Of a stretch of DNA of 64,000 bases, positions 1 through 64,000 are shown piece by piece. Origin of the DNA: an uncultured Gammaproteobacteria bacterium (lineage in GTDB: Bacteria > Patescibacteriota > Microgenomatia > Levybacterales > UBA12049); assembly GCA_964537895.1 (NCBI GenBank), contig CAZIDK010000002.1:82684-146683 (forward strand). Reading direction: 5' to 3'. The translations under genes and the position numbers were made by a program. Within the stretch, counting starts at the first letter, position 1. Every line of letters begins with the position of its first letter. The notes beneath the pieces were generated by a model. The model saw nothing but the letters and a program-made list of their open reading frames with translations, did not search any database and was not told the origin of the DNA.

Positions 1-71
1 CATGGTCGAATATTTTATCTGAAATCGTAAGATGGTTTGTAATCATAGTTTTCTTAATCCCAACAGCAGAC

Positions 72-443
72 GTGTGGGGACTTCCAAGAATTATAACCGT
101 CTTAAATGAATTCCTAAATTATTTACCTAATGTTTTCGTGTCAGCGGTAATTGCAATGGTGGGTTTTGTTTTTGCACGACTTTCCCATGACATAATTTTA
201 GCTTCGGTAAAAGGAGTAGATTCGCAAACCGCGAGCACAATAGCATCTGTTACCAGATGGGCTATTAACGTTTTTGTAATCCTTGCTGTTTTAAGTCAGC
301 TTGGTGTTGCAACAGACTTAATAAGAATTCTGTTTACCGGTCTTGTTGCCATGCTTGCGATTGCCGGAGGAATTGCCTTTGGCTTGGGCGGACAAGGAGC
401 GGCTAAAGACGTAATAGCGAGAGTAAAGCAAAAACTTGAGTAA
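72..443 (+). CDS. Small membrane protein with two conserved TM-helix repeats (MscS-associated TM_helix-like); hypothetical
   Basis: Reading frame is open back to the window edge, so the M at 72 may be an internal start. Two hydrophobic helices, each followed by a charged segment. Confidence 0.35.
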   Translation: MWGLPRIITVLNEFLNYLPNVFVSAVIAMVGFVFARLSHDIILASVKGVDSQTASTIASVTRWAINVFVILAVLSQLGVATDLIRILFTGLVAMLAIAGGIAFGLGGQGAAKDVIARVKQKLE

Positions 444-486
444 CCAGCTTGCAAACGCTTGAGCGTAGCAATAGCGGGTATGATTG

Positions 487-515
487 TTGTCTAAATTTTG
501 AACTTAGGCTATAAT
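487..515 (+). promoter_or_regulatory. Sigma70-like promoter upstream of tRNA-Glu
   Basis: TTGTCT, 17 bp spacer, TATAAT, about 38 bp before the tRNA 5' end. Confidence 0.35.
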
Positions 516-552
516 TAGGTCGTTATAACCATTTTTTTTTGATGGGTAAAAT

Positions 553-625
553 GGCGCCATCGTCTAGCGGTTAGGACACAGGGTTTTCATCCCTGTAATC
601 GTGGGTTCGAATCCCACTGGCGTCA
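553..625 (+). tRNA. tRNA-Glu (anticodon TTC)
   Basis: Cloverleaf is readable: 7 bp acceptor GGCGCCA/TGGCGTC, anticodon stem CAGGG/CCCTG, loop TTTTCAT, T-arm GGGTTCGAATCCC. CCA is not encoded. Confidence 0.85.
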
Positions 626-663
626 CTGAAACCTAATTTGACTTCTTAGCCACAATAACTCCC

Positions 664-692
664 TTGACAGTAAGCCCTTTTAGTCCTATTAT
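664..692 (+). promoter_or_regulatory. Near-consensus sigma70 promoter
   Basis: TTGACA (664-669), exact 17 bp spacer, TATTAT (687-692). Confidence 0.45.
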
Positions 693-698
693 AGGGTT

Positions 699-762
699 GT
701 GAAAATCAGATTAAATAGCAGGAAGTTTAATCACATATAGGCCGCCTTATGGCGGTTTTTTT
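699..762 (+). ncRNA. Candidate small RNA or attenuating 5' leader, about 64 nt, bounded by the promoter at 664-692 and an intrinsic terminator
   Basis: Predicted TSS is about 699. The terminator hairpin GCCGCC-TTAT-GGCGGT is followed by seven T (741-762). No convincing ORF lies inside. Confidence 0.3.
741..762 (+). terminator. Rho-independent terminator
   Basis: GC-rich 5-6 bp stem, tetraloop, T7 tract. Confidence 0.5.
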
Positions 763-791
763 GTGATAAAAGGAAGAATATGAATGAATTT

Positions 792-863
792 GCCCGCCTA
801 AGCTCACTTTAAAGCTTTTTAGAACTATTCGTTCACGCTTTAAAGAGTGCTTGGTCGGCGGGC
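792..863. promoter_or_regulatory. Long imperfect inverted repeat in the leader of the 923 gene
   Basis: Arms gcccgcctaagctcactttaaagc and gctttaaagagtgcttggtcggcgggc. Perfect 7 bp and 8 bp blocks flank an imperfect middle; the loop is about 21 nt. Confidence 0.35.
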
Positions 864-922
864 GTAAGAAATTCTAAAACTCGCAAACTTGTTAAGAATT
901 TCTAACGAAAGGAGGTGAAAAA

Positions 923-1960
923 ATGAAAAAAATTATAACATTCTTTTCTTTTCTAGCAATATCTCTTAGTCTTTTAGTCACTCCTGCCTTTGCAGATTCT
1001 CTTTCCGTAAATTTTGAAAACCCACCCTATACATTAGGAACAATAAATTTACAGGATGGATGGACAAGTACAGGAGCAGCAGGATCAGGATGCGCTGTTT
1101 ATGACCATGCAGTAAGCGCAAGCTTAAGCACTGTCGGGTTTGGATCTCAATCTTTAAGAATCTCAAACGCAGTAACTAGTGGTTGTTTTGGAGACATGAC
1201 ATTTGCCAAACCGCTTATTAACTCGGTAGGAGAAACAGGCGCAACTGCTGGAACTTTTTCGGCGGGGACAAAACAAACTCATTTCGAAATGCAGTTTGAT
1301 ATTGCTTCAGCAATACCTGGATCACAACAGCCAGGTTTGTTTATGTCGGTATCTCCAGATAGAGGAGATGGATCTCGTATGAGCTATGTTGGATTTAAAG
1401 ATGTCGCTGGCGGAATAGATATGATCTTCTATGACGTTCAGGGTACAGGTAATCCGGCAAATTTTGTTCTGACGGACTTAGGCACATACACAAGAACTCC
1501 CCATACGGTAAAACTTGTGATGGATGTAGTCGACGGTCCTTCAAATGACGTAGTTAAAGTTTATGTTGATGGCGTTCTCAAGCACACAGGGACAAGCTGG
1601 GAAAACTATTACAGATTCGATAGCGAAGCATCTGTGGAACAATCTGTAAGGATTGTTAAAACAGCAATTTTTAGAACAGGGGGAACAGCAGCGCCGGCAA
1701 CAGCGGGAAATGGTTATTTAGTAGATAACTTTTCCACGCTTTCCGGACCTGTTTTAGTTGGTCCGCCAACTAATAAAGACCAATGTAAGAAAGATGGATG
1801 GAAAACATTCAACAATCCTACATTTAAAAACCAAGGTCAGTGCATAAAATATGTGGAAAATCATAAAGATGATGACCACGATAATGACAGAGATGATCAC
1901 GGAAAAAATAATGATGATGATCATCGCGGAGAAAATGAAAATCACGGAGAACGTGATTGA
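923..1960 (+). CDS. Secreted hypothetical protein with Sec signal peptide and acidic His/Asp-rich C-terminal tail
   Basis: Strong SD aaggaggtgaaaaaATG. N-terminus is MKKIITFFSFLAISLSLLVTPAFA; the C-terminal roughly 45 aa are a D/H/N/E low-complexity tail. Confidence 0.6.
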   Translation: MKKIITFFSFLAISLSLLVTPAFADSLSVNFENPPYTLGTINLQDGWTSTGAAGSGCAVYDHAVSASLSTVGFGSQSLRISNAVTSGCFGDMTFAKPLINSVGETGATAGTFSAGTKQTHFEMQFDIASAIPGSQQPGLFMSVSPDRGDGSRMSYVGFKDVAGGIDMIFYDVQGTGNPANFVLTDLGTYTRTPHTVKLVMDVVDGPSNDVVKVYVDGVLKHTGTSWENYYRFDSEASVEQSVRIVKTAIFRTGGTAAPATAGNGYLVDNFSTLSGPVLVGPPTNKDQCKKDGWKTFNNPTFKNQGQCIKYVENHKDDDHDNDRDDHGKNNDDDHRGENENHGERD

Positions 1961-1984
1961 TAAATCCTTGGTTTAAGATTGAAA

Positions 1985-2012
1985 AACAGGCGGTTAACCC
2001 CGTCTGTTTTTT
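1985..2012 (+). terminator. Rho-independent terminator after the secreted-protein gene
   Basis: Imperfect hairpin aacaggcgg/ccccgtctgtt followed by seven T. Confidence 0.4.
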
Positions 2013-2142
2013 GTGGGATAACTAATTTGAGTAAATTGTAACGTACTGTTCGAAAGTAGCCATATCTGGTTCACCGAGTCAAACTCGGCTTCGCTGAAAA
2101 TGTGAGATTTCAAAACAATCCTTGGGGGTGGAAAGCTAGATT

Positions 2143-2403
2143 TTACTGTGTTGGAGATTCTAATTTTGTGATTCTTTTCTCGTGATTGTCTACCTCTTCA
2201 CGTATCTCTCTTGTTTGATGAGCTCCAATTGTGTTTTCTTCACGCATGGTCTCAAGTTCTTTCATAACCCCATCCAAACCATTTAAAATTTCATCTCTAT
2301 ACTTCTTGCTTTTTTCATCTAATGCTTTAAGCAGTCCATGGCGCAAATCAAACAGAGCTTCTTTTAAATCTCTTTTTGTTACGTACTTTGTAGTTTTTAT
2401 CAT
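2143..2403 (-). CDS. Small charged coiled-coil hypothetical protein
   Basis: 86 aa ORF that is K/E/R rich. No recognisable motif. Confidence 0.35.
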   Translation of the reverse strand: MIKTTKYVTKRDLKEALFDLRHGLLKALDEKSKKYRDEILNGLDGVMKELETMREENTIGAHQTREIREEVDNHEKRITKLESPTQ

Positions 2404-2458
2404 AAGTTTATATTAACAATTTTTGTTTATTATTGCAATTATAAGGCAATGGTCAATT

Positions 2459-3025
2459 TTAGTTTCCTTCGGGTTCGGGGGGTAAGAATTCTTCTCCCCC
2501 GCTGTTTTCTTCCGATTTAGTTACGTTTCCTTTTAACCATTCTATATAAGTGCATCCTGTTGCTACTCGTTTTGCGCTATCCCAGCCGGCGGTTGAACAC
2601 TTTTTCATTCTTTTCCCTGCATTTGTAGTGAAAATTACAAGCGGTTTGCCGCACTCCGGACATTCTTCGTCTGATTTTTCCGTTGTGCCATTAATCCACT
2701 CCACAAAATCACAGCCAACGGCTTTTTTTGTTTCCTTGTCCCAGCTGCCGGCACTGCATTTTTTCATTTTTTTGCCAAATCGTGTAAATTGCATTACAAG
2801 AGGAGATCCGCATTTTGGACATTTTTCGTCCAAAATTTCAGGCTCAATGGCTATCCATTTAACATAATCGCAGCCTTCATTTTGTCTCGTTTCCTTATTC
2901 CAGCTGCCTTTAGAACAGCGCTGCAGCTTACGTCCTGTTGAGGTTTCAGTAATTTCTCCTAAAGGAGAACCGCATTTCGGACACAAATCTTTAGTCATAA
3001 AATATAGAATATATGATTTAAACAT
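2459..3025 (-). CDS. YrdD-like protein with three tandem topoisomerase-type C4 zinc ribbons
   Basis: Three copies of the motif CPKCGSPL...C(S)..GSW(N/D)KETR...GC(D)(Y/F)V(K/E)WI, about 50 aa apart. Confidence 0.55.
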   Translation of the reverse strand: MFKSYILYFMTKDLCPKCGSPLGEITETSTGRKLQRCSKGSWNKETRQNEGCDYVKWIAIEPEILDEKCPKCGSPLVMQFTRFGKKMKKCSAGSWDKETKKAVGCDFVEWINGTTEKSDEECPECGKPLVIFTTNAGKRMKKCSTAGWDSAKRVATGCTYIEWLKGNVTKSEENSGGEEFLPPEPEGN

Positions 3026-3139
3026 AAAATGAAAGACGCAATTTTATTTGTATAATCTTATAGATATTTTTTAGAATAGACTACGTGCTTAAAGTACATA
3101 TATGCCAATATTGACCTCTTTTGACCTACTTTTACTCTA

Positions 3140-3168
3140 TTGACAAAGGCTATTCAGGAGTATAAAAT
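3140..3168 (+). promoter_or_regulatory. Sigma70-like promoter
   Basis: TTGACA (3140-3145), 17 bp spacer, TAAAAT (3163-3168). Two further TTGACC motifs lie just upstream (about 3111 and 3121). Confidence 0.4.
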
Positions 3169-3174
3169 GATTTT

Positions 3175-3254
3175 TACCTTCAGATACGCAAGTATCAAAA
3201 AGGCAGGAAACCTAGCAATAGGTGACCCGGAAAGACCCCGCAAGGGGTTTTTTT
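3175..3254 (+). ncRNA. Candidate small RNA or riboswitch-like leader, about 80 nt, between the promoter and an intrinsic terminator
   Basis: Ends at the hairpin ACCCCGCAAGGGGT (GCAA tetraloop) followed by a T7 tract. The only ORF inside is 19 codons and overlaps the -10 element. The next gene starts about 90 nt further downstream. Confidence 0.3.
3234..3254 (+). terminator. Rho-independent terminator with GNRA tetraloop
   Basis: Stem CCCC/GGGG, extended by A-T, then tttttttg. Confidence 0.55.
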
Positions 3255-3346
3255 GCGGCTAAAACACTTTTACCTTCATTAAGCTGAAGCTAATCTAACG
3301 ACTATAGGTTGACACAGGGAATGCATTAAGTTATAATAAAAATACT

Positions 3347-4087
3347 ATGGGCGAAAAAACAGGACATAGTCCTTCACGCAGAGAAATTCCTGCACCAATG
3401 AAGATGGATTTCAAAGATTTTGTGCAAGGAATGAATGCTTTAGGAGATCCAAGAGGCATTTTTGTCGTAGACGAAGACAAATTATTCGTCGCAAGAAGAC
3501 CGGAAACAGTAGTTCCGGGACAAGAATATAGTGTTACCAGACAATATTACAGACCATCGGACAATTTTTCCGCTCACGATCTGAAGGCCGAAATTGAACT
3601 TATTTTTGACGGTAAATCCCCGGCTCGGCTAAAACATGTTCTGTTGGAAGCTAAAAACGAGAGAGACCTCTTCAGCATTAGAGTAGGAGATGGAATAGAA
3701 ATACTCGCTGGAGTAGCAGGTTCCACGCTGGATATTAAATACAAGCCTACGGGAGAATTAGAGAGTGTTGTAATAGCCGGGCCAAACGGAGATCATCAGA
3801 AGCGTAAGTTCACCTGGCAAGCTTTAGAGAAAATGCGGATGGCAGGGGAAGAAACAGCTGCTATTTCAATTATTGCCCGTTCGGATTTTCAAAGAGCGTC
3901 TGTACCGCTTAAAATAGACCCGCATTTTTCTGAGCTGGTTTTAGTTAGTGACTTAGTGAGTAATCCTATGACCAGTAATACAAGACTTGATAGTCCTTGG
4001 ATAAATGCGAATTGGCAAGAATTGCTTCGAATTGACTGGAAACATGGTTTTAACCCCGTTAGTATTCGTGACGCCGTAAGGTTGTAA
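3347..4087 (+). CDS. Hypothetical protein
   Basis: 246 aa ORF with typical coding composition. No recognised motifs. Confidence 0.45.
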   Translation: MGEKTGHSPSRREIPAPMKMDFKDFVQGMNALGDPRGIFVVDEDKLFVARRPETVVPGQEYSVTRQYYRPSDNFSAHDLKAEIELIFDGKSPARLKHVLLEAKNERDLFSIRVGDGIEILAGVAGSTLDIKYKPTGELESVVIAGPNGDHQKRKFTWQALEKMRMAGEETAAISIIARSDFQRASVPLKIDPHFSELVLVSDLVSNPMTSNTRLDSPWINANWQELLRIDWKHGFNPVSIRDAVRL

Positions 4088-4127
4088 AAAATAAGTTAAT
4101 TGTTTTTGCTGTACAATATACACCTAC

Positions 4128-5291
4128 ATGAAGCTTCCTATTAAGTATATAGCCATAATAGCTTCTTTTTTAATATTAAATTTCTTATTCATAAAAAACT
4201 CATATGCAGTTTACGACCCAACATCCAAAACCAACAATATTGTGGGAATTCACATTTTATTTCCCAGCGAACTGGCAGAAGCTGCAAAATTAGTTAATTC
4301 TACGGGCGGAGATTGGGGCTACGTTACAATTCCAATTCAGGCATCAGACAAAGACTTAGTAAAATGGCAGGGTTTTATGGATGATAGCCGAAAATTTCAC
4401 TTAATTCCCATTATAAGACTTGCTACTAGCGGAGATTATTTTAACACTGTATCTTGGTCTAAGCCTACGGATAGTGATGTTTTAGATTTTGCCAATTTTT
4501 TAAACGCTCTTAATTGGCCTACCAAAAATAGGTATGTTGTGATTTATAACGAACCAAACAGGGGTGATGAATGGGGCGGAGCTCCCGATCCTGCGGGGTA
4601 CGCGGAAATATTAAGTTATGCCGCTGACGTTTTTAAGCAAAGAAGCGATGAGTTTTTTATTATTTCCGCAGGACTTGATAATGCGTCGGCTAATATTGCG
4701 GGACAATCGATAAACGAATACTCTTTTATAAGACAAGTGAATAACGCAGTGCCCGGAGTGTTTGGGAAAATTGACGGCCTGGCCAGTCATTCGTATCCAA
4801 ATCCCGGGTTTTCAGAGCCTCCTTCGGCATACGGATATCAAGGAATAGCCAGCTTTAAGTACGAACAGAGTCTGGTGCAAAGCTTGGAAGGCAAACTTCT
4901 GCCGGTTTTTATTACGGAAACGGGGTGGACGGATACTCAAATTCCGGAATCTGTTCAATCGGAATACTACAGGAGCGCATTTACCTCGATTTGGAACGAC
5001 AAAAATGTTATTGCGGTTACTCCTTTTTTGCTTCGGGCAGGAACGGGTCCTTTCGCCCAATTTTCTTTTATCAAAGACGAGCAGGAAAAACGAAATAAGT
5101 ATAAAACGCTACAAAATTTGCAAAAAAACAAAGGAGAGCCGGTACTAAACGAATACTCATTAACCAAGGGTTCGAACGCTGTAGAAAACGACTTTCCATT
5201 AGACAGGTTTACCAAAAGTATAAAGCAGAATTACACGGCGACTGTTTCAAAGGCAGCAAAAAATTTTATGAAATGGCTTCTAAACATTTAG
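4128..5291 (+). CDS. Secreted glycoside hydrolase, clan GH-A-like (TIM-barrel retaining glycosidase)
   Basis: N-terminal signal or TM anchor. Has an acid/base-type NEP motif (VVIYNEPNRGDEWGG) and a nucleophile-type TE-G motif (VFITETGWTD) at the expected spacing. Confidence 0.45.
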   Translation: MKLPIKYIAIIASFLILNFLFIKNSYAVYDPTSKTNNIVGIHILFPSELAEAAKLVNSTGGDWGYVTIPIQASDKDLVKWQGFMDDSRKFHLIPIIRLATSGDYFNTVSWSKPTDSDVLDFANFLNALNWPTKNRYVVIYNEPNRGDEWGGAPDPAGYAEILSYAADVFKQRSDEFFIISAGLDNASANIAGQSINEYSFIRQVNNAVPGVFGKIDGLASHSYPNPGFSEPPSAYGYQGIASFKYEQSLVQSLEGKLLPVFITETGWTDTQIPESVQSEYYRSAFTSIWNDKNVIAVTPFLLRAGTGPFAQFSFIKDEQEKRNKYKTLQNLQKNKGEPVLNEYSLTKGSNAVENDFPLDRFTKSIKQNYTATVSKAAKNFMKWLLNI

Positions 5292-5308
5292 GATTTGTGC
5301 TATAATTT

Positions 5309-5881
5309 TTGTCTGTCCCCTATTCCGGAAAAAATCAAATGAAAAATTATTTAAATATGGAAAGTTTAGAAATAGACAAGCAAACTTTCCAAAGCTTAAC
5401 GCACGGAAGTTTAATGGTTGAAGAAATAATTGAATTAATCAGGTTTTTTTTGGAAGAGAACCCTAATGCGGAGTACAGCCTTGTAATTGGTACTGATTCA
5501 CACGAAAAAAACGGAACCCCAAACGGCACTCCCAAGAAAATAAACTTAGTAACGGCCGTTTTAATTCATAGAAAAGGGTTTGGCGGAAAATACTTTTGGA
5601 TTAGGAAGGAAGTTGGCAACATTTATTCGTTAAGAGACAAGATTTACGCTGAAACCATCACGTCTTTAAATTTTGCCGGCGCTTTTGTCCCCCTTCTTAA
5701 AAAAGGCTTAAATGGACACTCGCCTAATTATAATTTGGAAATTCATGTTGATGTAGGAGAACACGGCGATACTCGGGACATGATAAAAGAGGTTGTCGGA
5801 ATGGTTACGGGCAATGGTTTTGTAGCTAAGACTAAGCCCGACGCATACGGGGCGTCTTACGTTGCAGATAAACATACCTGA
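5309..5881 (+). CDS. DUF458 / YkuK-like RNase H-fold protein
   Basis: Motifs LVIGTDSH...VTAVLIHRKG...LEIHVDVGEHGDT are typical of this family. Confidence 0.45.
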   Translation: MSVPYSGKNQMKNYLNMESLEIDKQTFQSLTHGSLMVEEIIELIRFFLEENPNAEYSLVIGTDSHEKNGTPNGTPKKINLVTAVLIHRKGFGGKYFWIRKEVGNIYSLRDKIYAETITSLNFAGAFVPLLKKGLNGHSPNYNLEIHVDVGEHGDTRDMIKEVVGMVTGNGFVAKTKPDAYGASYVADKHT

Positions 5882-5904
5882 ACTTAGGAATCAGCAACTA
5901 GCCT

Positions 5905-5939
5905 CTAGCAACTAGTTCGAACTGATGGCTAATTGCTAG
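5905..5939. promoter_or_regulatory. Nested palindrome in the DUF458 / HExxH intergenic region
   Basis: Outer arms CTAGCAA/TTGCTAG enclose the perfect 10 bp palindrome AGTTCGAACT. Confidence 0.3.
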
Positions 5940-5956
5940 TAGCTAAATGCTAATTT

Positions 5957-6349
5957 ATGAAGAGTCAAAAACTGGAATGGGAAGAAGCAAACGAAGTTAA
6001 AAAAGATATTGAAAATATAGTTACCGTCTTAGGTTTTTCTCATATAAATTCTGCTAGAATCTTTTGCTACAGAACAAACGGTTCAAAATCAAGATCATAC
6101 GCCAGAATTTGGGCATTTCCTAAAATTTTTCAAACGGCTTTAAAAACAGAACCGGCTTATGTAATTGAAGTTTTGGCTAAATATTTTGATAAACTGGACA
6201 CTGATAAACAAAAACAAGTTTTAATTCATGAACTATTGCATATTCCCAAGAATTTTTCAGGTGCTCTGCTTCCCCATAGAGGCAGAAATAGGCATTTAGA
6301 GAAAAATGCTTCGCAGCTATTCAAAGATTACAAAAAATTAGCAAAATAA
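5957..6349 (+). CDS. Small HExxH metallohydrolase-like protein (possibly YgjP/DUF45-like)
   Basis: Motif VLIHELLHIP with a downstream His (LLPHRG). Confidence 0.35.
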   Translation: MKSQKLEWEEANEVKKDIENIVTVLGFSHINSARIFCYRTNGSKSRSYARIWAFPKIFQTALKTEPAYVIEVLAKYFDKLDTDKQKQVLIHELLHIPKNFSGALLPHRGRNRHLEKNASQLFKDYKKLAK

Positions 6350-6351
6350 AT

Positions 6352-7044
6352 ATGATAACCATAATCCACGGCGACGACGTCGCAAGCTCAAGAAATTACT
6401 ACGTAGACAAACGGCAGGCATCTCAAAGCCCGGTAATTTTAGATGGCGGTAAGTTTAGCCTTTCGGATTTAATGCAGAGTTTGGAAGGCGGGTCTTTATT
6501 TAATGAAGAAAAAAATATTTTTATTGAGAACTTTTTTTCATCCAAGAAAGCCAACACCAACTTCAAAGAAATCGTTATCTACATTGAAGAACAGGCTTCT
6601 AAAGCAAGTATATTCTTTTGGGAAAATTCCGAATTATCAAAAACAGAATTAACGACTTTTAAAAAAACTACAGCAAAATTATTTAAAATTCCTCAAAATT
6701 TGTTCGGATTTTTAGATAACATAAAACCCGGAAATACAGACAGTATTAAACAATTTCATGAACTGCTTAATCAAACAGCCGAAGAATTAATATTCTTTAT
6801 GATTGTAAGACAATTTAGACTTCTCCTGGCAGTATCGGATCCTGATGCAGAAAATGCAATAGATGAGGTTAAAAGACTTGCTCCCTGGCAAACGGGTAAA
6901 CTTAAAAGTCAGGCAAAGCTTTTCGGGCCGGAAAAATTAATAGCAATATACAAAAGACTGCACGAAATAGATTCCGACAGCAAGACCGGGAAATCGGCAA
7001 CTTCGCTAACCCAAACCATTGACTTTTTCCTCCTCGATTTATAA
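6352..7044 (+). CDS. holA: DNA polymerase III delta subunit-like (short form)
   Basis: N-terminus ITIIHGDD and a C-terminal helical region resemble delta. At 230 aa it is short for the family. Confidence 0.4.
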   Translation: MITIIHGDDVASSRNYYVDKRQASQSPVILDGGKFSLSDLMQSLEGGSLFNEEKNIFIENFFSSKKANTNFKEIVIYIEEQASKASIFFWENSELSKTELTTFKKTTAKLFKIPQNLFGFLDNIKPGNTDSIKQFHELLNQTAEELIFFMIVRQFRLLLAVSDPDAENAIDEVKRLAPWQTGKLKSQAKLFGPEKLIAIYKRLHEIDSDSKTGKSATSLTQTIDFFLLDL

Positions 7045-7053
7045 GATATTGTA

Positions 7054-8436
7054 ATGAATATCGATACAGGTATTTTTAAATCATACGATATCCGCGCAAT
7101 TTACCCCGACCAAATAAACGAACAAAACATAGCTGAAATCATAAAAGCTATTTATAAATTTTTTACCACAAAAATAACTAAAGAAAATTTTACAGTGGCT
7201 TTGGCAAGAGATATGCGTATTTCCTCTCCCGCTTTCTACAAAATTGCAATTGAAACATTAGTATCCATGGGAGCGAACGTTATAGATATGGGTCTTATGT
7301 CTACCCCTACGTTTTATTTTGCTGTATTTAATTATAAATATGATTGCGGAATTCAGATTACTGCTTCTCACAATCCGAAAGAATACAACGGAGCAAAGTT
7401 TGTTATGTATGGACCAAAAGGACTTATCAAAATCGGTAAACAAACCGGCATGGAAGATATAAAAAATTATGCAATTTCGGGCGTTGATTTGCCAACAGAT
7501 AAAAAAGGCACCGTAACTGTAAAAACTCATGTCCTAGAAGACGAGGTTGAGAATGCCGCTAAAATTTTGGGAAATCCGCAAATTAAAAAATTTAAAATAG
7601 TAGCAGATCCTGCAAATGCGATGGGCGGAACGTATATTGATGCGTTCGTAGAAAAATATCCTACGGATTTGGTACGGATGAATTTTGAACTGGATGGCAC
7701 ATTTCCGGTTCACCAGCCGGATCCATTTCAACCAAAAAATCTTGTTGATTTGCAAAAAAGAGTCTTGGAAGAAAAAGCGGATTTAGGCCTTGCCCCCGAC
7801 GGAGACGGAGACAGACTTTTCTTTATCGACGAAAAAGGACAAGCTGTTCCGCCAACAATAATTACAGCTCTTGTAGCCAGAGAACTATTTAAAGAATATC
7901 CGGGATCAATGGTGCTTTTTGATATTAGGTATATCCTTACTCCCAAAAAAATTATTGAAGAAAATGGAGGGAAATATGGAATAACAAAAGTAGGACATGC
8001 GTTTATTACGGAACAAATGGGGAAAACAGGGGCTATATTTGCGGGAGAATCTTCTGCTCATTATTATTTTAAGGCAACCGGTAATGCCGAATCTCAAGTA
8101 ACAATAATGTTAGTCGTACTAAAAGTTTTAGGTGAATTAGGCAAACCATTTTCCGAAGTTGTAAAGGATTTACAAAAAAGCTTTGAATCGGGTGAAATTA
8201 ATTTTAAAGTCTCTAATGCAAAAGATATTATTGAGTCAATTAAAAACGACTACAAAGACGGAGAATTATCGGAACTGGATGGAATTGCAATTTCTTATCC
8301 GACATGGAGATTGAGTGTCAGAACTTCAAATACGGAACCTCTTTTAAGATTAAACGTTGAGGGTTATAATAAGGACGAAATGCAAAAACACAGAGACGAA
8401 TTAATTGATACAATCAAAGCATTGGGACATGAATGA
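7054..8436 (+). CDS. Phosphomannomutase/phosphoglucomutase (alpha-D-phosphohexomutase)
   Basis: Active-site Ser loop TASHNP and the metal-binding motif DGDGDR are both present. Confidence 0.8.
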   Translation: MNIDTGIFKSYDIRAIYPDQINEQNIAEIIKAIYKFFTTKITKENFTVALARDMRISSPAFYKIAIETLVSMGANVIDMGLMSTPTFYFAVFNYKYDCGIQITASHNPKEYNGAKFVMYGPKGLIKIGKQTGMEDIKNYAISGVDLPTDKKGTVTVKTHVLEDEVENAAKILGNPQIKKFKIVADPANAMGGTYIDAFVEKYPTDLVRMNFELDGTFPVHQPDPFQPKNLVDLQKRVLEEKADLGLAPDGDGDRLFFIDEKGQAVPPTIITALVARELFKEYPGSMVLFDIRYILTPKKIIEENGGKYGITKVGHAFITEQMGKTGAIFAGESSAHYYFKATGNAESQVTIMLVVLKVLGELGKPFSEVVKDLQKSFESGEINFKVSNAKDIIESIKNDYKDGELSELDGIAISYPTWRLSVRTSNTEPLLRLNVEGYNKDEMQKHRDELIDTIKALGHE

Positions 8437-8866
8437 TTTAAATAATTTAGATAAAAACTCTTTTAACAACTCTCCTTTTGTCAAAAAAATAGAAAAACCC
8501 TGGGGATATGAAATCCACTGGGTTCCCGAAAATAAACCTTATATGGGAAAGATTCTCCACATAAATAAAGGCAAGAGGCTTTCTCTTCAGGTTCATGATA
8601 AAAAACAGGAGAGCTGGTTTATTCTTAGTGGACGTGCTAAGGTTGTTTGGGATAATGATCAAGGCGAACTTATCGAAACAGAACTTGAACAGGGAAAAGG
8701 ATATAGTTGTCAAATTAGCCAAAGACACAGGTTAGCGGGAATAACGGATTGCGACGTACTTGAAGTTTCAACTCCGGAAATTGGTACGACCTACAGGCTT
8801 GAAGACGACTATAAAAGACCCGACGAAACAGAGGAATTAAGGAAAGAGGAAAGGAAAGATTTATGA
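8405..8866 (+). CDS. Cupin-domain sugar isomerase, mannose-6-phosphate isomerase type II cupin-like
   Basis: KPWGYE...RLSLQVHDKKQESWFILSGRAKV...EDDYKRPDE. The start overlaps the PMM 3' end; an alternative ATG lies at 8426. Confidence 0.65.
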   Translation: MIQSKHWDMNDLNNLDKNSFNNSPFVKKIEKPWGYEIHWVPENKPYMGKILHINKGKRLSLQVHDKKQESWFILSGRAKVVWDNDQGELIETELEQGKGYSCQISQRHRLAGITDCDVLEVSTPEIGTTYRLEDDYKRPDETEELRKEERKDL

Positions 8867-9480
8867 CCAAAGATTTCACCAGCAAGCATTACGCAGTCAG
8901 AACTTACGAGAAAATGAAAGAGGTTCTAATGGATCCTACTGCTCCTGGTCCGGAAGTTCAATACCACATGGTTCGCGGAGGAACCAATCAGCGTAATATT
9001 ACAATTTGGGAACCAGGGAAAGTTGGAAAAGAATACATTAAAACTTACGGACATTATCATATAGGCAAATTAGACGAAACGTATTGGACAATTTTTGGAG
9101 AAGGTGTTGTGCTTGTTCAAAAAAGAGCCGCAGACGCAAACGGTAATCCTGTTGATGACGAAATTGAGCAAGCTTATGCTGTTCATGTTAAGCCTGGAGA
9201 CAGTCTTTTCATACCTTCCGAATGGGGCCATTTAGTGGCAAATATTTCAGATACTTATTTTGTAACCGCCGATGACTCCCCTGTTAACTTTGATGAGGAA
9301 AATCCGGTATCCTTTCCGGGACACGCAGATTACGAGGCCGTAAAGAAAATGCAGGGGTTTTGTTATTATATAGTTGAAGAAAATGGTAAGCCAGCTCTTG
9401 TAAAAAACCCAAGGTATAAGAGAATTCCTCAAATTGAAATCATAGAAGCAAGCGAATATCCTCTCAAAAAAAGTAAGTAA
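8863..9480 (+). CDS. pgiA: Cupin-type glucose-6-phosphate isomerase (archaeal-type cPGI)
   Basis: Motifs PGKVGKEY..TYGHYH, E..Y and C-terminal VEENGKPALVKNPRYK parallel the Pyrococcus cupin PGI. Confidence 0.75.
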   Translation: MTKDFTSKHYAVRTYEKMKEVLMDPTAPGPEVQYHMVRGGTNQRNITIWEPGKVGKEYIKTYGHYHIGKLDETYWTIFGEGVVLVQKRAADANGNPVDDEIEQAYAVHVKPGDSLFIPSEWGHLVANISDTYFVTADDSPVNFDEENPVSFPGHADYEAVKKMQGFCYYIVEENGKPALVKNPRYKRIPQIEIIEASEYPLKKSK

Positions 9481-9526
9481 GCGAAAACTGCTTGATTTAT
9501 TTATCAATCCCTTTCATAATCATATT

Positions 9527-11800
9527 ATGACTGCCAAATCGAGGTTTGTTGCGTGGTTTTCCGAAGTGGATAAAGAGGACGTAGCGTTAGTCGGAGGGAA
9601 AGGTGCAAATTTAGGTGAAATGACAAAAGCTAAATTTCCAGTCCCCAACGGTTTTATTATAACATCCGAGGCTTACTACGCTTTTATAAGAGAAAACAAT
9701 TTCTCTGTAAAAATAAAGCACCTTTTAGAGACTGCAAATTTTGATAAACCCGATTCCTTATCGCAGGTTTCAACGCATATAAAAAAACTGATAATTGATG
9801 GTAAATTATCAAAGGAATTGGTCGGAGACGTTTTTAGAGCTTACAGTAAGCTTGGGACAGTTTTTGACGACACCCTCGTCGCGGTAAGATCTTCAGCAAC
9901 TGCCGAGGACCTTGCTAATGCCTCATTTGCCGGACAGCAGGAAACATTTTTGAATGTTAAAGGCGAAGCGGTGCTTTTGGAAAAAATTAAAGAAGGCTGG
10001 GCTTCGCTTTTTAATGCCCGGGCACTTTTTTACAGGCACGAGCAGCATTTTGACAATTTAAAAATTGGAATTGCGCTGGTTGTACAGAGAATGGTTGAAT
10101 CTGAAAAATCAGGAATAATGTTTACACTGGATCCTGTTACAAATGATAAATCAAAAATTGTAATTGAGGCAATTTACGGATTAGGGGAATTAATTGTGCA
10201 GGGGCAAGAAAATCCCGACCACTATGAAGTGTTAAAAAACGACTTTTCGATTATTTCTAAAAAAGCGGTATTGCAGAAAAAAATGCTTAAAAAAGTTGGT
10301 GCTAAAAATAAAGAGATTAAACTTACTAAATCCCAAGGCGGACACCAAAAATTGTCGGACAAAGAAATTATCGGATTGGCAAAGTTAGGCGAAAGATTGG
10401 AAAAACATTATTATTTTCCCCAAGATATTGAATGGGCAATTGAAAAAAATAAACTTTTTATTGTTCAAACAAGAGCAGTTACAACCGTAAATGAAAAAAA
10501 GCAAACAAAAAAAGCTATTGATGAAATCGCCAACACATCAAGAATACCGATATTAAAAGGCGATCCGGCAAGTCCGGGAATAGCCGCAGGTCCTGTCAGA
10601 ATTATTAAAAGTGCTAAGGAAATAGGCAAAGTAATGCCCGGAGAAGTTTTAGTTGCGCCTCAAACAAATCCTGATTATGTTCCGGCGATGAAAAAGGCCG
10701 TTGCCATTGTTACGGATAGCGGGGGAAGAACTTCACACGCGGCAATAGTCTCAAGGGAACTCGGAATTCCGGCAATTGTCGGTACCCAAAAGGCAACAAA
10801 AATTTTAAAACAAGGAGAGGTAGTAACCGTAAACGGCACAAAAGGCGAGATTTATAAAGGCGGACACTTAACTTCAAATGTAAACATAAACACAATTAAT
10901 CCCGAAGATTTTATAAAAACCGCTACTAAAGTTTACGTAAACTTGGCGGAACCGGAACTTGCGGAAAAAATCGCACAGCAAAATGTAGACGGAGTAGGAC
11001 TTTTAAGAGCCGAGTTTATGATGGCCGGTATTGGAATTCATCCTAAAAAATTGATCAGGGAGGGAAAAAAACAGCTATTTATCGAAAAACTAGCTAACGA
11101 CTTGGAAATGTTTTGCAAGCCTTTTAACCCGAGGCCGGTTGTTTATAGAGCCTCCGACTTTAAAACAAATGAATACAGATCGCTGATTGGAGGTAGGGAC
11201 TTCGAGCCCGAAGAACCAAATCCGATGCTAGGCTATAGGGGTGTATACCGGTATATTCATGATCCGGAAGTTTTTGAACTGGAGCTTGAAGCGATTAAAA
11301 TTGTCAGGAATAAAAAAGGATACAGAAATTTATGGCTGATGCTTCCTTTTGTAAGAACGGTCAAGGAACTTGAGGAAGTTAAGAAGATTATCAATATTTC
11401 CGGATTGCAGCGTTCCCCTACTTTTAAACTCTGGATGATGGTAGAAATTCCTTCTAACGTGATACTGCTTGAAGATTTCATTAAAGCGGGCATTGACGGA
11501 GTTTCAATCGGCTCTAATGATTTGACAATGCTGCTTTTAGGAACAGACCGGGATAACAGCGAAGTCGCATCGGAATTTAGCGAACTTAATCCTGCTGTGA
11601 TGTGGGCTTTTGAGCGCGTTATAAAAACTGCCCGCAAAACCGGAATTACCGCTTCTATTTGCGGGCAGGCAGTGTCAACATACCCTTTGCTTGTTGAAAA
11701 ATTAGTTTCTTGGGGAGTGACAAGTGTATCCATATCTCCGGACGCAGCCGACAGTACGAGAAAATTAATTTCCGAAACTGAGAAAAAAGTGATAAATTAA
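9527..11800 (+). CDS. ppsA: Phosphoenolpyruvate synthase (pyruvate, water dikinase)
   Basis: N-terminal ATP-grasp motif GGKGANLGEM, phosphohistidine domain GGRTSHAAIVSRELGIPAIVG, and a C-terminal PEP-utilising TIM barrel. 757 aa. Confidence 0.8.
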   Translation: MTAKSRFVAWFSEVDKEDVALVGGKGANLGEMTKAKFPVPNGFIITSEAYYAFIRENNFSVKIKHLLETANFDKPDSLSQVSTHIKKLIIDGKLSKELVGDVFRAYSKLGTVFDDTLVAVRSSATAEDLANASFAGQQETFLNVKGEAVLLEKIKEGWASLFNARALFYRHEQHFDNLKIGIALVVQRMVESEKSGIMFTLDPVTNDKSKIVIEAIYGLGELIVQGQENPDHYEVLKNDFSIISKKAVLQKKMLKKVGAKNKEIKLTKSQGGHQKLSDKEIIGLAKLGERLEKHYYFPQDIEWAIEKNKLFIVQTRAVTTVNEKKQTKKAIDEIANTSRIPILKGDPASPGIAAGPVRIIKSAKEIGKVMPGEVLVAPQTNPDYVPAMKKAVAIVTDSGGRTSHAAIVSRELGIPAIVGTQKATKILKQGEVVTVNGTKGEIYKGGHLTSNVNINTINPEDFIKTATKVYVNLAEPELAEKIAQQNVDGVGLLRAEFMMAGIGIHPKKLIREGKKQLFIEKLANDLEMFCKPFNPRPVVYRASDFKTNEYRSLIGGRDFEPEEPNPMLGYRGVYRYIHDPEVFELELEAIKIVRNKKGYRNLWLMLPFVRTVKELEEVKKIINISGLQRSPTFKLWMMVEIPSNVILLEDFIKAGIDGVSIGSNDLTMLLLGTDRDNSEVASEFSELNPAVMWAFERVIKTARKTGITASICGQAVSTYPLLVEKLVSWGVTSVSISPDAADSTRKLISETEKKVIN

Positions 11801-11803
11801 ATT

Positions 11804-13063
11804 ATGGCCAAAATAAAACAAATAGCAGCCCGGGAAATACTTAATTCAAAAGGCATGCCTACGGTTGAAACAACGGTAATATTGAATGACGGTAAAATTG
11901 GTACTGCGTCTACTCCTACGGGCACATCCGTAGGCAATTACGAAGCCAGCGAGCTAAGGGACAGAGATGATAAGCATTTCCAAGGCAATGGCGTTTTAAA
12001 ACCAATCGCCAATATCGAAGATCTTATTGCTCCTAATATTCTTGGTATGGAAGCTACAAAACAGCACGAAATAGACAAAAAAATGATTGAACTGGACGGA
12101 ACCCAGAATAAAGGCAGGCTCGGTTCAAATGCCATGCTTTCCGTATCCATGGCTGTTGCAAAAGCCGCAGCCAAAAGCGCGTTACTGCCTACTTTCTTGT
12201 ATTTACGGGAGTTTATTAATAAGGAGAACACTTCCGTTAAAATTCCGACCCCCGCTTTTAATATTTTAAACGGCGGAAAACATGCGGGAGACAATACGGA
12301 TTTTCAGGAATATATGGTTGTACCCGCTTCGTCGAAAACATATAGCGAGTCTTTAGACATGGCAGTTGTTTTATATAATTCTCTTAGGAAAATTTTAGAA
12401 CAGAACAACTTCTCTACTCTGGTTGGGGACGAAGGCGGATTTGCACCTAAGCTTCAGGCAAATAGAGATGGTTTGGATGTAATGAAACAGGCAATTGATG
12501 CAACTCCGTTTAGATACGGATTTGATGTATTTTTAGGCCTGGACGTTGCCGCTACCAACTTTTTTCAGGGAGGGAAGTACCACATTAAAGATAAAACTAT
12601 GCCACTTTCTTCGGATGCTCTTATTGAATATTACGAGGAGCTAAACAAAGAGTTTCATCTGCTTTATTTGGAAGATCCTTTAGCCCAAGATGATTGGAAC
12701 GGCTGGTCTAAAATATACAGCTTAATATCACAGCAGACATTAATAGTCGGCGATGACCTAACCGCTACAAATCCCTATAGACTCCAGATGGCTCTTGATA
12801 AAAAAACCATAACAGGAATTGTTATTAAACCAAACCAAATAGGAACGGTAATCGAGGCAATGGCTGTTGTTGAGGTTGCAAGACAAGCAGGAATTAAGAT
12901 TATTGTTTCACACCGAAGCGGAGAAACAAACGATGATTTTATAGCCGATTTTGCTGTTGCAGTATCTGCGGATTACGTAAAATTTGGAGCGCCGGTTAGG
13001 GGCGAAAGAGTCGCTAAGTACAACCGGTTGCTGGAAATTGAAAGAGAAATTAAATTGCTATAG
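11804..13063 (+). CDS. eno: Enolase
   Basis: N-terminus IKQIAAREILNSKGMPTVE; catalytic motifs conserved. Confidence 0.9.
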   Translation: MAKIKQIAAREILNSKGMPTVETTVILNDGKIGTASTPTGTSVGNYEASELRDRDDKHFQGNGVLKPIANIEDLIAPNILGMEATKQHEIDKKMIELDGTQNKGRLGSNAMLSVSMAVAKAAAKSALLPTFLYLREFINKENTSVKIPTPAFNILNGGKHAGDNTDFQEYMVVPASSKTYSESLDMAVVLYNSLRKILEQNNFSTLVGDEGGFAPKLQANRDGLDVMKQAIDATPFRYGFDVFLGLDVAATNFFQGGKYHIKDKTMPLSSDALIEYYEELNKEFHLLYLEDPLAQDDWNGWSKIYSLISQQTLIVGDDLTATNPYRLQMALDKKTITGIVIKPNQIGTVIEAMAVVEVARQAGIKIIVSHRSGETNDDFIADFAVAVSADYVKFGAPVRGERVAKYNRLLEIEREIKLL

Positions 13064-13759
13064 ATGGAAAAGTACCACAAACTCCCCCTTAGGTTTATTT
13101 TTATTAAAATGCAGTAGAGCTTCGGATATTTTTTCTTTCCTTACCTCCTCATAAATTTTCGTTAGTTCCCTGGCTGTAACTATATCAATGTCGCCGAAAA
13201 TTTCCTTTAATTCTTCTAGTGTTTTAATCAATCTAAACGGTGATTCAAAAAATATTACCGTTTGCTTAACAGCTTCCACTGCAATTTTAATATTTTTAAA
13301 TAAATCAGTTTTGTGGCCGGGTTTTTTAGGCAGAAAACCAATAAACATAAATTTGTCCGTTGGCAGTCCGGAACTAACAAGCGCCGTGATAACAGAAGAT
13401 GGTCCGGGAATTGCTTCTACTTTAATTTTCTCTTTAACACATTCTCTCACTAATTTAAAGCCCGGATCGGAAATGGTCGGTGTTCCCGCGTCCGAAACTA
13501 AAGCAAAATTAAAATCTTTTTTAAGTAGGTCGATTATTTCCGGTATTCTTTTGGGTTCGTTTTCTTCATAGTAAGATACCAGTTTTGCTTTATTTTTAAA
13601 CTCGGGAAATTTCTTTGCAATTGACCTAAGAAGGGTAGACGTTGTTCTTGTATCTTCACACAAAATAAAATCTACCAAGTCAAGGATATCAACAGCTCTT
13701 AAGCTAATATCTTGTAAATTCCCTATAGGAGTTGCAACAACAAAAAGAGTACCATTCAT
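13058..13759 (-). CDS. rsmI: 16S rRNA (cytidine1402-2'-O)-methyltransferase
   Basis: Tetrapyrrole-methylase fold; N-terminus LFVVATPIGNLQDISLRAVDIL. Confidence 0.75.
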   Translation of the reverse strand: MNGTLFVVATPIGNLQDISLRAVDILDLVDFILCEDTRTTSTLLRSIAKKFPEFKNKAKLVSYYEENEPKRIPEIIDLLKKDFNFALVSDAGTPTISDPGFKLVRECVKEKIKVEAIPGPSSVITALVSSGLPTDKFMFIGFLPKKPGHKTDLFKNIKIAVEAVKQTVIFFESPFRLIKTLEELKEIFGDIDIVTARELTKIYEEVRKEKISEALLHFNKNKPKGEFVVLFHL

Positions 13760-13810
13760 TAAGTTGCATTATATCAAAACACACTCTTTGTACTATATTT
13801 TATGATTTTC

Positions 13811-13819
13811 TGGTATAAT
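13811..13819 (+). promoter_or_regulatory. Extended -10 (TGGTATAAT) for dedA, giving a near-leaderless transcript
   Basis: TGnTATAAT ends 6 nt before the ATG at 13826. Confidence 0.35.
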
Positions 13820-13825
13820 TTTTAA

Positions 13826-14524
13826 ATGGAAATTTTCAGTACGCTTTTGCACTTTGACGAAGCACTTGTCACAATTATTAACCTCTTTGGACCCTTAACT
13901 TATGTAATTCTTTTTGCAATTGTATTTGCTGAAACAGGATTAGTAATTACTCCATTCTTACCAGGCGATTCTCTTCTTTTTGCAGTTGGAACTTTGGCCG
14001 GGGGAAATTACTTAAATATCTGGATTGTTTACCCTACGCTTCTTGCAGCGGCAATTATTGGAGACACGGTTAATTACTGGCTTGGACATCATTTAGGAAG
14101 CCGTGTATTTACAAAGGAAAATTCAAGAATCTTCAAAAAGTCATATTTAGAAAAAACTAGTGAGTTTTATGCAAAACACGGTGGAAAGACAATAATACTT
14201 GCCCGCTTTGTTCCTTTGATTAGGACCTTTGCTCCTTTTGTCGCAGGCGTTGGTAAAATGCATTATAAAACCTTCCTCTCATATAATGTAGTAGGAGCTT
14301 TTTTATGGGTTACCAGCTTAACTTTTGCGGGTTTCTTCTTTGGACAAATGCCATTAATTAGAGAGAACTTTGAGTATGCAGTAATTGGTATTATCCTTAT
14401 TTCTCTTCTTCCGGTTGTAATTGAATTTGTTAAACATAAGCTGTCAAAGAAAACTATTAAAGAGAAAGAAACTTCATACCAGGAAATCCAGGAGATGTTT
14501 AAGAAAGAGCATCTAAACGATTAA
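13826..14524 (+). CDS. DedA/SNARE-associated family membrane protein
   Basis: Motif ETGLVITPFLPGDSLLFAVG; polytopic. Confidence 0.75.
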   Translation: MEIFSTLLHFDEALVTIINLFGPLTYVILFAIVFAETGLVITPFLPGDSLLFAVGTLAGGNYLNIWIVYPTLLAAAIIGDTVNYWLGHHLGSRVFTKENSRIFKKSYLEKTSEFYAKHGGKTIILARFVPLIRTFAPFVAGVGKMHYKTFLSYNVVGAFLWVTSLTFAGFFFGQMPLIRENFEYAVIGIILISLLPVVIEFVKHKLSKKTIKEKETSYQEIQEMFKKEHLND

Positions 14525-14526
14525 AA

Positions 14527-15156
14527 CTATTCAAATCTTCTGACAAGACCCACAACCTTACCTTGAATTACCAAAGAATTTGGATAAATAGGTTCCATTT
14601 CCGAATTGGCGGGTTTAAGAACAACTCTGCCGTTTTCTTTATAATACATTTTTAATGTTGCGAGATTGTCGTCAACTATTGCAACCACGATGTCTCCGTT
14701 ATCGGCAACGTTTACTCTTTCTATAACCACATAATCTCCATCAAGTATTCCCTCTTCAATCATTGAGTTTCCCTTAACCTGTAATGAGTAAGCGGTCTTT
14801 GCGCCAGTAATCATCGTTGCGGAAACAAATATCGAAGCGTTGGGGTCTGTGTGGGGTTCCAGAGGCATTCCGGCGGCGATAAAGCCCATCAGGGGAAGTT
14901 CTATTGCCGGTTGGCTTCCCAGCATAGATAAAGTTACTTTTTCATCAATAATTTTAAGAACCCTTGTATTCCCTTCTACTTTTTTAATATACCCTTTTTC
15001 TACCAAGGATTTTATTAATGTGTGGACCGTGGAATTGCTTTTGTGGCTGGTTGCTTTTGCTATTTCGGCAAGTGTAGGAGAATAGCCGTACTGCCTTTGG
15101 AACTGGGCAAGAAACTCTAATACTTCTCTTTCTTTTTTATATAATACTCCGGGCAT
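14527..15156 (-). CDS. lexA: LexA repressor (S24 peptidase)
   Basis: N-terminal wHTH domain, C-terminal GNSM...GD..VV catalytic region. Ala-Gly cleavage site context is present. Confidence 0.8.
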   Translation of the reverse strand: MPGVLYKKEREVLEFLAQFQRQYGYSPTLAEIAKATSHKSNSTVHTLIKSLVEKGYIKKVEGNTRVLKIIDEKVTLSMLGSQPAIELPLMGFIAAGMPLEPHTDPNASIFVSATMITGAKTAYSLQVKGNSMIEEGILDGDYVVIERVNVADNGDIVVAIVDDNLATLKMYYKENGRVVLKPANSEMEPIYPNSLVIQGKVVGLVRRFE

Positions 15157-15312
15157 ATAATTTGTTTTGGAAAAATCAAATTACGCTGAGCGCAGTCGAA
15201 GTGAGTGATTAATCCGTATGTATATTTTATACGAAAAATAGTAGAATAATGTCAATACCACATTTTAATACAAACTGAGTCAATAATTCTATTTATGATA
15301 GAATAACAAACT

Positions 15313-17334
15313 ATGAAATTTAAGTTAGTTTCAGATTTTAAGCCTACAGGCGACCAGCCCCAAGCCATAGAAAAACTTACCAAAGGACTTTTGAATAACT
15401 ACAAAAATCAGGTTCTTTTGGGGGTTACGGGAAGCGGAAAAACTTTTACCATGGCAAACGTTATTGAAAAAGTGCAGAAACCAACCTTGGTTATTTCTCA
15501 CAATAAAACCCTGGCGGCGCAGCTTTATCAGGAATTTAGGGATTTTTTTCCCAACAACTCCGTTTGCTATTTTGTTTCTTATTACGATTATTACCAGCCC
15601 GAAGCCTATATCCCCCAAAGCGATACTTATATAGAAAAAGAGGTTCAGATAAATGAGGAGATAGATAAACTTAGACTTTCTGCAACTACAAACCTTCTAA
15701 CAAGAAAGGATGTCATAGTTGTAGCCAGCGTTTCCTGTATTTACAATCTTGGTTCCCCAATTGAGTACGGAAAATTTGTTCTTGAGCTTAAAACAGGCGT
15801 TAAGCTTGACCAGAAAGCTATTCTATTACGGCTTACCGATTTGCAATACGAAAGAAACGATTATGCTTTTGAAAGGGGAAGTTTTAGAATTAGAGGTGAG
15901 GACATAGACTTATTTCCGGCATATTTAGATTCAGGTATAAGAATTTCCATAACAAACGGGAAAATAAAAAAAATAGTTGAATTTGATGCTTTAACCGGAG
16001 ACCCGCATAAAATGCTCGATTCTACGGTAATATACCCTGCAAAACATTACATGACTGATCCCATTACTTATCAGGATGTATTCCCGCAAATTAGAGAAGA
16101 TTTATCTAAACAAGTAAAAATGTTTAAAGGGCAAGGAAAGCTTTTGGAAGCGCAGAGGATTAGTCAACGAACAAACTATGACTTGGAGATGATTCAGGAG
16201 TTAGGGTTTGTTAACGGAATCGAAAACTACTCAAGATATTTTGACGGCCGAAAACAGGGGCAGCCCCCCTACTCTCTCCTAAATTATTTTGATGCCTGCG
16301 CTTCCGATTGGCTGACGATTATTGACGAGTCTCATATTACAATTCCGCAGATTAGGGGTATGTATAATGGGGATAAGGCCAGGAAAGAAACCTTAATCGA
16401 TTATGGCTTTAGGCTTCCTTCTGCGCTTGATAACCGACCCTTAAGGTTTGAAGAATTTATGCGAAAAATTAATAAAACCGTTTACGTCAGCGCTACTCCC
16501 GACGAATATGAATTATCCCTTGCTCAGTCAACCTACGAGGTCGGACGCACGGGACCTCGTAGGTTGGAATCTGCAATTGTAGAGCAATTAATAAGGCCGA
16601 CAGGACTTGTAGACCCTAAAGTTGTCGTCAAGCCGACAAAAGGACAAGTCGAAGACTTAATAACGGAAATCAAAAAGCGGGTTAGGAAAAAACAAAGAGT
16701 TTTAGTTACCACTCTTACTAAAAGAATGGCGGAAGACTTGTCTTCGTATCTTGAGGAAAGAGATGTAAAAGTTTCATATCTTCATTCGGATATTGAAACC
16801 CTAAAAAGACAGGACGTTTTAGATAGGCTAAGGCATGGAGAATGCGATGTTTTAGTCGGAATTAACCTCTTAAGGGAAGGTTTGGATTTGCCAGAAGTCG
16901 CTCTTGTTGCGATTTTAGACGCTGATAAAGAGGGATTTTTACGAAGCCGTACTGCTTTAATTCAAACTATGGGAAGAGCGGCCAGGAACATAGATTCACA
17001 AGTTATTATGTATGCCGACAATATGACAGGTTCTATGAAGGCGGCAATTGAAGAAGTTGAAAGAAGGCGTGAAGTTCAGCTTGCATATAATAAGAAACAC
17101 AATATAACTCCAAAAACCATTGAAAAAATTATCAGAACAAAATTGATCGACCAGGAACAGCGCCAGGACGAAATAAATTATTTACTGACGCTTTCTAAAA
17201 AAGAAGTTCTTTTACCGGACGATAAAGAAAAATTAATTAAAAGACTATCTAAAGAAATGCGTGAAGCCGCAAAGGAGCTGGACTTTGAAACCGCAACAAT
17301 CTTGCGAGACCAAATAAAACTCCTCAAGCAGTGA
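15313..17334 (+). CDS. uvrB: Excinuclease ABC subunit B
   Basis: Walker A GSGKT, helicase motifs, C-terminal UVR domain. 673 aa. Confidence 0.9.
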   Translation: MKFKLVSDFKPTGDQPQAIEKLTKGLLNNYKNQVLLGVTGSGKTFTMANVIEKVQKPTLVISHNKTLAAQLYQEFRDFFPNNSVCYFVSYYDYYQPEAYIPQSDTYIEKEVQINEEIDKLRLSATTNLLTRKDVIVVASVSCIYNLGSPIEYGKFVLELKTGVKLDQKAILLRLTDLQYERNDYAFERGSFRIRGEDIDLFPAYLDSGIRISITNGKIKKIVEFDALTGDPHKMLDSTVIYPAKHYMTDPITYQDVFPQIREDLSKQVKMFKGQGKLLEAQRISQRTNYDLEMIQELGFVNGIENYSRYFDGRKQGQPPYSLLNYFDACASDWLTIIDESHITIPQIRGMYNGDKARKETLIDYGFRLPSALDNRPLRFEEFMRKINKTVYVSATPDEYELSLAQSTYEVGRTGPRRLESAIVEQLIRPTGLVDPKVVVKPTKGQVEDLITEIKKRVRKKQRVLVTTLTKRMAEDLSSYLEERDVKVSYLHSDIETLKRQDVLDRLRHGECDVLVGINLLREGLDLPEVALVAILDADKEGFLRSRTALIQTMGRAARNIDSQVIMYADNMTGSMKAAIEEVERRREVQLAYNKKHNITPKTIEKIIRTKLIDQEQRQDEINYLLTLSKKEVLLPDDKEKLIKRLSKEMREAAKELDFETATILRDQIKLLKQ

Positions 17335-17686
17335 TGTTTTCTATGTGTTCTATATTTGAAACCTGATTGTTTGAACTTAAATCAATAAGAATAGCATCAA
17401 TCCGCATGGCTTCGGGTAGTCTTGGATGGAGCATTTTGTAAAATTGCGCTGTTTTTACTAGACTTTTAATTTTATGATAAGTAATTGATTCAATTGCTCC
17501 TCCGTATAGGTCTGACGTTCTTGTTTTTACTTCAATGAAAACTAAAGTATTGTCTTTAATACAAATGATATCTATTTCTCCATAACCTTTTCTAAAGTTT
17601 CTTTCAATTATTTTGTAGCCTTTGTTTTTGAGGTAATTTGTAGCAATTTCTTCTCCAAGCTTGGCAGTGGGATTGGAAATTAACAT
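17324..17686 (-). CDS. yraN: YraN family (UPF0102) endonuclease-like protein
   Basis: Motif GEIDII...E..K (PD-(D/E)XK-like fold) in the typical 120 aa length. Confidence 0.7.
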   Translation of the reverse strand: MLISNPTAKLGEEIATNYLKNKGYKIIERNFRKGYGEIDIICIKDNTLVFIEVKTRTSDLYGGAIESITYHKIKSLVKTAQFYKMLHPRLPEAMRIDAILIDLSSNNQVSNIEHIENITA

Positions 17687-17694
17687 TTAAAATT

Positions 17695-17982
17695 TTAATT
17701 ATTCTTTTTTTCCCTAAGATAATAAAGTTTTGCCCTTCTTACTTTTTCCTTTAAGTGTCCTTTAACTTCTACTTTATCTATATTGGGTGTATTAACGGGG
17801 AATATTCTTTCTACGGCAATGCTTCCCACTGTTTTTCTAACAGTAAAGGATTTGTTTACATCTCTGCCTTTAATCTTTATTACAACTCCTTCGAAAACTT
17901 GAATTCTTGTTTTTTCTCCTTCTTTAATTTTTTGGTGAACTCGAACGATATCGCCGGGGACAAAGTTAATATTAGTTATCAT
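17695..17982 (-). CDS. rplS: 50S ribosomal protein L19
   Basis: N-terminal motif [29 protein letters not shown]. Confidence 0.8.
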
Positions 17983-18026
17983 AACAATACAGTATTATAG
18001 CGTAATTTAATTAACATCTCAAGGAA

Positions 18027-19727
18027 CTATTTGCAGGCGTTAATGAATGCCAAAAATATTGGATGGGGAGACAAAGGCCTGCTTTTGTACTCGGGGTGAC
18101 CTTGTGTACCAAAATAAAAAGGATGAATTTCTTTAGGAAGCTCAACTATTTCTGTTAGGTTTTCAACAACAGACCTGGCGCTTATTATTAAACCTTTATT
18201 TTCAAATTCTTTTGCAAATTCATTGTTAAATTCATACCTATGCCTGTGTCTTTCGCTAGTTAAAGCCTTGCTTTTATTTTTAAAACCATTATATTTGTCG
18301 TATATATCGTAGGTTTGCGTACCTTTTTTTATAATTGCGTCCCAACCGCCAAGTCTCATCGTTCCGCCATAGGCTCTTTTTTTTAAAAGCTGCTTCTGGT
18401 TTGGGATAACGTGTATTACGGTATGCTTTGTTTTCTTATTTTCTTCCGTATCTGCGTCTTTTAAATTGAGTACGTCTCTGGCAAAAGCTACGACTGCAAG
18501 CTGCATCCCGTAACAAAGCCCAAGGTATGGAATTTTACTTTTTCTAGCGTAGGAAGCAGCGGCAATCATTCCCTCCGCTCCTCTTTCCCCCCAGCCAATA
18601 GGAACAATAATTCCGCTTACATTGCCAATAACTTCTTTAATTGCCGTTGATGTATCTTTCCTATCCGCCATAGCCTTGGCGGCGGCGGACTCGACTTTTT
18701 CGGCATCAACCCACCTGGTTTTAACCTTTATACCCTGCTTCCATCCTGCATGATCTATGGCGTCAAAAAGCGCGGCATAAGAATCTCTTAGCTGATATTC
18801 CCCTGTACCGAAGTATTTTCCGACAATTGCAATTTCTACTGTTTTTTTGGCATTTTTCGTGCTTTTTACAAACGCTGTCCATTCCCTAAGATTTGGTTTC
18901 CTAACAGGGAGCCCTAATTTTTTCATAATCTTTTTATCTAGCTCCTGTTTATTGAGAACCAATGGAATCTCGTAAACCGACTGCACATCAGGACTTGAAA
19001 TTACATCATCCTTATGCACATTACAAAAGAGCGCAAGCCTGTCTCTTCTTCTTTGATCGAGATATTTTTCACCTCTTGTGATTATAAAATCGGGCTGAAT
19101 TCCCATTGAATTTAAAGTTCTTACAGAAAGCTGGGTAGGTTTTGTTTTTGGTTCTCCTAAATGTCCCGGAGTCGGAACGTAGCTTACGTGAATGTGAATA
19201 ACGTCCTCTGGCTTTTTTAAAGTCATCATGCGGGAAGCTTCATAGTAAAAAACATTTTGATATTCACCGGTGGTTCCGCCTAATTCTATAATTACAATGT
19301 CCGCTTTCTTATTTTTAGCCAAATTATCAATTCTTGAAATTATCTCGTCTGTTATATACGGAATTGCCTCAACGTCTTCGCCGTTATATTCAAATCTTCT
19401 TTCCCTGTCGATTACCATTTGATAAATACTACCCATTGTTACAAAATTTTCCTTACCCATATCTTCGTTTAGAAATTTTTCGTAGGTTCCAATGTCCATG
19501 TCTGCTTCTGTTCCGTCTTCGCATAAAAACGGATCGCCGTGTTCAATGGGATTAATTGTTCCTGCGTCTAAATTAAGATAATTTTCGAATTTTATCGGGG
19601 CAACTTTGTATCCTGCAGATTTAAGTAGAAGAGCTATTGAAGCCGCAGTTGTTCCTTTACCGATTCCGGATATTACTCCTCCGGAAACAAATATATATTT
19701 TGTGTGTTTAATATTACTACCGGGCAC
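18027..19727 (-). CDS. pyrG: CTP synthase
   Basis: N-terminal KYIFVSGGVISGIGKG and a C-terminal glutamine amidotransferase domain with the GLCYGMQ catalytic Cys. Confidence 0.9.
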   Translation of the reverse strand: MPGSNIKHTKYIFVSGGVISGIGKGTTAASIALLLKSAGYKVAPIKFENYLNLDAGTINPIEHGDPFLCEDGTEADMDIGTYEKFLNEDMGKENFVTMGSIYQMVIDRERRFEYNGEDVEAIPYITDEIISRIDNLAKNKKADIVIIELGGTTGEYQNVFYYEASRMMTLKKPEDVIHIHVSYVPTPGHLGEPKTKPTQLSVRTLNSMGIQPDFIITRGEKYLDQRRRDRLALFCNVHKDDVISSPDVQSVYEIPLVLNKQELDKKIMKKLGLPVRKPNLREWTAFVKSTKNAKKTVEIAIVGKYFGTGEYQLRDSYAALFDAIDHAGWKQGIKVKTRWVDAEKVESAAAKAMADRKDTSTAIKEVIGNVSGIIVPIGWGERGAEGMIAAASYARKSKIPYLGLCYGMQLAVVAFARDVLNLKDADTEENKKTKHTVIHVIPNQKQLLKKRAYGGTMRLGGWDAIIKKGTQTYDIYDKYNGFKNKSKALTSERHRHRYEFNNEFAKEFENKGLIISARSVVENLTEIVELPKEIHPFYFGTQGHPEYKSRPLSPHPIFLAFINACK

Positions 19728-20376
19728 GATTTACTATATCAAATAAAGGTGACTTCGTCAACCTTTCTATAATTTCTCTTGGCTCAGATATCAAATAGTC
19801 AGGGTCTGATTCCATTAACCTTTTTTTTGAATTAAAACCCCAAGTAACAGCAATAATGGGAATACCAGCTTTACGTGCGGCTTCAATATCTCGAACTTCA
19901 TCTCCGATATACATTACATTTTCTTTATTTAATTTATATTGTCTAATTAGATGAGCTAATACTTTTCCTTTTCCAAACAGATTGCTTTCTGAATGAATAA
20001 AATCAAGCTCAGCAATCCCCTCATTTTTTAAGAAAAGCTCGACATTCTTTATTGAATTAGAAGTAACGATCCCTATTTCAATACCTTGCTTTTTTAAATC
20101 TTGAAATACCTCTGCCATTCCCTCAACGATGGAAATATCTTGAATATTTTGCCTTAGCTTCGACTGAATATCTTTAACTAATCGCAGTAACTTCCAAGGA
20201 GGTAATCGATACGTTTTTAGAAGTTCTCTCATGCTGGAGTTCCTTATTTTTTCGATGTCAGAATTCTTTATCACGGGTAAACTGTAAGCTGGAGCGACTT
20301 CATTGAATAATTTAAGTATTGACTCGAGAGTATTAGCAATTGTTCCGTCAAAATCAAAAATAACTACCTTAGGCAT
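19717..20376 (-). CDS. HAD-superfamily hydrolase (phosphoglycolate phosphatase-like)
   Basis: Motif I is FDFDGTI; motif IV is GDEVRD. Confidence 0.7.
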   Translation of the reverse strand: MPKVVIFDFDGTIANTLESILKLFNEVAPAYSLPVIKNSDIEKIRNSSMRELLKTYRLPPWKLLRLVKDIQSKLRQNIQDISIVEGMAEVFQDLKKQGIEIGIVTSNSIKNVELFLKNEGIAELDFIHSESNLFGKGKVLAHLIRQYKLNKENVMYIGDEVRDIEAARKAGIPIIAVTWGFNSKKRLMESDPDYLISEPREIIERLTKSPLFDIVNRAR

Positions 20377-20404
20377 AGCATTATTATAGTCTTGCTGTCA
20401 CTTT

Positions 20405-20479
20405 TGGAGCGGCAGACCGGGTTCGAACCGGCGACCTTCTCCTTGGGAAGGAGACATTCTGCCACTGAACTACTGCCGC
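20405..20479 (-). tRNA. tRNA-Gly (anticodon CCC), CCA encoded
   Basis: Reverse complement reads GCGGCAGTAGTTCAGTGGCAGAATGTCTCCTTCCCAAGGAGAAGGTCGCCGGTTCGAACCCGGTCTGCCGCTCCA. Anticodon stem TCTCC/GGAGA, loop TTCCCAA. Confidence 0.85.
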
Positions 20480-20531
20480 AACATAAACACTTCTGTGTTT
20501 TATTATACAGCAATAACAATAAATAGACGAA

Positions 20532-21146
20532 CTATCTTGGCAGTTTTAGAACATTACCGGAATGAATTACGTCTGGATTTACTAATTTATTTGCTTTTGC
20601 AATTTCCACCCATTTATATCCGTCCCCGTATGCTCTTACCGCAATTGTCCAAAGATAATCACCTTTTTGAACGGTATACGTTGATCCTGTTATGGAACTT
20701 GTTTTTTGAGCACTAATTACGGGATCCGCAGTATTTTTAACTATTATTGGTTTTACGTTAGGAATCGTAAGTTTTGTGCCAACGTATAAAAGTCCTGGAT
20801 TTGCTAATTTGTTTGCCTTGGATACATCAACCCAGTTGTAACCCGAACCGTATATTTTTTCTGATATATTCCAGAGATCGTCTCCTTGTTTAACCAGATA
20901 CGTTTTTGGTAATGATTTATTTGCTTGCTGTTCCTGACTCGTAGAAGTTGACTGCGTTGAACTCGTTTCATTAAAGTTTTTACCCTTTAAAAACGAAAAA
21001 ACAAGAACTGCTGCAACTACAACTACAACGATTCCTAAAAACAAACTCGTATAAGACTCTCCCCATTTTACCCTTGAAAAAACACTGCTACGAGCAACGG
21101 ATCTGGAGACAGCTTGTGTTTTGTTATTTTTTTTTGTTTTTGACAT
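20532..21146 (-). CDS. LysM-domain peptidoglycan-binding protein (N-terminal TM anchor, two LysM repeats)
   Basis: Two copies of the Y.V..GD.LW.I......G.G..W..I..AN.L.NP.....G..L.IP motif. Start trimmed to MSKTKKNNK at 21146 (GGAGGA SD upstream) because the longer ORF runs into tRNA-Asp. Confidence 0.65.
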   Translation of the reverse strand: MSKTKKNNKTQAVSRSVARSSVFSRVKWGESYTSLFLGIVVVVVAAVLVFSFLKGKNFNETSSTQSTSTSQEQQANKSLPKTYLVKQGDDLWNISEKIYGSGYNWVDVSKANKLANPGLLYVGTKLTIPNVKPIIVKNTADPVISAQKTSSITGSTYTVQKGDYLWTIAVRAYGDGYKWVEIAKANKLVNPDVIHSGNVLKLPR

Positions 21147-21189
21147 TTTGTCCTCCTTCCCGGACAGAGGTAAGGAATTTGTTAAGTAT

Positions 21190-21267
21190 TGGCGGGGCGA
21201 ACGGGACTCGAACCCGCGACCTCTTCCGTGACAGGGAAGCGCTCTAACCAAACTGAGCTACCACCCC
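21190..21267 (-). tRNA. tRNA-Asp (anticodon GTC), CCA encoded
   Basis: Reverse complement reads GGGGTGGTAGCTCAGTTTGGTTAGAGCGCTTCCCTGTCACGGAAGAGGTCGCGGGTTCGAGTCCCGTTCGCCCCGCCA. Anticodon loop CTGTCAC. Confidence 0.85.
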
Positions 21268-21340
21268 AAACTTAACGAATCTACGGGTATCCTAGCAAAT
21301 TGTTGAATTATAGTCAATGCTCTGGTATGATTTTTTTGCT

Positions 21341-23194
21341 ATGAGTAACCTGGAAATAGTAAAGCTTTTTAGAAATGTTGCAGCCGCTTACTCAATAAAA
21401 GATGAAAAAAAATTCCGGTTCCAAATTATTGCATATCAAAAAGCCGCGGACACCGTTTCTAATTTAACTTCGGAAATTATTGACTTCTATAAAGATAATA
21501 AACTGAACACTCTTCCCGGTATTGGAGTAACCATAAAATCTCATCTTGAAGAACTATTTAAAACAAATAAGGTAAAGCAGTTTGAATGGGCTTTGCACGG
21601 AATTCCCGAAGCTGTTTTTCCCTTATTAGATATTCCCTCATTTGGTCCCAAAAAAGTATATAGGCTGGTCAAAGAATTTCATCTTAAAAACTCTAAAACC
21701 GTGCTTGAAGATCTTGAAAAAATTGCAAAGCAGGGGAAAATTGCCAGATTAGCTAGTTTTGGAGATAAATCTCAAAGTGACATTCTTAGAGCAATTGCCG
21801 AGTTCAGACTTGGAAAAGGAAAAACAACCAGAATGACACTCCCATATGCAATGGAGGTAGCCGATAAAGTAGTTTCTTATTTAAAGCAGTCAAAAGACGT
21901 AGTTCGCGCAGAACCTTTGGGAAGTTTAAGACGCAGAATGCCCACAGTCGGCGACATAGATATAGCCGTAGCCACAGATAACCCAAAAGGCGTAATTGAA
22001 TATTTTACCTCATATCCGTATAAAGAACGCATTATTGAAAAAGGCGATACAACCTCCTCAATCTTAGTTTCCGGAGGAAAGCAGGTGGACCTTATGACAC
22101 AGCCCCCGGAGGCTTTTGGGTCGCTTTTACAGCACTTTACAGGCAGCAAAAACCATAACATTCACTTAAGGGAATTCGCTCTCAAGAAAGGATTATCTCT
22201 ATCGGAATATGGCATCAGACGGAAAACGCCCGCCCCGCTTCGCTTGGCGAGGCCGGAGGAAAATGCCCGCCCTGAGCGAGGCCCCGCACCGTCTGGTGCA
22301 GGGCGAGGCCGAAGGGGGAAATGGAAAATGGAAAATTTTTCTACAGAAGAACAATTTTATCATGCTGTCGGCCTAGAGTGGATTCCGCCGGAAATAAGAG
22401 AGAATACGGGCGAGATTGAGTTGGCTTCTCAAAAAAAACTCCCTAAGCTCGTTGAGTTACCGGATATCAAGGGGGACCTGCATATTCACACAAGCTTTCC
22501 CATAGAACCAAGCCATGATTTGGGACAAAACACTATTTTAGAAATGCTGGAAAAAGCAAGACTTTTAAAATATGCGTATTTAGGATTTTCCGAACACAAT
22601 CCCAGTATTTCTAAACATAATTCAAATCAAACTTACTCAATTTTGGCAAGAAGAAATGAAGAAATTGAACATATTTTATTGAGTAATAAAGATGTTCGTA
22701 TATTAAAATTACTCGAAATTGATATATTACCTCACGGAAATCTTGCTATAGATGATAAATCTCTGAATCTCTTAGATGGCGCTATAGTTTCTATTCATAG
22801 CACATTCAACATGAACAAGACCGACATGACGGAAAGAGTTTTAAAGGGTTTGTCGCATAAAAAGGCTAAGATACTCGCTCACCCAACGGGCAGAATGTTA
22901 AATGAAAGACAAGGTTACGAATTGGATTGGAGCAAAATATTTGAATTTTGCAAAAAAAATAATAAGGCCTTGGAAATTAACAGCTGGCCGGGCAGATTAG
23001 ATTTACCCGATATGGTAATTAGAATGGCTGTAGAAGCCAAGGTTAAAATGGTAATAAATACAGACAGTCACGCGGTTTCCCAAATGGAGCTTATGAAGTA
23101 CGGCATTGCAATGGCAAGGAGAGGCTGGGCAACAAAAGATGACATACTCAATACTTTATCGTATAATGAATTCTCCGAGTGGTTAAGAAAATAA
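21341..23194 (+). CDS. polX: DNA polymerase X family protein with C-terminal PHP phosphoesterase domain
   Basis: N-terminal pol-beta-like HhH and palm domains, then LHIHTSFP and later His/Asp PHP motifs. An alternative start lies at 21317. Contains a GC-rich insertion that stays in frame at 22224-22318. Confidence 0.75.
   Translation: MSNLEIVKLFRNVAAAYSIKDEKKFRFQIIAYQKAADTVSNLTSEIIDFYKDNKLNTLPGIGVTIKSHLEELFKTNKVKQFEWALHGIPEAVFPLLDIPSFGPKKVYRLVKEFHLKNSKTVLEDLEKIAKQGKIARLASFGDKSQSDILRAIAEFRLGKGKTTRMTLPYAMEVADKVVSYLKQSKDVVRAEPLGSLRRRMPTVGDIDIAVATDNPKGVIEYFTSYPYKERIIEKGDTTSSILVSGGKQVDLMTQPPEAFGSLLQHFTGSKNHNIHLREFALKKGLSLSEYGIRRKTPAPLRLARPEENARPERGPAPSGAGRGRRGKWKMENFSTEEQFYHAVGLEWIPPEIRENTGEIELASQKKLPKLVELPDIKGDLHIHTSFPIEPSHDLGQNTILEMLEKARLLKYAYLGFSEHNPSISKHNSNQTYSILARRNEEIEHILLSNKDVRILKLLEIDILPHGNLAIDDKSLNLLDGAIVSIHSTFNMNKTDMTERVLKGLSHKKAKILAHPTGRMLNERQGYELDWSKIFEFCKKNNKALEINSWPGRLDLPDMVIRMAVEAKVKMVINTDSHAVSQMELMKYGIAMARRGWATKDDILNTLSYNEFSEWLRK
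22224..22318. repeat. GC-rich (about 70% GC) insertion that stays in frame inside polX
   Basis: Three gcgaggcc units and an imperfect palindrome gccctg...cagggc. Left-flank ggaaaacg and an inside-edge ggaaaatg are direct repeats; three ggaaaat heptamers lie on the right. Adds about 25 aa (PAPLRLARPEENARPERGPAPSGAGRGRRG) in the linker between the EYG and TEE motifs. Confidence 0.5.
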
Positions 23195-23209
23195 AAAAGG
23201 AGGTGAAAA

Positions 23210-23761
23210 ATGAATAACAATATTATCATTATATTAATTGCAGTAGGGGTTGTAGCATTTGTTTGGTATCTGTATAACAGCCTCATCGTTACCAAGATGA
23301 GAGTTTCGGAAGCTTTTTCTCAAATAGATGTTCAGCTTAAAAGACGCGCAAATTTAATTCCAAATTTGGTTGAAACAGTTAAGGGTTATGCAAAGCATGA
23401 AAAAGAGCTTTTTGAAAAAGTAACTAAAGAAAGAGCAAACTTAGTATCGGCAAAAAGCTTGGAACAAAAAGCTAAGGCTAATAACCAGCTAACGGAAACT
23501 TTTAAATCAATATTCGCAGTAGCAGAAGCTTATCCTGCCCTTAGGGCAAGTGAAAACTTTCAACAGCTTCAGGAAGAGTTATCTGATACGGAAAACAAAA
23601 TTGCTTACGCAAGGCAGTTTTACAACAGCAATGTTTTGGATTACAATACCAAACTAAAAGTTTTCCCAAGCGTATTATTTGCAAAACTTTTAAGTTTTAA
23701 GGAAGCAGAATTTTTTGGAGCAACCGAAGAAGAAAAAAAAGAAGTAAAAGTTAATTTTTAA
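23210..23761 (+). CDS. lemA: LemA family protein
   Basis: N-terminal TM helix followed by the conserved LemA helical domain. Strong SD. Confidence 0.75.
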
Positions 23762-23763
23762 CT

Positions 23764-24651
23764 ATGAACATGTATTCTGCTATTTCTGCAAATAAAAACA
23801 AAACATGGATAATAATGTTGTTATTTGTGGTGGTAATAACAACTATGGTTTATGTATTTAGTCAAGCGCTCGGATACAGCGGATACAGTCTTGCCGGAAT
23901 AGCGCTGGTACTTGCCGGGTTAACAAGTGTCGGAAGCTATTACTACTCCGACAAGTTAGTGCTTGCAACCACTAACGCAAAGCAAATAAAAAAAGAAGAT
24001 TTCCCAAATTATTATAAAACCGTAGAAAACCTGTGCATTGGAGCAGGACTTCCTATGCCAAAAGTTTACATTATGGAAGAAGCTTCTCCAAATGCCTTTG
24101 CAACAGGCAGGGACCCAAAGCACGCTGTAGTCTGCGCAACTACAGGGCTTTTAAAAACACTTAACGACGCAGAACTTGAGGGTGTTATTAGCCACGAACT
24201 TTCCCATATAAAAAATTACGATATCCGTGTACTCGGAATTGTTGCAATTCTTGTCGGATTTATTGCAATTCTTTCTGATCTTTTCATAAGAGCATCTTTT
24301 TATTCCGATTCTAGGGAAAACAAAGGAAATACGATATTTTTAATTTTGGCAATTGTATTTGCTATTCTTTCGCCAATTGCCGCGATATTAATTCAAACCG
24401 CAATTTCCAGGAAGAGAGAGTACTTAGCAGATGCTTCAGGCGTACTCCTAACAAGATATCCGGAAGCATTAGCCTCGGCTTTAGAAAAGCTTGCAAAAGA
24501 TAAAACTGCACCAAAAAATGCAAGTAATGCTACTGCTCATTTATACATCGAGAATCCATTTGACAATAAAAAAGTAAAAAATTTCTTTACAGGTCTTTTT
24601 AACACCCACCCGCCGCTTGAAGACAGAATACGAATCCTCCGTTCGATGTGA
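23764..24651 (+). CDS. htpX: HtpX-like M48 zinc metalloprotease
   Basis: HELSHIKNYD (HExxH), a downstream E, four TM segments. The lemA-htpX pairing is a known conserved neighbourhood. Confidence 0.8.
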   Translation: MNMYSAISANKNKTWIIMLLFVVVITTMVYVFSQALGYSGYSLAGIALVLAGLTSVGSYYYSDKLVLATTNAKQIKKEDFPNYYKTVENLCIGAGLPMPKVYIMEEASPNAFATGRDPKHAVVCATTGLLKTLNDAELEGVISHELSHIKNYDIRVLGIVAILVGFIAILSDLFIRASFYSDSRENKGNTIFLILAIVFAILSPIAAILIQTAISRKREYLADASGVLLTRYPEALASALEKLAKDKTAPKNASNATAHLYIENPFDNKKVKNFFTGLFNTHPPLEDRIRILRSM

Positions 24652-24661
24652 TGCAAAGCAT

Positions 24662-24728
24662 CATCCTGAGCTTATCGCACATTCGACATAGCTCAGTGCG
24701 ATACTGAGTTTAGCGAATGTATCGAAGG
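24662..24728. repeat. Nested-hairpin repeat element, copy 1 (REP/MITE-like or small structured RNA)
   Basis: cctgagcttatcgcACATTCGacatagCTCAGTgcgatACTGAGtttagCGAATGTatcgaagg. A central perfect 6 bp hairpin sits inside a 7 bp outer stem. The reverse complement of 35461-35530 matches it at about 85% identity. Confidence 0.6.
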
Positions 24729-24737
24729 ATAAATAAT

Positions 24738-26018
24738 ATGATCAATGTCTTGATAATTCTAATCGGAAAGGTTCTCTCTTTTTTGAGTAAAAATTTAAAC
24801 TTGGGACATGGATCAACTTGGCCGGGACATATTGCCCTAAAGATAAATAAAAATTTTATAAAGCAAACAATTGGGTCAAAAACCAAAGTCGTTCTCGTAG
24901 CAGGAACAAATGGAAAAACTACCACTTCTGCTCTTACTTGTCACATTCTTAAACAGAATGGATTTTCGGTAGTTCAAAATAAAAGCGGTGCTAACCTACT
25001 TAACGGAGCGGCATCAGCTATTATTCAAGGAATTAGACCATTTTCATCAAAGACTGACCAAGACTATTTGATTTTGGAAGTTGATGAAAACAATCTGCCT
25101 CTTGTTATAAACCAAACAAATCCATCCTATATCATTGCATTAGACTTGTTCCGTGATCAACTCGATAGATATGGTGAGGTTTATTCAATTATTAATAAAT
25201 GGAAAAATGCTTTTGAAAAACTTAGTAACAATAGTACGTTAATTCTAAATGCCGATGATCCTCAGGTTTCTTACCTTGGTAAAAATCTGAAATCAAAGGT
25301 AATATACTTTGGACTTAATGAAAATGATCAAGAAATAATTGAACACGGAGCAGATTCTATTTTCTGTCCAAAATGTCAACATCTGCTGGATTATAAATCT
25401 ATTACTTTTTCCCATCTTGGGAATTGGTTTTGCTCAAACTGCAATGAAAAAAGACCATCTCTAAATATTTCAAAATTTGAGATTTATCCCATTCCCGGCA
25501 CTTATAATAAGTATAATACTCTAGCTGCAATTTTATTAACAACTGATCAAGGATTATCTGGCAAGCAAATAACTGAAGCATTTAAATCCTTCAAGCCTGC
25601 TTTCGGAAGACAGGAAGAGTTCGAGGTTAATGGTAAAAAAACAAAAATATTTTTATCAAAAAATCCTACTAGCTTTAATGAGTCGCTATCAACTATTTCA
25701 GACCTAAACGCTAAAAATTTATTAATCGTTCTTAACGACAGAGTTCCTGATGGATTGGATATATCATGGATATGGGATACAAACACATCTCTTTTAGGAA
25801 ATATTTCAAACATTACAGTTTCCGGTGATAGGGCCTACGACATGGCTTTGAGAATCAAGTATTCCGGGCTTAAAAATTTCCATATTTTTGAAGATCTTTC
25901 AGATGCGATAAAACAATCTTTAGAGAAAACAAAATTCGGCGAAACACTATTTATTCTTCCTACATATTCCGCAATGCTTGAAACAAGAAAAATATTAACC
26001 GGCAAAAAAATATTATGA
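24738..26018 (+). CDS. murT: MurT-like lipid II isoglutamine synthetase, ligase subunit (Mur ligase domain, Cys4 ribbon, DUF1727)
   Basis: VVLVAGTNGKTTTSAL P-loop, the Cys4 ribbon CPKCQ...CSNC, and the C-terminal DUF1727-like region. Start taken at MINVL (SD aagga 7 nt upstream); the longer ORF would overlap the repeat element. Confidence 0.6.
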   Translation: MINVLIILIGKVLSFLSKNLNLGHGSTWPGHIALKINKNFIKQTIGSKTKVVLVAGTNGKTTTSALTCHILKQNGFSVVQNKSGANLLNGAASAIIQGIRPFSSKTDQDYLILEVDENNLPLVINQTNPSYIIALDLFRDQLDRYGEVYSIINKWKNAFEKLSNNSTLILNADDPQVSYLGKNLKSKVIYFGLNENDQEIIEHGADSIFCPKCQHLLDYKSITFSHLGNWFCSNCNEKRPSLNISKFEIYPIPGTYNKYNTLAAILLTTDQGLSGKQITEAFKSFKPAFGRQEEFEVNGKKTKIFLSKNPTSFNESLSTISDLNAKNLLIVLNDRVPDGLDISWIWDTNTSLLGNISNITVSGDRAYDMALRIKYSGLKNFHIFEDLSDAIKQSLEKTKFGETLFILPTYSAMLETRKILTGKKIL

Positions 26019-26773
26019 AATACAAATTGACAATCGGTTGGCTATATCCCAAGCTCATGAACGTATATGGTGATCGTGGTAACGTAATTACACTGCAAAA
26101 AAGATGTGAATGGCGAGATATTGAAGTGGAAATAAAATATTTGGACGCTCCCCTTTTAGAAAAAGACCTCGAAAAATGTGATTTGCTTATGATGGGCGGA
26201 GCGCAGGATGAACAACAAGAGATTGTTTCAGATGATTTGAAGAAAAAAAACAAAGCACTTAACTCAGCAATCGAAAAAGGAATCCCCGGTCTTTATGTTT
26301 GCGGAGCGTATCAATTCCTTGGAAATTATTATAAAGATGCAAGTGGGACAGAAATTCCCGGCCTTGGAATTTTTGACCTTTATACTATAAATCCCGGTGA
26401 AAACTCAAAAAGATTGATTGGAAATATTGTTACGGAATCGTCAATGGTAAATGGTCAATCGTCAGTTTTAGTAGGTTTTGAAAATCACGGAGGAAGAACT
26501 TATCTTGGAAAGAACACTAAACCATTGGGAACTGTAGTTTCCGGCTTTGGCAATAACGGGAATGATAAAACAGAAGGAGCTATTTACAAAAATTCTATCG
26601 GAACATATTTCCACGGTCCCATTCTGCCAAAAAACCCAAGACTTGCTGACTTCCTTATTGAAAAAGCGCTTGAAATAAAATACAAAAAGAAAATTATCCT
26701 TGAAAAATTGGACGACTCATTTGCCGAAAACGCGAGAAAAGTGATTGCCAAAAGACTGTCCATTGCAATATAA
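26015..26773 (+). CDS. gatD: GatD-like glutamine amidotransferase partner of MurT (CobB/CobQ-type GATase)
   Basis: N-terminus LTIGWLYPKLMNVYGDRGN and the C..Y nucleophile context (LYVCGAYQ). Overlaps murT by 4 nt. Confidence 0.6.
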   Translation: MKYKLTIGWLYPKLMNVYGDRGNVITLQKRCEWRDIEVEIKYLDAPLLEKDLEKCDLLMMGGAQDEQQEIVSDDLKKKNKALNSAIEKGIPGLYVCGAYQFLGNYYKDASGTEIPGLGIFDLYTINPGENSKRLIGNIVTESSMVNGQSSVLVGFENHGGRTYLGKNTKPLGTVVSGFGNNGNDKTEGAIYKNSIGTYFHGPILPKNPRLADFLIEKALEIKYKKKIILEKLDDSFAENARKVIAKRLSIAI

Positions 26774-26778
26774 TAACC

Positions 26779-27063
26779 TTGATGAAAATTGACGTTTCTC
26801 ATATTGCAAAACTGGCTAATTTACCTTTATCCTCAACCGAAAAAACGAAATTTGAAAAACAGCTTGGGGAGACTCTAGAATACATTGAAAGCCTCAACGA
26901 GGTAAAAACAGGAAGCGCTGAGCCGACAAGCCAGGTTACCGGACTTGAAAATATCACCAGAGATGATACCGCTAAACCGTCACTTTCCCAAAACGAGGCA
27001 TTAGCAAACGCAAAATCAACACATAATGGATTTTTTAAAGTAAAGGCTATATTTGAAGAATGA
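26779..27063 (+). CDS. gatC: Asp/Glu-tRNA amidotransferase subunit C
   Basis: 94 aa with the typical GatC N-terminus, directly upstream of gatA. Confidence 0.75.
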   Translation: MMKIDVSHIAKLANLPLSSTEKTKFEKQLGETLEYIESLNEVKTGSAEPTSQVTGLENITRDDTAKPSLSQNEALANAKSTHNGFFKVKAIFEE

Positions 27064-28505
27064 AACTAAACAGCTTAAACATTAAAGAGGCTAAGGAAGG
27101 GTTAAAAAAAAGGGATTTTTCTTCTTTTGAATTAACCAGAGCTTGTCTTGACCAAATAAAAAAGCTCGAAGGAAAATTGAATGCTTTTGTCACGATTACG
27201 GAAAACGAAGCTTTGGAACAAGCGAAAGAAGCCGACATTGAATTAGCTTCGCAAGGCGACGCCTTGGAGGCTAAGCCGCTTTTAGGAATTCCCATTGCTA
27301 TTAAAGATAATTTTTCAACGCTTGGCATTAAAACAACTGCGTCAAGTAAGGTGTTGGAAGATTATATCCCGCCATACGATGCAACAGTTGTTAAAAAATT
27401 AAAAGATGCGGGAATGGTTCTCTTAGGAAAAACCAATATGGACGCTTGGGCTCACGGCTCCTCTACGGAAACTTCTGATTTTGGAGTAACCAGAAATCCC
27501 TGGAACATAAACCATCTGCCCGGAGGCTCTTCGGGAGGGTCTGCGGCTGCAGTTGCAGCGGATGAAGTCATCGCCGCAATCGGTTCCGAGACAGCAGGCT
27601 CAATAAGACAACCTGCCAGCTGGTGCGGTGTTGTGGGACTAAAACCAACATATGGAAGAGTCAGCAGATACGGAGTTATAGCAATGGGTTCATCTTTAGA
27701 TTCTCCGGGCCCGATAACCAAAACCGTTGAGGACAGTGCTTTAATTTTGGAAGTTCTAGCAGGAAAGGACGAAAAAGACGCCACCACTTCCCCATTGCCG
27801 GTAGGGAATTACTCACAAAAGTTAAATAAAAATATTAAAGAATTGAGAGTGGGAATTTCCAGAGAGTACTTTATCGACGGGATTGATAAAGAAGTTAAAG
27901 AAACAGTTGAAAGGGCTGCTAAAGCATTAGAAAAATTTGGTGCAAAAGTTGAAAATATCAAACTATTCGATCCAAAATATGCGATTGATGTCTACACAAT
28001 AATTCAAAGATCCGAAGTCTCATCCAACTTGGCTAGATACGACGGAATTAGGTACGGAAACGGACGCGATTATTTTAAAGATGAGGCAAAGCGAAGAATT
28101 ATGTTTGGTACCTATGCCCTTTCATCCGGATATTACGACCAGTATTACAATAAAGCCCAGCAGGTAAGAACTGTAATCATCAATGATTTTAATAAAGCTT
28201 TTGAAAAAGTTGATGTAATAATTGCTCCCACAAGTCCTTCTCTGGCCTTACCGGTGGGGGCCACTAAAGATGCAACTATGTTTGGAGAAATTGCAGACGT
28301 ATTGGTAGAACCGTCTTCAATCGCAGGGCTAGCGGGTATAAATATCCCCGTAGGGTTTTCGAAATCGGGTCTTCCGATTGGAATGCAGATAATCGGACCG
28401 CAGTTTAGCGAAACGTTAGTTCTTTCTGTTGCGCATCAATATGAAGTAAATACTCAAAATGAGAATCGGAGAAAACTTAGGCCGAATTTACAATTTAAAA
28501 TTTGA
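27060..28505 (+). CDS. gatA: Asp/Glu-tRNA amidotransferase subunit A (amidase signature)
   Basis: Amidase signature motif GGSSGGSAAAVAA plus the Ser-cisSer-Lys catalytic context. Confidence 0.9.
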   Translation: MKLNSLNIKEAKEGLKKRDFSSFELTRACLDQIKKLEGKLNAFVTITENEALEQAKEADIELASQGDALEAKPLLGIPIAIKDNFSTLGIKTTASSKVLEDYIPPYDATVVKKLKDAGMVLLGKTNMDAWAHGSSTETSDFGVTRNPWNINHLPGGSSGGSAAAVAADEVIAAIGSETAGSIRQPASWCGVVGLKPTYGRVSRYGVIAMGSSLDSPGPITKTVEDSALILEVLAGKDEKDATTSPLPVGNYSQKLNKNIKELRVGISREYFIDGIDKEVKETVERAAKALEKFGAKVENIKLFDPKYAIDVYTIIQRSEVSSNLARYDGIRYGNGRDYFKDEAKRRIMFGTYALSSGYYDQYYNKAQQVRTVIINDFNKAFEKVDVIIAPTSPSLALPVGATKDATMFGEIADVLVEPSSIAGLAGINIPVGFSKSGLPIGMQIIGPQFSETLVLSVAHQYEVNTQNENRRKLRPNLQFKI

Positions 28506-28584
28506 AATTTATAATCAAACTCAAATGTTTTAAAATTGAAACATTGAAAATTCATTGAAAATTTAAAATTGGTAATTAAAAATT

Positions 28585-29961
28585 ATGAATAAATATACGC
28601 CAGTAATCGGCCTTGAAGTGCACGTTGAGTTAAAAACCACCAGCAAAATGTTTTGTGCTTGCTCTGCTGACTACTTTGGCAAAAAGCCTAACACCCATAC
28701 TTGCCCCGTTTGCCTTGGTCTTCCTGGCGCACTTCCCTATCCAAATAAAAAAGCAATTGAATGGTGCGTAATGATTGGACTTGCATTAAATTGTAAGATT
28801 CCCCTATTTTCCAAATTCGACAGAAAAAATTATTTTTATCCTGACCTTGCCAAAGGTTACCAAATTTCACAGTATGACAAACCATTTTGCCAAAATGGAT
28901 GGATAGAATTACAAAACGGCAAAAGAATTGGAATTACCAGGGTCCACATGGAAGAAGATACCGGTAAATTAATTCATGAAAAAGTTGACGGAGAAAATGT
29001 AAGCTTAATCGATTTTAACCGAAGCGGAGTCCCGCTTGTTGAAATAGTTACAGAACCGGATTTTGAAACGGCTGATGAAGTAAAAGAATACCTGCAAAAA
29101 CTTCAGCAAATTGTCAGATACCTTGGGGTTTCCAATGCCGACATGGAAAAAGGAGACATGAGATTGGAACCTAACATTTCACTTCGTGAAATCAGCAATC
29201 AGCAATCACCTGCCCGCAATGCTTCGCAAAGCGATGCAGGCGGGGCAATCAGCAATCAATTACCACCCTATAAAGTTGAAGTAAAAAACATAAATTCGTT
29301 TGCTTTTGTATCAAAAGCGATTGATTACGAAATAAAAAGACAAACAGAAATTTTGGAAAAAGGAAAAACTCCCGTACAGGAAACAAGGGGATTTGTTGAA
29401 AAAACCTCGTCGACAGTTACGCAAAGAGTTAAGGAGGAGGCATCAGACTACAGATATTTCCCAGAACCGGATATTCCTCCAATCCGTTGGCTTGAATCTC
29501 AAATTTTAAATCTTAAATCTCAAATGCCGGAGCTTCCGGATGCAAAACTTGATAGGTTTCAAAAACAATACTCACTCTCCCAATACGACAGCGGCCTATT
29601 AACAAGAATAGCTGAGCTTGCAAGTTTTTTTGAAGAAGCTGTTACTTTGGGCAAAGAACACAACCTTATTCCTAAACAAATCGCCAATTTTATTATCAAT
29701 CGAAAAATTAACCTTGATGAAATTCTGCCCGCAGAGCTTGTTAAAAAGGTTGTTTCTGCAAGTAAAACCGATGATATAAACGAAGAAGAGTTAGTAAAAA
29801 TCATTAAAAAAATATTGAAAGATAATCCGAAAATCGCAGAAGATTATAAAAAAGGCAAGGATTCTGTCATCCAGTTTGCCATTGGACAAGTTATGTATAT
29901 AATAAGAAAGAAAATAGATACGGATATTTTGACAAAACTAATAAAGGAGGAATTAAAATAA
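28585..29961 (+). CDS. gatB: Asp/Glu-tRNA amidotransferase subunit B
   Basis: N-terminus YTPVIGLEVHVEL; C-terminal YqeY-like tail. Contains a GC-rich insertion that stays in frame at 29190-29259. Confidence 0.85.
   Translation: MNKYTPVIGLEVHVELKTTSKMFCACSADYFGKKPNTHTCPVCLGLPGALPYPNKKAIEWCVMIGLALNCKIPLFSKFDRKNYFYPDLAKGYQISQYDKPFCQNGWIELQNGKRIGITRVHMEEDTGKLIHEKVDGENVSLIDFNRSGVPLVEIVTEPDFETADEVKEYLQKLQQIVRYLGVSNADMEKGDMRLEPNISLREISNQQSPARNASQSDAGGAISNQLPPYKVEVKNINSFAFVSKAIDYEIKRQTEILEKGKTPVQETRGFVEKTSSTVTQRVKEEASDYRYFPEPDIPPIRWLESQILNLKSQMPELPDAKLDRFQKQYSLSQYDSGLLTRIAELASFFEEAVTLGKEHNLIPKQIANFIINRKINLDEILPAELVKKVVSASKTDDINEEELVKIIKKILKDNPKIAEDYKKGKDSVIQFAIGQVMYIIRKKIDTDILTKLIKEELK
29190..29259. 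repeat. GC-rich palindromic insertion flanked by caatcag heptamer repeats, in frame inside gatB
   Basis: Left flank atcagcaatcagcaatca, core cctgcccgcaatgcttcgcaaagcgatgcaggcgggg, right flank caatcagcaatcaa. Adds about 25 aa (ISNQQSPARNASQSDAGGAISNQ) between conserved GatB blocks. Confidence 0.5.
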
Positions 29962-30752
29962 TGGCATCAGATATTTCATCAGTTGAAACATCAACACCGC
30001 AAGTACCTTCGAAATTAAGGGAGGCAGGAAGTAGACATGACGAAATAGCCCAGAGAATAAAAACAATAAAAGATTATGCTTTATTAGAAGGGTTACTGGC
30101 ACCAGAAGGACTGGGTGAAGATGAGCATTTTTGGTTTACTGTTATGAATACCTATCGCTCTGTTGAAACCGTGCTTGAAAAACCTATACAGGATAAGGAT
30201 GTAAGAAGAAAAACAGCAATCGCGATTGCCATAGATCAGTCAAAAGAAAAAATGGAGATTGAAAAAAAAGCTGCTACCGATGGACTAACAGGAGCTTGGT
30301 CAAGACGTTCTTTGGATAATTTCTTAGGAAACATGACTGCGAAACAAAGAGAGGATTCTGTTACAGGAGTAATGTTAATTGATATAGACCACTTTAAAAA
30401 AATAAATGACGAAAAAGGACACCCAGCGGGAGATCAAGCACTTAGGGATTTAGTTACCTTGCTTAGAGGACATTCTAGAGGGGATGACATGGTCGCAAGA
30501 TATGGCGGGGAAGAGTTTTGCCTAGTCTTGCCAGGCGGCGGAGGTTTAATAAACGAAAGAGCTGATGAAATAAGAAAAAGCGTTCAGGAAATCTTTGATT
30601 TTACAGTTAGCGTTGGAACAACTAAAATAGATTCCAGCGATACTTCTATAAAATCTGTATATGAAAGAATAGATAAAAACCTTTATAACGTAAAACATAA
30701 CGGCAGAAACAACGTAGCAGACGATAATGGATTAATACACCCTACAGGATAA
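29961..30752 (+). CDS. GGDEF-domain diguanylate cyclase (stand-alone, with RxxD I-site)
   Basis: GGEEF in RYGGEEFCLVL, RGDD five residues upstream, and DxLTG substrate-binding motifs. No N-terminal sensor domain recognised. Confidence 0.75.
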   Translation: MASDISSVETSTPQVPSKLREAGSRHDEIAQRIKTIKDYALLEGLLAPEGLGEDEHFWFTVMNTYRSVETVLEKPIQDKDVRRKTAIAIAIDQSKEKMEIEKKAATDGLTGAWSRRSLDNFLGNMTAKQREDSVTGVMLIDIDHFKKINDEKGHPAGDQALRDLVTLLRGHSRGDDMVARYGGEEFCLVLPGGGGLINERADEIRKSVQEIFDFTVSVGTTKIDSSDTSIKSVYERIDKNLYNVKHNGRNNVADDNGLIHPTG

Positions 30753-30756
30753 GTTT

Positions 30757-33700
30757 ATGGCGGATTTTGTACATCTTCATAATCACAGCGAATTTTCTTT
30801 ACTTGACGGTCTTTCGAAAATAAAAGACATGGTCGCTCGTGCAAAAGAGCTCAACATGAAATCAATTGCAATTACCGACCATGGCAACATGTATGGAGCA
30901 ATAACTTTTTACAAAACCTGCATTGAGGAGGGCATAAAACCGATAATCGGCGCTGAAATTTACATAAGCAAAAGATCAAGGCACGACAAAGAAGCCGGTA
31001 TTGATGGAGACAATAACCATCTAATTCTGCTTGCGGAAAACCTTCAAGGATACAAAAATTTGATGAAAATTATTTCCATTGCCAATCTTGAAGGATACTA
31101 TTATAAACCAAGAACGGATATGGAACTTCTAAGGGAGTATCACGAAGGATTAATTTGTTTAAGCGCCTGCGTAAACGGCTATGTTTCCGAACCGCTAATA
31201 GCCAACCAGGAAGAAACTGCAATAAAAAGAGCGCAAACTCTTTCGGAAATATTTGGCAAAGACCATTTTTATCTGGAGATACAAAAACATACTAACGTTA
31301 AAGATCAGGATATTCTAAACGAAAAGTTAATAAAATTATCGCAAAAATTAGGCCTTCCTCTGGTTGCAACAAATGATAACCATTATATTTACAATACCGA
31401 TGCCAAGGCACAGGAAGCACTCCTTTGCATACAGACTCAATCAACGTTAGACACGCCAAACAGAAAGCTTTCGATGATTTCTTCTCCTGATTTTTACATA
31501 AAAAGTCAGGAGGAGATGACAGGACTTTTTATTCAAACTCCGGAAGCAATTGAAAATACAACAAAAATTGCAGACATGTGTAACGTCGAAATTTCGCTCG
31601 GCAAATGGATAATGCCTATTTTTGAGGTTCCGGGAGGCAAAACCCCGGCAGAATACATTACCCAAAAGGTAGAAGAAGGACTTAGGCGTAGATATAAAAA
31701 AATAACTCCGGAAATGAAAGAAAGAACCGATTATGAATTATCGGTTATCCTTAAAAAGGGATACGAAACCTATATATTAATAGTTGCGGATTTTGTTAAT
31801 TGGGCAAAAATGCAAGGCATTACCGTTGGCCCGGGCAGAGGTTCAAATGCCGGTTCTATTGTTTCTTACGCGCTGGGAATATCAGACATTGACCCCTTAT
31901 TTTTTAAGCTTCCCTTCGAAAGGTTTTTAAACCCGATGCGGCCATCTCCGCCGGACATTGATTTGGACTTTGCGGATAACAGAAGGGACGAGGTCATTGA
32001 GTACGTAACGCAAAAGTACGGAAGAGATAAAGTTGCTCAAATTATAACTTTTGGGACAATGGAAGCCAGGGGCTCTGTCAGGGATACCGGCAGAGTAATG
32101 GGTATGCCTTACTCGGCGCCTGACCGGATATCAAAAATGATTCCTCCCGGCTGGCAGGGGCACACAATGACCATAGATAAAGCAATGGAACAAAGTCCCG
32201 AACTTAAACTTGTTTATACAACCGAACCCGAAACCAAAAAGCTACTTGATCTGGCAAGGAAATTAGAAGGGGTAGCACGACATGCATCGGTACATGCGGC
32301 AGGAGTTGTCATAGCAGACAAAGAAATTACAGAATATACTCCCCTGCAGCGTGAATCAAATGGTGACAAAATAATTACACAATATGATATGTATAGCATT
32401 GGTGAGGACGGCGTTGGGCTTTTAAAGATTGATTTCCTGGGCCTTAGAAACTTAACTATTATTCAAGAGGCGCTTAGATTTATAAAAGACAATCAAGAAA
32501 AAGATATCAATTTTTCCAATATTTCGTTTGACGATACAAAAACTTACGAACTCTTGGCTTCGGGAGAAACAACAGGAATATTCCAACTCGAATCTTCCGG
32601 AATGAGAAGGTATATAAAGGAACTAAAGCCGACTTCAATATTCGATTTACAAGCAATGGTTGCTTTATATAGGCCGGGCCCGATGGCTAATATTCCCGAG
32701 TTTATAAAAAGAAAACATAACCCCAAGCTCATAAAATATCCCGATAAAAGACTTGAAGACGTTTTAAAAGAATCTTACGGAATAATTACTTTCCAAGACG
32801 ATCTTCTGCTTACGGCTATAAAAGTTGCCGGATATTCGTGGCTTGAAGCAGACAAGCTAAGAAAAGCTGTGGGTAAAAAAATTCCTTCGGAAATGAAAAA
32901 AGAGCACGATCATTTCGTGCAAGGCTGTATTACAAACGGAATGGCGAAGGAAAAGGCAGAGACACTGTGGATTCTGTTCGAACCTTTTGCCGGATACGGT
33001 TTTGGGAAGGCACATGCTGCTTGTTACGCAACAATCGCTTTCAGAACAGCCTATCTGAAAGCTCATTATCCCGTTGAGTTTATGACTGCTCTTCTTACAG
33101 CGGAGTCCCGCGGATCTTCGGGACCAATAAAGAACGAAAAAATCGCGCAGGCGATTGCCGAATGCAAAAGACTAAAAGTTATCGTGCTCCCTCCGGATAT
33201 AAATAAATCCGACAACGAATTCGAAATCGAAGATGAAAAAAGCATAAGATTTGGACTTTCGGCCATAAAAAACGTCGGAGAAGCTGCGATAGGCAGCATC
33301 CTCAAGAAAAGAAAGAGCGGTCCCTTCAAAAATCTGGAAGATTTTTGTTCGCGGGTAGATCTTAGCGCTGTAAACAAAAAGACCGTTGAGAGCTTAATCA
33401 AAGCCGGCGCAATGGATAACTTTGGCAAACGTGCGAATCTTCTAATTAATTATCCTGAAATTATAGAAAAATCTCATAGGAAAATAAAACAGCAGCAATC
33501 GGGCCAAACGAATCTTTTTGGCGATTCCGATGAAAACGACTTTGCTTCTTTACCAAAAGACGTTGAGGAATTCTCATCAAACGAAAAATTAGCTTTTGAA
33601 AAAGAGTTTTTAGGTTTTTATTTAACCTCTCACCCCCAAATGGACAGCCTGTCAAAAATTAGATCGCTTGTTAGCCACGAGATTGAGCTACTACAGGAGG

Positions 33701-33975
33701 AAAACGAAGGCACCAAGGTAACTATTGGCGGTATTATCGAGAACATAAGAAGAATATTCACAAAGAAAACCGGAAACGAAATGGCATTTATTACATTAAG
33801 CGATGAAAAAGGATTAATTGCCGAATGCATAATTTTTCCGAGGATATTTGAACAATATAAAAATTTACTGCTAAAAGATTCTGTGATAGTCGTTAGCGGA
33901 AAAATCGACACAAAAAATGACAAACCGATAATTATTGCCGAAAGAATATCTTCGTTCGCCAATTTTTCTTCTTGA
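30757..33975 (+). CDS. dnaE: DNA polymerase III alpha subunit
   Basis: N-terminal PHP domain (VHLHNHSEFSLLDG), polymerase core, and an OB-fold at the C-terminus. 1072 aa. Confidence 0.9.
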   Translation: MADFVHLHNHSEFSLLDGLSKIKDMVARAKELNMKSIAITDHGNMYGAITFYKTCIEEGIKPIIGAEIYISKRSRHDKEAGIDGDNNHLILLAENLQGYKNLMKIISIANLEGYYYKPRTDMELLREYHEGLICLSACVNGYVSEPLIANQEETAIKRAQTLSEIFGKDHFYLEIQKHTNVKDQDILNEKLIKLSQKLGLPLVATNDNHYIYNTDAKAQEALLCIQTQSTLDTPNRKLSMISSPDFYIKSQEEMTGLFIQTPEAIENTTKIADMCNVEISLGKWIMPIFEVPGGKTPAEYITQKVEEGLRRRYKKITPEMKERTDYELSVILKKGYETYILIVADFVNWAKMQGITVGPGRGSNAGSIVSYALGISDIDPLFFKLPFERFLNPMRPSPPDIDLDFADNRRDEVIEYVTQKYGRDKVAQIITFGTMEARGSVRDTGRVMGMPYSAPDRISKMIPPGWQGHTMTIDKAMEQSPELKLVYTTEPETKKLLDLARKLEGVARHASVHAAGVVIADKEITEYTPLQRESNGDKIITQYDMYSIGEDGVGLLKIDFLGLRNLTIIQEALRFIKDNQEKDINFSNISFDDTKTYELLASGETTGIFQLESSGMRRYIKELKPTSIFDLQAMVALYRPGPMANIPEFIKRKHNPKLIKYPDKRLEDVLKESYGIITFQDDLLLTAIKVAGYSWLEADKLRKAVGKKIPSEMKKEHDHFVQGCITNGMAKEKAETLWILFEPFAGYGFGKAHAACYATIAFRTAYLKAHYPVEFMTALLTAESRGSSGPIKNEKIAQAIAECKRLKVIVLPPDINKSDNEFEIEDEKSIRFGLSAIKNVGEAAIGSILKKRKSGPFKNLEDFCSRVDLSAVNKKTVESLIKAGAMDNFGKRANLLINYPEIIEKSHRKIKQQQSGQTNLFGDSDENDFASLPKDVEEFSSNEKLAFEKEFLGFYLTSHPQMDSLSKIRSLVSHEIELLQEENEGTKVTIGGIIENIRRIFTKKTGNEMAFITLSDEKGLIAECIIFPRIFEQYKNLLLKDSVIVVSGKIDTKNDKPIIIAERISSFANFSS

Positions 33976-34745
33976 CTTGGAAAAAAATTATCTTTAAAAT
34001 AAGGCTGATGGTCTCATTTGCAGCAGAACCTGTTTTTAGTTTGGGCTTTTTTCAGATTACAAACACCTTTATTCATACCCTCTTAGTTGACGGGATACTC
34101 ATCGCAACGTGCTTCTACTTCAGAAATAAAATTACTCTTATTCCGGGAAAAATTCAAAATCTTGCGGAGCTTGCCATCGAGACTTTTTATAATCTTTCGG
34201 AATCAATCGCCGGGGAACGAGGGAAGAAAATCTTCCCTTATTTTATGACTTTTTTTCTCTTCATACTTATCGCGAACTGGACCGCTCTTCTTCCGGGATT
34301 CAACGTTTTAGGAATTAAAGAACACGAAGGTTTAGTCCCATTATTAAGAGGCGCTACAAGCGACGTAAATGTCACGTTTGGCCTTGCAATAATTTCTATA
34401 GTTGCCACGCATATTTTCAGTATAAAAACCATAGGTATCCGCGAGTATTTGTCCAGATATCTTTCTCTTAATCCTGTATTTCTTTTTATAGGGATTCTGG
34501 AAATAATTTCGGAATTTACAAAAATAGTCTCGTTAGGTTTCCGTTTATTCGGAAACATTTTTGCGGGTGAAATAGTTTTGGGTACAGTTTCCGGCCTTTT
34601 CGCTATTGTGGTTCCCCTACCATTTCTTACGCTCGAAGTGATTGTAGGATTTGTACAGGCTTTAGTTTTTGCAATGTTAACGCTTACTTTTATGACAATT
34701 CTTTCAACACCTCATCACGAAGAGGCAAAGGAGGTGAGTCATTAA
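33972..34745 (+). CDS. atpB: F0F1 ATP synthase subunit a
   Basis: Polytopic, with the conserved Arg-containing helix (GFRLFGNIFAGE). First gene of the atp operon. Confidence 0.8.
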   Translation: MTWKKIIFKIRLMVSFAAEPVFSLGFFQITNTFIHTLLVDGILIATCFYFRNKITLIPGKIQNLAELAIETFYNLSESIAGERGKKIFPYFMTFFLFILIANWTALLPGFNVLGIKEHEGLVPLLRGATSDVNVTFGLAIISIVATHIFSIKTIGIREYLSRYLSLNPVFLFIGILEIISEFTKIVSLGFRLFGNIFAGEIVLGTVSGLFAIVVPLPFLTLEVIVGFVQALVFAMLTLTFMTILSTPHHEEAKEVSH

Positions 34746-34952
34746 GTGGAATTTCACGTTACAGGAGGTCTTATAATCGCTATCGGAGGAATGCTTCCTG
34801 CATTAGCTGTCGGACTTATTGGTGCAAAAGCTATGGAAGCCATGGGAAGAAACCCGGAAGCATCCGGAAAAATCCTCCCGGCTATGATTTTAGGGATGGC
34901 ATTTGCAGAAGCTATTGCTATTTACGCATTAATCCTGGCATTTATCGGCTAA
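34746..34952 (+). CDS. atpE: F0F1 ATP synthase subunit c (GTG start)
   Basis: 68 aa two-helix hairpin with the conserved acidic residue in helix 2 ([13 protein letters not shown]). Confidence 0.8.
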
Positions 34953-34958
34953 TAAAAT

Positions 34959-35456
34959 ATGGAAATATTTACAAAATTTGGGTTTGATCCCGTTATGCTC
35001 GGTGCTCAAATCATAAATTTTCTAATCATTTTTTATATACTAAAAAGGTTTTTATATAAACCTATCCTTGAAATGCTTAAAAAACGCAAGGATGCCATTG
35101 AAAAGGGAGTAAAAGATGCGGAGGAAGGCAGGCTAACATTAGAAAAGGCGCTGGAAGAAGAAAAAAAGATTTTAAGAAAAGCGCAGGAACAATCAAAAAA
35201 AATTATTGATGACGCCGCGAGTCAAGCCATTCTAATAGCAAACGATATTGGGCAAAATTCAAGAAAACAAGCGGAAAAAATACTTGATGATGCAAAAACT
35301 CAAATCCAGCAAGAAACAAAAGAAGCGGAAAAAAGATTATCACAAGATGTTAGTAAATTATCCATTGAGTTTCTTAGTACATCCTTAAAGGAAATTTTTG
35401 GAGAAAAAGAAGAAAAATTAATAATAAAAAAGACATTAAAACAACTAAAAAAATAG
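34959..35456 (+). CDS. atpF: F0F1 ATP synthase subunit b
   Basis: Single N-terminal TM helix followed by a long charged helix. Confidence 0.75.
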   Translation: MEIFTKFGFDPVMLGAQIINFLIIFYILKRFLYKPILEMLKKRKDAIEKGVKDAEEGRLTLEKALEEEKKILRKAQEQSKKIIDDAASQAILIANDIGQNSRKQAEKILDDAKTQIQQETKEAEKRLSQDVSKLSIEFLSTSLKEIFGEKEEKLIIKKTLKQLKK

Positions 35457-35460
35457 TATG

Positions 35461-35530
35461 ACCCATTCGATACGTTCGATAAACTCAGTATCGCACTGAG
35501 CAAAATCGAATGTGCGACGTTGTTCAGGGT
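35461..35530. repeat. Nested-hairpin repeat element, copy 2, in inverted orientation relative to copy 1
   Basis: Reverse complement reads gaccctgaacaacgtcgcACATTCGattttgCTCAGTgcgatACTGAGtttatCGAACGTatcgaatgggt. The central 17 nt is identical to copy 1, and the outer stem is kept by a G-U-compatible change. Confidence 0.6.
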
Positions 35531-35551
35531 CATAATGAGTAAAATCGAATT

Positions 35552-35917
35552 ATGACAAAAAAATATATTAAAAAAATAGCCTTGGCAAGTTATGCAAAAA
35601 ATGAATTGGATTCTAAAAAAGTTAGAAAAATCGCCGGCTTTTTAACACGAAATAATCTTAAACAATACATAAAAGAATTAAAATTGTTGGAAAGTCAAAA
35701 AACTATTACAATTTTAACGCCGTCATTTAGCAAAACAACGCAAAATGATATAAAAAAACAATTTGCTAAAGTTTTCGTTGGTAAAAAGATTATAATAGAT
35801 AGTGATCCGTCTTTAATTCTTGGCGTAAAAGTAATAAATAACGATTTAATTTATAACTTGAGTTTAAAAAATACACTTGATAATCTAAATATGCATATAA
35901 ATGAACAGTATGATTGA
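35552..35917 (+). CDS. atpH: F0F1 ATP synthase subunit delta (short form)
   Basis: The C-terminal block DSDPSLILGVKVINNDLIYNLSLKNTL matches the OSCP/delta signature. Confidence 0.65.
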   Translation: MTKKYIKKIALASYAKNELDSKKVRKIAGFLTRNNLKQYIKELKLLESQKTITILTPSFSKTTQNDIKKQFAKVFVGKKIIIDSDPSLILGVKVINNDLIYNLSLKNTLDNLNMHINEQYD

Positions 35918-37433
35918 TAGCGAAGAAATTATAAAACAATTGGAAAAAGGTTTATCTACTTTTAACCTTGATACCAAATTACAAAACGTAGGCACGGTTC
36001 AAAAGAATACAGATGGGGTCATTGTTGCTTCCGGCCTATCTAAAGCGTTTATGGGCGAACTGGTGGCCTTTGACGATGGTACAAAAGGAGTAATACTTAA
36101 TCTTGATGAGGATACTGTTTCAATTATACTTTTAGACTCGGGTAAACAGATAAAAGAAGGCGACAGGATAAAAACAACCGGAAGATTACTTTCCATAAAT
36201 GTGTCCGAAGATTATTTGGGAAGAGTTATTAATCCGCTTGGAATCCCAATAGACGGCAAATCAAAACCCAAAAAAGGCAAGGATATGCCGTTGGAAAAAA
36301 TTGCGGCCGGTGTAGTTGAGAGAGAACCTGTAAATACTCCTCTTAAAACAGGGATTAAAGCAATTGACGCAATGATTCCCATAGGCCGTGGTCAACGTGA
36401 GTTAATAATCGGAGACCGGGGATTTGGAAAAACTGCCATCGCCATAGACACAATCATAAACCAAAAACAAAGCGCGAAAACTACAAAATTAAGACAAGTT
36501 CTTTGCGTGTACGTAGCCATCGGCCAAAAACAAAGTACAATCGCCCAAGTCGTGGAAAAACTAAAAGAAAAAGGTGCCATCGACTATACGGTAGTACTAG
36601 CTGCTTCGGCTTCTGACCCCGCTTCCTTACAATATCTGGCTCCTTATGCCGGTTCCGCTATTGCCGAATATTTTTTGGAAAAAGGCGAAGATGTTTTAGT
36701 AGTTTACGACGATTTAACCAAACACGCCTGGGCCTACAGACAGCTTTCCCTTGTTTTAAAAAGACCTGCGGGAAGAGAGGCCTATCCGGGAGATATCTTC
36801 TACCTTCATAGCAGACTGCTGGAAAGAGCTGTCAAATTAAACAAACAAAACGGCGGCGGGTCTATAACCGCGCTGCCCATTATTGAAACCCAAGCAAACG
36901 ACGTTTCCGCCTATATTCCAACCAACGTTATCTCAATAACCGACGGCCAAATATACCTTGAGGGCGATTTGTTTAACAGTGGCATAAGACCTGCTATTAA
37001 TATCGGCATTTCCGTTTCAAGGGTAGGGGGATCGGCACAAACTCAAGCAATCAAATCTGTTGCGGGAAAAATGAAACTTGAACTGTCTCAATACAGGGAA
37101 ATGGCTGCTTTTGCTCAATTCGGAAGTGAATTAGATCAGGTAACAATGCAGCAGCTCGAAAGAGGCAAAAGAACAACGGAAATTTTAAAACAACCTCAAT
37201 ATCAATCGCTTTCGGATGCTTTTGAGTACTTAAGCATGTGGTCGGTAACAAACGGACACCTGGACCAAATACCCGTAGAAAGTATTCAAAAATTTGAAAA
37301 AGAATATCACAGCTTTATAAAAATTAATTATCCAAAAATAACAGATGCCCTATCAACAGGCGATAAACCAAGCGAGGAAATCTTAAAGCAACTTGAAAAA
37401 GCAACTATAGAATTTAAGAAGGGATTTTCATAA
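35901..37433 (+). CDS. atpA: F0F1 ATP synthase subunit alpha
   Basis: P-loop GDRGFGKTAIAIDTIINQ. Confidence 0.9.
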   Translation: MNSMIDSEEIIKQLEKGLSTFNLDTKLQNVGTVQKNTDGVIVASGLSKAFMGELVAFDDGTKGVILNLDEDTVSIILLDSGKQIKEGDRIKTTGRLLSINVSEDYLGRVINPLGIPIDGKSKPKKGKDMPLEKIAAGVVEREPVNTPLKTGIKAIDAMIPIGRGQRELIIGDRGFGKTAIAIDTIINQKQSAKTTKLRQVLCVYVAIGQKQSTIAQVVEKLKEKGAIDYTVVLAASASDPASLQYLAPYAGSAIAEYFLEKGEDVLVVYDDLTKHAWAYRQLSLVLKRPAGREAYPGDIFYLHSRLLERAVKLNKQNGGGSITALPIIETQANDVSAYIPTNVISITDGQIYLEGDLFNSGIRPAINIGISVSRVGGSAQTQAIKSVAGKMKLELSQYREMAAFAQFGSELDQVTMQQLERGKRTTEILKQPQYQSLSDAFEYLSMWSVTNGHLDQIPVESIQKFEKEYHSFIKINYPKITDALSTGDKPSEEILKQLEKATIEFKKGFS

Positions 37434-37499
37434 ATCCTGCACTTTTTCGCAGCATAATATTGTGTTTAAACGAACAAGTAGCAGGTTAAAGTGCAGGAT
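37434..37499. promoter_or_regulatory. 12 bp perfect inverted repeat between atpA and atpG
   Basis: ATCCTGCACTTT ... AAAGTGCAGGAT, separated by about 42 nt. Confidence 0.3.
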
Positions 37500-37504
37500 A
37501 AATT

Positions 37505-39764
<2,260 letters not shown>

Positions 39765-39827
39765 ATCCTTCACTTTTATGCTAAACTTATTTGCTAACAA
39801 TTTTTTAAGAAAGAAAGTGAAGGATAA

Positions 39828-40244
39828 ATGAATCTTCTTCTTGAAATTATTACTCCGGAAAAAGTTGTTCTAAAGGACGAGGTTGATGAAATAATTGTTC
39901 CCACCGTAACCGGAGAAATTGCAATTTTATCAAATCATACACAGCTTTTGACGAAAATAAATCCCGGCGAGTTAGTCATTAAAAAAAATGGCAAAAGTCA
40001 ATCGTTTGCCATACTGGGAGGATTTTTGGAAGTAATTAATAACCATATCAGCGTCCTTGCCGATTATGCTATAAGAGCCGAGGACATTGAAATTGCAAAA
40101 GTGCAAGAAGCACAGGAAAGAGCCAGGCAAAAAATGAAACAAAAAGATACGGAGCAAAACTTTAGAGTCGCCGAAGCAGAGCTTAGAAAATCTCTTTTGC
40201 AGCTTAAGGTAGCCCGCAAGCATAAAATTAAATATACCCCTTAA
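39828..40244 (+). CDS. atpC: F0F1 ATP synthase subunit epsilon
   Basis: N-terminal beta-sandwich, C-terminal helical hairpin, 138 aa. Confidence 0.8.
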   Translation: MNLLLEIITPEKVVLKDEVDEIIVPTVTGEIAILSNHTQLLTKINPGELVIKKNGKSQSFAILGGFLEVINNHISVLADYAIRAEDIEIAKVQEAQERARQKMKQKDTEQNFRVAEAELRKSLLQLKVARKHKIKYTP

Positions 40245-40280
40245 TTTGCCTAAACGCTCTAAATTTCATAGAATAAGGTA

Positions 40281-40322
40281 CTGCCGGAGTAACTCAGGGA
40301 ACGGAGCAAAGCGAGTTCGCCT
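40281..40322 (+). pseudogene. tRNA 5'-half-like fragment 1
   Basis: gccggagtaactcagggaacggagcaaagcgagttcgcctgc, a degenerate acceptor and D-arm. Shares its start (gccgnagtaactcag) and its end (ttcgcctgc) with fragment 2. Confidence 0.4.
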
Positions 40323-40440
40323 GCTTGATCGCGTCAGACGCGACTTGACAGACGCGACGAGCAAGTGTTTCGTCCCAGCATTTTCTTGCAAATTTTGATA
40401 AAATTTGCTTAGAAATGCGGGATCCCGTAAATCTAAGCTT

Positions 40441-40479
40441 GCCGAAGTAACTCAGCGGTAGAGTAGCTCTTTCGCCTGC
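40441..40479 (+). pseudogene. tRNA 5'-half-like fragment 2
   Basis: gccgaag-ta-actc-agcggta-gagt-a-gctct-ttcgcct aligns position by position with nt 1-37 of the adjacent tRNA-Thr and breaks off after the anticodon-loop position. Confidence 0.5.
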
Positions 40480-40487
40480 CCGCCATC

Positions 40488-40559
40488 GCCAACATAGCTC
40501 AGTGGCAGAGCAGCTGTTTCGTAAACAGCAGGTCGTTGGTTCGATCCCAACTGTTGGCT
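40488..40559 (+). tRNA. tRNA-Thr (anticodon CGT)
   Basis: GCCAACA/TGTTGGC acceptor, D-stem GCTC/GAGC, anticodon stem GCTGT/ACAGC with loop TTCGTAA, T-arm GTTGG-TTCGATC-CCAAC. Confidence 0.8.
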
Positions 40560-40582
40560 CAGGCAAGCAAGATTTACTGGGA

Positions 40583-40621
40583 TAAACAGCAGGTCCTCGG
40601 TTCAATCCCGAGAGACGGCTC
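40583..40621 (+). pseudogene. tRNA 3'-half-like fragment 1
   Basis: aacagcaggtc matches tRNA-Thr from position 38 on. The T-arm CTCGG-TTCAATC-CCGAG has compensatory changes. Preceded by gatttactgggata. Confidence 0.5.
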
Positions 40622-40647
40622 AATAAACGGCTGAATTTACCGGGATA

Positions 40648-40686
40648 AACACTAGGTCGCAGGTTCGATTCCCGCCATCGGCTCTG
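40648..40686 (+). pseudogene. tRNA 3'-half-like fragment 2
   Basis: aacactaggtc, then T-arm GCAGG-TTCGATT-CCCGC and an acceptor-like 3' end catcggctc. Preceded by gaatttaccgggata. Confidence 0.45.
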
Positions 40687-40702
40687 AATTTGTAATATAA
40701 TT

Positions 40703-41425
40703 GTGAATATGTCTAAAAGAAGATCAAGATTAAGTCTTAAAACGGAAAAAAGAACCCGTAAGACAATTTTCTTAACCAGTCTTGGAATACTGATAATTTT
40801 AATTTTGCTTATTAAGTTTGGCATTAATATACTGGTCGGTTTTAGTGTTTTTTTGGCAGGCACTAAGAATCAAGCTTTGACAACATCTAGCTCTTCTAGT
40901 AACACCTTTATCGCTCCCCCGGTTCTAAATCCTCTTCCTAGCGCCACAAACAGCGCCAGGATTGTAATTTCGGGTAAGTCCCAATCTGATAAAACAGTTA
41001 AACTTTATATAAATAACGATTTAAAAGATACAACTCAAGCCGACAAAGACGGGAATTTTTCATTTATTCAAACTCTTTCTGCCGGAGACAACCGGATTGA
41101 AACAAAAGCTGATAAAAATAATAAATCCAGTGATTTTTCCAATAGCTTTACTGTTTTTTTGAAAAATAACGCACCTTCTTTGACCGTAGACTTTCCTTCC
41201 AACGGACAATCATTTTCAAAAGATCAAAACAGCGTTAACGTAAAAGGAAAAACAGATTCGGAAACAAGCGTTACTGTTAATGGCTTTTGGGCAATTATAG
41301 ATGAGAACAGCAATTTCTCTTACAATCTTCCCCTTCAGAATGGAGACAATCAAATAAAAATAACCGCTACAGATCAGGCCGGAAACAAAACCGAAAAGGA
41401 TTTAAAAGTTACCTATTCTCAGTAA
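40703..41425 (+). CDS. Membrane-anchored surface protein with Ig-like (Big) beta-sandwich repeats
   Basis: N-terminal TM helix, then two repeats of about 90 aa each ending in the pattern DKDGNFSF / ENSNFSY. Confidence 0.4.
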   Translation: MNMSKRRSRLSLKTEKRTRKTIFLTSLGILIILILLIKFGINILVGFSVFLAGTKNQALTTSSSSSNTFIAPPVLNPLPSATNSARIVISGKSQSDKTVKLYINNDLKDTTQADKDGNFSFIQTLSAGDNRIETKADKNNKSSDFSNSFTVFLKNNAPSLTVDFPSNGQSFSKDQNSVNVKGKTDSETSVTVNGFWAIIDENSNFSYNLPLQNGDNQIKITATDQAGNKTEKDLKVTYSQ

Positions 41426-42608
41426 GTCCCGTTACAATCCATATCCATTGAAAAATTAACACATAAAATAGACTATTTATAAATAAACTATTAAAAATTA
41501 ATCCCGCAAGCGAAGAAAAAAATATTATTGAAAAGACGTTATTTTTTAGATTTTTTTTAGCAAGCAAAAATAAATTATAAAGCAAGTAAGTATAGGCCCC
41601 AAATCCGACAATCCCTGTTGTCGCAAGAATAAAAAGGAAGCTGTTATCGGTTCCTGCTCCCGAGTGAGTAATTTGCCAGATTTTATTATTTAAACCATAT
41701 TTATTTTGCGCGTATCGGTATGCGTTAAAACCAACACCGAATACCGGACTGCTTTGAAATATTTTTAAAGCAACTTGTGAAGATTCTATTCTTTGCTGGC
41801 TTGAAAATGTTCTAAACAAATTAGTTCCTTCGGTTTGAAACGATTTTGGTATTATAAAAATAATTAGTAAAAGAAGTGTTATTGAGGCAGCTATCATCTT
41901 TTTTCTGCCAATTAAGAAAAGAAACGTTGCGGTGCTTAAAATAAGCATAATTAAAGCGCTTCTTGAATAAGTCAAATAAACTGCGATTAAAACAAAAACT
42001 CCCAATACGCTCAACACAAAACTATGCAAAAGTAATTTCTTTCTAAGAAAATCGTAAGTTAATCCCAAAATGAATATAAAAAACAGAACAAAAAAGCTAC
42101 CGGCAAAATTTGGATCAAGAAAACTGGAAAACATTCTGTAAAGATGCTCATCCCATCCTAAATAAAATAAATTTTTCAAACTGGGATATAAAAAATATTG
42201 CGCGTAGCCGGCTACAACAAATAATAATCCTGAAAACAATAATAAGTAAGGGATTTTATTTCTAAACTCTTTATTAAAACCCCTAACAATAAAAAACAGC
42301 AGGGCATACATTACCCATCTTAACAGGTATAAGAATGAAATTAAAAAATCTGTAACTGAAAGATTTGCTATGTTTAAAACAAGTGAAATTAAGGCGACCG
42401 TAATAAAAATAAGTATTGGTTTAGCAAGGCTATTTTTATTAATCCCCTTCTTATTCAAAACGTGATAAGAAACCCAGGCAACAATTAAGGCTATTAAAAA
42501 AACATCGTTTATGGAAAATGCAACGCCATTTGGAAACTGAAACCTGCCAATTTCAGCAATTGGAAAACTCATAATTAATAATGAAAAAATAGTTTTTAAT
42601 ACGACCAT
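41409..42608 (-). CDS. O-antigen ligase / Wzy-like polytopic membrane protein
   Basis: About 10-12 TM helices with one larger periplasmic loop, sitting in a glycan-assembly gene context. Confidence 0.4.
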   Translation of the reverse strand: MVVLKTIFSLLIMSFPIAEIGRFQFPNGVAFSINDVFLIALIVAWVSYHVLNKKGINKNSLAKPILIFITVALISLVLNIANLSVTDFLISFLYLLRWVMYALLFFIVRGFNKEFRNKIPYLLLFSGLLFVVAGYAQYFLYPSLKNLFYLGWDEHLYRMFSSFLDPNFAGSFFVLFFIFILGLTYDFLRKKLLLHSFVLSVLGVFVLIAVYLTYSRSALIMLILSTATFLFLIGRKKMIAASITLLLLIIFIIPKSFQTEGTNLFRTFSSQQRIESSQVALKIFQSSPVFGVGFNAYRYAQNKYGLNNKIWQITHSGAGTDNSFLFILATTGIVGFGAYTYLLYNLFLLAKKNLKNNVFSIIFFSSLAGLIFNSLFINSLFYVLIFQWIWIVTGLTENR

Positions 42609-44245
42609 TCTTGTCCTCCTAAAGAATAAAGTTTTACTTTTGTAATCGGATTATAATAGATTTGCTGCCAATTATTAAATTTTTTAGGTAGGTCGCTATT
42701 TTGAATACCAATATAATTAAATTTATCCCCTTTCTTCACCCAGCTTGAGTCAATAAACGGAAAATCTACATAAAATAAATTATGGAATCCAAAAAGAAGA
42801 ACTTTATCCGTAGGTTTTATATTATTTTTAAAATAATTATCTGTATCGTAAAAGTCTCCAAATGCAAAATTTAAGTTTTTTGTTAAAAACTCTGCTTTTG
42901 TTTCTTTTCCTAAAACAACGGGTATATATTTTTTGTTTGCCAATGTTCTATATCCGATTGAAGTCAAGCTTATGAATATAATTATCATTAATAGAAAATT
43001 TTTAAGTTTAATATTCTTAAGCTTACCTACCGAATAAACCGCTAAAACAGAAAACGCGGGAAGATACGGAAGTATAAATCTTCCTCCGCCGATTCTAGGC
43101 GTCAAATACCATAATAATAAGCCTAATAATGAGTACATATAAATAATTTTAAATTCTCTCTTAGCTTTTGTGAAAAAAATAAACAATAGAGGTAAAACAG
43201 CTAAATAAATAGGAGATATAGGATCATTAGAATATATAAAAAGGTTTAATAAATCATTCATTACGTTTGAAATGTTTGGCAAACTAAAACCGGTTCCTAT
43301 ATCTATACTTTTGCTAAAAAATGGATAAAAAGGATTGCCGGTATTAATAAAGGCAAAAATAAACCAAGGCAAAGGAACTAAGATAGAAAAAAAGCAAAAA
43401 TATAAAATATTAGTAATCAAATAATGAATTTTTTCTTTATTCATTAAATATAAATATATAAAAAGTGAGATAAATATGAAGACTGATTCCAAGGCTATTA
43501 TTTTTGCTGAAATAGCCAGTCCCAACATTGTTCCGGAAATTGCTAACCATTTTCTTTGCTTATTTTCCATCCATTTTAAGAATCCCCAAAGAGCCAGCAC
43601 TTCAAAAAATGTTCTTGCTAAATCAATGTATGCAGTTATAGATTCCCAACCGACAACCAAATTGGAATAAAAAATTAAAGCGGCAAGTAAGGATAAATTT
43701 TTCGATAAATATTTTTTTGACAGTTTATAAATTACTACTAACGTCAATATTCCAAATATAAAATGTATAAGCTTAGCACCTAACTCGTTTCCAAACAAGA
43801 GTAAAGGAATATACAACATTTCTGTCAATTTTGGCATATCAGAATAAAATAAAAGGTTTCCGGGAATATGAAAAATGGCATATTGCAGGATATATAGCTT
43901 TGGAAGAGTTAAATGATACCAAAGCGCATCAAAAGAAATTTCCGGTCCCAAAACGCCTATTAAATTAATACTGATCTGCAGAATAAATATCAGAACTAAT
44001 AACGATTCAAATCTATTATTCTTTATATAATTTAATACATATCTTGGATTTATTGTTTTAGCGGTTTCTCTTAAAGACGCTAATTTTTTAAAAAGCTTAA
44101 CTAGCTTATTTTTATAGTAAAAGCCAATTATAAAAATAAAGATCAGAGTTATAGATGTGAGGACGGATTTATATATTAGTCCCAAAACTCCAAGTGAAAA
44201 AATGAGATATGAATAAGTTCCAATCAAAATAGCTAACGAAAACAT
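42596..44245 (-). CDS. GT-C-fold membrane glycosyltransferase (PMT/ArnT-like)
   Basis: Polytopic N-terminal region with an acidic first loop, then a soluble C-terminal domain. Confidence 0.4.
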   Translation of the reverse strand: MFSLAILIGTYSYLIFSLGVLGLIYKSVLTSITLIFIFIIGFYYKNKLVKLFKKLASLRETAKTINPRYVLNYIKNNRFESLLVLIFILQISINLIGVLGPEISFDALWYHLTLPKLYILQYAIFHIPGNLLFYSDMPKLTEMLYIPLLLFGNELGAKLIHFIFGILTLVVIYKLSKKYLSKNLSLLAALIFYSNLVVGWESITAYIDLARTFFEVLALWGFLKWMENKQRKWLAISGTMLGLAISAKIIALESVFIFISLFIYLYLMNKEKIHYLITNILYFCFFSILVPLPWFIFAFINTGNPFYPFFSKSIDIGTGFSLPNISNVMNDLLNLFIYSNDPISPIYLAVLPLLFIFFTKAKREFKIIYMYSLLGLLLWYLTPRIGGGRFILPYLPAFSVLAVYSVGKLKNIKLKNFLLMIIIFISLTSIGYRTLANKKYIPVVLGKETKAEFLTKNLNFAFGDFYDTDNYFKNNIKPTDKVLLFGFHNLFYVDFPFIDSSWVKKGDKFNYIGIQNSDLPKKFNNWQQIYYNPITKVKLYSLGGQEWSY

Positions 44246-44351
44246 ATCCCCCCTCTACAAAGCAAATATTCTATGTAGAGAAATATTACAATGAAAACAA
44301 AAAATACATAAAGCGGGATAAGAATTTTCTTAGATAATTTTAATTTGACAA

Positions 44352-45104
44352 TTAGTTTTTGCTTTTGTAGGTCCATAATTTGGCTCTGACTAAAAATGAA
44401 TGAAAACTCATCATAATTGCAAAAACCAAGCCTTCGATTCCATCTAAAAATCCCAGCTTCAGAAAATAATTTAAGAAAAACTTTGCCTTTGGATATAAAA
44501 CTATTTTATAAAAATTAGTTCTAATGCCACTGTCATAAAGTTCTTTTGCTCTCAAGTCCGTATAATAATTTATTTCTCTTAAAAAACTCCCGATAGCCTG
44601 ATGGGGATAATGTAAAAGCGGCATTTTGAAATTTCCTAAATTTCCGCTTATTTTCCAAACTTCGTGAACCCTACCATGCCAAACTCCGGCGTTTTTCTTT
44701 GCAAATCTCAAAAGCTTGATATTTCCAGTCTCTCCATGCTTTAATTCTTTTCCCCACAAAATATCCCTTCTTTTTATGTAAAACCCACTGAATTCTATAT
44801 TTTTTGAAGAAACACAATCCATTATTTCCCCCTTTAAGCTATTGCTAGGCCTTTCGTCGGCATCTACAAACAATATCCACTCCCCTCTTGCTTTAGATAA
44901 ACCAAAGTTTCTCTGTGCAGAAAAGTCTCCCTGAAGCTCATGCTGGAATATTTTTACTCTTGGATTAAAGTTTTTAATTACTTGTAACGTTCTATCTGTG
45001 GAAAAATCATCAACTACGATTATTTCATCGCACCAGTCAATGCTTTCTAAACAATCTACGATATTGTTTTCTTCATTTTTAGTTAAAATTATTGTGCTAA
45101 TCAT
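44352..45104 (-). CDS. Glycosyltransferase family 2
   Basis: N-terminal ISTIILTKNEE...IIVVDDFSTD (DxD region). Confidence 0.6.
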   Translation of the reverse strand: MISTIILTKNEENNIVDCLESIDWCDEIIVVDDFSTDRTLQVIKNFNPRVKIFQHELQGDFSAQRNFGLSKARGEWILFVDADERPSNSLKGEIMDCVSSKNIEFSGFYIKRRDILWGKELKHGETGNIKLLRFAKKNAGVWHGRVHEVWKISGNLGNFKMPLLHYPHQAIGSFLREINYYTDLRAKELYDSGIRTNFYKIVLYPKAKFFLNYFLKLGFLDGIEGLVFAIMMSFHSFLVRAKLWTYKSKN

Positions 45105-45105
45105 A

Positions 45106-47298
45106 TTACTTTCTCACAACTATTCCCTTTTTAGTTTCCGAAATAATAATCTTAAGTTTAACATTTTTTTCTGCTGGAGGATGCTTTTTCCACCATAATA
45201 AATACTCATAATTCATCGTAAAACTTTCGAACTGGCTTCCCGAACCCATACCTATTAAATTATATTCCTCGCCATTAGCTAATTCAATTATTTTATCTAC
45301 CGCACTTATTCTTTGTGTAAATCCGTTTGTTTGGCTGCTTTTAAAGCTGGCATAGGAATTAAAAACAACTATCAGAAAAAAAGCAACCATTGAAACAGTT
45401 CTTATCTTCTCTCTGCCCAGTAAATAATCAAAAAATAAAGCTATAAGTAAAATTATTAAAGGAAAGGTTATGGGCAGGTAAGCATCTGAAGGAGACTTAT
45501 TTATCAATATTCCGCCAATTGAAGTTAGCAAAAATATTAAAAGCAGTAGTTTCGGATTTTCCAAATTAAAATTATTTTTTTTAAGTAAATCCTTAACTGC
45601 AATAACAACCGATAAACTAAAAAGAAAAAGAGCTATGGCAAGACTTGCTTCAAACGTGATTTTCTGCATGCTTTGCAGTAAGAACTTAACCACAACGGCA
45701 ATGCCTGAATTAGCTCCTTCCAGAGAATGTTTAAATAAAAAGCTAAAGGGCTTATATATAAAAACCCATCCTAAAAAAACAAGAGTTTGTTTGAATCCGT
45801 TTGTAAAATCGTAAACAATAATTGGCGCCATTACGGTAATAAGCCCTGTTATTGAATAAATGAATATTTTTCTATTCAAGATATTTTTTATCCAGTGTTT
45901 TCTTTTATAAAGACCGTATAAAAATATAAAAAATAAAGGGAAAAAGAGGCTAAACGTTGCAAGCTCCAAATTGTAAAGAAGTGAAAGTAATATTACTATT
46001 AGCGGAAAATACAAAGCCTGCCCCTTCAGCCATTTATAAATACAGTAAAAATATAATATTGTAAAAAATGGAACTACGGAAGGATCAAAAGGCATCCTCT
46101 CAAAAAAAACAATAAGAGGCGAAACCGCGTATAAAGATGCCGCTACTATTCCTACCCTTTGAGAAAACATTTCCGAACCCAATTTATACATCAAAAAAGT
46201 AGCTCCGACTCCAAATGCTGCAGTAAGTAGTCCTCCTGATATTGGATTAAAATTTCCTAATAAAAGAGCTACGGAAAGCATATATGTCCATAAAGGTCCC
46301 TGATGGAGCCATGTATGGCTCGACGTTATGCCGACAAGCGGAATTTTTCCTTCTATAAGTAAATCTCTTGCCGATAGGTAAAACCACCCCTGGTCTCCGA
46401 TAAAAACCATGCTTTGGGAAAGATTGTAAATTCTAAGAAATAAAGCTAGTAATAATGTTAATAATATCAAGAAGAAAGTCTTATTAATTCTTAAAAATGC
46501 CTCGACCAGTAATGCCTTAACAATACCGTAATGTTTTTTAAAGTACAAAAACCTGCTTCTTGAAAAAATTTTATTTGAATTTCTTAATTGCTTGGTGCTG
46601 GCGCCTACTTCATGAAATATTTTTGCTTTTGATAAAAGATAAATCTTGTAACCTAATTTCCTGACCCGGTTAGATACGTCATCTTCCTCAAAGTATAGGA
46701 AAAACTTTTCGTCAAAACCGTTTATTTTATCAAACAATTTACGGGAAATCATAAACGCGGTACCAGGGCAGACCTCTATCTCTTTAAGTGCTGTATGATT
46801 CCAATCTTTTAGCCAATACTCTCTTGAAAAACGATTCTTCGGAAATATTTTTTCAATAAATGAAAGGCAGATTATACCCTTGAGCGGGGTAAGTTCACTT
46901 GTCCCTTGAAGAACAAACGGCTTTTCGTCTTTATCCACCAACAAGGGAGATACAATGCCTACATTTTTGTTTCTAGTGAGAAAACTCGCTAATTCGTCAA
47001 TCGTGTTCTTGAAAACCAGAGTATCAGGATTTAAAATAAATAAATATTCCCCTTTTGCATATTTTGCCCCCAAATTATTTCCTCCGCCGTATCCTAGATT
47101 AGATGGACTTTTTATATATTTAACGTCAGGAAATAATTTTAACAATTCTTTCTCTATTACACTTTCTTCATCGTTATCGACGACTATAATTTCAAAAGAA
47201 GTTTTAGGTTTTGAGTCGTATATTGAGTTTATGCAGGCAAAAAGTCTTTCTTTTACTTTATAATTTACTATAATTATTGAGACCTTTAGATTTTTCAT
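45106..47298 (-). CDS. Fusion protein: N-terminal GT2 domain plus C-terminal polytopic GT-C-like membrane domain
   Basis: VSIIIVNYKVKE...VVDNDEES GT2 core, followed by about 12 TM helices. Confidence 0.5.
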   Translation of the reverse strand: MKNLKVSIIIVNYKVKERLFACINSIYDSKPKTSFEIIVVDNDEESVIEKELLKLFPDVKYIKSPSNLGYGGGNNLGAKYAKGEYLFILNPDTLVFKNTIDELASFLTRNKNVGIVSPLLVDKDEKPFVLQGTSELTPLKGIICLSFIEKIFPKNRFSREYWLKDWNHTALKEIEVCPGTAFMISRKLFDKINGFDEKFFLYFEEDDVSNRVRKLGYKIYLLSKAKIFHEVGASTKQLRNSNKIFSRSRFLYFKKHYGIVKALLVEAFLRINKTFFLILLTLLLALFLRIYNLSQSMVFIGDQGWFYLSARDLLIEGKIPLVGITSSHTWLHQGPLWTYMLSVALLLGNFNPISGGLLTAAFGVGATFLMYKLGSEMFSQRVGIVAASLYAVSPLIVFFERMPFDPSVVPFFTILYFYCIYKWLKGQALYFPLIVILLSLLYNLELATFSLFFPLFFIFLYGLYKRKHWIKNILNRKIFIYSITGLITVMAPIIVYDFTNGFKQTLVFLGWVFIYKPFSFLFKHSLEGANSGIAVVVKFLLQSMQKITFEASLAIALFLFSLSVVIAVKDLLKKNNFNLENPKLLLLIFLLTSIGGILINKSPSDAYLPITFPLIILLIALFFDYLLGREKIRTVSMVAFFLIVVFNSYASFKSSQTNGFTQRISAVDKIIELANGEEYNLIGMGSGSQFESFTMNYEYLLWWKKHPPAEKNVKLKIIISETKKGIVVRK

Positions 47299-47304
47299 AA
47301 ATAA

Positions 47305-48381
47305 TTAGATTATTGTCTTAGCAATATTCAAAAAACTATTTGCGCTTTTTCCCCAGGTAAATTTATCTAAAACTAGTTTCCTCCCGTTTTTCCCCATTTC
47401 GACTCTTAGTTTGTCATCCGAAAGCAAAAAGTCTATTTTATCTTTTAACTCTTCCTGTTTTCTTTCAATCAAAAACCCTGTTTTGCCCTCGATTACAGAT
47501 TCCCTGAATCCACCTTCGTTCACGGCTACTACCGGAACTTCACAGGCCATTGATTCTATGGGAATTAACCCGAACGGCTCACTTCTGCTTAGTGCTAGAA
47601 CAATTTTTGACTTATTAATTTCTTCCGTCAAATTTTCTTCTGCAATACCCTCCCCTTTTTCGTTTCTTACGACATACCGGACCGAAGGTTTTTTCTTATA
47701 TATTTTCAGAGTTGCGTTAAGCAAATCATATCCCTCTATGGAAGATTTTTCGCCTATAAATAACAGGTCATAAGGTTTTTTAATGTTTTTGGGAGAAAAT
47801 CTGTCCGTGTCTGCTCCCAGATAGCATACCTTAGCATTAATACCGTAAGCGTCGTATATATTATCTCTTGAAAATTCGGAGTTTGCTAAAACAATTCCTG
47901 CATTGTGGATATTTCCCTTATCTATCAGTTTTCTTATTTTTCGGTTATAGAATTCGTATTGTTTTTTAAAAAGATTCAAATTACGGGGAATTACCATTAA
48001 AGGGTCATAAATCATTCTCAATGGTTCCTGGCAAAAATATATTGTTTTATTAATCATTCGCAATAAAAATGGCGCTTGGGTAAATTTTGAGGGGCTCACG
48101 AAAACAAAATCGTAGTCTTTATCTTGCATAATTTTTGCAATTTTTCTATGAAGAAAAAATAATCTGATTAATCCTATTGAATCACGATAAATTCTTGACT
48201 TGCTTCCTGCAAATTTAAAATAATAAACCTTGTTAAAAATTGAGGGAACTCTTGAATCTTCCCCATCGTCAACATAATACAAATCTACCTCGTGTTCTTT
48301 ACCGAGGATTTTTCCGTATTCCTCAACCACCTTTCTGGCTCCACTTAAAGGAGTTAATTCATGAAAAAATGCTATTTTCAT
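47305..48381 (-). CDS. Glycosyltransferase family 4 (GT-B)
   Basis: Motif EPFGLIPIESMACEVPVVAVNEGGFRESV (E-X7-E). Confidence 0.6.
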   Translation of the reverse strand: MKIAFFHELTPLSGARKVVEEYGKILGKEHEVDLYYVDDGEDSRVPSIFNKVYYFKFAGSKSRIYRDSIGLIRLFFLHRKIAKIMQDKDYDFVFVSPSKFTQAPFLLRMINKTIYFCQEPLRMIYDPLMVIPRNLNLFKKQYEFYNRKIRKLIDKGNIHNAGIVLANSEFSRDNIYDAYGINAKVCYLGADTDRFSPKNIKKPYDLLFIGEKSSIEGYDLLNATLKIYKKKPSVRYVVRNEKGEGIAEENLTEEINKSKIVLALSRSEPFGLIPIESMACEVPVVAVNEGGFRESVIEGKTGFLIERKQEELKDKIDFLLSDDKLRVEMGKNGRKLVLDKFTWGKSANSFLNIAKTII

Positions 48382-49217
48382 TTCTTATTTACTAATATAC
48401 TAACGAAATCACTTCCACAGAGTATATTAAAAGGAAATTTTCTAGAAATTGGGTCCAAAAATACCAAAAAATTAAAAATTGTATCTTTAGAACTAAATAT
48501 TGGTTTTCTGACTGTAACATTACTACTTTCTAAGCTTCCCTCGAATTTAAATTTTTTAAATAAACTTGAAAGTGAAAAATATGTTGACTCATTAATATGC
48601 ATTATTAAATGAGAGTCAGTTCTTATTTGTGAAGGAGAAGCAATGTTTGGATATTTACTGCTATTTATAGTATTCCAAAATTTTGTAATTAAACTACCTA
48701 CTGGATAAGAGTAAAATCTATAAAAAAAATCGTTGAAGAGCTTATTGGGCGCAGTATGAATAATAAGCTTACCTTTTGGCTTAAGAACTCTTTTAATCTC
48801 TTTGAAAGCAAGTTCTAATTCCTCGGGATACAAATGCTCTACAACATCAGTCATAATTATCAAATCGAATGAATTATCTTTAAATTTAAGTTTTTTTGCA
48901 TCCATATATAGGAATTTTGTTTTAGATTGCACTAACTTAGATTGCTTTTTTTGAGCTAATTTCGCTAAACCTATTGAATCTTTTGAGTAATCTACTCCTA
49001 CACCCTCTGCTCCATGTTTTGCCGCATAAAATATCATTTCCCCTCTTCCACACCCTACATCTAACACTTTCTGTCCCGGTTTAATTTTAAAGTGTTTAAT
49101 CAATTCTTTAAATCTAACCTCAAGCTCTTTTCCGTAACTTTTATGGAATTCTTGATATCCAGTACAATCCGTTAAATAATATTTTTTGGTATAAACGCTT
49201 GGACTAACTCTTCTCAT
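48378..49217 (-). CDS. Class I SAM-dependent methyltransferase
   Basis: Motif I VLDVGCGRGEM. Confidence 0.6.
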   Translation of the reverse strand: MRRVSPSVYTKKYYLTDCTGYQEFHKSYGKELEVRFKELIKHFKIKPGQKVLDVGCGRGEMIFYAAKHGAEGVGVDYSKDSIGLAKLAQKKQSKLVQSKTKFLYMDAKKLKFKDNSFDLIIMTDVVEHLYPEELELAFKEIKRVLKPKGKLIIHTAPNKLFNDFFYRFYSYPVGSLITKFWNTINSSKYPNIASPSQIRTDSHLIMHINESTYFSLSSLFKKFKFEGSLESSNVTVRKPIFSSKDTIFNFLVFLDPISRKFPFNILCGSDFVSILVNKK

Positions 49218-49220
49218 AGA

Positions 49221-50486
49221 TTAATGTTGATATATTATCTTAAAGGTGAAATATGTCATAAACGGCAAAGCAACTAAGGAGCCAATTAATGCTGATAATC
49301 CTGCTCCATATATTCCATAAGTTATAACTAATGGAACTATTGTCACAGCAAGACCTATTATGCTAACTAAAGTTACTACTGTTACGTATTTTTGTTTTCC
49401 GACAGATAAAAAAAGAGCAGAGGATGATCCCGATATAGCTCTAATTACGCCGAATATAACAAGAATTCGAAGCACATCTACTATTCCTAACCATTTTTGT
49501 CCAAGAACTACTTTTACAATTTCATTGGGGAATAATACCAATATTATTCCGAATGGTATAGTTACTATTGAAACAAAAAGAAGGGTTTTTAAGAATGCTT
49601 TTCTTAAACGCAATCTATCTTCAGATATTATTGTGTAAACAGGAAAAGTAACTTTGGAAATTACATCTGCAACATCGGTTATTGGTAGCATTGAGATGTT
49701 ATAAGCCATCTGGTACAAACCCAAACTTCCTGTTCCTAAAATTCTTCCAACCACTATGTTGTCAAAATTATGAAATAGGTAACTAAATATTCCGCTCAGG
49801 GTTATCCATTTACCTCTACTTAGTATCCTTGAAAAATACTTTTTGTCAATTGAAAAATGAGGCTTTGGGGAAATAAACAAAAATGAAAAAACAATCTCCA
49901 GAATAACTCCTGCGATAAGGCCAAAAATAAGACCATTAACTGAATGAGTTAAAAAAGCTAACGTTATTGAAACGGATGAACCAAAAAAGAATATTATTAA
50001 TCTATACCAAAACTCTTTACGAAAATTTAATTCTTTTTGAAATTTAATTACAGAAGGATTAATGAATCCCCTTAAGAACGGAACGATTGCTAATAAGAAT
50101 AATACATCAAGGGAACCTGGAGAATGAAAAAATACCGAAACAAAAGGAGCCAATATCAATATGGATATAGCAATAAAAATTCCTCTTATTATCGACACTA
50201 TCCATGCAGAATTTAGATAATTCTCTATTTTACCTTTTTCCTGTATAAGTAGCACATTTATGCCGGTCTCTGTTAGCACCTCCAATAAAGCCATAATTAA
50301 CATAGCAATTCCATATACTCCAAATTGAGAAGGACTAAGAATGCGAGCAAGCAATATGATGCTAAGAAAAGAAACTGCTCTTGTAGAAAGCTTAAGTGCC
50401 CATGTCCACGAAATACCAGTTATTACGTTTTTTGTAAACCCCATATTTAGTATTGAAATTATACCAGCTTTAGCTTTATAATACAT
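49221..50486 (-). CDS. Wzx-like polysaccharide flippase (MOP superfamily)
   Basis: 421 aa with about 12 TM helices and the polysaccharide-biosynthesis-protein signature pattern. Confidence 0.5.
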   Translation of the reverse strand: MYYKAKAGIISILNMGFTKNVITGISWTWALKLSTRAVSFLSIILLARILSPSQFGVYGIAMLIMALLEVLTETGINVLLIQEKGKIENYLNSAWIVSIIRGIFIAISILILAPFVSVFFHSPGSLDVLFLLAIVPFLRGFINPSVIKFQKELNFRKEFWYRLIIFFFGSSVSITLAFLTHSVNGLIFGLIAGVILEIVFSFLFISPKPHFSIDKKYFSRILSRGKWITLSGIFSYLFHNFDNIVVGRILGTGSLGLYQMAYNISMLPITDVADVISKVTFPVYTIISEDRLRLRKAFLKTLLFVSIVTIPFGIILVLFPNEIVKVVLGQKWLGIVDVLRILVIFGVIRAISGSSSALFLSVGKQKYVTVVTLVSIIGLAVTIVPLVITYGIYGAGLSALIGSLVALPFMTYFTFKIIYQH

Positions 50487-50503
50487 TATCCTGCCTCAAT
50501 CAA

Positions 50504-51748
50504 ATGATAATTAAAAAATGCAGATCTTGTAATTCTAAAAACCTAATCAAAATTATCTCTTTAGGAAATCAGTATTTATCCGATTTTACAAAAACTAGAA
50601 GAAAACCAAAAGCCTTTCCCCTAAGACTCGTTCTTTGTAAAAAATGTTTTCTCGTACAGCTTGACTACACCGCTCCTTCGAAATACCTTTATACCGAAAG
50701 ATACGGATATAAATCGGGCATAAACCAGACAATGCAGGAAGAATTAAAAGAAATAACTCAAAAATCCCTGAAAAAAATAAAAAAATTGAGTGGAACGAAA
50801 TCCGCCTCTGGCAGAACAAACGAAAAAATAATTGCTGTGGATATAGGCGCAAATGACGGCACACTGCTAAAAAATTATCCTAAGAGTATTTACAGAATAG
50901 GTGTTGAACCAATTACTAAATTTGCGAAAGAGGCAAAAAAATACTCCGACAAAGTTATAAATGATTTTTTTACATACGAATCGTTCTATAATGCTTTAAA
51001 AAATAAAAGAGCGGATATAATCACAATAATTTCCTGCTTTTACGACATGGAAGACCCTAATAAGTTTATTTCCGATGTAAAAAAAATAATGAAGGATGAC
51101 GGAATATGTGTAATTCAGCAGAATTATCTTGTCGGCATGCTTAAACAAAACGCTTTTGATAACATTGTTCACGAGCATTTGGAATATTACTCTCTTCTTT
51201 CTCTAAATAATCTTCTTAATAGGCATGGGCTGGAAGTTTTTGACTTAGAAAAACGAACCCTTAATGGAGGAAGTTTTAGAACGTATATCGCTTTTAAAGG
51301 CAAAAAAGGGATATCAAAGGCTGTAGAAAAACTTAACAAGTATGAAAAAAGGTTAGGACTTAACAAAAAGAAAATTTATCTTGATTTTGCAAAAAGAATA
51401 GAAAAAAACAAAAAAAACCTGTTTGAATTTATAAAGAAAGAGGCTGCAAAAGGAAAAACAATATATCTTTACGGAGCTTCCACCAGGGGGAACACCCTAC
51501 TCCAATATTTTGGCTTAGATAATAAGCTGATAAAAAAAGCAGTAGAAAGAAATCCCGAAAAATGGGGAAAAATAATTGCATCCGTTGGAATACCCATCAT
51601 ATCTGAAGAACAGGCAAGAAAAGATAAACCCGACTATATGCTTGTTCTGCCTTGGTTTTTTAAAGAGGAGTTTTTAAAAAGAGAAAGTAAATACCTTGAA
51701 AACGGCGGACATTTTATTTTCCCTCTCCCAAAATTTGAAGTTATTTAG
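50504..51748 (+). CDS. C-methyltransferase-like protein (N-terminal zinc-binding domain, SAM MTase, C-methyltransferase C-terminal domain)
   Basis: CRSCNS...CKKCFLVQ zinc ribbon, IGANDGT motif I, and a TylCIII-like C-terminal region. Confidence 0.45.
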   Translation: MIIKKCRSCNSKNLIKIISLGNQYLSDFTKTRRKPKAFPLRLVLCKKCFLVQLDYTAPSKYLYTERYGYKSGINQTMQEELKEITQKSLKKIKKLSGTKSASGRTNEKIIAVDIGANDGTLLKNYPKSIYRIGVEPITKFAKEAKKYSDKVINDFFTYESFYNALKNKRADIITIISCFYDMEDPNKFISDVKKIMKDDGICVIQQNYLVGMLKQNAFDNIVHEHLEYYSLLSLNNLLNRHGLEVFDLEKRTLNGGSFRTYIAFKGKKGISKAVEKLNKYEKRLGLNKKKIYLDFAKRIEKNKKNLFEFIKKEAAKGKTIYLYGASTRGNTLLQYFGLDNKLIKKAVERNPEKWGKIIASVGIPIISEEQARKDKPDYMLVLPWFFKEEFLKRESKYLENGGHFIFPLPKFEVI

Positions 51749-53999
51749 AAGAATAGATATCAACTATCGGGGCTCCAGCCGCCTTTACCTGATGTATTAA
51801 TTTATAATTTCTTCTTATTTGAGAATCATCAAAACCTTCTCTTAAAACATGGTAATAATTTACGACTACGTAATCGTATTTTATTTTAGGATCGTAAATT
51901 CCTTTATTAGGATCTATAAATATAAGCTTTTGATTTTTTATCGGTGGAAAGACATGGGGCGGAGAAATAAAAAGCGCTATTGATGAATTCTTTTTTGCAT
52001 TGTCTCTTAAATAATACCCCGCTTCCCTAAGCCCCTGTCCCCACCAGCCAAGCTCAAAGTACTTTTTATCGTAAACCCCTTTCGGACCTCCGACTAAAAT
52101 ATTAAAATAATCTAAATAATAAGGTTTTGTCTGATAAATAATGGAAAACATATATAGCGTTACTACTATAATTGAGAATACTTTTACTTTCGTACCAAAT
52201 TTGAATTTTTCAATTAAAAAACTTACTCCCATCGCCGCTATTATTGCAAGGGGAGCATAAATCTCAATAATATATCTTACTCCATGAACTCTCCAAGCAT
52301 AAAAAGACTGAATAAACGGAAAGATAAACCAAATAATTAATCCGTATAAAACCCAGTTTCTCATTTTCTCTATTTTCTTCAACCCAATTAAAGAAAGAAA
52401 AATAATTAAAAGCGGTGTGGTTATAAAGAAAAAAGTTACAAAATATATTACTGGACTAAACATTAATCTTCCCCAAAAAATTGTTGGAGGAGATGTTTTT
52501 ACCAGCCAAATTTTTTGATTAATGGCATTAATTACATCCAGATGGAAATATGGCATTGGCCAAAGAACTATAAACGTAATTGCTGAAATTATTCCTATTA
52601 AAAATAATGAAAGGAATTTTTTATTAATAAACTTTTCTTTTAGTTTTCCTGTATTAAAATACCACAATAAATATATAAGACCAAAAATTGGAAACAGCAG
52701 GGCATTAGATTGTTTAGCCTCCAAGGAAAGTCCAACTAAAATTCCCGTTAGAACCAGTTTTTTGAAGGAAAAGCTTTTTAAAAATCTGATAAGTGAATAA
52801 ACGGAAGACGTAAACAGAAACATTAAGATACTCTCCGTAGTTACCAATTGGGATAAACCGATAAAAAAGGGTAGGGTAGAAAATATAATTCCAGAAGTTA
52901 ATCCGACAAAAGGAGAGATATACTCCCACGCAATTAATAAAACCAATACCGCAGACAGACTTCCAAAAATTGCGGAGAGTAATCTTGAATAAGTATAATC
53001 ATAATTAAATATCGGATTTCCGCTTTTGTCAGTCCCTGTTTTATCCAAGTGAGCAGTTAAACCATAAATATATTTAACAAGCGGGGGATGATCATAAGTA
53101 GTAACAAAATATTTATTACCAAAATCTCCCTTAACTATCAGCTCATCCAGCTTATATCCTTGCTCTATATATTCAGGCTCATCCCAAGTTCTCCCCATTT
53201 GATTCAATGTTGCAATTCTTAAAGTCAGCGACAATAGGAAGATGAAAATTATTGAAATAATTATTTTCCATCTGCTTTTAAAGAGATATTCCAGTTTCAT
53301 TAGAATTACAAACGATAAAGACTTGAATAATTCCTTAGCATTTACTGTTGATTTACCATATATTCTATAATTCCAGGTAATTGGTACTTCTCCGATCTTA
53401 AATCCTGCAAGATGCAGTTTATATGCTGTTTCCGATAGCGTTATAAAGCCTTTTGACCTTAGCTTTGTTTTAACAAGAAACTCAACCGCTCTTCTGTTAT
53501 ATAGTCTAAAACCGCTTGTGTGATCGCTTAAATGAATTCCTAACCAGTAATACAAAAATTTATTTATAACCCTGCTCATAATTGTTCTGCTTGCGGCAAT
53601 ATTTATTATTCTTCCTCCGGGAAGGTATCGTGAGCCGATAATTAAAGCAAAATCCTCGCTATTCTTTTTCTTTATAAATCTCTCCATTTCTAAAGGATCG
53701 TGAGCCAAATCCGAATCCATTTCGAATACATATTCGATATTTTTTTCTTTCAAAACTTCTCTAAAACCGTCTAAAACCGCGCTGCCCCGCCCAATTTTTC
53801 TAAGTCTTGAAATAAGAATGATATTCTTTTTTCCTTTTACAATTTTTTTTAGTTTTTCGTTTTCATCCAGACGTGAATCGTCAACTATTACGATTTTCGA
53901 CAACGGAAGATTTTTATTTATTCCCTTAATAAGGATAGAAAGATTTTTTACCTCGTTATATGAGGGAATAACAACCGCAATGTTTTTATAATTTTTCAT
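51741..53999 (-). CDS. Fusion protein: N-terminal GT2 (Dpm1/polyprenol-phosphate glycosyltransferase-like) plus polytopic GT-C-like domain
   Basis: IAVVIPSYNEVKN...VDDSRLDEN, followed by about 13 TM helices. Confidence 0.5.
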   Translation of the reverse strand: MKNYKNIAVVIPSYNEVKNLSILIKGINKNLPLSKIVIVDDSRLDENEKLKKIVKGKKNIILISRLRKIGRGSAVLDGFREVLKEKNIEYVFEMDSDLAHDPLEMERFIKKKNSEDFALIIGSRYLPGGRIINIAASRTIMSRVINKFLYYWLGIHLSDHTSGFRLYNRRAVEFLVKTKLRSKGFITLSETAYKLHLAGFKIGEVPITWNYRIYGKSTVNAKELFKSLSFVILMKLEYLFKSRWKIIISIIFIFLLSLTLRIATLNQMGRTWDEPEYIEQGYKLDELIVKGDFGNKYFVTTYDHPPLVKYIYGLTAHLDKTGTDKSGNPIFNYDYTYSRLLSAIFGSLSAVLVLLIAWEYISPFVGLTSGIIFSTLPFFIGLSQLVTTESILMFLFTSSVYSLIRFLKSFSFKKLVLTGILVGLSLEAKQSNALLFPIFGLIYLLWYFNTGKLKEKFINKKFLSLFLIGIISAITFIVLWPMPYFHLDVINAINQKIWLVKTSPPTIFWGRLMFSPVIYFVTFFFITTPLLIIFLSLIGLKKIEKMRNWVLYGLIIWFIFPFIQSFYAWRVHGVRYIIEIYAPLAIIAAMGVSFLIEKFKFGTKVKVFSIIVVTLYMFSIIYQTKPYYLDYFNILVGGPKGVYDKKYFELGWWGQGLREAGYYLRDNAKKNSSIALFISPPHVFPPIKNQKLIFIDPNKGIYDPKIKYDYVVVNYYHVLREGFDDSQIRRNYKLIHQVKAAGAPIVDIYSSK

Positions 54000-56580
54000 A
54001 AACCGAAACTGTATTAGGTGCTTGCACTAATCCGGAAATAAAATATTCCAATTCGTTGTTAAATATTTTATAATATTTAAAGTTAGGTTTAAATTTGGCA
54101 ATAATTTCATATCCTTCATTGTTTAATCTTTTTACGAGATTTTTTTTGTCCGATTTTTTTAGATAACTCGTTTCTAATTCATCATTTGTTATAATTATAA
54201 CTTTTGGAATAGTCAAGCTTTTGCTGCTTGCAACTTGATACCTATAATTAGTTTTAACTTTTTGGCCGTATTGAATTAAATAGAATTCTTTTTGGACAAC
54301 GTCCGGTAAGAATTGGTAAATTGGGATATTTTCGATGCCGATTAATGTACCCTTTGGCACGTTTCTAATTATCCAATCAGAGGATAATTGCCTGGGACTA
54401 GCAGACCATTTTATCGGAAACCAAGAATATGTTTCAACTGTTTGAAACAATAACGCCGAAAATACTATTAAAATAAATATTAATCTTAGTAAATTATTTT
54501 TAATTTTTGAGTAAACATTGTTAATAAGCAGCGCAATAGACAAGGCCATAAAAGGAAGTAAAACTAAAACTCGATTATTCGTAGCTTCAGTTTTTATTAG
54601 GTATAGACTTAAGGAGAAAGTAAGAAAAACTAAAAATAATAATATTTGATATTTGTACTCATAAACAGTTTCTTTTGTTTTTTTGAATATTCCTCTATTT
54701 ATTAAAAATAAAATTCCAAAAGAGAACGAGAACAGAAATGAAATGTAAAACGGATGACCAAAAATTGCAGGATATAATTTAGTTAAGTAATACTCCCAAT
54801 AGCTCATTCCAAAAACAAAATTAGATGCTCTTATGGGAGCCTGTATTACGTTAGAATAAATATACTCGGACACGTTTCCCTTGCCCAACAGAATATCCGG
54901 ATTACCAAAAAATAAATAAACTAAAATATAAACAGAAAGGCCTATTGTTAAATGTTTTAACTTCCTTAAATAATTTGGGGTAAATATAAAAAACGTTAAT
55001 ATATACACCAAAAAAAGTGGCAAAGGCGATAATAGCTTAACGGACATCGCAAGAGCTGAAAAAATTCCGCCAAATAAAAAATTAATAAAATTTGGTTTCT
55101 CTGCATATTTTAAGAAAAACAAAAAAGACATTAGTATCCAAAACATTAAAGCAATATCGTATTTATAATAGTTGCTTAGCATAAGCCAAATAGGATTTAT
55201 GGTAAACAGAAACGACGCGATAAATGCGTTGAGTTTGAAATATTTTTTTGCAATGTAAGTAAAAAGTACTATCGATAAAATTCCAAAAAATAGGGTGTTT
55301 AATTTTAATACTACAAATAGCGAGCTCTGAATCTGCAGGTCTGTTACAGAAGATTTGATAGCAAAAAGATCAATAATTCCTAAAATGTAAAAGGGAATTA
55401 AATAAATACCTGTCAGAAAAAAATGAAAAATTGATCCGTTTGCGGAGCCTGCAATATTTGGAGTTCCGTATTTAAATAAATTGCGTACTGACTGTGACTG
55501 ATGCCACTCGTCCATAAAGTAATTAAACGGATGGTTAATGTTTGGAATACCATAAGAAATAACCGACAGCATAGTTAAAGCGTAAACGATAATAACAGCG
55601 GTAACTCCTTTGTTATTGAAGATAATCTTTAAAAATGACTTTAGAGATAAACTCCGGACAAAACCTAAGGTGGTTCCAATTATAACTGCAACATCGGACG
55701 TAAACTGAAGCAGGGGGAGGTAAAAGATAGCCTTAGGATTAGCAACGTATCTGTAGTTTTTCCAAATCGACCAAGCAACATATAACAAGAAACAAAAAAA
55801 TATAAATCCGTACAAATAAGCTGAGCGCTCAATAAATGAAAGTAAAATTAAATAAAGAGTAAAAGTATATCTTAAAAAAATAAAAATAACCTTATCTCTA
55901 TAAATGTTGGATTCTGCATCACCCAAGGCAAACCTGAAAAACATTACGAATGCCTGCTTTAAATTTTCTCTTGGAATCCAATTAACAATGGCATCTTTTT
56001 CAAACACAATTTTTGCATTAATTTTCTTTAACTTATTGGCAAAGGCATAATCTTCATTATGAGAAAGCTTTTCATCAAATCCCCCGACCTTTTTCCAAAT
56101 TGATTTTTTAAAAGCCATTGACCTCGTGGCAGGCAGAAAATTATTTTTATCCACTTTATCGGGCATCACTAAAACGTACGGAATAAGCGCTCTTTGAAAC
56201 AAACTTTCGGCTTTTCCTTTATAGTATCCTGCGACAACGTCAACCTTCTTATTCTTGAATGGTTTTATAATTTCTTTGACCCAATCCTTGTCTAAAACAC
56301 AGCCGGCATCCGAAACAAGAATTATTTCTCCTTTTGCATTTTTTATTGCCTCGTTTCTGCCAATAGATCTGTTTCCTTTTTGAAACAATATCTTTATATT
56401 GGGGTTATTTTTCCTTTGAGGAAACTTAAATTTTGATATTTCCGAGAGCGTGCTATCGGTAGAGCCGCCATCAACAATAATTATTTCATCCGGTAATTTA
56501 GTTTGCGCAAATACCGATTCGAGAAATTTTATAATTGTCTCTTGCTCGTTAAATACGGTTGTAATAAAAGATAATTTCAT
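53986..56580 (-). CDS. Fusion protein: N-terminal GT2 plus polytopic membrane domain plus C-terminal soluble domain
   Basis: LSFITTVFNEQE...IIVDGGSTDST GT2 core, followed by more than 14 TM helices. Confidence 0.5.
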   Translation of the reverse strand: MKLSFITTVFNEQETIIKFLESVFAQTKLPDEIIIVDGGSTDSTLSEISKFKFPQRKNNPNIKILFQKGNRSIGRNEAIKNAKGEIILVSDAGCVLDKDWVKEIIKPFKNKKVDVVAGYYKGKAESLFQRALIPYVLVMPDKVDKNNFLPATRSMAFKKSIWKKVGGFDEKLSHNEDYAFANKLKKINAKIVFEKDAIVNWIPRENLKQAFVMFFRFALGDAESNIYRDKVIFIFLRYTFTLYLILLSFIERSAYLYGFIFFCFLLYVAWSIWKNYRYVANPKAIFYLPLLQFTSDVAVIIGTTLGFVRSLSLKSFLKIIFNNKGVTAVIIVYALTMLSVISYGIPNINHPFNYFMDEWHQSQSVRNLFKYGTPNIAGSANGSIFHFFLTGIYLIPFYILGIIDLFAIKSSVTDLQIQSSLFVVLKLNTLFFGILSIVLFTYIAKKYFKLNAFIASFLFTINPIWLMLSNYYKYDIALMFWILMSFLFFLKYAEKPNFINFLFGGIFSALAMSVKLLSPLPLFLVYILTFFIFTPNYLRKLKHLTIGLSVYILVYLFFGNPDILLGKGNVSEYIYSNVIQAPIRASNFVFGMSYWEYYLTKLYPAIFGHPFYISFLFSFSFGILFLINRGIFKKTKETVYEYKYQILLFLVFLTFSLSLYLIKTEATNNRVLVLLPFMALSIALLINNVYSKIKNNLLRLIFILIVFSALLFQTVETYSWFPIKWSASPRQLSSDWIIRNVPKGTLIGIENIPIYQFLPDVVQKEFYLIQYGQKVKTNYRYQVASSKSLTIPKVIIITNDELETSYLKKSDKKNLVKRLNNEGYEIIAKFKPNFKYYKIFNNELEYFISGLVQAPNTVSVYEKL

Positions 56581-56632
56581 ACCTTCCGTCTGTTGGTTGA
56601 AATTATACCATTCTTTTGCTTAGAATACATTA

Positions 56633-58474
56633 ATGCTAAACGCACAAATAACCAGCCTGCCTTCAAATATTCTAAACAATATAAATTATCTAAAACAAGA
56701 CTATCTGGGATTAAATCCAAATTTTGATTTTTTAGTTAATTTTACTTTTGGTTTTATCATATCAATTTCCTTTTTAATTATTTCCCTTTTAATAGGACAA
56801 AAAATCAGGAGTTTGTTTTTTATAAATGCTGATCTTAAGGATATTAATTATTTAGTTGATATTGCCCTCGGAACAATAGCAATCGGAACCGGAGTGGCTT
56901 TGTTGGGATTTTTCTCTCTATTGAATACACCCGCACTCTTATCCTATCTAATATTGTTGGTGATAATTTCATTTTATAGATTTAAACCTGCTTACTTAAA
57001 AAACGTAAAGAAAAGTTTATTGCTTAACTTAAGATTATTAAAAAAGAATAAATTCGTTTTTTTATGGATAACGCTTTTTATAATCCTTGCTCTTGTTAAT
57101 TTAATCAATCCGGAAGCAAGAGAAGACCAGTACCACGTAGATTTGCCAAAAATGTATCTTGCAAAGCAGAGCATTATGATACCACCCAGGGAGCAAATAC
57201 AAGTTTCCGCAAGCCCGCTTTTATCAGAAATGTCCTATTTAATGGGTGTTTTCTTATGGTCCGGAGAGTCTGCTAGATATATACATTTTTTGTTTTATTT
57301 ACTGGCAATACTGACTTTGTTTGAATTCTCCAAAATCAAAGGATACAAATTTGCTGTCTATGCCCCTTTATTATTCGCTACGGCACCCGTAGTTATACAT
57401 GAAGCATCATCTATGTATGTAGACTTTCAATGGATATTTTATTTTTTATTGTCTATTTTTATTATTACTTTTAACAAAAAGCTCAATTATTCAAATTTAG
57501 CTTTGGCGGGATTATTTTTGGGAGGAATGGTAGCAACAAAACTTTGGACAATTGTATTTATTCCTATTTCCGTTTTGTATTTAATAATTTTGTTAAAAAA
57601 TAATAGTGTTAATAAAATATTAAAAAGTTGCTTTGTATACGTAGCTATGACTCTATCCGTGTCGTTGATATGGTTTTTAAGAGCTTTTCTCTTAACAGGA
57701 AATCCGTTGTACCCGGCCTTTGACAATTCATCAGGCATCTCAATATCGCTATCTTCTGTTATCGGATTTAATTACCCCCTTTTAAATCCGATATCTTATA
57801 TAAATGTTTTTAGTCCTTTATTTTTTATCGGAAGCATCTTTCTTTTGTATCGGCTTAGGAGTAATATAAAAATCTTTTGGAATAACAAACTGTTTATTTT
57901 TTTCTTACTGTTGCTTGCATTATATTTATCAATACATTATCCGTTTGGAAGATATCTCCTTGGGCTTTATGTATTTTTTATAATTTTTGCTTCCATGGGA
58001 ATATATAGACTAATAAATATTTCCCGGCTTTCAAGGATTTTTTTGAATATTCTCCTTCTTCTTTTATTCTTGTACTACCTTATTAACTCCCTTCTTGTTT
58101 TACCCTATTCGCTGGAACTTGCCGATAAAAACAGACATTTGACCAGAATTCTTTCAAGAGACAATTCCAGCTATTACGATTTTAACAGACAATTTAATAA
58201 ACATATTTCTAGAAACGACTACGTAGCTACATACGGAATATTCGGCTATTATTACGCAAACTTTCGTTATATTGATTTTAATTTTATCTTTGATAGCAAG
58301 AACAGATCGTTTGATTTATATAAAAAAAGCGGAGTGACAAAATTATTTATCAAGGGTGGCGATATAAACTGGTTTTGTCTAAAAGAAAACATAAACGATT
58401 GCGATAAGTCTAAATACTCGTATGTTTCAACATATATGGGTACCCAACCGTATTATCTTTATAATATAAAATAG
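56633..58474 (+). CDS. Polytopic membrane protein, GT-C-like (acidic motif in first extracytoplasmic loop)
   Basis: NPEAREDQYH loop, followed by many TM helices. Confidence 0.3.
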   Translation: MLNAQITSLPSNILNNINYLKQDYLGLNPNFDFLVNFTFGFIISISFLIISLLIGQKIRSLFFINADLKDINYLVDIALGTIAIGTGVALLGFFSLLNTPALLSYLILLVIISFYRFKPAYLKNVKKSLLLNLRLLKKNKFVFLWITLFIILALVNLINPEAREDQYHVDLPKMYLAKQSIMIPPREQIQVSASPLLSEMSYLMGVFLWSGESARYIHFLFYLLAILTLFEFSKIKGYKFAVYAPLLFATAPVVIHEASSMYVDFQWIFYFLLSIFIITFNKKLNYSNLALAGLFLGGMVATKLWTIVFIPISVLYLIILLKNNSVNKILKSCFVYVAMTLSVSLIWFLRAFLLTGNPLYPAFDNSSGISISLSSVIGFNYPLLNPISYINVFSPLFFIGSIFLLYRLRSNIKIFWNNKLFIFFLLLLALYLSIHYPFGRYLLGLYVFFIIFASMGIYRLINISRLSRIFLNILLLLLFLYYLINSLLVLPYSLELADKNRHLTRILSRDNSSYYDFNRQFNKHISRNDYVATYGIFGYYYANFRYIDFNFIFDSKNRSFDLYKKSGVTKLFIKGGDINWFCLKENINDCDKSKYSYVSTYMGTQPYYLYNIK

Positions 58475-58478
58475 CTAT

Positions 58479-60317
58479 ATGTTAGATCCCTACAGAATGG
58501 TTCTTGTTAATATAATTGCTTCTGCTTTAGTTTTAGCAGGAACTCTTTTTTATAGATATATTTATCCAAAAAAGAAAATTAATTTATTTGTTTTGCTTCT
58601 TATTATTTCTATCCTACCGATAATAAGTATCTTTAGAACGGGTGCTTACGAAAGCGGAGACTTTAACATTCATATCTATAGAATAATGTCTTTTTATGAT
58701 TCCTTAAAAGAAGGTATTCTTATGCCTTCCTGGGCAGCTGAGCTCAATGCCACATACGGTAACCCACTATTTATCTTTAATTACCCTCTTCCCTACTACG
58801 TTATTTCTTTTCTTCATTTTCTAGGACTTAGTTTTATTTCAAGTATGAAATTATATCTGGGCCTTACTCTGTACCTGTCTGGAATTTTCATGTATCTACT
58901 TTTTAAAGAGCTTTCAAATAATAAGCTTGCAGCTTTTACGGCGGCAATATTCTATATTTTTAATCCATATCATTTAATAGACGTCCACTTTAGAGCAACA
59001 TTGGGAGAGTCTACTATCTTTACTCTTGTTCCATTATTATTTTTGTTTATCGTCAAATATTTAAAAGAGGACAAAAAGATATACCTTGTTTTAATTATTT
59101 TCTTCACTGACTTGCTCTTTCTTGCCCATCCGCTTTTAGCCGGAGTTTTCTTAGGGATAGCTGTACTATACGTTATATTATTTGCCAAAAATACAAGAAG
59201 AATATTGTCTTCAATAGCTTCGCTTTTAATTGGGGCTTTTTCTTCTATTTATACTTGGAGTCCTTTCTATCTATATTCACAATATATGTTTAAATTTAAT
59301 GAGCCGTCTGTCAGAGACATTTCCTTTTATCCCTTCTACGAATTATTTGTTTCTCCTTGGAGATTTGGATTTCTGTTTCAGGGTCCAAAAGGAGAATTAG
59401 CCCAAATAATAGGATATACACAAATCCTCGTGGTTCTTCTATCGATAACACTGATTGTATTTAAGAAAATTCAGGAAAAGATAAAAAAAGAATATATCTT
59501 CTGGTTATCCTTATTTTTCCTTACTCTCTTCATGATGAATCCTGGCTCAAACTTTTTTTGGAGATACATGCCTAATATTGGTTCTATGTTAAATTTGTAC
59601 GGCAGACTATCTCTTGTCTTAAGCTTCGGCACTTCTGTAATTGCCGGATACTTTATTCTTTCTTTTCCTTTAAGAAAAAGGCCAATGTTTATATACTTAC
59701 TAATTTTAATAACCATATCATACACAATATTAAACTGGGGACATCGAAGGGTAATACCGGAAATTAACGACGCTGTGCTTAGAAAGAACGTTTGGATTAG
59801 CACTGCGGTGGCCGAGGGGACTACCGCTTATTTTTTAAACACTAAATGGGCGGATATTAACAATTTTTGGTTTTCAAAACGTCCGGATAAACCACTAGAT
59901 GTTCTTAAAAGAAATGCGACTGTAAAACCAATTAAAAGAACTTCTATTTTACACACTTATGATGTTGATGCTAAAACGGCTTTAACTATTAGAGAAAACA
60001 CACTATATTTTCCCGGATGGACTTTAAAAAGCAACAATAAAATCGTAAATATATATCCGGGTGAAAGAGGAATAATCAATGCGTACCTGCCCGCCGGAAA
60101 ACAATACCTAACATTGTTTTATAAAGATATACCGGCTTATGCGCTTACAAAAACAATAAGCGGTATATCATTCTTAGTATTAATACTTATATTAGTCATT
60201 TATTATCTATTTTCTTTTTTGCCTATCCATAACATTTCTCCCGGTAAGCGTAAAACCCAACTTGGTTTAAGTATAAAAAAGGGAGCAAGCAATTTCATAA
60301 GCCCCGGACGGAAGTAA
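58479..60317 (+). CDS. Polytopic membrane protein, GT-C/YfhO-like
   Basis: GAYESGDF loop after TM1-2, followed by many TM helices. The 3' end overlaps the convergent methyltransferase gene by 115 nt. Confidence 0.3.
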   Translation: MLDPYRMVLVNIIASALVLAGTLFYRYIYPKKKINLFVLLLIISILPIISIFRTGAYESGDFNIHIYRIMSFYDSLKEGILMPSWAAELNATYGNPLFIFNYPLPYYVISFLHFLGLSFISSMKLYLGLTLYLSGIFMYLLFKELSNNKLAAFTAAIFYIFNPYHLIDVHFRATLGESTIFTLVPLLFLFIVKYLKEDKKIYLVLIIFFTDLLFLAHPLLAGVFLGIAVLYVILFAKNTRRILSSIASLLIGAFSSIYTWSPFYLYSQYMFKFNEPSVRDISFYPFYELFVSPWRFGFLFQGPKGELAQIIGYTQILVVLLSITLIVFKKIQEKIKKEYIFWLSLFFLTLFMMNPGSNFFWRYMPNIGSMLNLYGRLSLVLSFGTSVIAGYFILSFPLRKRPMFIYLLILITISYTILNWGHRRVIPEINDAVLRKNVWISTAVAEGTTAYFLNTKWADINNFWFSKRPDKPLDVLKRNATVKPIKRTSILHTYDVDAKTALTIRENTLYFPGWTLKSNNKIVNIYPGERGIINAYLPAGKQYLTLFYKDIPAYALTKTISGISFLVLILILVIYYLFSFLPIHNISPGKRKTQLGLSIKKGASNFISPGRK

Positions 60318-61096
60318 TATCTTCCTAAGTAATTATTCATAAGTTTTTGAGTAGCTACGAAAGGATAAGTATCAGTTTTTATATGCCTAATCCCGCATAA
60401 TTTCCCTAAAAGACTCAAGCTCTTCTCTGTGAAATACTGTATATGCTGCCCTTGCCAGTACCACCAGCGTCTTCCTAAAATCTTGCTTATAATTGAATCT
60501 ACGTCTCCGGTCCAAATCACGAGCACTCCTCCAGGCTTTAATAGTTTGTTTAAGTTATTCATTTCATCTAAGGGAAATTCAAAGTGCTCTATTACTCCAA
60601 ATAAGGTAATAATGTCATAATATTCAGGAAATTCCTTTACCAACGACTTCAAGGTTTTTCTATGAATTTTTATCCCCCTCTTTTTCGCTATTTCCGAAGA
60701 CCATTTTGACAACTCAAGACCCTCCACTGAAAAACCAAAATCTTTAGCAACTGTTAGGAATTCACCCGTTGCACAACCCACGTCTAATAATTTACCAGTA
60801 GGAACTAACTTTTTTATCAAGGGCATTATTATACCTGCAGATATCTTTGCAGAAATCTCATATTTAAGGTATTGCTCATCTACGACATCCTCATAGTTTT
60901 TGTAAATATTTGCTGGAATTGGAGAACAAAATACATGAGTACATTTATTGCATTTTAAAGACCTAAAGGTTTTATTAGAATCAGGAGTTTTTGTATAAGT
61001 AAAGGATAACTTACTTAATTCTATGTTTGCAGGGTAAAGTTCGACAACATCGGAAGAATTGCATATTGGACATTTGGCTAATTTCATAAAAAACAT
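60203..61096 (-). CDS. SAM-dependent methyltransferase with N-terminal Cys4 zinc ribbon
   Basis: CPICNS...CNKC ribbon; motif I LLDVGCATGEF. Confidence 0.55.
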   Translation of the reverse strand: MFFMKLAKCPICNSSDVVELYPANIELSKLSFTYTKTPDSNKTFRSLKCNKCTHVFCSPIPANIYKNYEDVVDEQYLKYEISAKISAGIIMPLIKKLVPTGKLLDVGCATGEFLTVAKDFGFSVEGLELSKWSSEIAKKRGIKIHRKTLKSLVKEFPEYYDIITLFGVIEHFEFPLDEMNNLNKLLKPGGVLVIWTGDVDSIISKILGRRWWYWQGQHIQYFTEKSLSLLGKLCGIRHIKTDTYPFVATQKLMNNYLGRYYFRPGLMKLLAPFFILKPSWVLRLPGEMLWIGKKENR

Positions 61097-61123
61097 TTAT
61101 TGATTTTACCTTAAAATACTAAG

Positions 61124-62200
61124 CTATTCAATATTCCAAAGTTTTAAATAAAGATTAACCATATTATCCCACGTTTTATCTTTTACCCATTCATATCCTT
61201 TATTAATTTTTATATTTTTTGATGTAGTATCTGTTAAATATTTTTCTAATTCAGATAGAATTTCCGTATGGTCTTTAGATATCGAAATAAATTCGGAAAA
61301 TGGAGTAATTTTTAGATAATCTTTCTTAATATCATTGTTATAAACTGCTAGAACAAATTTTTTACTCATTAAAGATTCAAGTATTCCTAGGTATCTTGAT
61401 GTGAATACAAAAGATGTTCTATTGATATAAATGAGTACATTTTTTACGAATCCCTTAAATTCTGTGTTCAATTGATTTTGTGCGGCATACCTCTTAGCTT
61501 CGCCCATTTGGACACCATCACCAAGAACAACTAGTCTTAATCCTTTATGGCTTCTCCCTACTTCTTTAAATGCTTTAAGGTACTCCATTATCCCTGCCTC
61601 TTCTTCCAATCTTCCCAAAAAAACAACTAAGTTCTTGTCGTAATTTTTACCGTTTTTTTCTTTTTGAAAATCCACCGCTCCATATGTTACAAAGGTTGGT
61701 TTTGTGCCATACCATTTTTTAAGAAAGTCTCCAACGCAAATATTTCCATAAGATAATTTCTCCGAAAGCTTGTGCATAAAGATTGCTCTTTTATTTGGAA
61801 TATTATTTCCTTCATATCCATGAAAAGTTGTATAAACTTTTTTAAAAGGGAATAAAAATCTAAAAGGAAGATACCAGAAGAAAACGTCGTGGCAATGAAC
61901 CACATCCGCATTTCTAATCAAGCCTCTATGCTTCCAAAGCTCCTTCCAGAGCCTGAATTTCTTGAACCAATCGTCTTTTCCGAGGTTAATATTATAGGAC
62001 TCTAGGTTTTTGAGCTTCCCCACGAGCCTGGCACTAGAGGAACTTGACTGATAAGAATTATTATGGGACTCTGGGATATTTTCCGATATTACTATAACTC
62101 TATGCCCTTTTTCCGCCAATCTGGTACCAACCTCGTAAACATGCTTCTCCACCCCACCGATATGAGGGTAAAACAACCTTGATAAAAACAAAACCGTCAT
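61124..62200 (-). CDS. Glycosyltransferase family 4 (GT-B)
   Basis: C-terminal Rossmann half with an E-X7-E-like motif (TSRYLGILESLMS). Confidence 0.5.
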   Translation of the reverse strand: MTVLFLSRLFYPHIGGVEKHVYEVGTRLAEKGHRVIVISENIPESHNNSYQSSSSSARLVGKLKNLESYNINLGKDDWFKKFRLWKELWKHRGLIRNADVVHCHDVFFWYLPFRFLFPFKKVYTTFHGYEGNNIPNKRAIFMHKLSEKLSYGNICVGDFLKKWYGTKPTFVTYGAVDFQKEKNGKNYDKNLVVFLGRLEEEAGIMEYLKAFKEVGRSHKGLRLVVLGDGVQMGEAKRYAAQNQLNTEFKGFVKNVLIYINRTSFVFTSRYLGILESLMSKKFVLAVYNNDIKKDYLKITPFSEFISISKDHTEILSELEKYLTDTTSKNIKINKGYEWVKDKTWDNMVNLYLKLWNIE

Positions 62201-62253
62201 ATCTTTATTTAAAAGCTATTATACCACTGTTTGAGGTTGGAGATGCATTTGAC

Positions 62254-62886
62254 TTACCTTACGAATGTTTCAATTGAGCTTGAATCATTAATTGTTAAAG
62301 TCTGCGTGCAAGAATTATAATTACCGGTAATGATAACTGTAGAATTAGCAAATTTTACAACATCATCCTCTTCTGAATGAGGAATATAAATTGTCGTGTT
62401 ATCGTTTTTCACTAAAACCATTCTGTTTTTTATGTATTTTTGTGAAGGAGTCATAAGCTCAAGAATGTAAGATAAGAAAGGAACAGGTTTTGAATATATT
62501 TCTCTAGCATTTAAAATCTTAACCGTTCCTATCTGACTTTGCGTTCCTTTATCACAAATTATCTGTCCTCCTCCAAATATTCCAAATACCGATATAACCA
62601 AAACAACTCCGGCAATTCCTAAGCTTCCTTTTAAGGTAAAAGAAAATGCTTTTTGATTTTTAATTTCCTCCAGAAGCTTAACAATTCTCCCTAAAGGATT
62701 TCCAACTCTAATATCCAAGATATCATCTTGATCTTTATAATTACCCGTGTGGCTTAAAAGAAATTTTTCAAGCGGATTTTTCGCTGTTTTAATATCCGGT
62801 GGATTTATAAATTGGCCTTGCTCATCTCTTGGCTTACTTGAAGTTACTTCACTTTTTAATTTATCTGCTGGCTCTTGCTTGGGCAT
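62254..62886 (-). CDS. Hypothetical single-pass membrane protein
   Basis: Charged N-terminal region, one TM helix (GIAGVVLVISVFGIFGG), and an extracytoplasmic C-terminal domain. Confidence 0.4.
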   Translation of the reverse strand: MPKQEPADKLKSEVTSSKPRDEQGQFINPPDIKTAKNPLEKFLLSHTGNYKDQDDILDIRVGNPLGRIVKLLEEIKNQKAFSFTLKGSLGIAGVVLVISVFGIFGGGQIICDKGTQSQIGTVKILNAREIYSKPVPFLSYILELMTPSQKYIKNRMVLVKNDNTTIYIPHSEEDDVVKFANSTVIITGNYNSCTQTLTINDSSSIETFVR

Positions 62887-62991
62887 ATGTATTTATTATT
62901 ACTGCTAGATTCCTGGAAATGCAAGTGTCAATAATACAGATTGCGCGGCATGACTTACTCGCTATAAATTGTCGGATAGTTTTTTAAAGTT

Positions 62992-64000
62992 TTAAATAAT
63001 TTGAACTCTTGAGTTAATAATACTAATGTAATCTTCTTTTAGTTTTTCCTTTATTTCATCTATTTTATAATATTTCTGAGCCATTTCCTTTTGTCTTTTT
63101 AAGTTAAACTCCCCATTCTTATTTATGGGGATTTCCATATATATTTCGCTCATTCTCTCTATGCCTAATCTTTTATTTGCTCCTTCACCAAGAGTTCTGC
63201 TTGGTAATACCTGTCCTAAAATAAAACACGAATATTCAAAGTCGATTTTACCTTTATACATTTGCCGTAATTCTAAAATCCCTGCGTGTGTAGTAATTGA
63301 AAATTTTCCATTTCTATAAAAGACTGTTCCTGCATGAACACCATCAGTCGTCCAACTTAGACATTCTTTTTCATAATCGAAAGTATCAATTTTTCCAATC
63401 TCGCCAAAATTAACAGTTTGAGATGAATATAGTGGATATTCTCCTTTGTGTTCATGTATATACTTTTTTGTGTAAGTTGAGTTTCCTTTTTTAGGGGAAA
63501 ATATCCTAGTTACTGGAACTAGTTTTGTTTCATACTTGCTACTTATGTCAACTCTTGATTTGATTAAACTATTGAAAACACTACTAAGCTCAAGCTTTAA
63601 GTTTTGGATTTCAAGATATTTTTTAGCAAGCTCTCTCTGTTTTTTCAGATCAAATGCGCCATTATTGTTAACTGGAATTAAAATTTGTACATCTTTTATT
63701 TTATCAACACCACATTTGTGAAGGTATGAAAAACCACATAAAAATAATTGCCTCTCAATTTCAAATTTAAGGTATAACTTATCCAATTTATCATAATACT
63801 TCTGTTTTATTATTAACGCCCTATGATCTTCATTGGTAGTGAATTTGTGGTCTCTTATAAAGACGTACCCAACTGAACCGTTCCTGTTCCAGCTTAAACA
63901 GTTCTCATAGTATTTAACTCCTTTTAGGTTGTTTTGTATAAATCCAAGTGTAGATTTTTCATCTCTTGATGATGCATAAACAGGAATAGATCCCTTATTT
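62992..64000 (-). CDS. hsdS: Type I restriction-modification specificity subunit (HsdS)-like, with the N-terminal part (on the minus strand) beyond the window
   Basis: The frame stays open from the TTG at 63786 to position 64000. Two similar target-recognition-type blocks (IPVYASS...ENCLSWNRNGSVGYVFIRDHKF and YPLYSSQ...KECLSWTTDGVHAGTVFYRNGKF) are each followed by a conserved helical spacer (LAKKYLEIQNLKLEL and MAQKYYKIDEIKEKL). Confidence 0.55.
   Translation of the reverse strand, partial: NKGSIPVYASSRDEKSTLGFIQNNLKGVKYYENCLSWNRNGSVGYVFIRDHKFTTNEDHRALIIKQKYYDKLDKLYLKFEIERQLFLCGFSYLHKCGVDKIKDVQILIPVNNNGAFDLKKQRELAKKYLEIQNLKLELSSVFNSLIKSRVDISSKYETKLVPVTRIFSPKKGNSTYTKKYIHEHKGEYPLYSSQTVNFGEIGKIDTFDYEKECLSWTTDGVHAGTVFYRNGKFSITTHAGILELRQMYKGKIDFEYSCFILGQVLPSRTLGEGANKRLGIERMSEIYMEIPINKNGEFNLKRQKEMAQKYYKIDEIKEKLKEDYISIINSRVQII

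What the first reader, a model, noticed from the sequence alone, without database searches (positions are those of the whole stretch)
664..922. Promoter, short terminated transcript and long inverted repeat ahead of the secreted acidic-tail protein gene
A near-consensus promoter (TTGACA-17-TATTAT) would start transcription around 699. A strong intrinsic terminator follows only about 45 nt later (741-762). Next comes a 25 bp imperfect inverted repeat (792-863), and then a perfect Shine-Dalgarno and the gene at 923. The promoter-plus-terminator layout with no ORF is typical of a small RNA or of a transcription-attenuation leader (riboswitch-like) that controls the downstream surface protein. No known riboswitch consensus was recognised by eye.
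Basis: seen in the sequence. Interest (0 to 1): 0.5.

Follow-up and report, generated by a model that had tools for sequence, protein, structure and literature searches.

The report
Terminator-bearing leader of a secreted lectin-like gene
A strong promoter, a tiny open reading frame and a transcription stop signal lie ahead of a secreted-protein gene in an uncultured Patescibacteria genome; relatives carry the same block ahead of the same gene, so it is probably an on/off gate for that gene, not a known riboswitch or a free-standing small RNA.

Summary
A third hairpin (863-907) was missed.

Comparison with relatives changes the picture. The promoter/hairpin/terminator block recurs ahead of the same lectin-like secreted-protein gene in six other distinct sequences (L096, L003, L098, L019, L101, L103). 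Their genomic contexts differ. In four of them the T-run is followed within 8-15 nt by the SD. Any expression there must read through the terminator, so this is a cis-acting attenuator leader.

Window 768-906, which holds the long inverted repeat, is a 139-nt indel relative to L096. It is homologous to the 5' UTR of another family member (L013).

Rfam finds nothing. The hairpin loop is not conserved and no antiterminator exists, so a metabolite riboswitch is unlikely.

The "no ORF" statement is wrong. A GTG or ATG lies exactly 7 nt after the -10 box in every leader. It opens a leaderless mini-ORF of 13 codons in four of the seven. Its stop codon lies at or within 3 nt of the terminator stem.

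I propose translation-coupled antitermination. This is computational only and moderately supported.

The parts
664..692 (+). Sigma-70-type promoter, TTGACA-17-TATTAT
   Evidence: 11 of 12 matches. TTGACA and the -10 position are conserved in L096, L003, L098, L019, L101 and L103.
699..740 (+). Predicted transcription start (G699, 7 nt after the -10 box) and leaderless mini-ORF: GTG plus 12 codons plus TAG, peptide MKIRLNSRKFNHI
   Evidence: An [A/G]TG lies exactly 7 nt after the -10 box in all seven distinct leaders. That frame is open in every case, while the other two frames carry 1-5 stops. The start site is predicted, not measured.
709..732 (+). Hairpin 1 inside the mini-ORF: GATTAAA, 10-nt loop, TTTAATC
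   Evidence: The stem is conserved in L096 and L003, but the loop differs. L019 and L101 carry a hairpin of different sequence at the same place.
739..762 (+). Intrinsic terminator: stem 739-758 with five G-C pairs, loop TTAT, T7 at 756-762
   Evidence: One of only three intergenic canonical terminators found in the 64-kb window. Conserved in all homologous leaders. L101 keeps the stem through a C-G to G-C double change.
768..906 (+). 139-nt indel relative to L096 (5' UTR module B), flanked by AAAGGA repeats at 769-774 and 908-913
   Evidence: the L096 alignment is continuous on both sides of the gap; the 3' third (857-922) is 80% identical to L013 2931-2997; the rest is alignable but diverged.
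792..863 (+).
   Evidence: -32.5 kcal/mol, z = -5.0. Single copy in the window. L013 has a hairpin of similar shape but diverged sequence at the same place.
863..907 (+). Hairpin 3, directly ahead of the SD
   Evidence: Conserved in L013 with two compensatory pair changes, G-C to A-U and U-A to C-G.
907..917 (+). Extended Shine-Dalgarno GAAAGGAGGTG
   Evidence: Identical in L096 and L013.
923..1960 (+). Controlled gene: secreted 345-aa protein with a signal peptide, a ConA/legume-lectin-like beta-sandwich and an Asp/His-rich tail
   Evidence: ORF; 1711 homologues, no Pfam family; mean pLDDT 75; the top PDB matches are mostly lectin-fold chains, best E = 1.5e-7, TM 0.35-0.5.
1984..2012 (+). The gene's own intrinsic terminator
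   Evidence: It shows that canonical hairpin-plus-T-run terminators are used at gene ends in this genome.

Best explanation
Window 664-762 is the conserved 5' leader of the secreted lectin-like protein gene. It most likely works as a transcription attenuator.

Proposed sequence of events:
1. RNA polymerase starts at G699 from a near-consensus promoter.
2. It transcribes about 40 nt that contain a hairpin (709-732).
3. It meets a strong intrinsic terminator (739-762). By default this releases an RNA of about 64 nt.
4. The gene is expressed only from transcripts that read through.

Proposed switch (inferred): the first three transcribed bases are GTG, which opens a leaderless 13-codon mini-ORF. 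Its TAG stop (738-740) touches the 5' arm of the terminator. A ribosome that follows the polymerase closely and sits at or near that stop codon would cover the 5' arm. The hairpin then cannot form and transcription continues. Without coupled translation, the terminator forms. No alternative antiterminator hairpin is needed.

In this window a 139-nt indel (768-906) separates the attenuator from the SD. It carries a long hairpin and a second hairpin, and it is a 5' UTR module shared with another family member (L013). Its likely role is in the structure, stability or processing of the mRNA 5' end.

What is shown: the features exist; the block is conserved and linked to the gene; no other promoter is present; the ORF geometry holds.

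What is inferred: the start site, actual termination, translation of the mini-ORF, and the sensed signal. My guess for the signal is translation capacity or competence for leaderless initiation.

The confidence of 0.55 is for 'cis-acting terminator-based attenuator leader of this gene'. The ribosome-coupled leaderless mechanism itself I put at about 0.35.
For: - Conservation and linkage. BLAST of window 627-922 against 82 loci encoding homologues hits L003 immediately upstream of its gene: 83% identity over window 665-789, E = 7e-30. L096 is about 88% identical across the block and shares the signal peptide. L098 and L099 match L003, L019 matches, and L101 and L103 have the same layout.
- Different contexts. 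The upstream neighbour is tRNA-Glu in the window, a methyltransferase gene in L096, ftsA-ftsZ in L003, L098 and L019, and divergently transcribed genes in L101 and L103. The block therefore travels with the gene. In L101 and L103 the terminator cannot be serving an upstream gene.
- Read-through is required. In L096, L003, L098 and L019 the T-run is followed within 8-15 nt by the SD and ATG. In the window no promoter-like site lies between 740 and 925.
- This genome uses canonical terminators. The gene's own 3' end has one, and such terminators are rare in the window: three intergenic sites in 64 kb.
- Mini-ORF. An [A/G]TG lies exactly 7 nt after the -10 box in all seven distinct leaders and in L104. 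That frame is open while the other two frames carry 1-5 stops. In the window, L096, L019 and L101 it has 13 codons and the stop is 0-3 nt from the stem. In L103 the stop is in the terminator loop. In L003 and L098 it runs 30 codons through the terminator and ends in an ATGA overlap with the main start codon.
- Several long ORFs in the window have promoter hexamers 6-9 nt ahead of their ATG. This suggests leaderless translation is used here: 5 of 67 starts against a 2.45% background, P = 0.024.
- Precedent. Leaderless short ORFs starting with GUG act as attenuators in mycobacteria (bioRxiv 10.1101/834739).
Against: - There are no transcript data. The start site, the termination and the translation of the mini-ORF are all predictions.
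- ORF statistics are modest. The chance of an open frame in dinucleotide shuffles is 0.37, 0.14, 0.39, 0.42 and 0.19 for the window, L003, L019, L101 and L104. The joint value is at best about 2e-3, and the lineages are not fully independent.
- The reading frame is not conserved. One-base indels in L003/L098 and in L103 change the peptide and the stop position. The peptide sequence is not conserved between groups, and no run of regulatory codons appears.
- Most leaders start with GTG, which is a poor leaderless start codon in E. coli.
- The -10 box of L019 is weak (AACTAT). An alternative TATACT there would move the start site.
- The closest protein homologues (L083 87%, L085 81%, L086 77%) lack the leader. 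Only about 7 of roughly 100 loci have it. It is therefore dispensable for the family.
- A pattern scan of the metagenome collection found no further copies.
- The hairpin and T-run could simply be a leaky, unregulated terminator.
Confidence: 0.55

Rival explanations
1. Unregulated leaky terminator plus 5' stabilising hairpins. The hairpin and T-run insulate the strongly expressed gene from upstream read-through (tRNA-Glu, ftsZ) and fix a constant fraction of read-through. The hairpins protect the mRNA 5' end. Nothing is sensed, and the mini-ORF is a chance open frame.
For: - No antiterminator and no conserved loop or bulge.
- 5' UTRs of this gene family are generally long and hairpin-rich, with diverse sequences, for example L085, L013 and L006.
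- In the window, L096, L003, L098 and L019, a gene on the same strand upstream lacks its own terminator.
- ORF statistics are only modest.
Against: - L101 and L103 keep the promoter-terminator layout although the upstream genes are divergent.
- The start codon is placed exactly 7 nt after the -10 box in three or more independent sequence groups, and the stop lies against the stem. This model leaves both unexplained.
- A seven-T terminator with five G-C pairs directly after a near-consensus promoter is a costly way to set a constant expression level.
Confidence: 0.22
2. Antitermination by a trans-acting factor. An RNA-binding protein, or a small RNA, binds hairpin 1 or the 5' end of the leader and suppresses the terminator. 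The mini-ORF plays no part.
For: - The layout promoter, hairpin, terminator, SD is the standard one for protein-dependent attenuators.
- The 5'-terminal string GTGAA[A/G]AT is conserved in the window, L096, L003, L098 and L019.
- A separate structured small-RNA-like unit lies 2.4 kb away at 3140-3257.
Against: - Hairpin 1 has entirely different sequences in L019 and in L101/L103, and its loop differs between the window and L096. That is hard to reconcile with a sequence-specific binder.
- No candidate regulator gene is linked in any of the contexts.
Confidence: 0.1
3. Free-standing trans-acting small RNA gene of about 64 nt that merely lies upstream of the secreted-protein gene.
For: - Promoter plus terminator with no SD-led ORF.
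- In this window 139 nt separate it from the SD.
- A second promoter, short RNA, terminator unit in the same window (3140-3257) shows that such units occur here.
- RNAs released by attenuators can act in trans in other bacteria (PMC6614838, listed).
Against: - It is found only ahead of this one gene family in about 615 kb of related loci and occurs only once in the window.
- It moves with the gene between contexts.
- In four sequences the terminator is 8-15 nt from the SD, so the gene has no other promoter.
- There is no conserved single-stranded seed.
Confidence: 0.08
4. Metabolite- or ion-sensing riboswitch with a terminator as its expression platform.
For: The promoter, structured leader, terminator, SD order matches transcriptional riboswitches.
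Against: - No Rfam family matches at gathering score, and nothing credible appears up to E = 10 in the window or up to E = 0.1 in ten related loci.
- Only about 40 nt precede the terminator.
- The one hairpin has a variable loop and is replaced by unrelated sequence in L019 and L101.
- No sequence can pair with either terminator arm as an antiterminator.
Confidence: 0.03

Closest known systems
E. coli pyrBI attenuator (ribosome physically blocks the terminator hairpin).
   Same: A leader ORF lies against or across an intrinsic terminator. Read-through depends on a ribosome following the polymerase closely enough to prevent hairpin formation. No antiterminator hairpin is required.
   Different: - pyrBI has an SD-led 44-codon leader and senses UTP through pausing in U-rich tracts.
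- Here the ORF is leaderless and 13 codons long.
- No NTP-sensing tract is evident.
- The controlled gene encodes a secreted lectin-like protein, not a biosynthetic enzyme.
Leaderless short-ORF attenuators of mycobacteria (polycysteine LL-sORFs; bioRxiv 10.1101/834739)
   Same: The ORF starts at the transcript's 5' end with GUG or AUG. It sits as the first cistron ahead of the regulated gene. Ribosome occupancy of the short ORF relieves attenuation.
   Different: - The mycobacterial case is translational: the ORF region pairs with the downstream SD.
- It senses cysteine through consecutive Cys codons.
- Here the downstream element is an intrinsic terminator.
- No SD sequestration and no amino-acid-specific codon run is seen.
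Classical trp/his/leu ribosome-mediated attenuators
   Same: Promoter, short leader peptide ORF, a hairpin inside the ORF that could act as a pause hairpin, and an intrinsic terminator ahead of the structural gene.
   Different: - There are no tandem regulatory codons.
- There is no 2:3 antiterminator.
- The logic would be inverted: a ribosome at the stop codon favours read-through, not termination.
- The ORF is leaderless.
Structured 5' UTRs of abundant surface or S-layer and outer-membrane protein mRNAs, such as the ompA 5' stabiliser. From my own knowledge.
   Same: A long hairpin-rich 5' UTR ahead of a strongly expressed exported protein. This applies to module B (768-906) and to the UTRs of L013 and L085.
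   Different: Those UTRs do not contain a promoter-proximal intrinsic terminator. A stabilising role here is untested.

Membership tests
Intrinsic (Rho-independent) terminator | G+C-rich stem, short loop, followed directly by a run of U | tested here: met
   Stem of 8 pairs with five G-C, loop of 4 nt, T7 at 756-762. The hairpin is retained in relatives, with one C-G to G-C double change in L101.
Intrinsic (Rho-independent) terminator | Transcripts actually end at the U-run | not testable with these tools
   No transcript data are available. Term-seq or in vitro transcription is needed.
Known riboswitch classes (Rfam) | Match to a curated covariance model | tested here: not met
   No hit at gathering score. 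The best hit over the leader is Trp_leader at 14.7 bits against a cut-off of 41, E = 5.1. The whole window shows only tRNAs. Ten related loci show nothing upstream of the gene.
Riboswitch (general) | Conserved ligand-binding core of unpaired nucleotides, and mutually exclusive terminator/antiterminator pairings | tested here: not met
   The loop of hairpin 1 differs: TAGCAGGAAG, TAGCATAAAA, TAGCAGGAA. The whole hairpin is replaced in L019 and L101. Folding shows no alternative partner for either terminator arm.
Ribosome-mediated transcription attenuator, trp type | Short leader ORF upstream of an intrinsic terminator | tested here: met
   ORF of 13 codons at 699-740, with an equivalent ORF in all homologous leaders. 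Translation itself was not tested.
Ribosome-mediated transcription attenuator, trp type | [quoted passage not shown] | tested here: not met
   The peptides are MKIRLNSRKFNHI, MKIRLNSIKFNHI, MKIFFNVLDIFNK and MILANTFFVLDKS. No shared enriched residue appears.
Ribosome-mediated transcription attenuator, trp type | Antiterminator (2:3) hairpin competing with the terminator (3:4) | tested here: not met
   There is no complementarity between the 3' arm of hairpin 1 and the 5' arm of the terminator.
pyrBI-type coupling attenuator | The leader ORF ends at or runs across the terminator, so that a coupled ribosome occludes the hairpin | tested here: met
   The stop codon is 0-3 nt from the stem (window, L096, L019, L101), inside the loop (L103), or beyond the terminator (L003, L098).
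pyrBI-type coupling attenuator | NTP-sensitive pausing that sets the gap between polymerase and ribosome | not testable with these tools
   Needs in vitro transcription kinetics.
Leaderless mRNA / leaderless short ORF | The start codon coincides with the transcription start site | tested here: inconclusive
   [A/G]TG lies exactly 7 nt after the -10 hexamer in all leaders. Five other ORFs in the window show similar geometry. The start site is predicted only.
Trans-acting small RNA | Independent transcription unit with a conserved single-stranded seed, not tied to one neighbouring gene | tested here: not met
   It is always adjacent to the same gene family. No other copy occurs in the window or in about 615 kb of loci. 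There is no conserved unpaired segment.
Mobile inverted-repeat element (MITE/REP), considered for 792-863 | Multiple copies in the genome; target-site duplication | tested here: inconclusive
   Single copy in the 64-kb window at up to 3 mismatches. The indel is flanked by AAAGGA repeats. Its homologue in L013 sits at the same place ahead of the same gene family, which argues for a UTR module. The rest of the genome was not available.

The most novel reading that the evidence does not exclude
A minimal, antiterminator-free attenuator in Patescibacteria. A leaderless GUG/AUG mini-ORF starts at the first transcribed base, and its stop codon abuts an intrinsic terminator. Transcription of a surface lectin-like protein gene is then licensed only when a ribosome is coupled to the polymerase. 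This would be a direct read-out of translational (leaderless-initiation) capacity, used by a reduced-genome episymbiont in place of protein regulators.
Probability: 0.3. Interest if true: 0.65.

Novelty: new variant of a known kind. Interest (0 to 1): 0.45.

Why it matters
Gene regulation in Candidate Phyla Radiation/Patescibacteria is almost unexplored. These organisms have few transcription factors and few recognised riboswitches.

This leader is conserved and gene-linked, and it forces all expression of a widespread secreted lectin-like protein through an intrinsic terminator. The protein has 1711 homologues and no Pfam family. That makes a concrete, testable case of attenuation in this group.

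If the leaderless mini-ORF is translated, this would be a very compact way to couple surface-protein synthesis to ribosome availability. It would also add transcriptional attenuation to the short list of roles known for leaderless short ORFs, so far shown mainly in actinobacteria.

If instead the terminator is simply leaky, the finding is ordinary 5' UTR architecture.

Tried and rejected
- Rfam on the region (E up to 10), on the whole window (gathering score) and on ten related loci (E up to 0.1). Only tRNAs and sub-threshold noise appeared.
- Other copies of hairpin 1, the long repeat arm or the hairpin-3 arm in the window. None beyond chance.
- Metagenome-collection scan with GTGAAAATN{20,50}GCCGCCTTNNGGCGGTT. 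Seven hits, all unrelated: no promoter and different contexts.
- Viral-contig scans with the protein profile and with a leader pattern. No relatives, and two unrelated pattern hits.
- nhmmer with the six-sequence leader alignment against the window and all fetched loci (about 615 kb). No new members.
- The three closest protein homologues, L083 (with L084), L085 and L086-L088. None has the leader, so protein similarity does not predict it.
- 'The terminator belongs to the upstream tRNA-Glu or ftsZ gene'. Rejected as the general explanation because L101 and L103 have divergent upstream genes. It may still be a secondary role in the window.
- An alternative pairing of the terminator 5' arm with the SD, seen in the L003 minimum-free-energy fold. 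Judged incidental, because it cannot affect the termination decision.
- The small ATG ORFs at 780 and 784 inside the indel. They are too short, the SD spacing is poor and they are not conserved. They were treated as part of the UTR module or as a decayed start-region copy.
- PDB sequence search and NCBIfam for the protein. Nothing found.

Full report
**What is in the window.**
The window comes from an uncultured Patescibacteria (CPR) genome. The downstream protein's homologues are mostly labelled Patescibacteria. Two Logan assemblies carry identical sequence.

Upstream of the finding lie a truncated mechanosensitive-channel-like gene, ending at 443, and tRNA-Glu(UUC) at 553-626. The tRNA has its own promoter-like site at 487-515.

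- TTGACA-17-TATTAT at 664-692, 11 of 12 matches.
- A canonical intrinsic terminator, with stem 739-758 and seven T at 756-762.
- A long imperfect hairpin at 792-863, -32.5 kcal/mol, z = -5.0.
- GGAGG at 911-915 and ATG at 923.

A third hairpin at 863-907 was not listed. The whole 229-nt leader folds better than all 200 shuffles, z = -3.7. No promoter-like site, even at 8 of 12 matches, lies on the + strand between 740 and 925.

**Known RNA families.**
Rfam 15 gives only tRNA in the region and in the whole window. The best hit over the leader is far below threshold: Trp_leader at 14.7 bits against a cut-off of 41. Ten related loci also give nothing upstream of the gene.

**The controlled gene.**
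The 345-aa product has a signal peptide and an Asp/His-rich tail. It has no Pfam, NCBIfam or PDB sequence match. It has 1711 homologues. An AlphaFold model (mean pLDDT 75) is a beta-sandwich. Its top solved-structure matches are mostly legume lectins and ConA-like domains, with best E = 1.5e-7 and TM 0.35-0.5. I treat it as a secreted lectin-fold protein of unknown function.

**Comparative anatomy, the key result.**
I fetched 80 genome loci encoding homologues and 22 loci through exact-protein look-ups.

BLAST of window 627-922 hits L003 at 83% identity over window 665-789, E = 7e-30. That hit lies directly upstream of the homologous gene.

Reading the upstream regions shows the same block in L096, L003, L098 (L099 is identical), L019, L101 and L103. 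The block is TTGACA, a spacer of about 17 nt, a -10 box, six bases, [A/G]TG, a hairpin, the G+C-rich terminator hairpin with its T-run, then SD and ATG.

The contexts differ:

| Locus | Upstream neighbour |
|---|---|
| window | tRNA-Glu |
| L096 | methyltransferase gene |
| L003, L098, L019 | ftsA-ftsZ |
| L101, L103 | divergently transcribed genes |

So the block travels with the gene. In L101 and L103 it cannot be the terminator of an upstream gene.

In L096, L003, L098 and L019 the T-run is followed within 8-15 nt by the SD. There is no room for another promoter there, so every mRNA for the gene must pass the terminator. This is the main argument for a cis-acting attenuator and against a free-standing small RNA.

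The leader is not universal:
- The three closest protein homologues lack it.
- nhmmer finds no further copy in the window or in about 615 kb of related loci.
- A pattern scan of the metagenome collection gave only chance hits.

**The inverted repeat is in an indel.**
Aligned with L096, the window is continuous up to GTGAT (763-767) and again from GAAAGGAGG (907 onward). The signal-peptide coding region is nearly identical. Window 768-906 (139 nt) has no counterpart in L096. AAAGGA occurs at both junctions. The indel is therefore either an insertion with duplication or a deletion in the L096 lineage between short repeats.

The segment is homologous to the 5' UTR of another family member, L013. 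Identity is 80% over 857-922. L013 also has a long imperfect hairpin there. Hairpin 3 is kept in L013 with two compensatory pair changes, and the base of the long hairpin is kept with one.

I infer a role in mRNA 5' structure, stability or processing. About 25 bp of duplex would suit RNase III, but this is untested. It is single-copy in the window, which does not exclude a mobile origin.

**Why not a riboswitch.**
- Only about 40 nt precede the terminator.
- The loop of the single hairpin differs even between close relatives.
- In L019 and L101/L103 the whole hairpin has an unrelated sequence at the same position.
- Neither terminator arm has an alternative partner.

**The mini-ORF.**
The canonical start position, 7 nt after the -10 box, is G699. 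That G begins a GTG. It opens GTG AAA ATC AGA TTA AAT AGC AGG AAG TTT AAT CAC ATA TAG, and the TAG at 738-740 touches the terminator stem.

The same geometry holds in every leader:

| Locus | Start codon | Sense codons | Stop position |
|---|---|---|---|
| window | GTG | 13 | against the stem |
| L096 | GTG | 13 | against the stem |
| L019 | GTG | 13 | against the stem |
| L101 | ATG | 13 | 3 nt before the stem |
| L103 | ATG | 17 | in the terminator loop |
| L003, L098 | GTG | 30 | beyond the terminator, ATGA overlap with the main start |
| L104 (weaker, terminator-poor leader) | GTG | 38 | in the SD |

In all of them the other two frames carry 1-5 stops over the same span.

Shuffling gives open-frame probabilities of 0.14-0.42 per leader. 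The joint support is therefore modest, at best about 2e-3, and the lineages are not fully independent. One-base indels change the frame in two lineages. The peptide is not conserved between groups, and there are no regulatory codon runs.

Five longer ORFs in the window have good promoter hexamers 6-9 nt before their ATG. One example is the perfect TTGACA-17-TATAAT at 3309-3337 ahead of ATG 3347. That is 5 of 67 starts against a 2.45% background, P = 0.024. Leaderless translation is therefore plausible in this organism. Leaderless GUG-initiated short ORFs are shown to act as attenuators in mycobacteria (bioRxiv 10.1101/834739).

**Proposed mechanism.**
By default, termination at 762 yields an RNA of about 64 nt. 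A 70S ribosome may load on the 5'-terminal GUG and follow the polymerase. When the polymerase is on the T-run, about 25 nt downstream, that ribosome would be near the stop codon. It would cover the 5' arm of the terminator (739-746), block the hairpin and allow read-through into the gene.

Hairpin 1 inside the ORF could act as a pause hairpin that synchronises ribosome and polymerase, as in the trp leader. That step is an inference from established attenuator models.

This works like the pyrBI attenuator, by physical occlusion without an antiterminator. It differs in being leaderless, tiny, and attached to a secreted-protein gene.

My estimates:

| Reading | Probability |
|---|---|
| Cis-acting terminator-based attenuator leader | about 0.55 |
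| Ribosome-coupled version of that reading | about 0.3-0.35 |
| Unregulated leaky terminator with stabilising hairpins | about 0.2 |
| Factor-dependent antitermination | about 0.1 |
| Free-standing small RNA | below 0.1 |
| Metabolite riboswitch | about 0.03 |

**Verdict.**

In kind, this is a new variant of a known mechanism (ribosome-dependent attenuation) in a phylum where such regulation has not been described, as far as the two literature searches and my own knowledge go. All mechanistic steps beyond sequence layout and conservation are inference. Transcript end mapping and start-codon mutants would settle it.

Noticed in passing
window 3140-3257 (+), then 3309-3349: A second promoter, short RNA, terminator unit. 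TTGACA-17-TAAAAT lies at 3140-3168. It is followed by an RNA of about 80 nt with three hairpins, each capped by a GCAA tetraloop; the last is followed by a T7 run. The fold is -31.9 kcal/mol, z = -4.8, and there is no Rfam hit even at E = 1. It has no start codon at its predicted 5' end, so it is a candidate free-standing small RNA. A perfect TTGACA-17-TATAAT (3309-3337) follows, only 9 nt ahead of ATG 3347, giving a nearly leaderless gene.
   Followed up: partly
window ORF starts at 2403 (-), 3347 (+), 26782 (+), 34008 (+), 43138 (-): Long ORFs without an SD but with good -35 and -10 hexamers ending 6-9 nt before the ATG. This suggests the genome mixes strong-SD genes with leaderless genes. 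Enrichment over background is modest, P = 0.024.
   Followed up: partly
L001 2154-3716, just outside the window's left end; window 553-645: A large serine recombinase gene (Resolvase, Recombinase, Zn_ribbon_recom) lies two genes upstream of tRNA-Glu. The block shared between the window and L096 begins exactly at the 3' end of the tRNA (TCACTGAAACCTAATT), although L096 has no tRNA there. This may be a trace of tRNA-targeted integration or recombination that moved the leader and gene.
   Followed up: no
L013 about 2632-2745; L085 about 745-800; L006 about 2820-2860: Other members of the gene family have different long, hairpin-rich 5' UTRs. L013 and L085 share the string CTGACCGCNAACGGAAG about 50-85 nt after a TTGACA promoter. 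L006 and L085 share a terminator-like hairpin, CCCCTTACATCC-AGAGTTGGAA-GGATGTGAGGGG. Neither matches Rfam.
   Followed up: partly
L083 2640-2942, L097 2179-2439, L100 2166-2456, L104 1975-2322: In several relatives the lectin-like gene is preceded, 45-180 nt upstream, by a small gene (86-115 aa) with no Pfam family, in place of the attenuator leader. L006, L041, L061 and L032 have a TTGACA promoter whose -10 box is followed 7 nt later by ATGGG or GTGGG about 300 nt upstream, possibly the leaderless start of such a gene.
   Followed up: no
window 959-932 (-): An antisense promoter-like site with an extended -10 box (TTGCTA-16-TG-TATAAT, 10 of 12 matches) lies inside the first codons of the 923 gene and points back across the SD and the hairpins. 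It may be chance in A+T-rich DNA.
   Followed up: no
L101 3575-3697 and L096 3566-3687: Sub-threshold PrrB/RsmZ-like Rfam hits (29 and 26 bits against a cut-off of 44) at the 3' end of the homologous genes. They overlap the region coding for the repetitive tail and are probably spurious.
   Followed up: no
window 923-1960: The secreted protein belongs to a large family (1711 homologues) with no Pfam or NCBIfam model. It occurs across Patescibacteria and in bins labelled Chloroflexota, Acidobacteriota and Gemmatimonadota. It has a predicted ConA/legume-lectin-like fold and a conserved C-terminal Cys-containing motif ahead of a variable Asp/His-rich tail.
   Followed up: partly

What the first reader, a model, noticed from the sequence alone, without database searches (positions are those of the whole stretch)
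791..864. Recurring GC-only motif tgcccgcc / cccgccatcg marks several GC-rich islets
In an AT-rich window the octamer (t)gcccgcc, or a 7/8 variant, appears at five sites. These are both arms of the leader inverted repeat (791-798, and 857-864 as its reverse complement), twice in the polX insertion (about 22228 and 22263), in the gatB insertion (about 29209), and in the tRNA-fragment array (40476). The 10-mer cccgccatcg is duplicated at 40478-40487 and 40671-40680. For a specific GC-only 8-mer at this base composition the chance expectation is well below one occurrence in 64 kb. This links the leader repeat, the in-frame insertions and the tRNA-fragment array as possible products of one recombination or mobile-element activity.
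Basis: seen in the sequence. Interest (0 to 1): 0.5.

Follow-up and report, generated by a model that had tools for sequence, protein, structure and literature searches.

The report
Tiny GC hairpins inserted inside genes
The recurring 8-letter motif is mostly coincidence, but two of its sites (inside the polX and gatB genes) are copies of 30-36-base GC-rich hairpin elements that sit in-frame in essential genes and recur almost letter for letter in many uncultured bacterial phyla.

Summary
The window is from a Levybacteria-like CPR bacterium with 35.8% GC. The motif sites exist, but the count is not beyond chance. TGCCCGCC occurs 4 times against 0.94 expected, GCCCGCC 6 against about 2, and the latter ranks 246th of 7,744 heptamers.

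Only two sites are truly related. The gatB insertion (29209-29244) and the first polX insertion (22228-22257) share GCCCGC-N3-GCTTCGC-N3-GCGA, with 0.04 matches expected. They belong to two families of tiny GC-rich hairpins, Fam1 (36 nt) and Fam2 (30 nt). A genome scan for the shared core hit its 120-locus limit across many CPR phyla, Verrucomicrobiota, Desulfobacterota and Nitrospirota.

Close relatives have empty sites differing by exactly +30 nt (polX) and +36 nt plus one extra codon in the flanking array (gatB), with no 7-nt target duplication. Both copies lie inside heptanucleotide arrays. In CPR genomes Fam1 sits mostly in-frame and sense, encoding PARNASHSDAGG, inside RpoB, SecA, GyrA, RNR and tRNA synthetases.

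The other sites are unrelated:
- The leader hairpin (791-864) is part of a single-copy insertion absent from a syntenic relative.
- cccgccatcg is tRNA-derived.
- 60088 is chance.

How the elements move is inferred, not shown.

The parts
29209..29244 (+). Fam1 element, 36 nt: CCTGCCCGCAATGCTTCGCAAAGCGATGCAGGCGGG. It lies in-frame in gatB and encodes PARNASQSDAGG.
   Evidence: Covariance model R1 scores it 63.7 bits, E = 1.8e-11. It is absent from the gatB of L126 and L003 and present in L127. As DNA it folds at -12.5 kcal/mol, z = -3.4.
29190..29208 (+). Left part of the (AATCAGC)n heptanucleotide array that the Fam1 element interrupts.
   Evidence: Tandem Repeats Finder reports period 7, 2.7 copies, 100% matches. 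L126 has the same array uninterrupted, AGCAATC x4.
29245..29259 (+). Right part of the same heptanucleotide array (GCAATCAGCAATCAA).
   Evidence: Read from the sequence and compared with L126.
22228..22257 (+). Fam2 element, 30 nt: GCCCGCCCCGCTTCGCTTGGCGAGGCCGGA. It lies in-frame in polX and encodes most of PAPLRLARPE.
   Evidence: Orthologues of 589-590 aa lack it. L003 (filled) and L005 (empty) differ by exactly 30 nt inside a (GGAAAAT)5 array. The same 30-mer family occurs in 15 other loci.
22265..22315 (+). Second GC-rich imperfect palindrome in polX, about 51 nt, inserted one heptamer unit downstream of the first. It starts GCCCGCCC like Fam2.
   Evidence: It is present only in the window, L001, L002 and L127, and absent from L003. 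It adds 17 aa relative to P0002. No other copy was found.
22316..22336 (+). Remainder of the (GGAAAAT)n heptanucleotide array in polX. One further unit lies at 22258-22264, between the two elements.
   Evidence: Tandem Repeats Finder reports period 7 at 22319-22336; sequence read.
791..864 (+). Leader hairpin with outer GC clamp GCCCGCC/GGCGGGC and an AT-rich interior. It is not a Fam1 or Fam2 copy.
   Evidence: It folds at -35 kcal/mol as RNA, z = -5.5. No other copy exists in the held DNA. No Rfam match reaches threshold; the best is 21.6 bits against a gathering score of 47.
791..906 (+). Lineage-specific insertion of about 115 nt between the upstream terminator and the ribosome-binding site of ORF 923. 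It holds the leader hairpin plus a second hairpin at about 867-903.
   Evidence: In the syntenic locus L129 the terminator runs straight into the ribosome-binding site and ATG. The two-hairpin fold gives -26.9 kcal/mol as DNA, z = -5.9.
768..790 (+). Decayed left copy of the ribosome-binding site plus start codon (AAAAGGAAGAATATGAATGAATT). It forms an imperfect direct repeat with 907-934, flanking the leader insertion.
   Evidence: Compared with the functional AAAGGAGGTGAAAAAATGAAAAAAATT at 907-934 and with L129.
40441..40487 (+). tRNA pseudogene fragment: a 5' half joined to CCTGCCCGCCATCG, which is a T-stem and acceptor 3' strand. It holds the motif at 40477 and the first copy of the 10-mer.
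   Evidence: Sequence read. Neither ARAGORN nor Rfam calls it a tRNA.
40488..40560 (+). Intact tRNA-Thr(CGT).
   Evidence: ARAGORN and Rfam both call it; Rfam score 69.8 bits.
40583..40685 (+). Two tandem tRNA 3'-half copies at 40583-40622 and 40646-40685. The second ends ...TTCGATTCCCGCCATCGGCTCT and holds the second copy of the 10-mer.
   Evidence: Direct-repeat family D2: 3 copies of 40 nt, the two 3'-half copies 80% and 73% identical to the reference copy (the 3' part of the intact tRNA-Thr), spaced 61 and 63 nt.
60088..60095 (+). An exact TGCCCGCC in ordinary coding sequence of a PTPS_related membrane protein. No hairpin and no insertion; a chance occurrence.

Best explanation
The five or six motif sites are three unrelated things plus chance.

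(1) The hairpin elements. The gatB insertion and the first polX insertion are copies of two related families of very short GC-rich hairpin insertion elements. Fam1 is 36 nt: a CCTG tail plus an imperfect palindrome. Fam2 is 30 nt. They were gained in the recent ancestry of this lineage. Fam2 was gained in the common ancestor of the window, L127 and L003. Fam1 and the second polX palindrome were gained later, in the ancestor of the window and L127.
- Each went cleanly into a heptanucleotide tandem array in a length-variable part of the protein. In GatB that is a surface loop; in PolX it is the junction between the polymerase and PHP domains.
- The elements persist in coding DNA because their length is a multiple of three and because the sense frame gives a small polar peptide bounded by Pro and Gly (PARNASHSDAGG).
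- Near-identical copies occur at low copy number in many CPR phyla and in Verrucomicrobiota, Desulfobacterota and Nitrospirota. So this is a horizontally spread, non-autonomous element, not a local recombination product.
- Inferred, not shown: it moves as a single-stranded DNA hairpin through a factor supplied in trans, in the manner of REP/RAYT or IS200/IS605 elements, without a target-site duplication.

(2) The leader hairpin at 791-864 belongs to a separate single-copy insertion of about 115 nt.

(3) The tRNA-array motif is tRNA-derived sequence.

The site at 60088 is chance.
For: The two insertions are related.
- They share a 23-nt pattern with 0.04 matches expected.
The copies fall into two clear consensus families.
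- It also hit 15 loci in viral contigs.

They are insertions.
- polX is 28 aa longer than its 589-aa orthologues. P0002 (92% identical) has only the first module.
- At the DNA level, L003 against L005 is +30 nt inside (GGAAAAT)5. The window against L126 is +36 nt (plus one extra codon) inside (AGCAATC)n.
- gatB of L003 lacks the element, while L127 (96% identical) has it.
- A solved GatB structure has a 19-residue gap at the site. The PolX insertion falls between the two aligned domains of the solved structure.

Coding bias.
- In low-GC (CPR) loci, 35 of 38 copies spanned by a long ORF are sense, and 34 of those use the PARNAS frame.
- Ten host ORFs were tested and all are real genes: RNR, Tgt, class I tRNA synthetases, GyrA, trigger factor, SecA, RpoB, MetRS, a Wzy-type ligase and a rhodanese protein.

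Structure.
- Fam1 folds as DNA at -12.5 kcal/mol, z about -3.5.
- Columns 11-21 and 12-20 covary: 16 double changes against 4.8 +/- 1.7, with 0 of 500 shuffles reaching the observed value.

Heptamer arrays.
- Fam2 flanks match only at offsets 0, 7 and 14.
- Period-7 arrays number 9 in the window against 2.3 in shuffles.

The other sites.
- The leader insertion is absent from syntenic L129 and has no other copy.
- The 10-mer lies in tRNA-derived repeats.
Against: - No transposase or other gene recurs next to the elements in 120 loci, so the mobilising activity is unidentified.
- Copy number is very low. There are none in about 300 kb of relatives' DNA that was not selected for the element. Only 571 candidate proteins in 5.8 billion share words with the peptide. 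That is unlike classical REPs.
- Fam2 alone does not fold better than shuffled sequence; z is -0.2 to -0.9.
- The covarying sub-hairpin (11-21, 12-20) differs from the minimum-energy hairpin (12-30).
- The loci were retrieved with a pattern built from these two copies, so the measured conservation is partly imposed by the search.
- In L003 GatD a heptamer array and a hairpin appear together where relatives have neither. This fits a footprint or target-duplication origin of the arrays better than clean insertion into pre-existing arrays.
- CCTGCCCGCCAT at 40475-40486 equals the first 12 nt of one Fam1 variant, so a link to the tRNA array is not fully excluded.
Confidence: 0.65

Rival explanations
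1. One mobile-element or recombination activity, marked by tgcccgcc, produced the leader inverted repeat, both in-frame insertions and the tRNA-fragment array.
For: - All four exact TGCCCGCC sites are on the + strand, 4 observed against 0.94 expected.
- The leader hairpin starts TGCCCGCC, like Fam2.
- CCTGCCCGCCAT at 40475 equals the first 12 nt of a Fam1 variant.
- The leader hairpin is also a lineage-specific insertion.
Against: - The word count is unremarkable once the choice among many words is allowed for: rank 246 of 7,744.
- The leader shares nothing with Fam1 or Fam2 beyond the 7-mer. It gave no hit to model R1 in the window, even at E up to 10, and has no other copy.
- The tRNA-array site scores 7.6 bits, E = 9.6, against R1. 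It is explained by tRNA T-stem and acceptor sequence.
- No integrase or transposase lies nearby.
Confidence: 0.08
2. Pure coincidence. All the sites, including polX and gatB, are unrelated GC-rich stretches that happen to share a short word.
For: The 7-mer and 8-mer counts are compatible with chance after multiple-testing correction.
Against: - The polX and gatB insertions share 17 specified bases in register, with 0.04 matches expected.
- Each matches a family with dozens of near-identical copies elsewhere.
Confidence: 0.03
3. The hairpins are not transposing elements. They are filler DNA captured during repair of breaks or slippage in unstable heptanucleotide arrays, copied from a common abundant template such as a phage, a plasmid or a small DNA or RNA hairpin.
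For: - There is a strong association with heptamer arrays.
- There is no 7-nt or other fixed-length target duplication in the two filled-versus-empty pairs.
- No transposase is associated.
- Copy number is low.
- Copies occur in viral contigs.
Against: - No source template was found. Searches of 72,556 plasmids and 50,697 phage records gave nothing.
- The insert boundaries are exact and identical across phyla, at 36 or 30 nt, which is unusual for captured filler.
- Most Fam1 copies are not in heptamer arrays; only 10 of 88 are.
- Nested and tandem copies, as in L119 and L041, look like the behaviour of a mobile element.
Confidence: 0.12
4. The element is kept for a function at the RNA or protein level. 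Examples would be an mRNA hairpin that modulates translation or decay, or a peptide module such as one built around the N-A-S sequon. On this view its spread reflects selection for that function and not selfish mobility.
For: - There is an extreme orientation and frame bias in CPR genes: 35 sense against 3 antisense, and 34 of 35 in one frame.
- Nucleotide-level conservation includes unpaired positions.
- There is covariation in a sub-hairpin.
Against: - The host proteins are unrelated and the sites are loops, termini and linkers.
- Close relatives do without the insertion.
- Many copies are intergenic or in other frames in higher-GC genomes.
- After insertion the sequence decays, as in the L127 polX module, which carries 2 substitutions within the 30-nt element.
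- Purifying selection against hydrophobic frames would produce the same frame bias.
Confidence: 0.1
5. A sequencing or assembly artefact, for example a synthetic hairpin oligonucleotide incorporated into contigs.
For: - The 36-mer is identical in unrelated phyla.
- It appears only in metagenome-assembled genomes and is absent from plasmid and cultured-phage collections.
Against: - The same insertion sits at the same site in independent assemblies from different projects (SRR13723393, SRR13723397, ERZ27245806, SRR6945354). These carry flanking substitutions, which implies vertical descent.
- The strong frame and orientation bias would not be expected from an artefact.
- Subfamily variants track taxonomy.
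Confidence: 0.02

Closest known systems
Rickettsia palindromic elements (RPE; Ogata et al. 2000, 2002; Claverie and Ogata 2003, as summarised in PMC2229807 and PMC3733652)
   Same: - Palindromic repeats inserted in-frame into conserved housekeeping genes.
- They are translated and tolerated in permissive parts of the proteins.
- They also occur in intergenic DNA.
- The host is a reduced, AT-rich genome.
   Different: - RPEs are 105-146 bp and specific to Rickettsia. Here the elements are 30-36 nt and GC-rich.
- Here the copy number per genome is very low.
- Here the elements are shared almost unchanged across several phyla.
REP and REPIN elements with their RAYT transposases (PMC2817692, PMC3116915, PMC3733652, PMC8266576)
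   Same: - A 20-40-nt imperfect GC-rich palindrome preceded by an unpaired tetranucleotide. Here that is CCTG; in REPs it is GTAG or CGTC.
- Nested and paired arrangements occur.
- REPs inside genes, notably replication and repair genes, are on record (abstract of PMC3733652).
- Insertion without a target duplication fits single-strand HUH chemistry.
   Different: - REPs are high-copy (more than 100 per genome), mainly extragenic and specific to a species or genus. They are tied to a RAYT gene in the same genome.
- Here copy number is about 1 per 64 kb or less and CPR copies are mainly inside genes.
- Here the tag differs, the same sequence spans phyla, and no RAYT was seen.
Very small mobile repeated elements (small dispersed repeats) of cyanobacteria, Elhai et al. 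2008 (recalled from memory, not read here)
   Same: - Mobile palindromic units of tens of nucleotides.
- They nest within each other and can sit inside genes.
- They occur in genomes that also carry heptanucleotide tandem repeats (STRR).
   Different: - Those elements are confined to cyanobacteria and are high-copy. No cross-phylum identity is reported for them.
- The link here between hairpin and heptamer array is direct: the hairpin sits inside the array.
GC clusters of yeast mitochondrial DNA (recalled from memory, not read here)
   Same: - GC-rich palindromes of 30-40 nt scattered in a very AT-rich genome.
- They are mobile and are occasionally inserted in-frame into a coding gene (var1).
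   Different: - Those are in an organelle genome, at hundreds of copies per genome, with unrelated sequences.
Bacterial MITEs (Correia/NEMIS, ERIC, RUP; PMC2229807, PMC3184786)
   Same: - Non-autonomous, hairpin-forming elements.
- They are sometimes fused in-frame to ORFs.
   Different: - MITEs are 70-300 bp with 15-30-bp terminal inverted repeats and a fixed target duplication (often TA). None of these features applies here.

Membership tests
REP (repetitive extragenic palindrome) | Imperfect palindrome of 20-40 nt able to form a stem-loop | tested here: met
   Fam1 is 36 nt and folds as DNA at -12.5 kcal/mol, z = -3.4 to -3.65. Fam2 is 30 nt but its fold is no better than shuffled sequence.
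REP (repetitive extragenic palindrome) | High copy number, typically more than 100 per genome | tested here: not met
   There is one Fam1 and one Fam2 copy in the 64-kb window. None was found in about 300 kb of unselected relatives' DNA, apart from the orthologous copy in L127.
REP (repetitive extragenic palindrome) | Predominantly extragenic location | tested here: not met
   In low-GC loci 38 of 58 Fam1 copies are spanned by ORFs of at least 120 aa. Ten of ten host ORFs tested are conserved genes.
REP (repetitive extragenic palindrome) | Conserved GTAG or CGTC tetranucleotide at one end (PMC3733652) | tested here: not met
   The unpaired 5' tail is CCTG in at least 90% of Fam1 variants.
REP (repetitive extragenic palindrome) | A RAYT (TnpA-REP) gene in the same genome, often flanked by REPs | not testable with these tools
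   No complete genome was available. No family recurring within +/-4 kb of 120 copies looked transposase-like; families were judged from representative sequences, not profile searches. The 10 window ORFs scanned against Pfam include no Y1 transposase.
Rickettsia palindromic elements (RPE) | Palindromic repeat inserted in-frame in conserved protein genes | tested here: met
Rickettsia palindromic elements (RPE) | Length of 105-146 bp, sequence families specific to Rickettsia | tested here: not met
   The elements are 30 and 36 nt. The hosts are CPR, Verrucomicrobiota, Desulfobacterota and Nitrospirota.
MITE | Terminal inverted repeats of 15-30 bp and a fixed-length target-site duplication | tested here: not met
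   The filled-versus-empty pairs differ by exactly +30 nt and by +36 nt (plus one unrelated codon), with no duplication. The whole element is shorter than a pair of MITE terminal repeats.
IS200/IS605-type single-strand transposition (as a mechanism, not as family membership) | Insertion without target duplication, dependence on a hairpin, strand or orientation bias | tested here: inconclusive
   No target duplication was seen. A hairpin is present. There is a 35:3 orientation bias relative to genes. The replication strand could not be determined and no TnpA was found.
Integrase attachment-site remnants at a tRNA gene (for the 40.4-40.7 kb array) | Duplicated tRNA 3' segment next to an intact tRNA, plus an integrase or an integrated element | tested here: inconclusive
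   Three copies in register of the tRNA 3' half are present. The downstream genes are a Big-domain protein and a glycosylation cluster, with no integrase.
Known RNA families (Rfam 15) | Score at or above a family's gathering threshold | tested here: not met
   Only four tRNAs reach threshold in the window. Nothing reaches threshold at the leader, gatB or polX sites.

The most novel reading that the evidence does not exclude
Fam1 and Fam2 may be the smallest mobile elements yet seen in bacteria, at 30-36 nt. On this reading a single hairpin sequence circulates across CPR, PVC-group, Desulfobacterota and Nitrospirota genomes. It inserts by a so far unknown activity supplied in trans, and it targets or generates heptanucleotide arrays. 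This would explain why non-triplet heptamer repeats accumulate in these genomes. The elements would repeatedly add a ready-made PARNASHSDAGG loop to essential proteins such as RpoB, SecA, GyrA, GatB and tRNA synthetases.
Probability: 0.3. Interest if true: 0.8.

Novelty: new variant of a known kind. Interest (0 to 1): 0.6.

Why it matters
In-frame palindromic insertions are known from Rickettsia, and REPs are occasionally found inside genes. Here the unit is only 30-36 nt. The same sequence occurs in distant uncultured phyla, inside the most conserved genes of very small genomes.

If it is truly mobile, three things follow.
- It sets a new lower size limit for a transposable unit.
- It points to an unidentified, widely shared mobilising activity.
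- It gives a concrete mechanism for the origin of loop insertions, and perhaps of heptanucleotide arrays, in CPR proteins.

There are practical consequences too.
- These insertions inflate the apparent divergence of marker genes such as RpoB, GyrA, SecA and GatB that are used for phylogeny.
- They can serve as rare genomic changes for tracing lineages.

For the finding as submitted, the lesson is that the 8-mer is not evidence on its own. The signal was in the longer shared pattern.

Tried and rejected
- Rfam. The gathering-threshold search of the whole window and E-value searches of the leader, gatB and polX sites found only tRNAs.
- Integrase or phage origin of the tRNA array. The Pfam scan of neighbouring ORFs shows a Big-domain protein and a glycosylation cluster, with no integrase.
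- Other copies of the leader hairpin, the second polX palindrome, the 24675/35453 inverted repeat and the 5881 palindrome. blastn-short against all held DNA found none outside the same lineage.
- Further Fam1 copies in the window. The R1 hit at 11631-11669 is native PEP-utilising-enzyme sequence (TARKTGITASICGQA), so it was rejected. The hit at 27244-27262 is native gatA sequence.
- A gene for a mobilising enzyme. All-against-all clustering of 1,907 ORFs from 120 element-bearing loci recovered no family that looked transposase-like. The recurrent families, judged from their representative sequences, look like housekeeping genes: ABC transporter, GyrA, ribosomal proteins and tRNA synthetases.
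- A source template. blastn of the 36-mer against the plasmid and phage collections gave no match.
- Prevalence of the peptide. A concatenated PARNASHSDAGG query gave only 571 word-sharing candidates and 8 weak hits.
- Literature. Six searches were run, including the literal DNA and peptide strings. They found no description of this element or of REP-like repeats in CPR. The library covers open-access papers only.
- A simple 7-bp target duplication. It was rejected for the two filled-versus-empty pairs, but it is not excluded as the origin of the arrays.
- CTAAAAC, the most over-represented heptamer. It is dispersed with no shared flanks, so it reflects composition or codon usage and not an element.
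Full report
**Source and setting.** The window has 35.8% GC. Its PolX and GatB proteins have best hits in Patescibacteria (CPR), with Levybacteria named for several. Exactly the same proteins occur in Logan assemblies SRR13723393 and SRR13723397, and on a 183-kb NCBI contig.

**Checking the observation.** The motif is at the stated places, with corrections.
- The sites at 857-864 (minus strand) and 22227 read CGCCCGCC. The gatB site at 29211 reads TGCCCGCA.
- The claim that the expectation is well below one does not hold. The exact 8-mer is expected 0.94 times and observed 4 times, and 1 of 100 shuffles reaches 4.
- The 7-mer GCCCGCC is expected 2.0-2.3 times and observed 6 times. With one mismatch allowed, 27 are seen against 18 expected.
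- GCCCGCC is only the 3rd most enriched of 64 GC-only heptamers and the 246th of 7,744 heptamers. Two of its six hits are the two arms of one hairpin.
- The word count is therefore not evidence for anything.
- The 10-mer duplication is real, with 2 observed against 0.02 expected. The 791-864 hairpin is real, with z = -5.5.

**What links polX and gatB.** Reading the two insertions side by side shows a much longer shared pattern, GCCCGC-N3-GCTTCGC-N3-GCGA. It has two exact matches where 0.04 are expected.

Both are insertions relative to orthologues.
- PolX is 28 aa longer than the usual 589 aa. P0002, which is 92% identical, carries only the first 10-12 aa of the insertion.
- At the DNA level, L003 (filled) and L005 (empty) differ by exactly 30 nt. 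The extra sequence is GCCCGCCCCGCTTCGCTTGGCGAGGCCGGG, inside a (GGAAAAT)5 array.
- The window and L127 carry a further GC palindrome of about 51 nt, placed one heptamer later.
- GatB of L003 (440 aa) lacks any insertion.
- L126 has an uninterrupted (AGCAATC)4 array where the window has the same array split by exactly 36 nt. The insert is CCTGCCCGCAATGCTTCGCAAAGCGATGCAGGCGGG.
- L127, which is 96% identical in GatB, shares the insertion with one substitution in the flank.
- The order of gains fits the tree. The polX 30-mer came first. The gatB 36-mer and the second polX palindrome came later.
- In solved structures, the GatB site is a short loop, seen as a 19-residue gap in 3h0l_B. The PolX site is the junction between the polymerase and PHP domains.

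**The families elsewhere.** I scanned one genome per species with the 20-base core TGCCCGC-N3-GCTTCGC-N3-GCGA-N-GC.

The copies fall into two consensus families.
- Fam1 is CCTGCCCGC-AAT-GCTTCGC-ATA-GCGATGC-AGGCGGG.
- Fam2 is GCCCGCCCCGCTTCGC-(GGA or TTG)-GCGAGGCCGGG.

Among the 80 loci whose record titles were shown, my own tally of the titles gives about 33 from named CPR groups. These include Saccharibacteria, Nomura-, Davies-, Curtiss-, Levy-, Staskawicz-, Moran- and Zambryskibacteria. About 19 are from Verrucomicrobiota, Kiritimatiellia or Lentisphaerae, 9 from Desulfobacterota and 4 from Thermodesulfovibrionia or Nitrospirae. Fifteen viral-contig loci carry a Desulfobacterota-type variant in intergenic positions.

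Copy number is low.
- There was no further copy in about 300 kb of relatives' DNA that had not been selected for the element.
- Only 571 proteins in 5.8 billion share words with the peptide.
- There was no match in 72,556 plasmids or 50,697 cultured-phage records.

**Coding context.** In low-GC loci, 38 of 58 Fam1 copies lie in ORFs of at least 120 aa. Of these, 35 are sense, and 34 of those use the frame reading PARNASHSDAGG. Five of the six frames are open, so this is a real bias.

All ten host ORFs tested are conserved genes. They are ribonucleotide reductase, Tgt, a class I tRNA synthetase, GyrA, trigger factor, a rhodanese protein, SecA, RpoB, a Wzy-type ligase and MetRS. By my reading of the ORF translations, which was not checked by a profile search, GyrA carries the element at several different positions in different genomes.

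The same GatB loop carries four other, unrelated palindromic hairpins in other Levybacteria-like lineages. In-frame colonisation of permissive loops by hairpin repeats therefore appears to be general in this group.

**Structure.** Fam1 folds as a 5'-tailed hairpin at -12.5 kcal/mol as DNA, z about -3.5. The variable positions covary as 11-21 and 12-20, with 16 double changes against 4.8 +/- 1.7 and 0 of 500 shuffles reaching the observed value. They do not covary as 12-30. This suggests a sub-hairpin NNGC-TTC-GCNN inside the outer CCCGC/GCGGG stem. Fam2 alone does not fold better than shuffled sequence.

**Heptanucleotide arrays.** In Fam2 the last heptamer before the element matches the sequence after it only at offsets 0, 7 and 14. 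Seven or eight of 16 copies match at 5 of 7 or better at offsets 0 and 7, four at offset 14, and none at any other offset. Fam1 shows a weaker version of the same signal, 10 of 88. Period-7 arrays are about four times enriched in the window, 9 against 2.3 in shuffles.

The two filled-versus-empty comparisons show no net 7-nt duplication. However, in L003 GatD an (AAATCAT)n array and an antisense Fam2 copy appear together where four relatives have neither. It remains open whether the arrays are the target or a by-product of the element.

**Mechanism.**
- Shown: the sequences are insertions, exact in length and without a detectable target duplication. They are hairpin-forming, low in copy number and shared between phyla. 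In CPR they are mostly in-frame and sense.
- Inferred: they are non-autonomous. No recurrent neighbouring family looked transposase-like.
- Inferred: they move as single-stranded hairpins through a factor supplied in trans, as proposed for REP/RAYT and IS200/IS605 (PMC6006769, PMC8266576). The frame bias reflects selection for a small polar loop.
- A rival reading is that break repair captures a common hairpin template into unstable arrays.

**The other motif sites.**
- The leader hairpin lies in a segment of about 115 nt (791-906) that also holds a second hairpin at about 867-903.
- In syntenic L129 the conserved promoter, short transcript and terminator unit runs straight into the ribosome-binding site and ATG.
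- In the window a decayed copy of the ribosome-binding site and start (768-790) and the functional copy (907-934) flank the extra segment.
- This segment has no other copy in the held DNA and no Rfam match. It shares only GCCCGCC with the families, so I treat it as a separate orphan insertion. Deletion in L129 cannot be excluded.
- The array at 40.4-40.7 kb is tRNA-Thr(CGT) with tRNA-derived fragments. There are a 5' pseudogene piece and three copies in register of the tRNA 3' half: the 3' part of the intact gene and two tandem fragments.
- cccgccatcg is the T-stem and acceptor 3' strand. No integrase is nearby.
- The site at 60088 is plain coding sequence.

**Comparison with known elements and novelty.** The closest precedents are Rickettsia palindromic elements and REPs found inside genes (PMC2229807, PMC3733652). 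Fam1 and Fam2 fail the defining tests for REP on copy number, extragenic location and the GTAG or CGTC tag. They fail those for RPE on size and host. They fail those for MITE on terminal repeats and target duplication.

Six literature searches, including the literal DNA and peptide strings, found no description of them. The library is open-access only, so this is not proof of novelty.

**Verdict.**
- I rate the result as a new variant of a known kind, with interest about 0.6.
- The main caveats are these. The mobilising mechanism is unknown.
- The loci were retrieved with a pattern derived from the two window copies, so conservation is partly imposed by the search.

Noticed in passing
window 28585-29961 (GatB loop, codons about 200-228); loci L224-L227: The same GatB loop (between NISL and LPxYKVEVKN) carries four other, unrelated palindromic hairpin insertions in other Levybacteria-like lineages. 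Examples are GTCATCCTGAGC...GCTCAGAATGAC and GGCGCGTAG...CTACGCGCC. Others carry AATCAGC- or ACAAAT-type simple repeats.
   Followed up: partly
window 5893-5915, 21114-21141, 22319-22336, 26436-26464, 28485-28515, 28532-28584, 29190-29208, 29491-29525, 57437-57460: Heptanucleotide tandem arrays are about four times enriched (9 against 2.3 in dinucleotide shuffles). Several lie inside coding sequence, although 7 is not a multiple of 3.
   Followed up: partly
L003 10782-11582 (GatD/CobQ-like GATase_3): The close relative carries a second Fam2 copy, antisense, embedded in an (AAATCAT)n array. Together they form a 14-aa N-terminal extension that is absent from the window, L126, L127 and L005.
   Followed up: partly
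window 664-766: A near-consensus promoter (TTGACA-17-TATTAT) is followed after about 65 nt by an intrinsic terminator, upstream of the secreted-protein gene at 923. The unit is conserved in L129. A terminator in the same position occurs in L131 and L135. It could be a small RNA or an attenuator leader.
   Followed up: no
window 24675-24739 and 35453-35517: Two intergenic copies of a 65-nt element lie in inverted orientation, 83% complementary. The element contains a tRNA-like CATAGCTCAGTG stretch. It is a separate repeat family.
   Followed up: no
window 5881-5956: An intergenic palindrome built from heptamer units (AATCAGC, AACTAGC ... and their complements). The unit is the same one that flanks the gatB hairpin.
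   Followed up: no
window about 41000-64000: GC falls from about 0.38-0.41 to 0.28-0.33 directly after the tRNA array. The region encodes cell-envelope glycosylation genes (Wzy_C, PMT_2, GT2). It may be an island bounded by the tRNA fragments, but no integrase was seen in the ORFs checked.
   Followed up: partly
window 40475-40486: CCTGCCCGCCAT, just upstream of tRNA-Thr, equals the first 12 nt of the Fam1 'CAT' variant. The covariance-model score is only 7.6 bits. It is either a coincidence or a truncated copy.
   Followed up: partly
window 11627-11671: A 45-nt palindrome, CTGCCCGCAAA...TTTGCGGGCAG, resembles the outer stem of Fam1. It encodes native conserved PEP-utilising-enzyme sequence (TARKTGITASICGQA), so it is not an insertion.
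   Followed up: yes
L041 about 4597-4670; L119 (minus strand): L041 has two tandem Fam1 copies in one 1,029-aa ORF. L119 has a Fam1 copy interrupted by a second, different hairpin nested between GCGATGC and AGGCGGG.
   Followed up: no
L127 9633-10004; L226 1-304: A 23S_rRNA_IVP-family gene sits between gatA and gatB in close relatives but is absent from the window.
   Followed up: no
whole window: CTAAAAC is the most over-represented heptamer, with 41 observed against 13.6 expected. The copies are dispersed on both strands and share no flanks, so this is probably a composition or codon-usage effect.
   Followed up: yes

What the first reader, a model, noticed from the sequence alone, without database searches (positions are those of the whole stretch)
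3105..3254. Second orphan promoter-terminator unit (about 80 nt) preceded by three TTGAC(C/A) motifs
TTGACA-17-TAAAAT at 3140-3168, then an approximately 80 nt transcript, then a textbook terminator (GNRA-looped CCCC/GGGG stem plus T7). It lies in a 320 bp gap between two divergent genes. Two more TTGACC motifs sit upstream at 10 bp and 19 bp spacing (about 3111, 3121, 3140). They might be iterated sites for a regulator or alternative -35 elements. The only internal ORF is 19 codons and overlaps the -10 element. The terminated RNA shares a short agcaggaa / ggcaggaaa block with the 699-762 candidate.
Basis: seen in the sequence. Interest (0 to 1): 0.5.

Follow-up and report, generated by a model that had tools for sequence, protein, structure and literature searches.

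The report
Conserved small RNA gene of Levybacteria
The flagged promoter-terminator unit is a real, previously undescribed gene for a roughly 79-nucleotide, three-hairpin small RNA that sits at the same genomic position in every Candidatus Levybacteria (an uncultured "candidate phyla radiation" lineage) genome fragment I could check; its function is unknown.

Summary
TTGACA-17-TAAAAT (3140-3168) is followed by a 79-nt stretch (3176-3254) that ends in a CCCC-GCAA-GGGG hairpin plus U7.

This is not a chance pairing of signals. I found 18 distinct versions of the unit in Ca. Levybacteria genomes and metagenomes. Five of them came from a search that did not use the RNA sequence at all, and all five loci examined that way carried it.

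All 18 versions fold on their own into the same three hairpins. The middle hairpin (P2) differs in almost every lineage, with compensatory changes at all 6 pairs. The first hairpin (P1), the AGGCAGGA linker, a CCCCGAAAA linker and the terminator stem are nearly invariant. The promoter spacer and the downstream flank are about 33% identical, roughly random.

No ORF is conserved, no Rfam 15 family matches, and I found no paper describing it.

In at least 9 loci a convergent obg gene follows the terminator directly. Elsewhere the downstream gene has its own promoter. So this is a stand-alone RNA that acts in trans, not a leader.

Its mechanism is only inferred: either a base-pairing regulator or a protein-bound RNA.

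The exact TTGACC repeats are not conserved, but (A/T)TTG motifs phased every 10 bp upstream of the -35 are. The similarity to the 699-762 unit is at noise level.

The parts
3111..3139 (+). Upstream T-rich region with phased TTG motifs: TTGACC at 3111, TTGACC at 3121, TTTT at 3130. These lie 30, 20 and 10 bp before the -35. It is probably an UP-like or curved-DNA element, or a set of regulator sites.
   Evidence: Sequence. The arrangement is unique in the window. (A/T)TTG motifs are kept in the same 10-bp phase in 17 of 17 full-length promoters, but the exact TTGACC is kept only in the window, L004, L008 and L011.
3140..3145 (+). -35 hexamer TTGACA.
   Evidence: It is invariant in all 19 promoters examined, including two whose RNA is cut off by the contig end.
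3163..3168 (+). -10 hexamer TAAAAT, 17-nt spacer.
   Evidence: Every homologue has a TATAAT-like hexamer at the same distance. The first 14 nt of the spacer are only 31-35% identical between lineages.
3176..3254 (+). Predicted small RNA, 79 nt, from A3176 (7-8 nt after the -10) to the end of the U-tract.
   Evidence: Folding. Covariance model R1 scores it at 91 bits, E = 2e-21, and it is the only strong match in 64 kb with filters off. There are 18 distinct homologues.
3177..3203 (+). Hairpin P1. Lower stem CCUU/AAGG, internal loop CA/AAA, upper stem GAUAC/GUAUC, GCAA tetraloop (3188-3191).
   Evidence: The sequence is nearly invariant even at positions the search pattern left free. There is one compensatory U-A to A-U flip (L046, L047), and a U and an A are lost together from the lower stem in L046-L048.
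3201..3208 (+). Invariant purine-rich segment AGGCAGGA. It covers the 3' end of P1 (3201-3203), the 2-nt CA linker (3204-3205), the GG clamp below P2 (3206-3207) and A3208.
   Evidence: Identical in 18 of 18 versions, including the six not found through a pattern containing it (L003, L046-L049, L104).
3206..3227 (+). Hairpin P2. GG/CC clamp (3206-3207 with 3226-3227), internal loop, variable stem CCUA/UAGG (3211-3214 with 3219-3222), GCAA loop.
   Evidence: All 6 modelled pairs show changes on both sides. The stem has a different sequence in almost every lineage. The loop is GNRA in 17 of 18 versions and UUUU in L046.
3226..3235 (+). Conserved C-rich then A-rich linker. It is CCCGGAAAGA here; the consensus is CCCCGAAAAGA.
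   Evidence: The linker and P3 together are 91-92% identical across lineages, and no part of them was in any search pattern. The A-tract can pair with the U-tract.
3236..3254 (+). Intrinsic terminator P3: CCCC-GCAA-GGGG plus U7.
   Evidence: The four C-G pairs are unchanged in 17 of 18 versions. The motif occurs once in the window. In related loci it lies 8-32 nt from the stop codon of a convergent obg gene, so there it is probably bidirectional.
3255..3258 (+). GCGG directly after the U-tract. It is conserved, and it could extend the terminator helix by pairing with the linker CCCC.
   Evidence: GCGG in 15 of the 17 full-length loci aligned and GCGT in the other two (L006, L049), while the next 36 nt are 35% identical.

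Best explanation
**What it is (confidence about 0.8)**

Window 3176-3254 (+) is a free-standing gene for a structured small RNA of about 79 nt. The window belongs to a Candidatus Levybacteria genome (Patescibacteria/CPR, Microgenomates group).
- It is transcribed from a near-consensus sigma-70-type promoter (3140-3168). Phased T-rich motifs precede the promoter.
- The RNA should start at A3176.
- It should be released at the intrinsic terminator (3236-3254).

The RNA forms three consecutive hairpins:
- P1 and the terminator hairpin P3 are conserved in sequence, as are two short linkers (AGGCAGGA and CCCCGAAAAGA).
- P2 is conserved only as a shape.

The RNA acts in trans. It is not tied to any downstream gene.

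**How it most likely works (inferred, about 0.35)**

I think it is most likely a base-pairing riboregulator. Its invariant pyrimidine-rich parts are the 5' ACCU(U)C, which resembles the anti-Shine-Dalgarno sequence, and the CCCC runs of the linker and of P3. These would pair with G-rich ribosome-binding regions of target mRNAs. The RNA's own AGGCAGGA segment masks them in the free RNA. This is how C-rich-motif small RNAs such as RsaE/RoxS work in Firmicutes (from my own knowledge).

**Shown:** sequence signals, fold, covariation, conservation, synteny, absence of a conserved ORF, independence from downstream genes.

**Inferred:** that it is transcribed and terminated as drawn, that it acts in trans, and the pairing mechanism.
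For: **Signals and fold**
- Promoter at the stated coordinates and terminator in the sequence.
- Fold of -31.9 kcal/mol with z = -5.2.

**Homologues**
- Two GTDB Levybacteria genomes.
- Twelve metagenome contigs.
- One locus found through the neighbouring protein.
- Five of five loci fetched only because they encode a homologue of the downstream 387-aa protein at 55-67% identity.

**Structure is under selection**
- All 18 versions fold independently into the same three hairpins.
- Pair counts on 17 sequences: 96.4% of cells paired against 87.6% in shuffles.
- The covariation score is 0.292 against 0.129, reached by 0 of 500 shuffles.
- Sliding the partners by one column drops pairing to about 50%.
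- All 6 P2 pairs have double changes.

**Sequence is under selection**
- Among the six lineages found without an RNA pattern, the 5' domain is 83% identical and the linker plus P3 92%.
- P2 is 37% identical, the promoter spacer 31% and the downstream flank 35%.
- The -35 hexamer is invariant, and the RNA's first A lies 7-8 nt after the -10 in every locus.

**Independent of downstream genes**
- A convergent obg gene ends 8-32 nt after the terminator in at least 9 loci.
- The gene at 3347 has its own perfect promoter.

**Not coding, single copy**
- No conserved ORF.
- One copy in the window.
Against: - No transcript evidence could be consulted, so the RNA's existence, ends and abundance are predictions.
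- Duplex scans of the 5' domain and of the C-rich linker against 53 translation-start regions in the window gave nothing better than shuffled queries. The best was -18.8 against a shuffled mean of -18.8 for the 5' domain, and -12.9 against -13.7 for the linker. The window is only a small part of the genome.
- Most of the pyrimidine-rich segments are paired in the predicted fold. The hairpin loops are GNRA tetraloops, which are poor pairing seeds.
- Many genes in this genome appear leaderless, which would limit a regulon based on Shine-Dalgarno sites.
- P1 and P3 are invariant helices while P2 covaries freely. That pattern fits recognition by a protein at least as well as base pairing.
- Thirteen of the 18 versions were found with a pattern that fixed parts of P1 and the linker. 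Their invariance at those positions is not independent evidence.
Confidence: 0.78

Rival explanations
1. The gene and RNA are the same, but the RNA works by binding a protein, either as a component of a ribonucleoprotein or as a decoy. P1 and P3 would be read sequence-specifically. P2 would be a spacer whose sequence does not matter.
For: - P1 and P3 show almost no covariation, while P2 is rewritten in nearly every lineage.
- The terminator stem is identical in 17 of 18 versions, although no search pattern constrained it.
- The loops are stable GNRA tetraloops rather than pairing loops.
- No target was found by duplex scans.
- A protein made of three tandem Top1-type zinc ribbons is encoded divergently, 0.1-1.3 kb away, in 11 of the loci held.
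Against: - No partner is identified.
- Zinc-ribbon homologues of 73-75% identity sit in other contexts with no such RNA within 6 kb.
- The RNA occurs without that gene next to it in L047-L049. The linkage therefore looks like shared ancestry within one subclade.
- P3's invariance may also reflect its second job as a bidirectional terminator for obg.
Confidence: 0.3
2. It is a cis-acting leader or attenuator (riboswitch-like). Regulated read-through of its terminator would control the co-oriented downstream genes: the 246-aa gene at 3347 and the 387-aa glycoside-hydrolase-like gene at 4128.
For: - The RNA points towards the 387-aa gene block in every locus that extends far enough.
- In L018 and L039 it ends only 75 and 51 nt before that gene.
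- Two CCCC runs and several GG runs could in principle swap partners.
Against: - In at least 9 loci a convergent obg gene lies between the RNA and the 387-aa gene.
- The gene at 3347 has a perfect promoter of its own, and L018 and L039 have a TACAAT -10 element just before the 387-aa gene.
- The minimum-energy fold forms the full terminator in all 18 versions, with no competing helix.
- No Rfam riboswitch or leader family matches, even at E up to 10.
Confidence: 0.06
3. There is no functional RNA. A promoter-like sequence happens to lie upstream of a terminator whose real job is to end convergent or upstream transcription (obg, or the toxin-antitoxin pair).
For: - The hairpin is placed to terminate obg in many loci.
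- In L004, L008 and L011 a ParE-type toxin gene ends 105-135 nt upstream in the same orientation.
Against: - This does not explain compensatory evolution of P2, 83-91% identity of the 33-nt 5' domain next to 31-35% identity in the spacer, an invariant -35 hexamer, or the fixed distance from -10 to the RNA start.
- The window has neither obg nor the toxin-antitoxin pair at this site, yet keeps the whole unit.
Confidence: 0.03
4. It encodes a small protein, or it is the antitoxin RNA of a type I toxin-antitoxin pair with a small hydrophobic peptide on the opposite strand.
For: - There are ORFs of 40, 21 and 29 (antisense) codons in the window.
- The antisense peptide has a hydrophobic stretch.
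Against: - The start codons lie upstream of the predicted RNA start. One of them is the -35 hexamer.
- Homologue lengths of 78-83 nt shift the frames. L006 and L030 have no ORF of 15 codons or more. No peptide is shared across lineages.
- The substitutions in P2 are compensatory for pairing, not synonymous.
Confidence: 0.01

Closest known systems
C-rich-motif, Hfq-independent small RNAs of Firmicutes (RsaE/RoxS type; comparison from my own knowledge)
   Same: - A free-standing gene of about 80-100 nt with its own strong promoter.
- Two or three hairpins ending in an intrinsic terminator.
- Strong sequence conservation across a whole clade.
- Short invariant CCCC runs, which in RsaE/RoxS pair with G-rich ribosome-binding sites.
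   Different: - There is no sequence or covariance-model similarity, and no Rfam match at E up to 10.
- Here the CCCC runs are largely paired (GG/CC clamp and terminator stem) and the loops are GNRA tetraloops.
- No targets are known, and the host is a CPR bacterium.
- This is a resemblance in how it may work, not family membership.
Lineage-specific structured RNA motifs found by comparative genomics and catalogued in Rfam
   Same: It is defined by the same kind of evidence: a conserved intergenic block with covarying stems, promoter and terminator signals, no ORF, and a narrow taxonomic range.
   Different: It is not in Rfam 15. The literature searches I ran found no paper on small RNAs of Levybacteria or Microgenomates.
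Transcription attenuators and riboswitch leaders
   Same: The layout is promoter, structured RNA, strong intrinsic terminator, then co-oriented genes, in the window and in L003, L018 and L039.
   Different: - The downstream genes have their own promoters.
- A convergent gene intervenes in many loci.
- No alternative antiterminator fold is predicted.
Bidirectional intrinsic terminators between convergent genes (general knowledge)
   Same: A G+C-rich hairpin is flanked by an A-tract on one side and a U-tract on the other. It lies 8-32 nt from the stop codon of convergent obg in many loci.
   Different: Here the hairpin is also the 3' end of a conserved RNA. It is kept unchanged where no convergent gene exists, as in the window.

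Membership tests
Any described RNA family (Rfam 15, 4227 models) | A score at or above the family's gathering threshold, or at least a credible sub-threshold match on the correct strand. | tested here: not met
   Only four tRNAs pass in the whole window. With permissive filters on 131 nt, the best hits score 9.6-15.4 bits against thresholds of 43-141 bits, and most are on the wrong strand.
Free-standing bacterial small RNA gene (generic class) | Own promoter at a fixed distance from the RNA's 5' end. | tested here: met
   TTGACA is invariant, a TATAAT-like -10 sits 17-18 nt downstream, and the RNA's first A lies 7-8 nt after the -10 in every full-length locus.
Free-standing bacterial small RNA gene (generic class) | Conserved secondary structure supported by compensatory changes. 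| tested here: met
   - 96.4% of cells are paired.
- 7 pairs have double changes, and the covariation score was reached by 0 of 500 shuffles.
- Slid controls drop to about 50%.
- The independent minimum-energy folds agree.
- Caveat: the alignment was fitted to the model, and the covariation is concentrated in P2.
Free-standing bacterial small RNA gene (generic class) | Intrinsic terminator that defines the 3' end. | tested here: met
   CCCC-GNAA-GGGG plus U7 in 17 of 18 versions; the 18th (L038) has CCCC-GAAA-GGG. The consensus scanner missed it.
Free-standing bacterial small RNA gene (generic class) | No conserved protein-coding potential. | tested here: met
Free-standing bacterial small RNA gene (generic class) | A discrete transcript is observed. 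| not testable with these tools
   No RNA-seq or metatranscriptome data were available.
Riboswitch / transcription attenuator | Obligate position in the 5' leader of the regulated gene, with no intervening promoter or opposing gene. | tested here: not met
   There is a perfect promoter at 3309-3337. Convergent obg lies directly downstream in at least 9 loci.
Riboswitch / transcription attenuator | A mutually exclusive terminator and antiterminator fold. | tested here: not met
   The minimum-energy fold and the centroid are identical and include the terminator. The same holds for the minimum-energy fold of all 18 versions. Suboptimal folds were not explored in depth.
Type I toxin-antitoxin antisense RNA | A conserved small hydrophobic toxin ORF overlapping or adjacent. 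| tested here: not met
   The antisense ORF is not conserved in frame or in presence.
CsrB/RsmZ-type protein sponge | Several GGA motifs displayed in hairpin loops or between hairpins. | tested here: not met
   There is one unpaired AGGA (in AGGCAGGA), and all the loops are GNRA or UUUU. The nearest Rsm hit in the region is elsewhere (1892-2014) and below threshold.
Signal recognition particle RNA (4.5S) | A single long helix whose domain IV has a GNRA loop flanked by conserved symmetric and asymmetric loops (the AGCA motif). | tested here: not met
   - No SRP model hit, even at E up to 10.
- The 3' flank of P2 is variable (UGA, AUA, CA, UG and others) rather than AGCA.
- The architecture is three separate hairpins.
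RsaE/RoxS-like C-rich-motif sRNA (by mechanism) | Unpaired C-rich motifs complementary to G-rich ribosome-binding sites of conserved targets. | tested here: inconclusive
   The CCCC runs are invariant but mostly paired in the fold. No target stands out among 53 start regions. The rest of the genome is not available.

The most novel reading that the evidence does not exclude
The RNA is a housekeeping ribonucleoprotein component present across Levybacteria. Its invariant P1 and P3 hairpins would be read by a dedicated protein. One candidate is the divergently encoded protein made of three tandem Top1-type zinc ribbons: three hairpins matched by three zinc-ribbon modules. That would be a new RNA-protein machine specific to a CPR lineage, rather than an ordinary regulatory small RNA.
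Probability: 0.08. Interest if true: 0.7.

Novelty: new member of a known kind. Interest (0 to 1): 0.4.

Why it matters
**Why a candidate like this is useful**
- The literature searches run here found no paper describing small RNAs in this lineage.
- This RNA has a strong promoter and is kept at one genomic position across Levybacteria. Parts of it are almost frozen in sequence while its neighbours are randomised.
- That makes it a concrete, well-delimited candidate for a first characterised non-coding RNA in this group.

**What it gives straight away**
- A covariance model and 18 sequences that can seed a new RNA family.
- Precise predictions of the 5' and 3' ends to check in existing groundwater metatranscriptomes.
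- A marker for a conserved gene neighbourhood.

**Limits**

It is a new example of a familiar class, a small RNA gene bounded by a promoter and a terminator. Its function is unknown. So it is of moderate interest rather than a surprise.

Tried and rejected
1. **Rfam scans** at gathering thresholds and with permissive filters on 3.1 kb and on 131 nt: nothing credible.
2. **Kinship with the 699-762 unit.**
   - The default covariance-model search gives no hit.
   - With filters off it scores 16.1 bits. That alignment skips P1's upper stem and P2, and it starts inside that unit's own -10 element.
   - An antisense site inside a coding region scores 16.9 bits.
   - Rejected as noise. That unit was also not found in any other locus held.
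3. **Coding potential:** rejected.
4. **Target search** by RNA duplex energy against 53 start regions in the window, for the 5' domain and for the C-rich linker: no better than shuffled queries. One search timed out.
5. **Complement of the invariant linker** (TCCTGCCTTTTTG, up to 2 mismatches): 5 matches against 3.1 expected. AGGCAGGA itself: 4 matches against 1.2 expected; one is the ribosome-binding region of the gene ending at 50486 on the minus strand. Not significant.
6. **Functional link to the neighbouring zinc-ribbon protein.** Six loci with homologues of 73-75% identity in other contexts have no match within 6 kb. The adjacency is therefore treated as subclade synteny.
7. **Phage origin.** Viral-contig scans gave 0 hits with the P1 pattern. 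A looser linker pattern gave 54 hits, none of which matches the model.
8. **One genome hit** (L007, Acutalibacteraceae) **and 19 of the 31 metagenome pattern hits** were chance matches inside coding regions.
9. **A MAFFT alignment misplaced P2**, so RNAalifold missed it. This was solved by building a model from 10 well-aligned sequences and realigning all versions to it.
10. **Motifs considered by eye and rejected:** K-turn, hammerhead core, SRP domain IV, guanidine-II and preQ1-like motifs. The flanking nucleotides they require are absent or variable.
11. **Literature:** four searches found nothing on small RNAs in Levybacteria, Microgenomates or Patescibacteria.
Full report
**1. What is in the sequence**

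The signals are at the stated coordinates.
- The intergenic region runs from a minus-strand gene for a protein of three tandem Top1-type zinc ribbons (2459-2998 or 3025) to a plus-strand 246-aa gene at 3347.
- It contains TTGACA (3140-3145), a 17-nt spacer and TAAAAT (3163-3168). This is an 11/12 match and among the three best in the first 6 kb.
- Seven to eight nucleotides after the -10 comes an A (3176).
- 79 nt later the sequence ends in GACCCC-GCAA-GGGGU followed by seven T (3234-3254).
- The terminator scanner did not list this hairpin. Its stem can be extended through A/U pairs that use up the T-run, which probably explains the miss.
- Folding recovers the hairpin. The 82-nt stretch folds at -31.9 kcal/mol, z = -5.2, and none of 200 shuffles folds as well.

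The fold is three consecutive hairpins, each capped by a GCAA tetraloop.
- P1: CCUU/AAGG, then GAUAC/GUAUC.
- P2: a GG/CC clamp, then CCUA/UAGG.
- P3: the terminator.

The two upstream TTGACC motifs are at 3111 and 3121, as reported. The triple arrangement is unique in the window and absent from 100 shuffles, although that test was chosen after seeing the pattern. Neither TTGACC has a -10 partner, so they are not alternative promoters.

Two details in the finding are wrong or overstated.
- The unit overlaps ORFs of 40, 21 and 29 codons, not one of 19.
- The similarity to the 699-762 unit is a 7-nt identity.

**2. Where the window comes from, and the search for relatives**

The window is from Ca. 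Levybacteria.
- The downstream 246-aa protein has only two homologue clusters among 5.8 billion proteins.
- The zinc-ribbon protein and the 387-aa protein at 4128 have thousands of homologues. Where a source names them, the organism is almost always Candidatus Levybacteria, Levyibacteriota, Microgenomates or Patescibacteria.

The first comparison came from a contig whose 246-aa protein is 74% identical (L003).
- It keeps the whole unit.
- Its P2 stem is CCGCU/GGUGG instead of CCUA/UAGG, and the GCAA loop is retained.

Pattern scans then found more copies. The pattern left the upper P1 stem free.
- One scan of 185,579 species-representative genomes returned two Levybacteria genomes and one chance hit in a coding region.
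- The same kind of scan over metagenomes returned 31 hits. Twelve were true homologues and the rest were chance matches in coding sequence.

These hits share parts of P1 by construction, so I looked for unbiased cases.
- I fetched five loci solely because they encode homologues of the 387-aa protein at 55-67% identity.
- I searched them with a covariance model built from ten of the earlier sequences.
- All five carry the RNA, at 72-92 bits and E = 1e-16 to 1e-21. Each differs from the search pattern.

The total is 18 distinct full-length versions, plus three cut off by contig ends.

**3. Evidence that an RNA structure is under selection**

- Each of the 18 versions, folded on its own, gives the same three hairpins, including the GG/CC clamp under P2.
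- On the model-based alignment of 17 sequences, 96.4% of pair cells are standard pairs, against 87.6% after shuffling.
- The covariation score is 0.292 against 0.129, reached by 0 of 500 shuffles.
- Sliding the partners by one column drops pairing to about 50%.
- All six P2 pairs have changes on both sides. The stem has a different sequence in almost every lineage: CCUA, CCGCU, AUACUC, GCUUUC, GACCUUC, GACAUA, GAUCAGCU and others.
- P2's loop is GNRA in 17 of 18 versions and UUUU in one.
- P1 shows one true flip (U-A to A-U in L046 and L047) and a joint loss of one U and one A from the lower stem in three lineages. Otherwise it is frozen.
- P3 never varies in its four C-G pairs.

Caveats: the alignment was fitted to the model, and the covariation is concentrated in P2.

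**4. Evidence for selection on sequence**

Mean pairwise identity among the six lineages found without any RNA pattern:

| Segment | Identity |
|---|---|
| 33-nt 5' domain | 83% |
| P2 region | 37% |
| CCCCGAAAAGA linker plus P3 | 92% |
| Promoter spacer | 31% |
| 36 nt after the terminator | 35% |

- AGGCAGGA is identical in all 18 versions.
- The -35 TTGACA is identical in all 19 promoters seen.
- GCGG follows the U-tract in nearly all loci.
- Upstream of the -35, the exact TTGACC copies are kept only in the window's near relatives. An (A/T)TTG motif recurs at about -10, -20 and -30 in all lineages.
- Two subclade-specific versions of the farther upstream block exist.
- I read this as an UP-like or curved-DNA element of a strong promoter, or as phased binding sites. 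That reading is an inference.

**5. Why it is a stand-alone RNA acting in trans**

The gene order is conserved:
1. The zinc-ribbon gene (divergent), sometimes separated from the RNA by an inserted ParE-type toxin-antitoxin pair.
2. The RNA.
3. A variable slot.
4. The 387-aa gene.
5. An RNase H-like gene.

The variable slot holds the 246-aa gene in the window and L003. It holds nothing in L018 and L039. In at least nine loci it holds a convergent obg GTPase gene whose stop codon lies 8-32 nt from the RNA's terminator.
- With an opposing gene in between, the RNA cannot be a leader for the downstream block.
- In the window the next gene has a perfect TTGACA-17-TATAAT promoter of its own.
- No competing antiterminator fold appears.
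- On the opposite strand the hairpin is followed by UCUUUUC, so it probably ends obg transcription as well. This may contribute to its invariance.
- No ORF is conserved on either strand.
- The window holds a single copy.

**6. What it does**

This part is inference. Two readings fit.

(a) A base-pairing regulator, my slight preference at about 0.35.
- The 5' end ACCU(U)C resembles the anti-Shine-Dalgarno sequence.
- There are two invariant CCCC runs.
- The RNA's own AGGCAGGA resembles a ribosome-binding site. The same octamer lies just upstream of the start codon of the gene ending at 50486 on the minus strand.
- C-rich small RNAs of Firmicutes use such motifs to cover G-rich ribosome-binding sites (my own knowledge).

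(b) A protein-bound RNA, about 0.3.
- Frozen helices next to a freely covarying one, together with GNRA loops, suit recognition by a protein.

Evidence that weighs against (a):
- Duplex scans against the 53 start regions in the window were no better than shuffles.
- Many genes here look leaderless.

Evidence that weighs against (b):
- No partner is known.
- The tempting partner, the adjacent three-module zinc-ribbon protein, is found at 73-75% identity in other contexts with no such RNA within 6 kb.
- The RNA occurs without that gene beside it in L047-L049.

**7. Comparison with what is known**

- No Rfam 15 family matches at any threshold tried.
- Four literature searches found no report of small RNAs in this lineage.
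- Tests for membership in riboswitches and attenuators, type I antitoxin RNAs, Csr/Rsm sponges and SRP RNA all failed on defining features.
- The nearest analogues are clade-wide, terminator-ended small RNAs such as RsaE/RoxS. The resemblance is in layout and possible mode of action only.

**8. Verdict**

- This is a new RNA family of a familiar kind, restricted so far to Ca. Levybacteria.
- Delimitation is good and comparative support is strong, but the function is unknown.
- Interest is 0.4.
- The most novel reading left open is a lineage-specific ribonucleoprotein, possibly with the neighbouring zinc-ribbon protein. I give it about 8%.

Noticed in passing
window 3309-3349; also the starts at 4128, 13826, 15313, 19717-20376 (minus strand) and 2998 (minus strand): Many genes appear leaderless. 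A TATAAT-like hexamer sits 8-10 nt before the ATG and there is no Shine-Dalgarno sequence; the gene at 3347 follows a perfect TTGACA-17-TATAAT. Other genes carry a strong AAAGGAGGTGA site (923, 23210, 29961, and 41409-42608 on the minus strand). The genome seems to mix two modes of translation initiation.
   Followed up: partly
L004 4169-4698 compared with window 3026-3100; also L008, L011 and L015: A ParE/RelE-type toxin-antitoxin pair is present just upstream of the RNA in a relative whose neighbouring 246-aa protein is 97% identical (L004), and in L008 and L011. It is absent from the window. Only a decayed C-terminal remnant is left in L015. The site is a presence/absence hot spot.
   Followed up: partly
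window 3088-3113: The block GTGCTTAAAGTACATATATGCCAATATTG lies upstream of the RNA promoter. It is highly conserved in one Levybacteria subclade (window, L004, L006, L008, L011, L015, L033, L038). In another subclade TTTTATTTTGGGGGTGTTTGATATAC takes its place. Its function is unknown; it may be a regulator site.
   Followed up: partly
window 3274-3289: The inverted repeat CTTCA-N6-TGAAG lies between the RNA terminator and the promoter of the 246-aa gene. The repeat and the whole 3255-3346 spacer are about 85-90% identical to L003, although the proteins are only 74% identical. It may be an operator for that promoter.
   Followed up: no
window 2459-2998 (minus strand): This protein is made of three tandem Top1-type C4 zinc-ribbon modules (CPxCG...CS...GC.[YF][VI].W, three times). 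It has more than 2000 homologues, and the top 120 are 70-85% identical, across Levybacteria and Microgenomates. Its function is unknown, and it is unusually well conserved for this lineage.
   Followed up: partly
window 664-762: A second promoter-terminator unit lies next to tRNA-Glu: TTGACA-17-TATTAT, a hairpin with AGCAGGAA in its loop, then a terminator at 739-758. It was not found in any other locus held. It resembles the RNA studied here only at noise level.
   Followed up: partly
window 3347-4087: The 246-aa protein has no Pfam match. It has only two homologue clusters among 5.8 billion proteins. It occupies a slot that holds obg or nothing in related genomes, so it looks like a recent lineage-specific insertion with its own consensus promoter.
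   Followed up: partly
window 4128-5291: The 387-aa protein has no Pfam hit for this copy. It has more than 6000 homologues, a few of which are annotated GH5 cellulase or Glyco_hydro_cc. Homologues carry an N-terminal signal-like segment. It anchors the conserved gene block downstream of the RNA.
   Followed up: no
window 50487-50503: Two divergent genes have start codons only 17 nt apart. The gap contains GAGGCAGGA, the same octamer as the RNA's invariant linker. It serves as the likely ribosome-binding site of the minus-strand gene, and its complement lies in the 5' region of the plus-strand gene.
   Followed up: no
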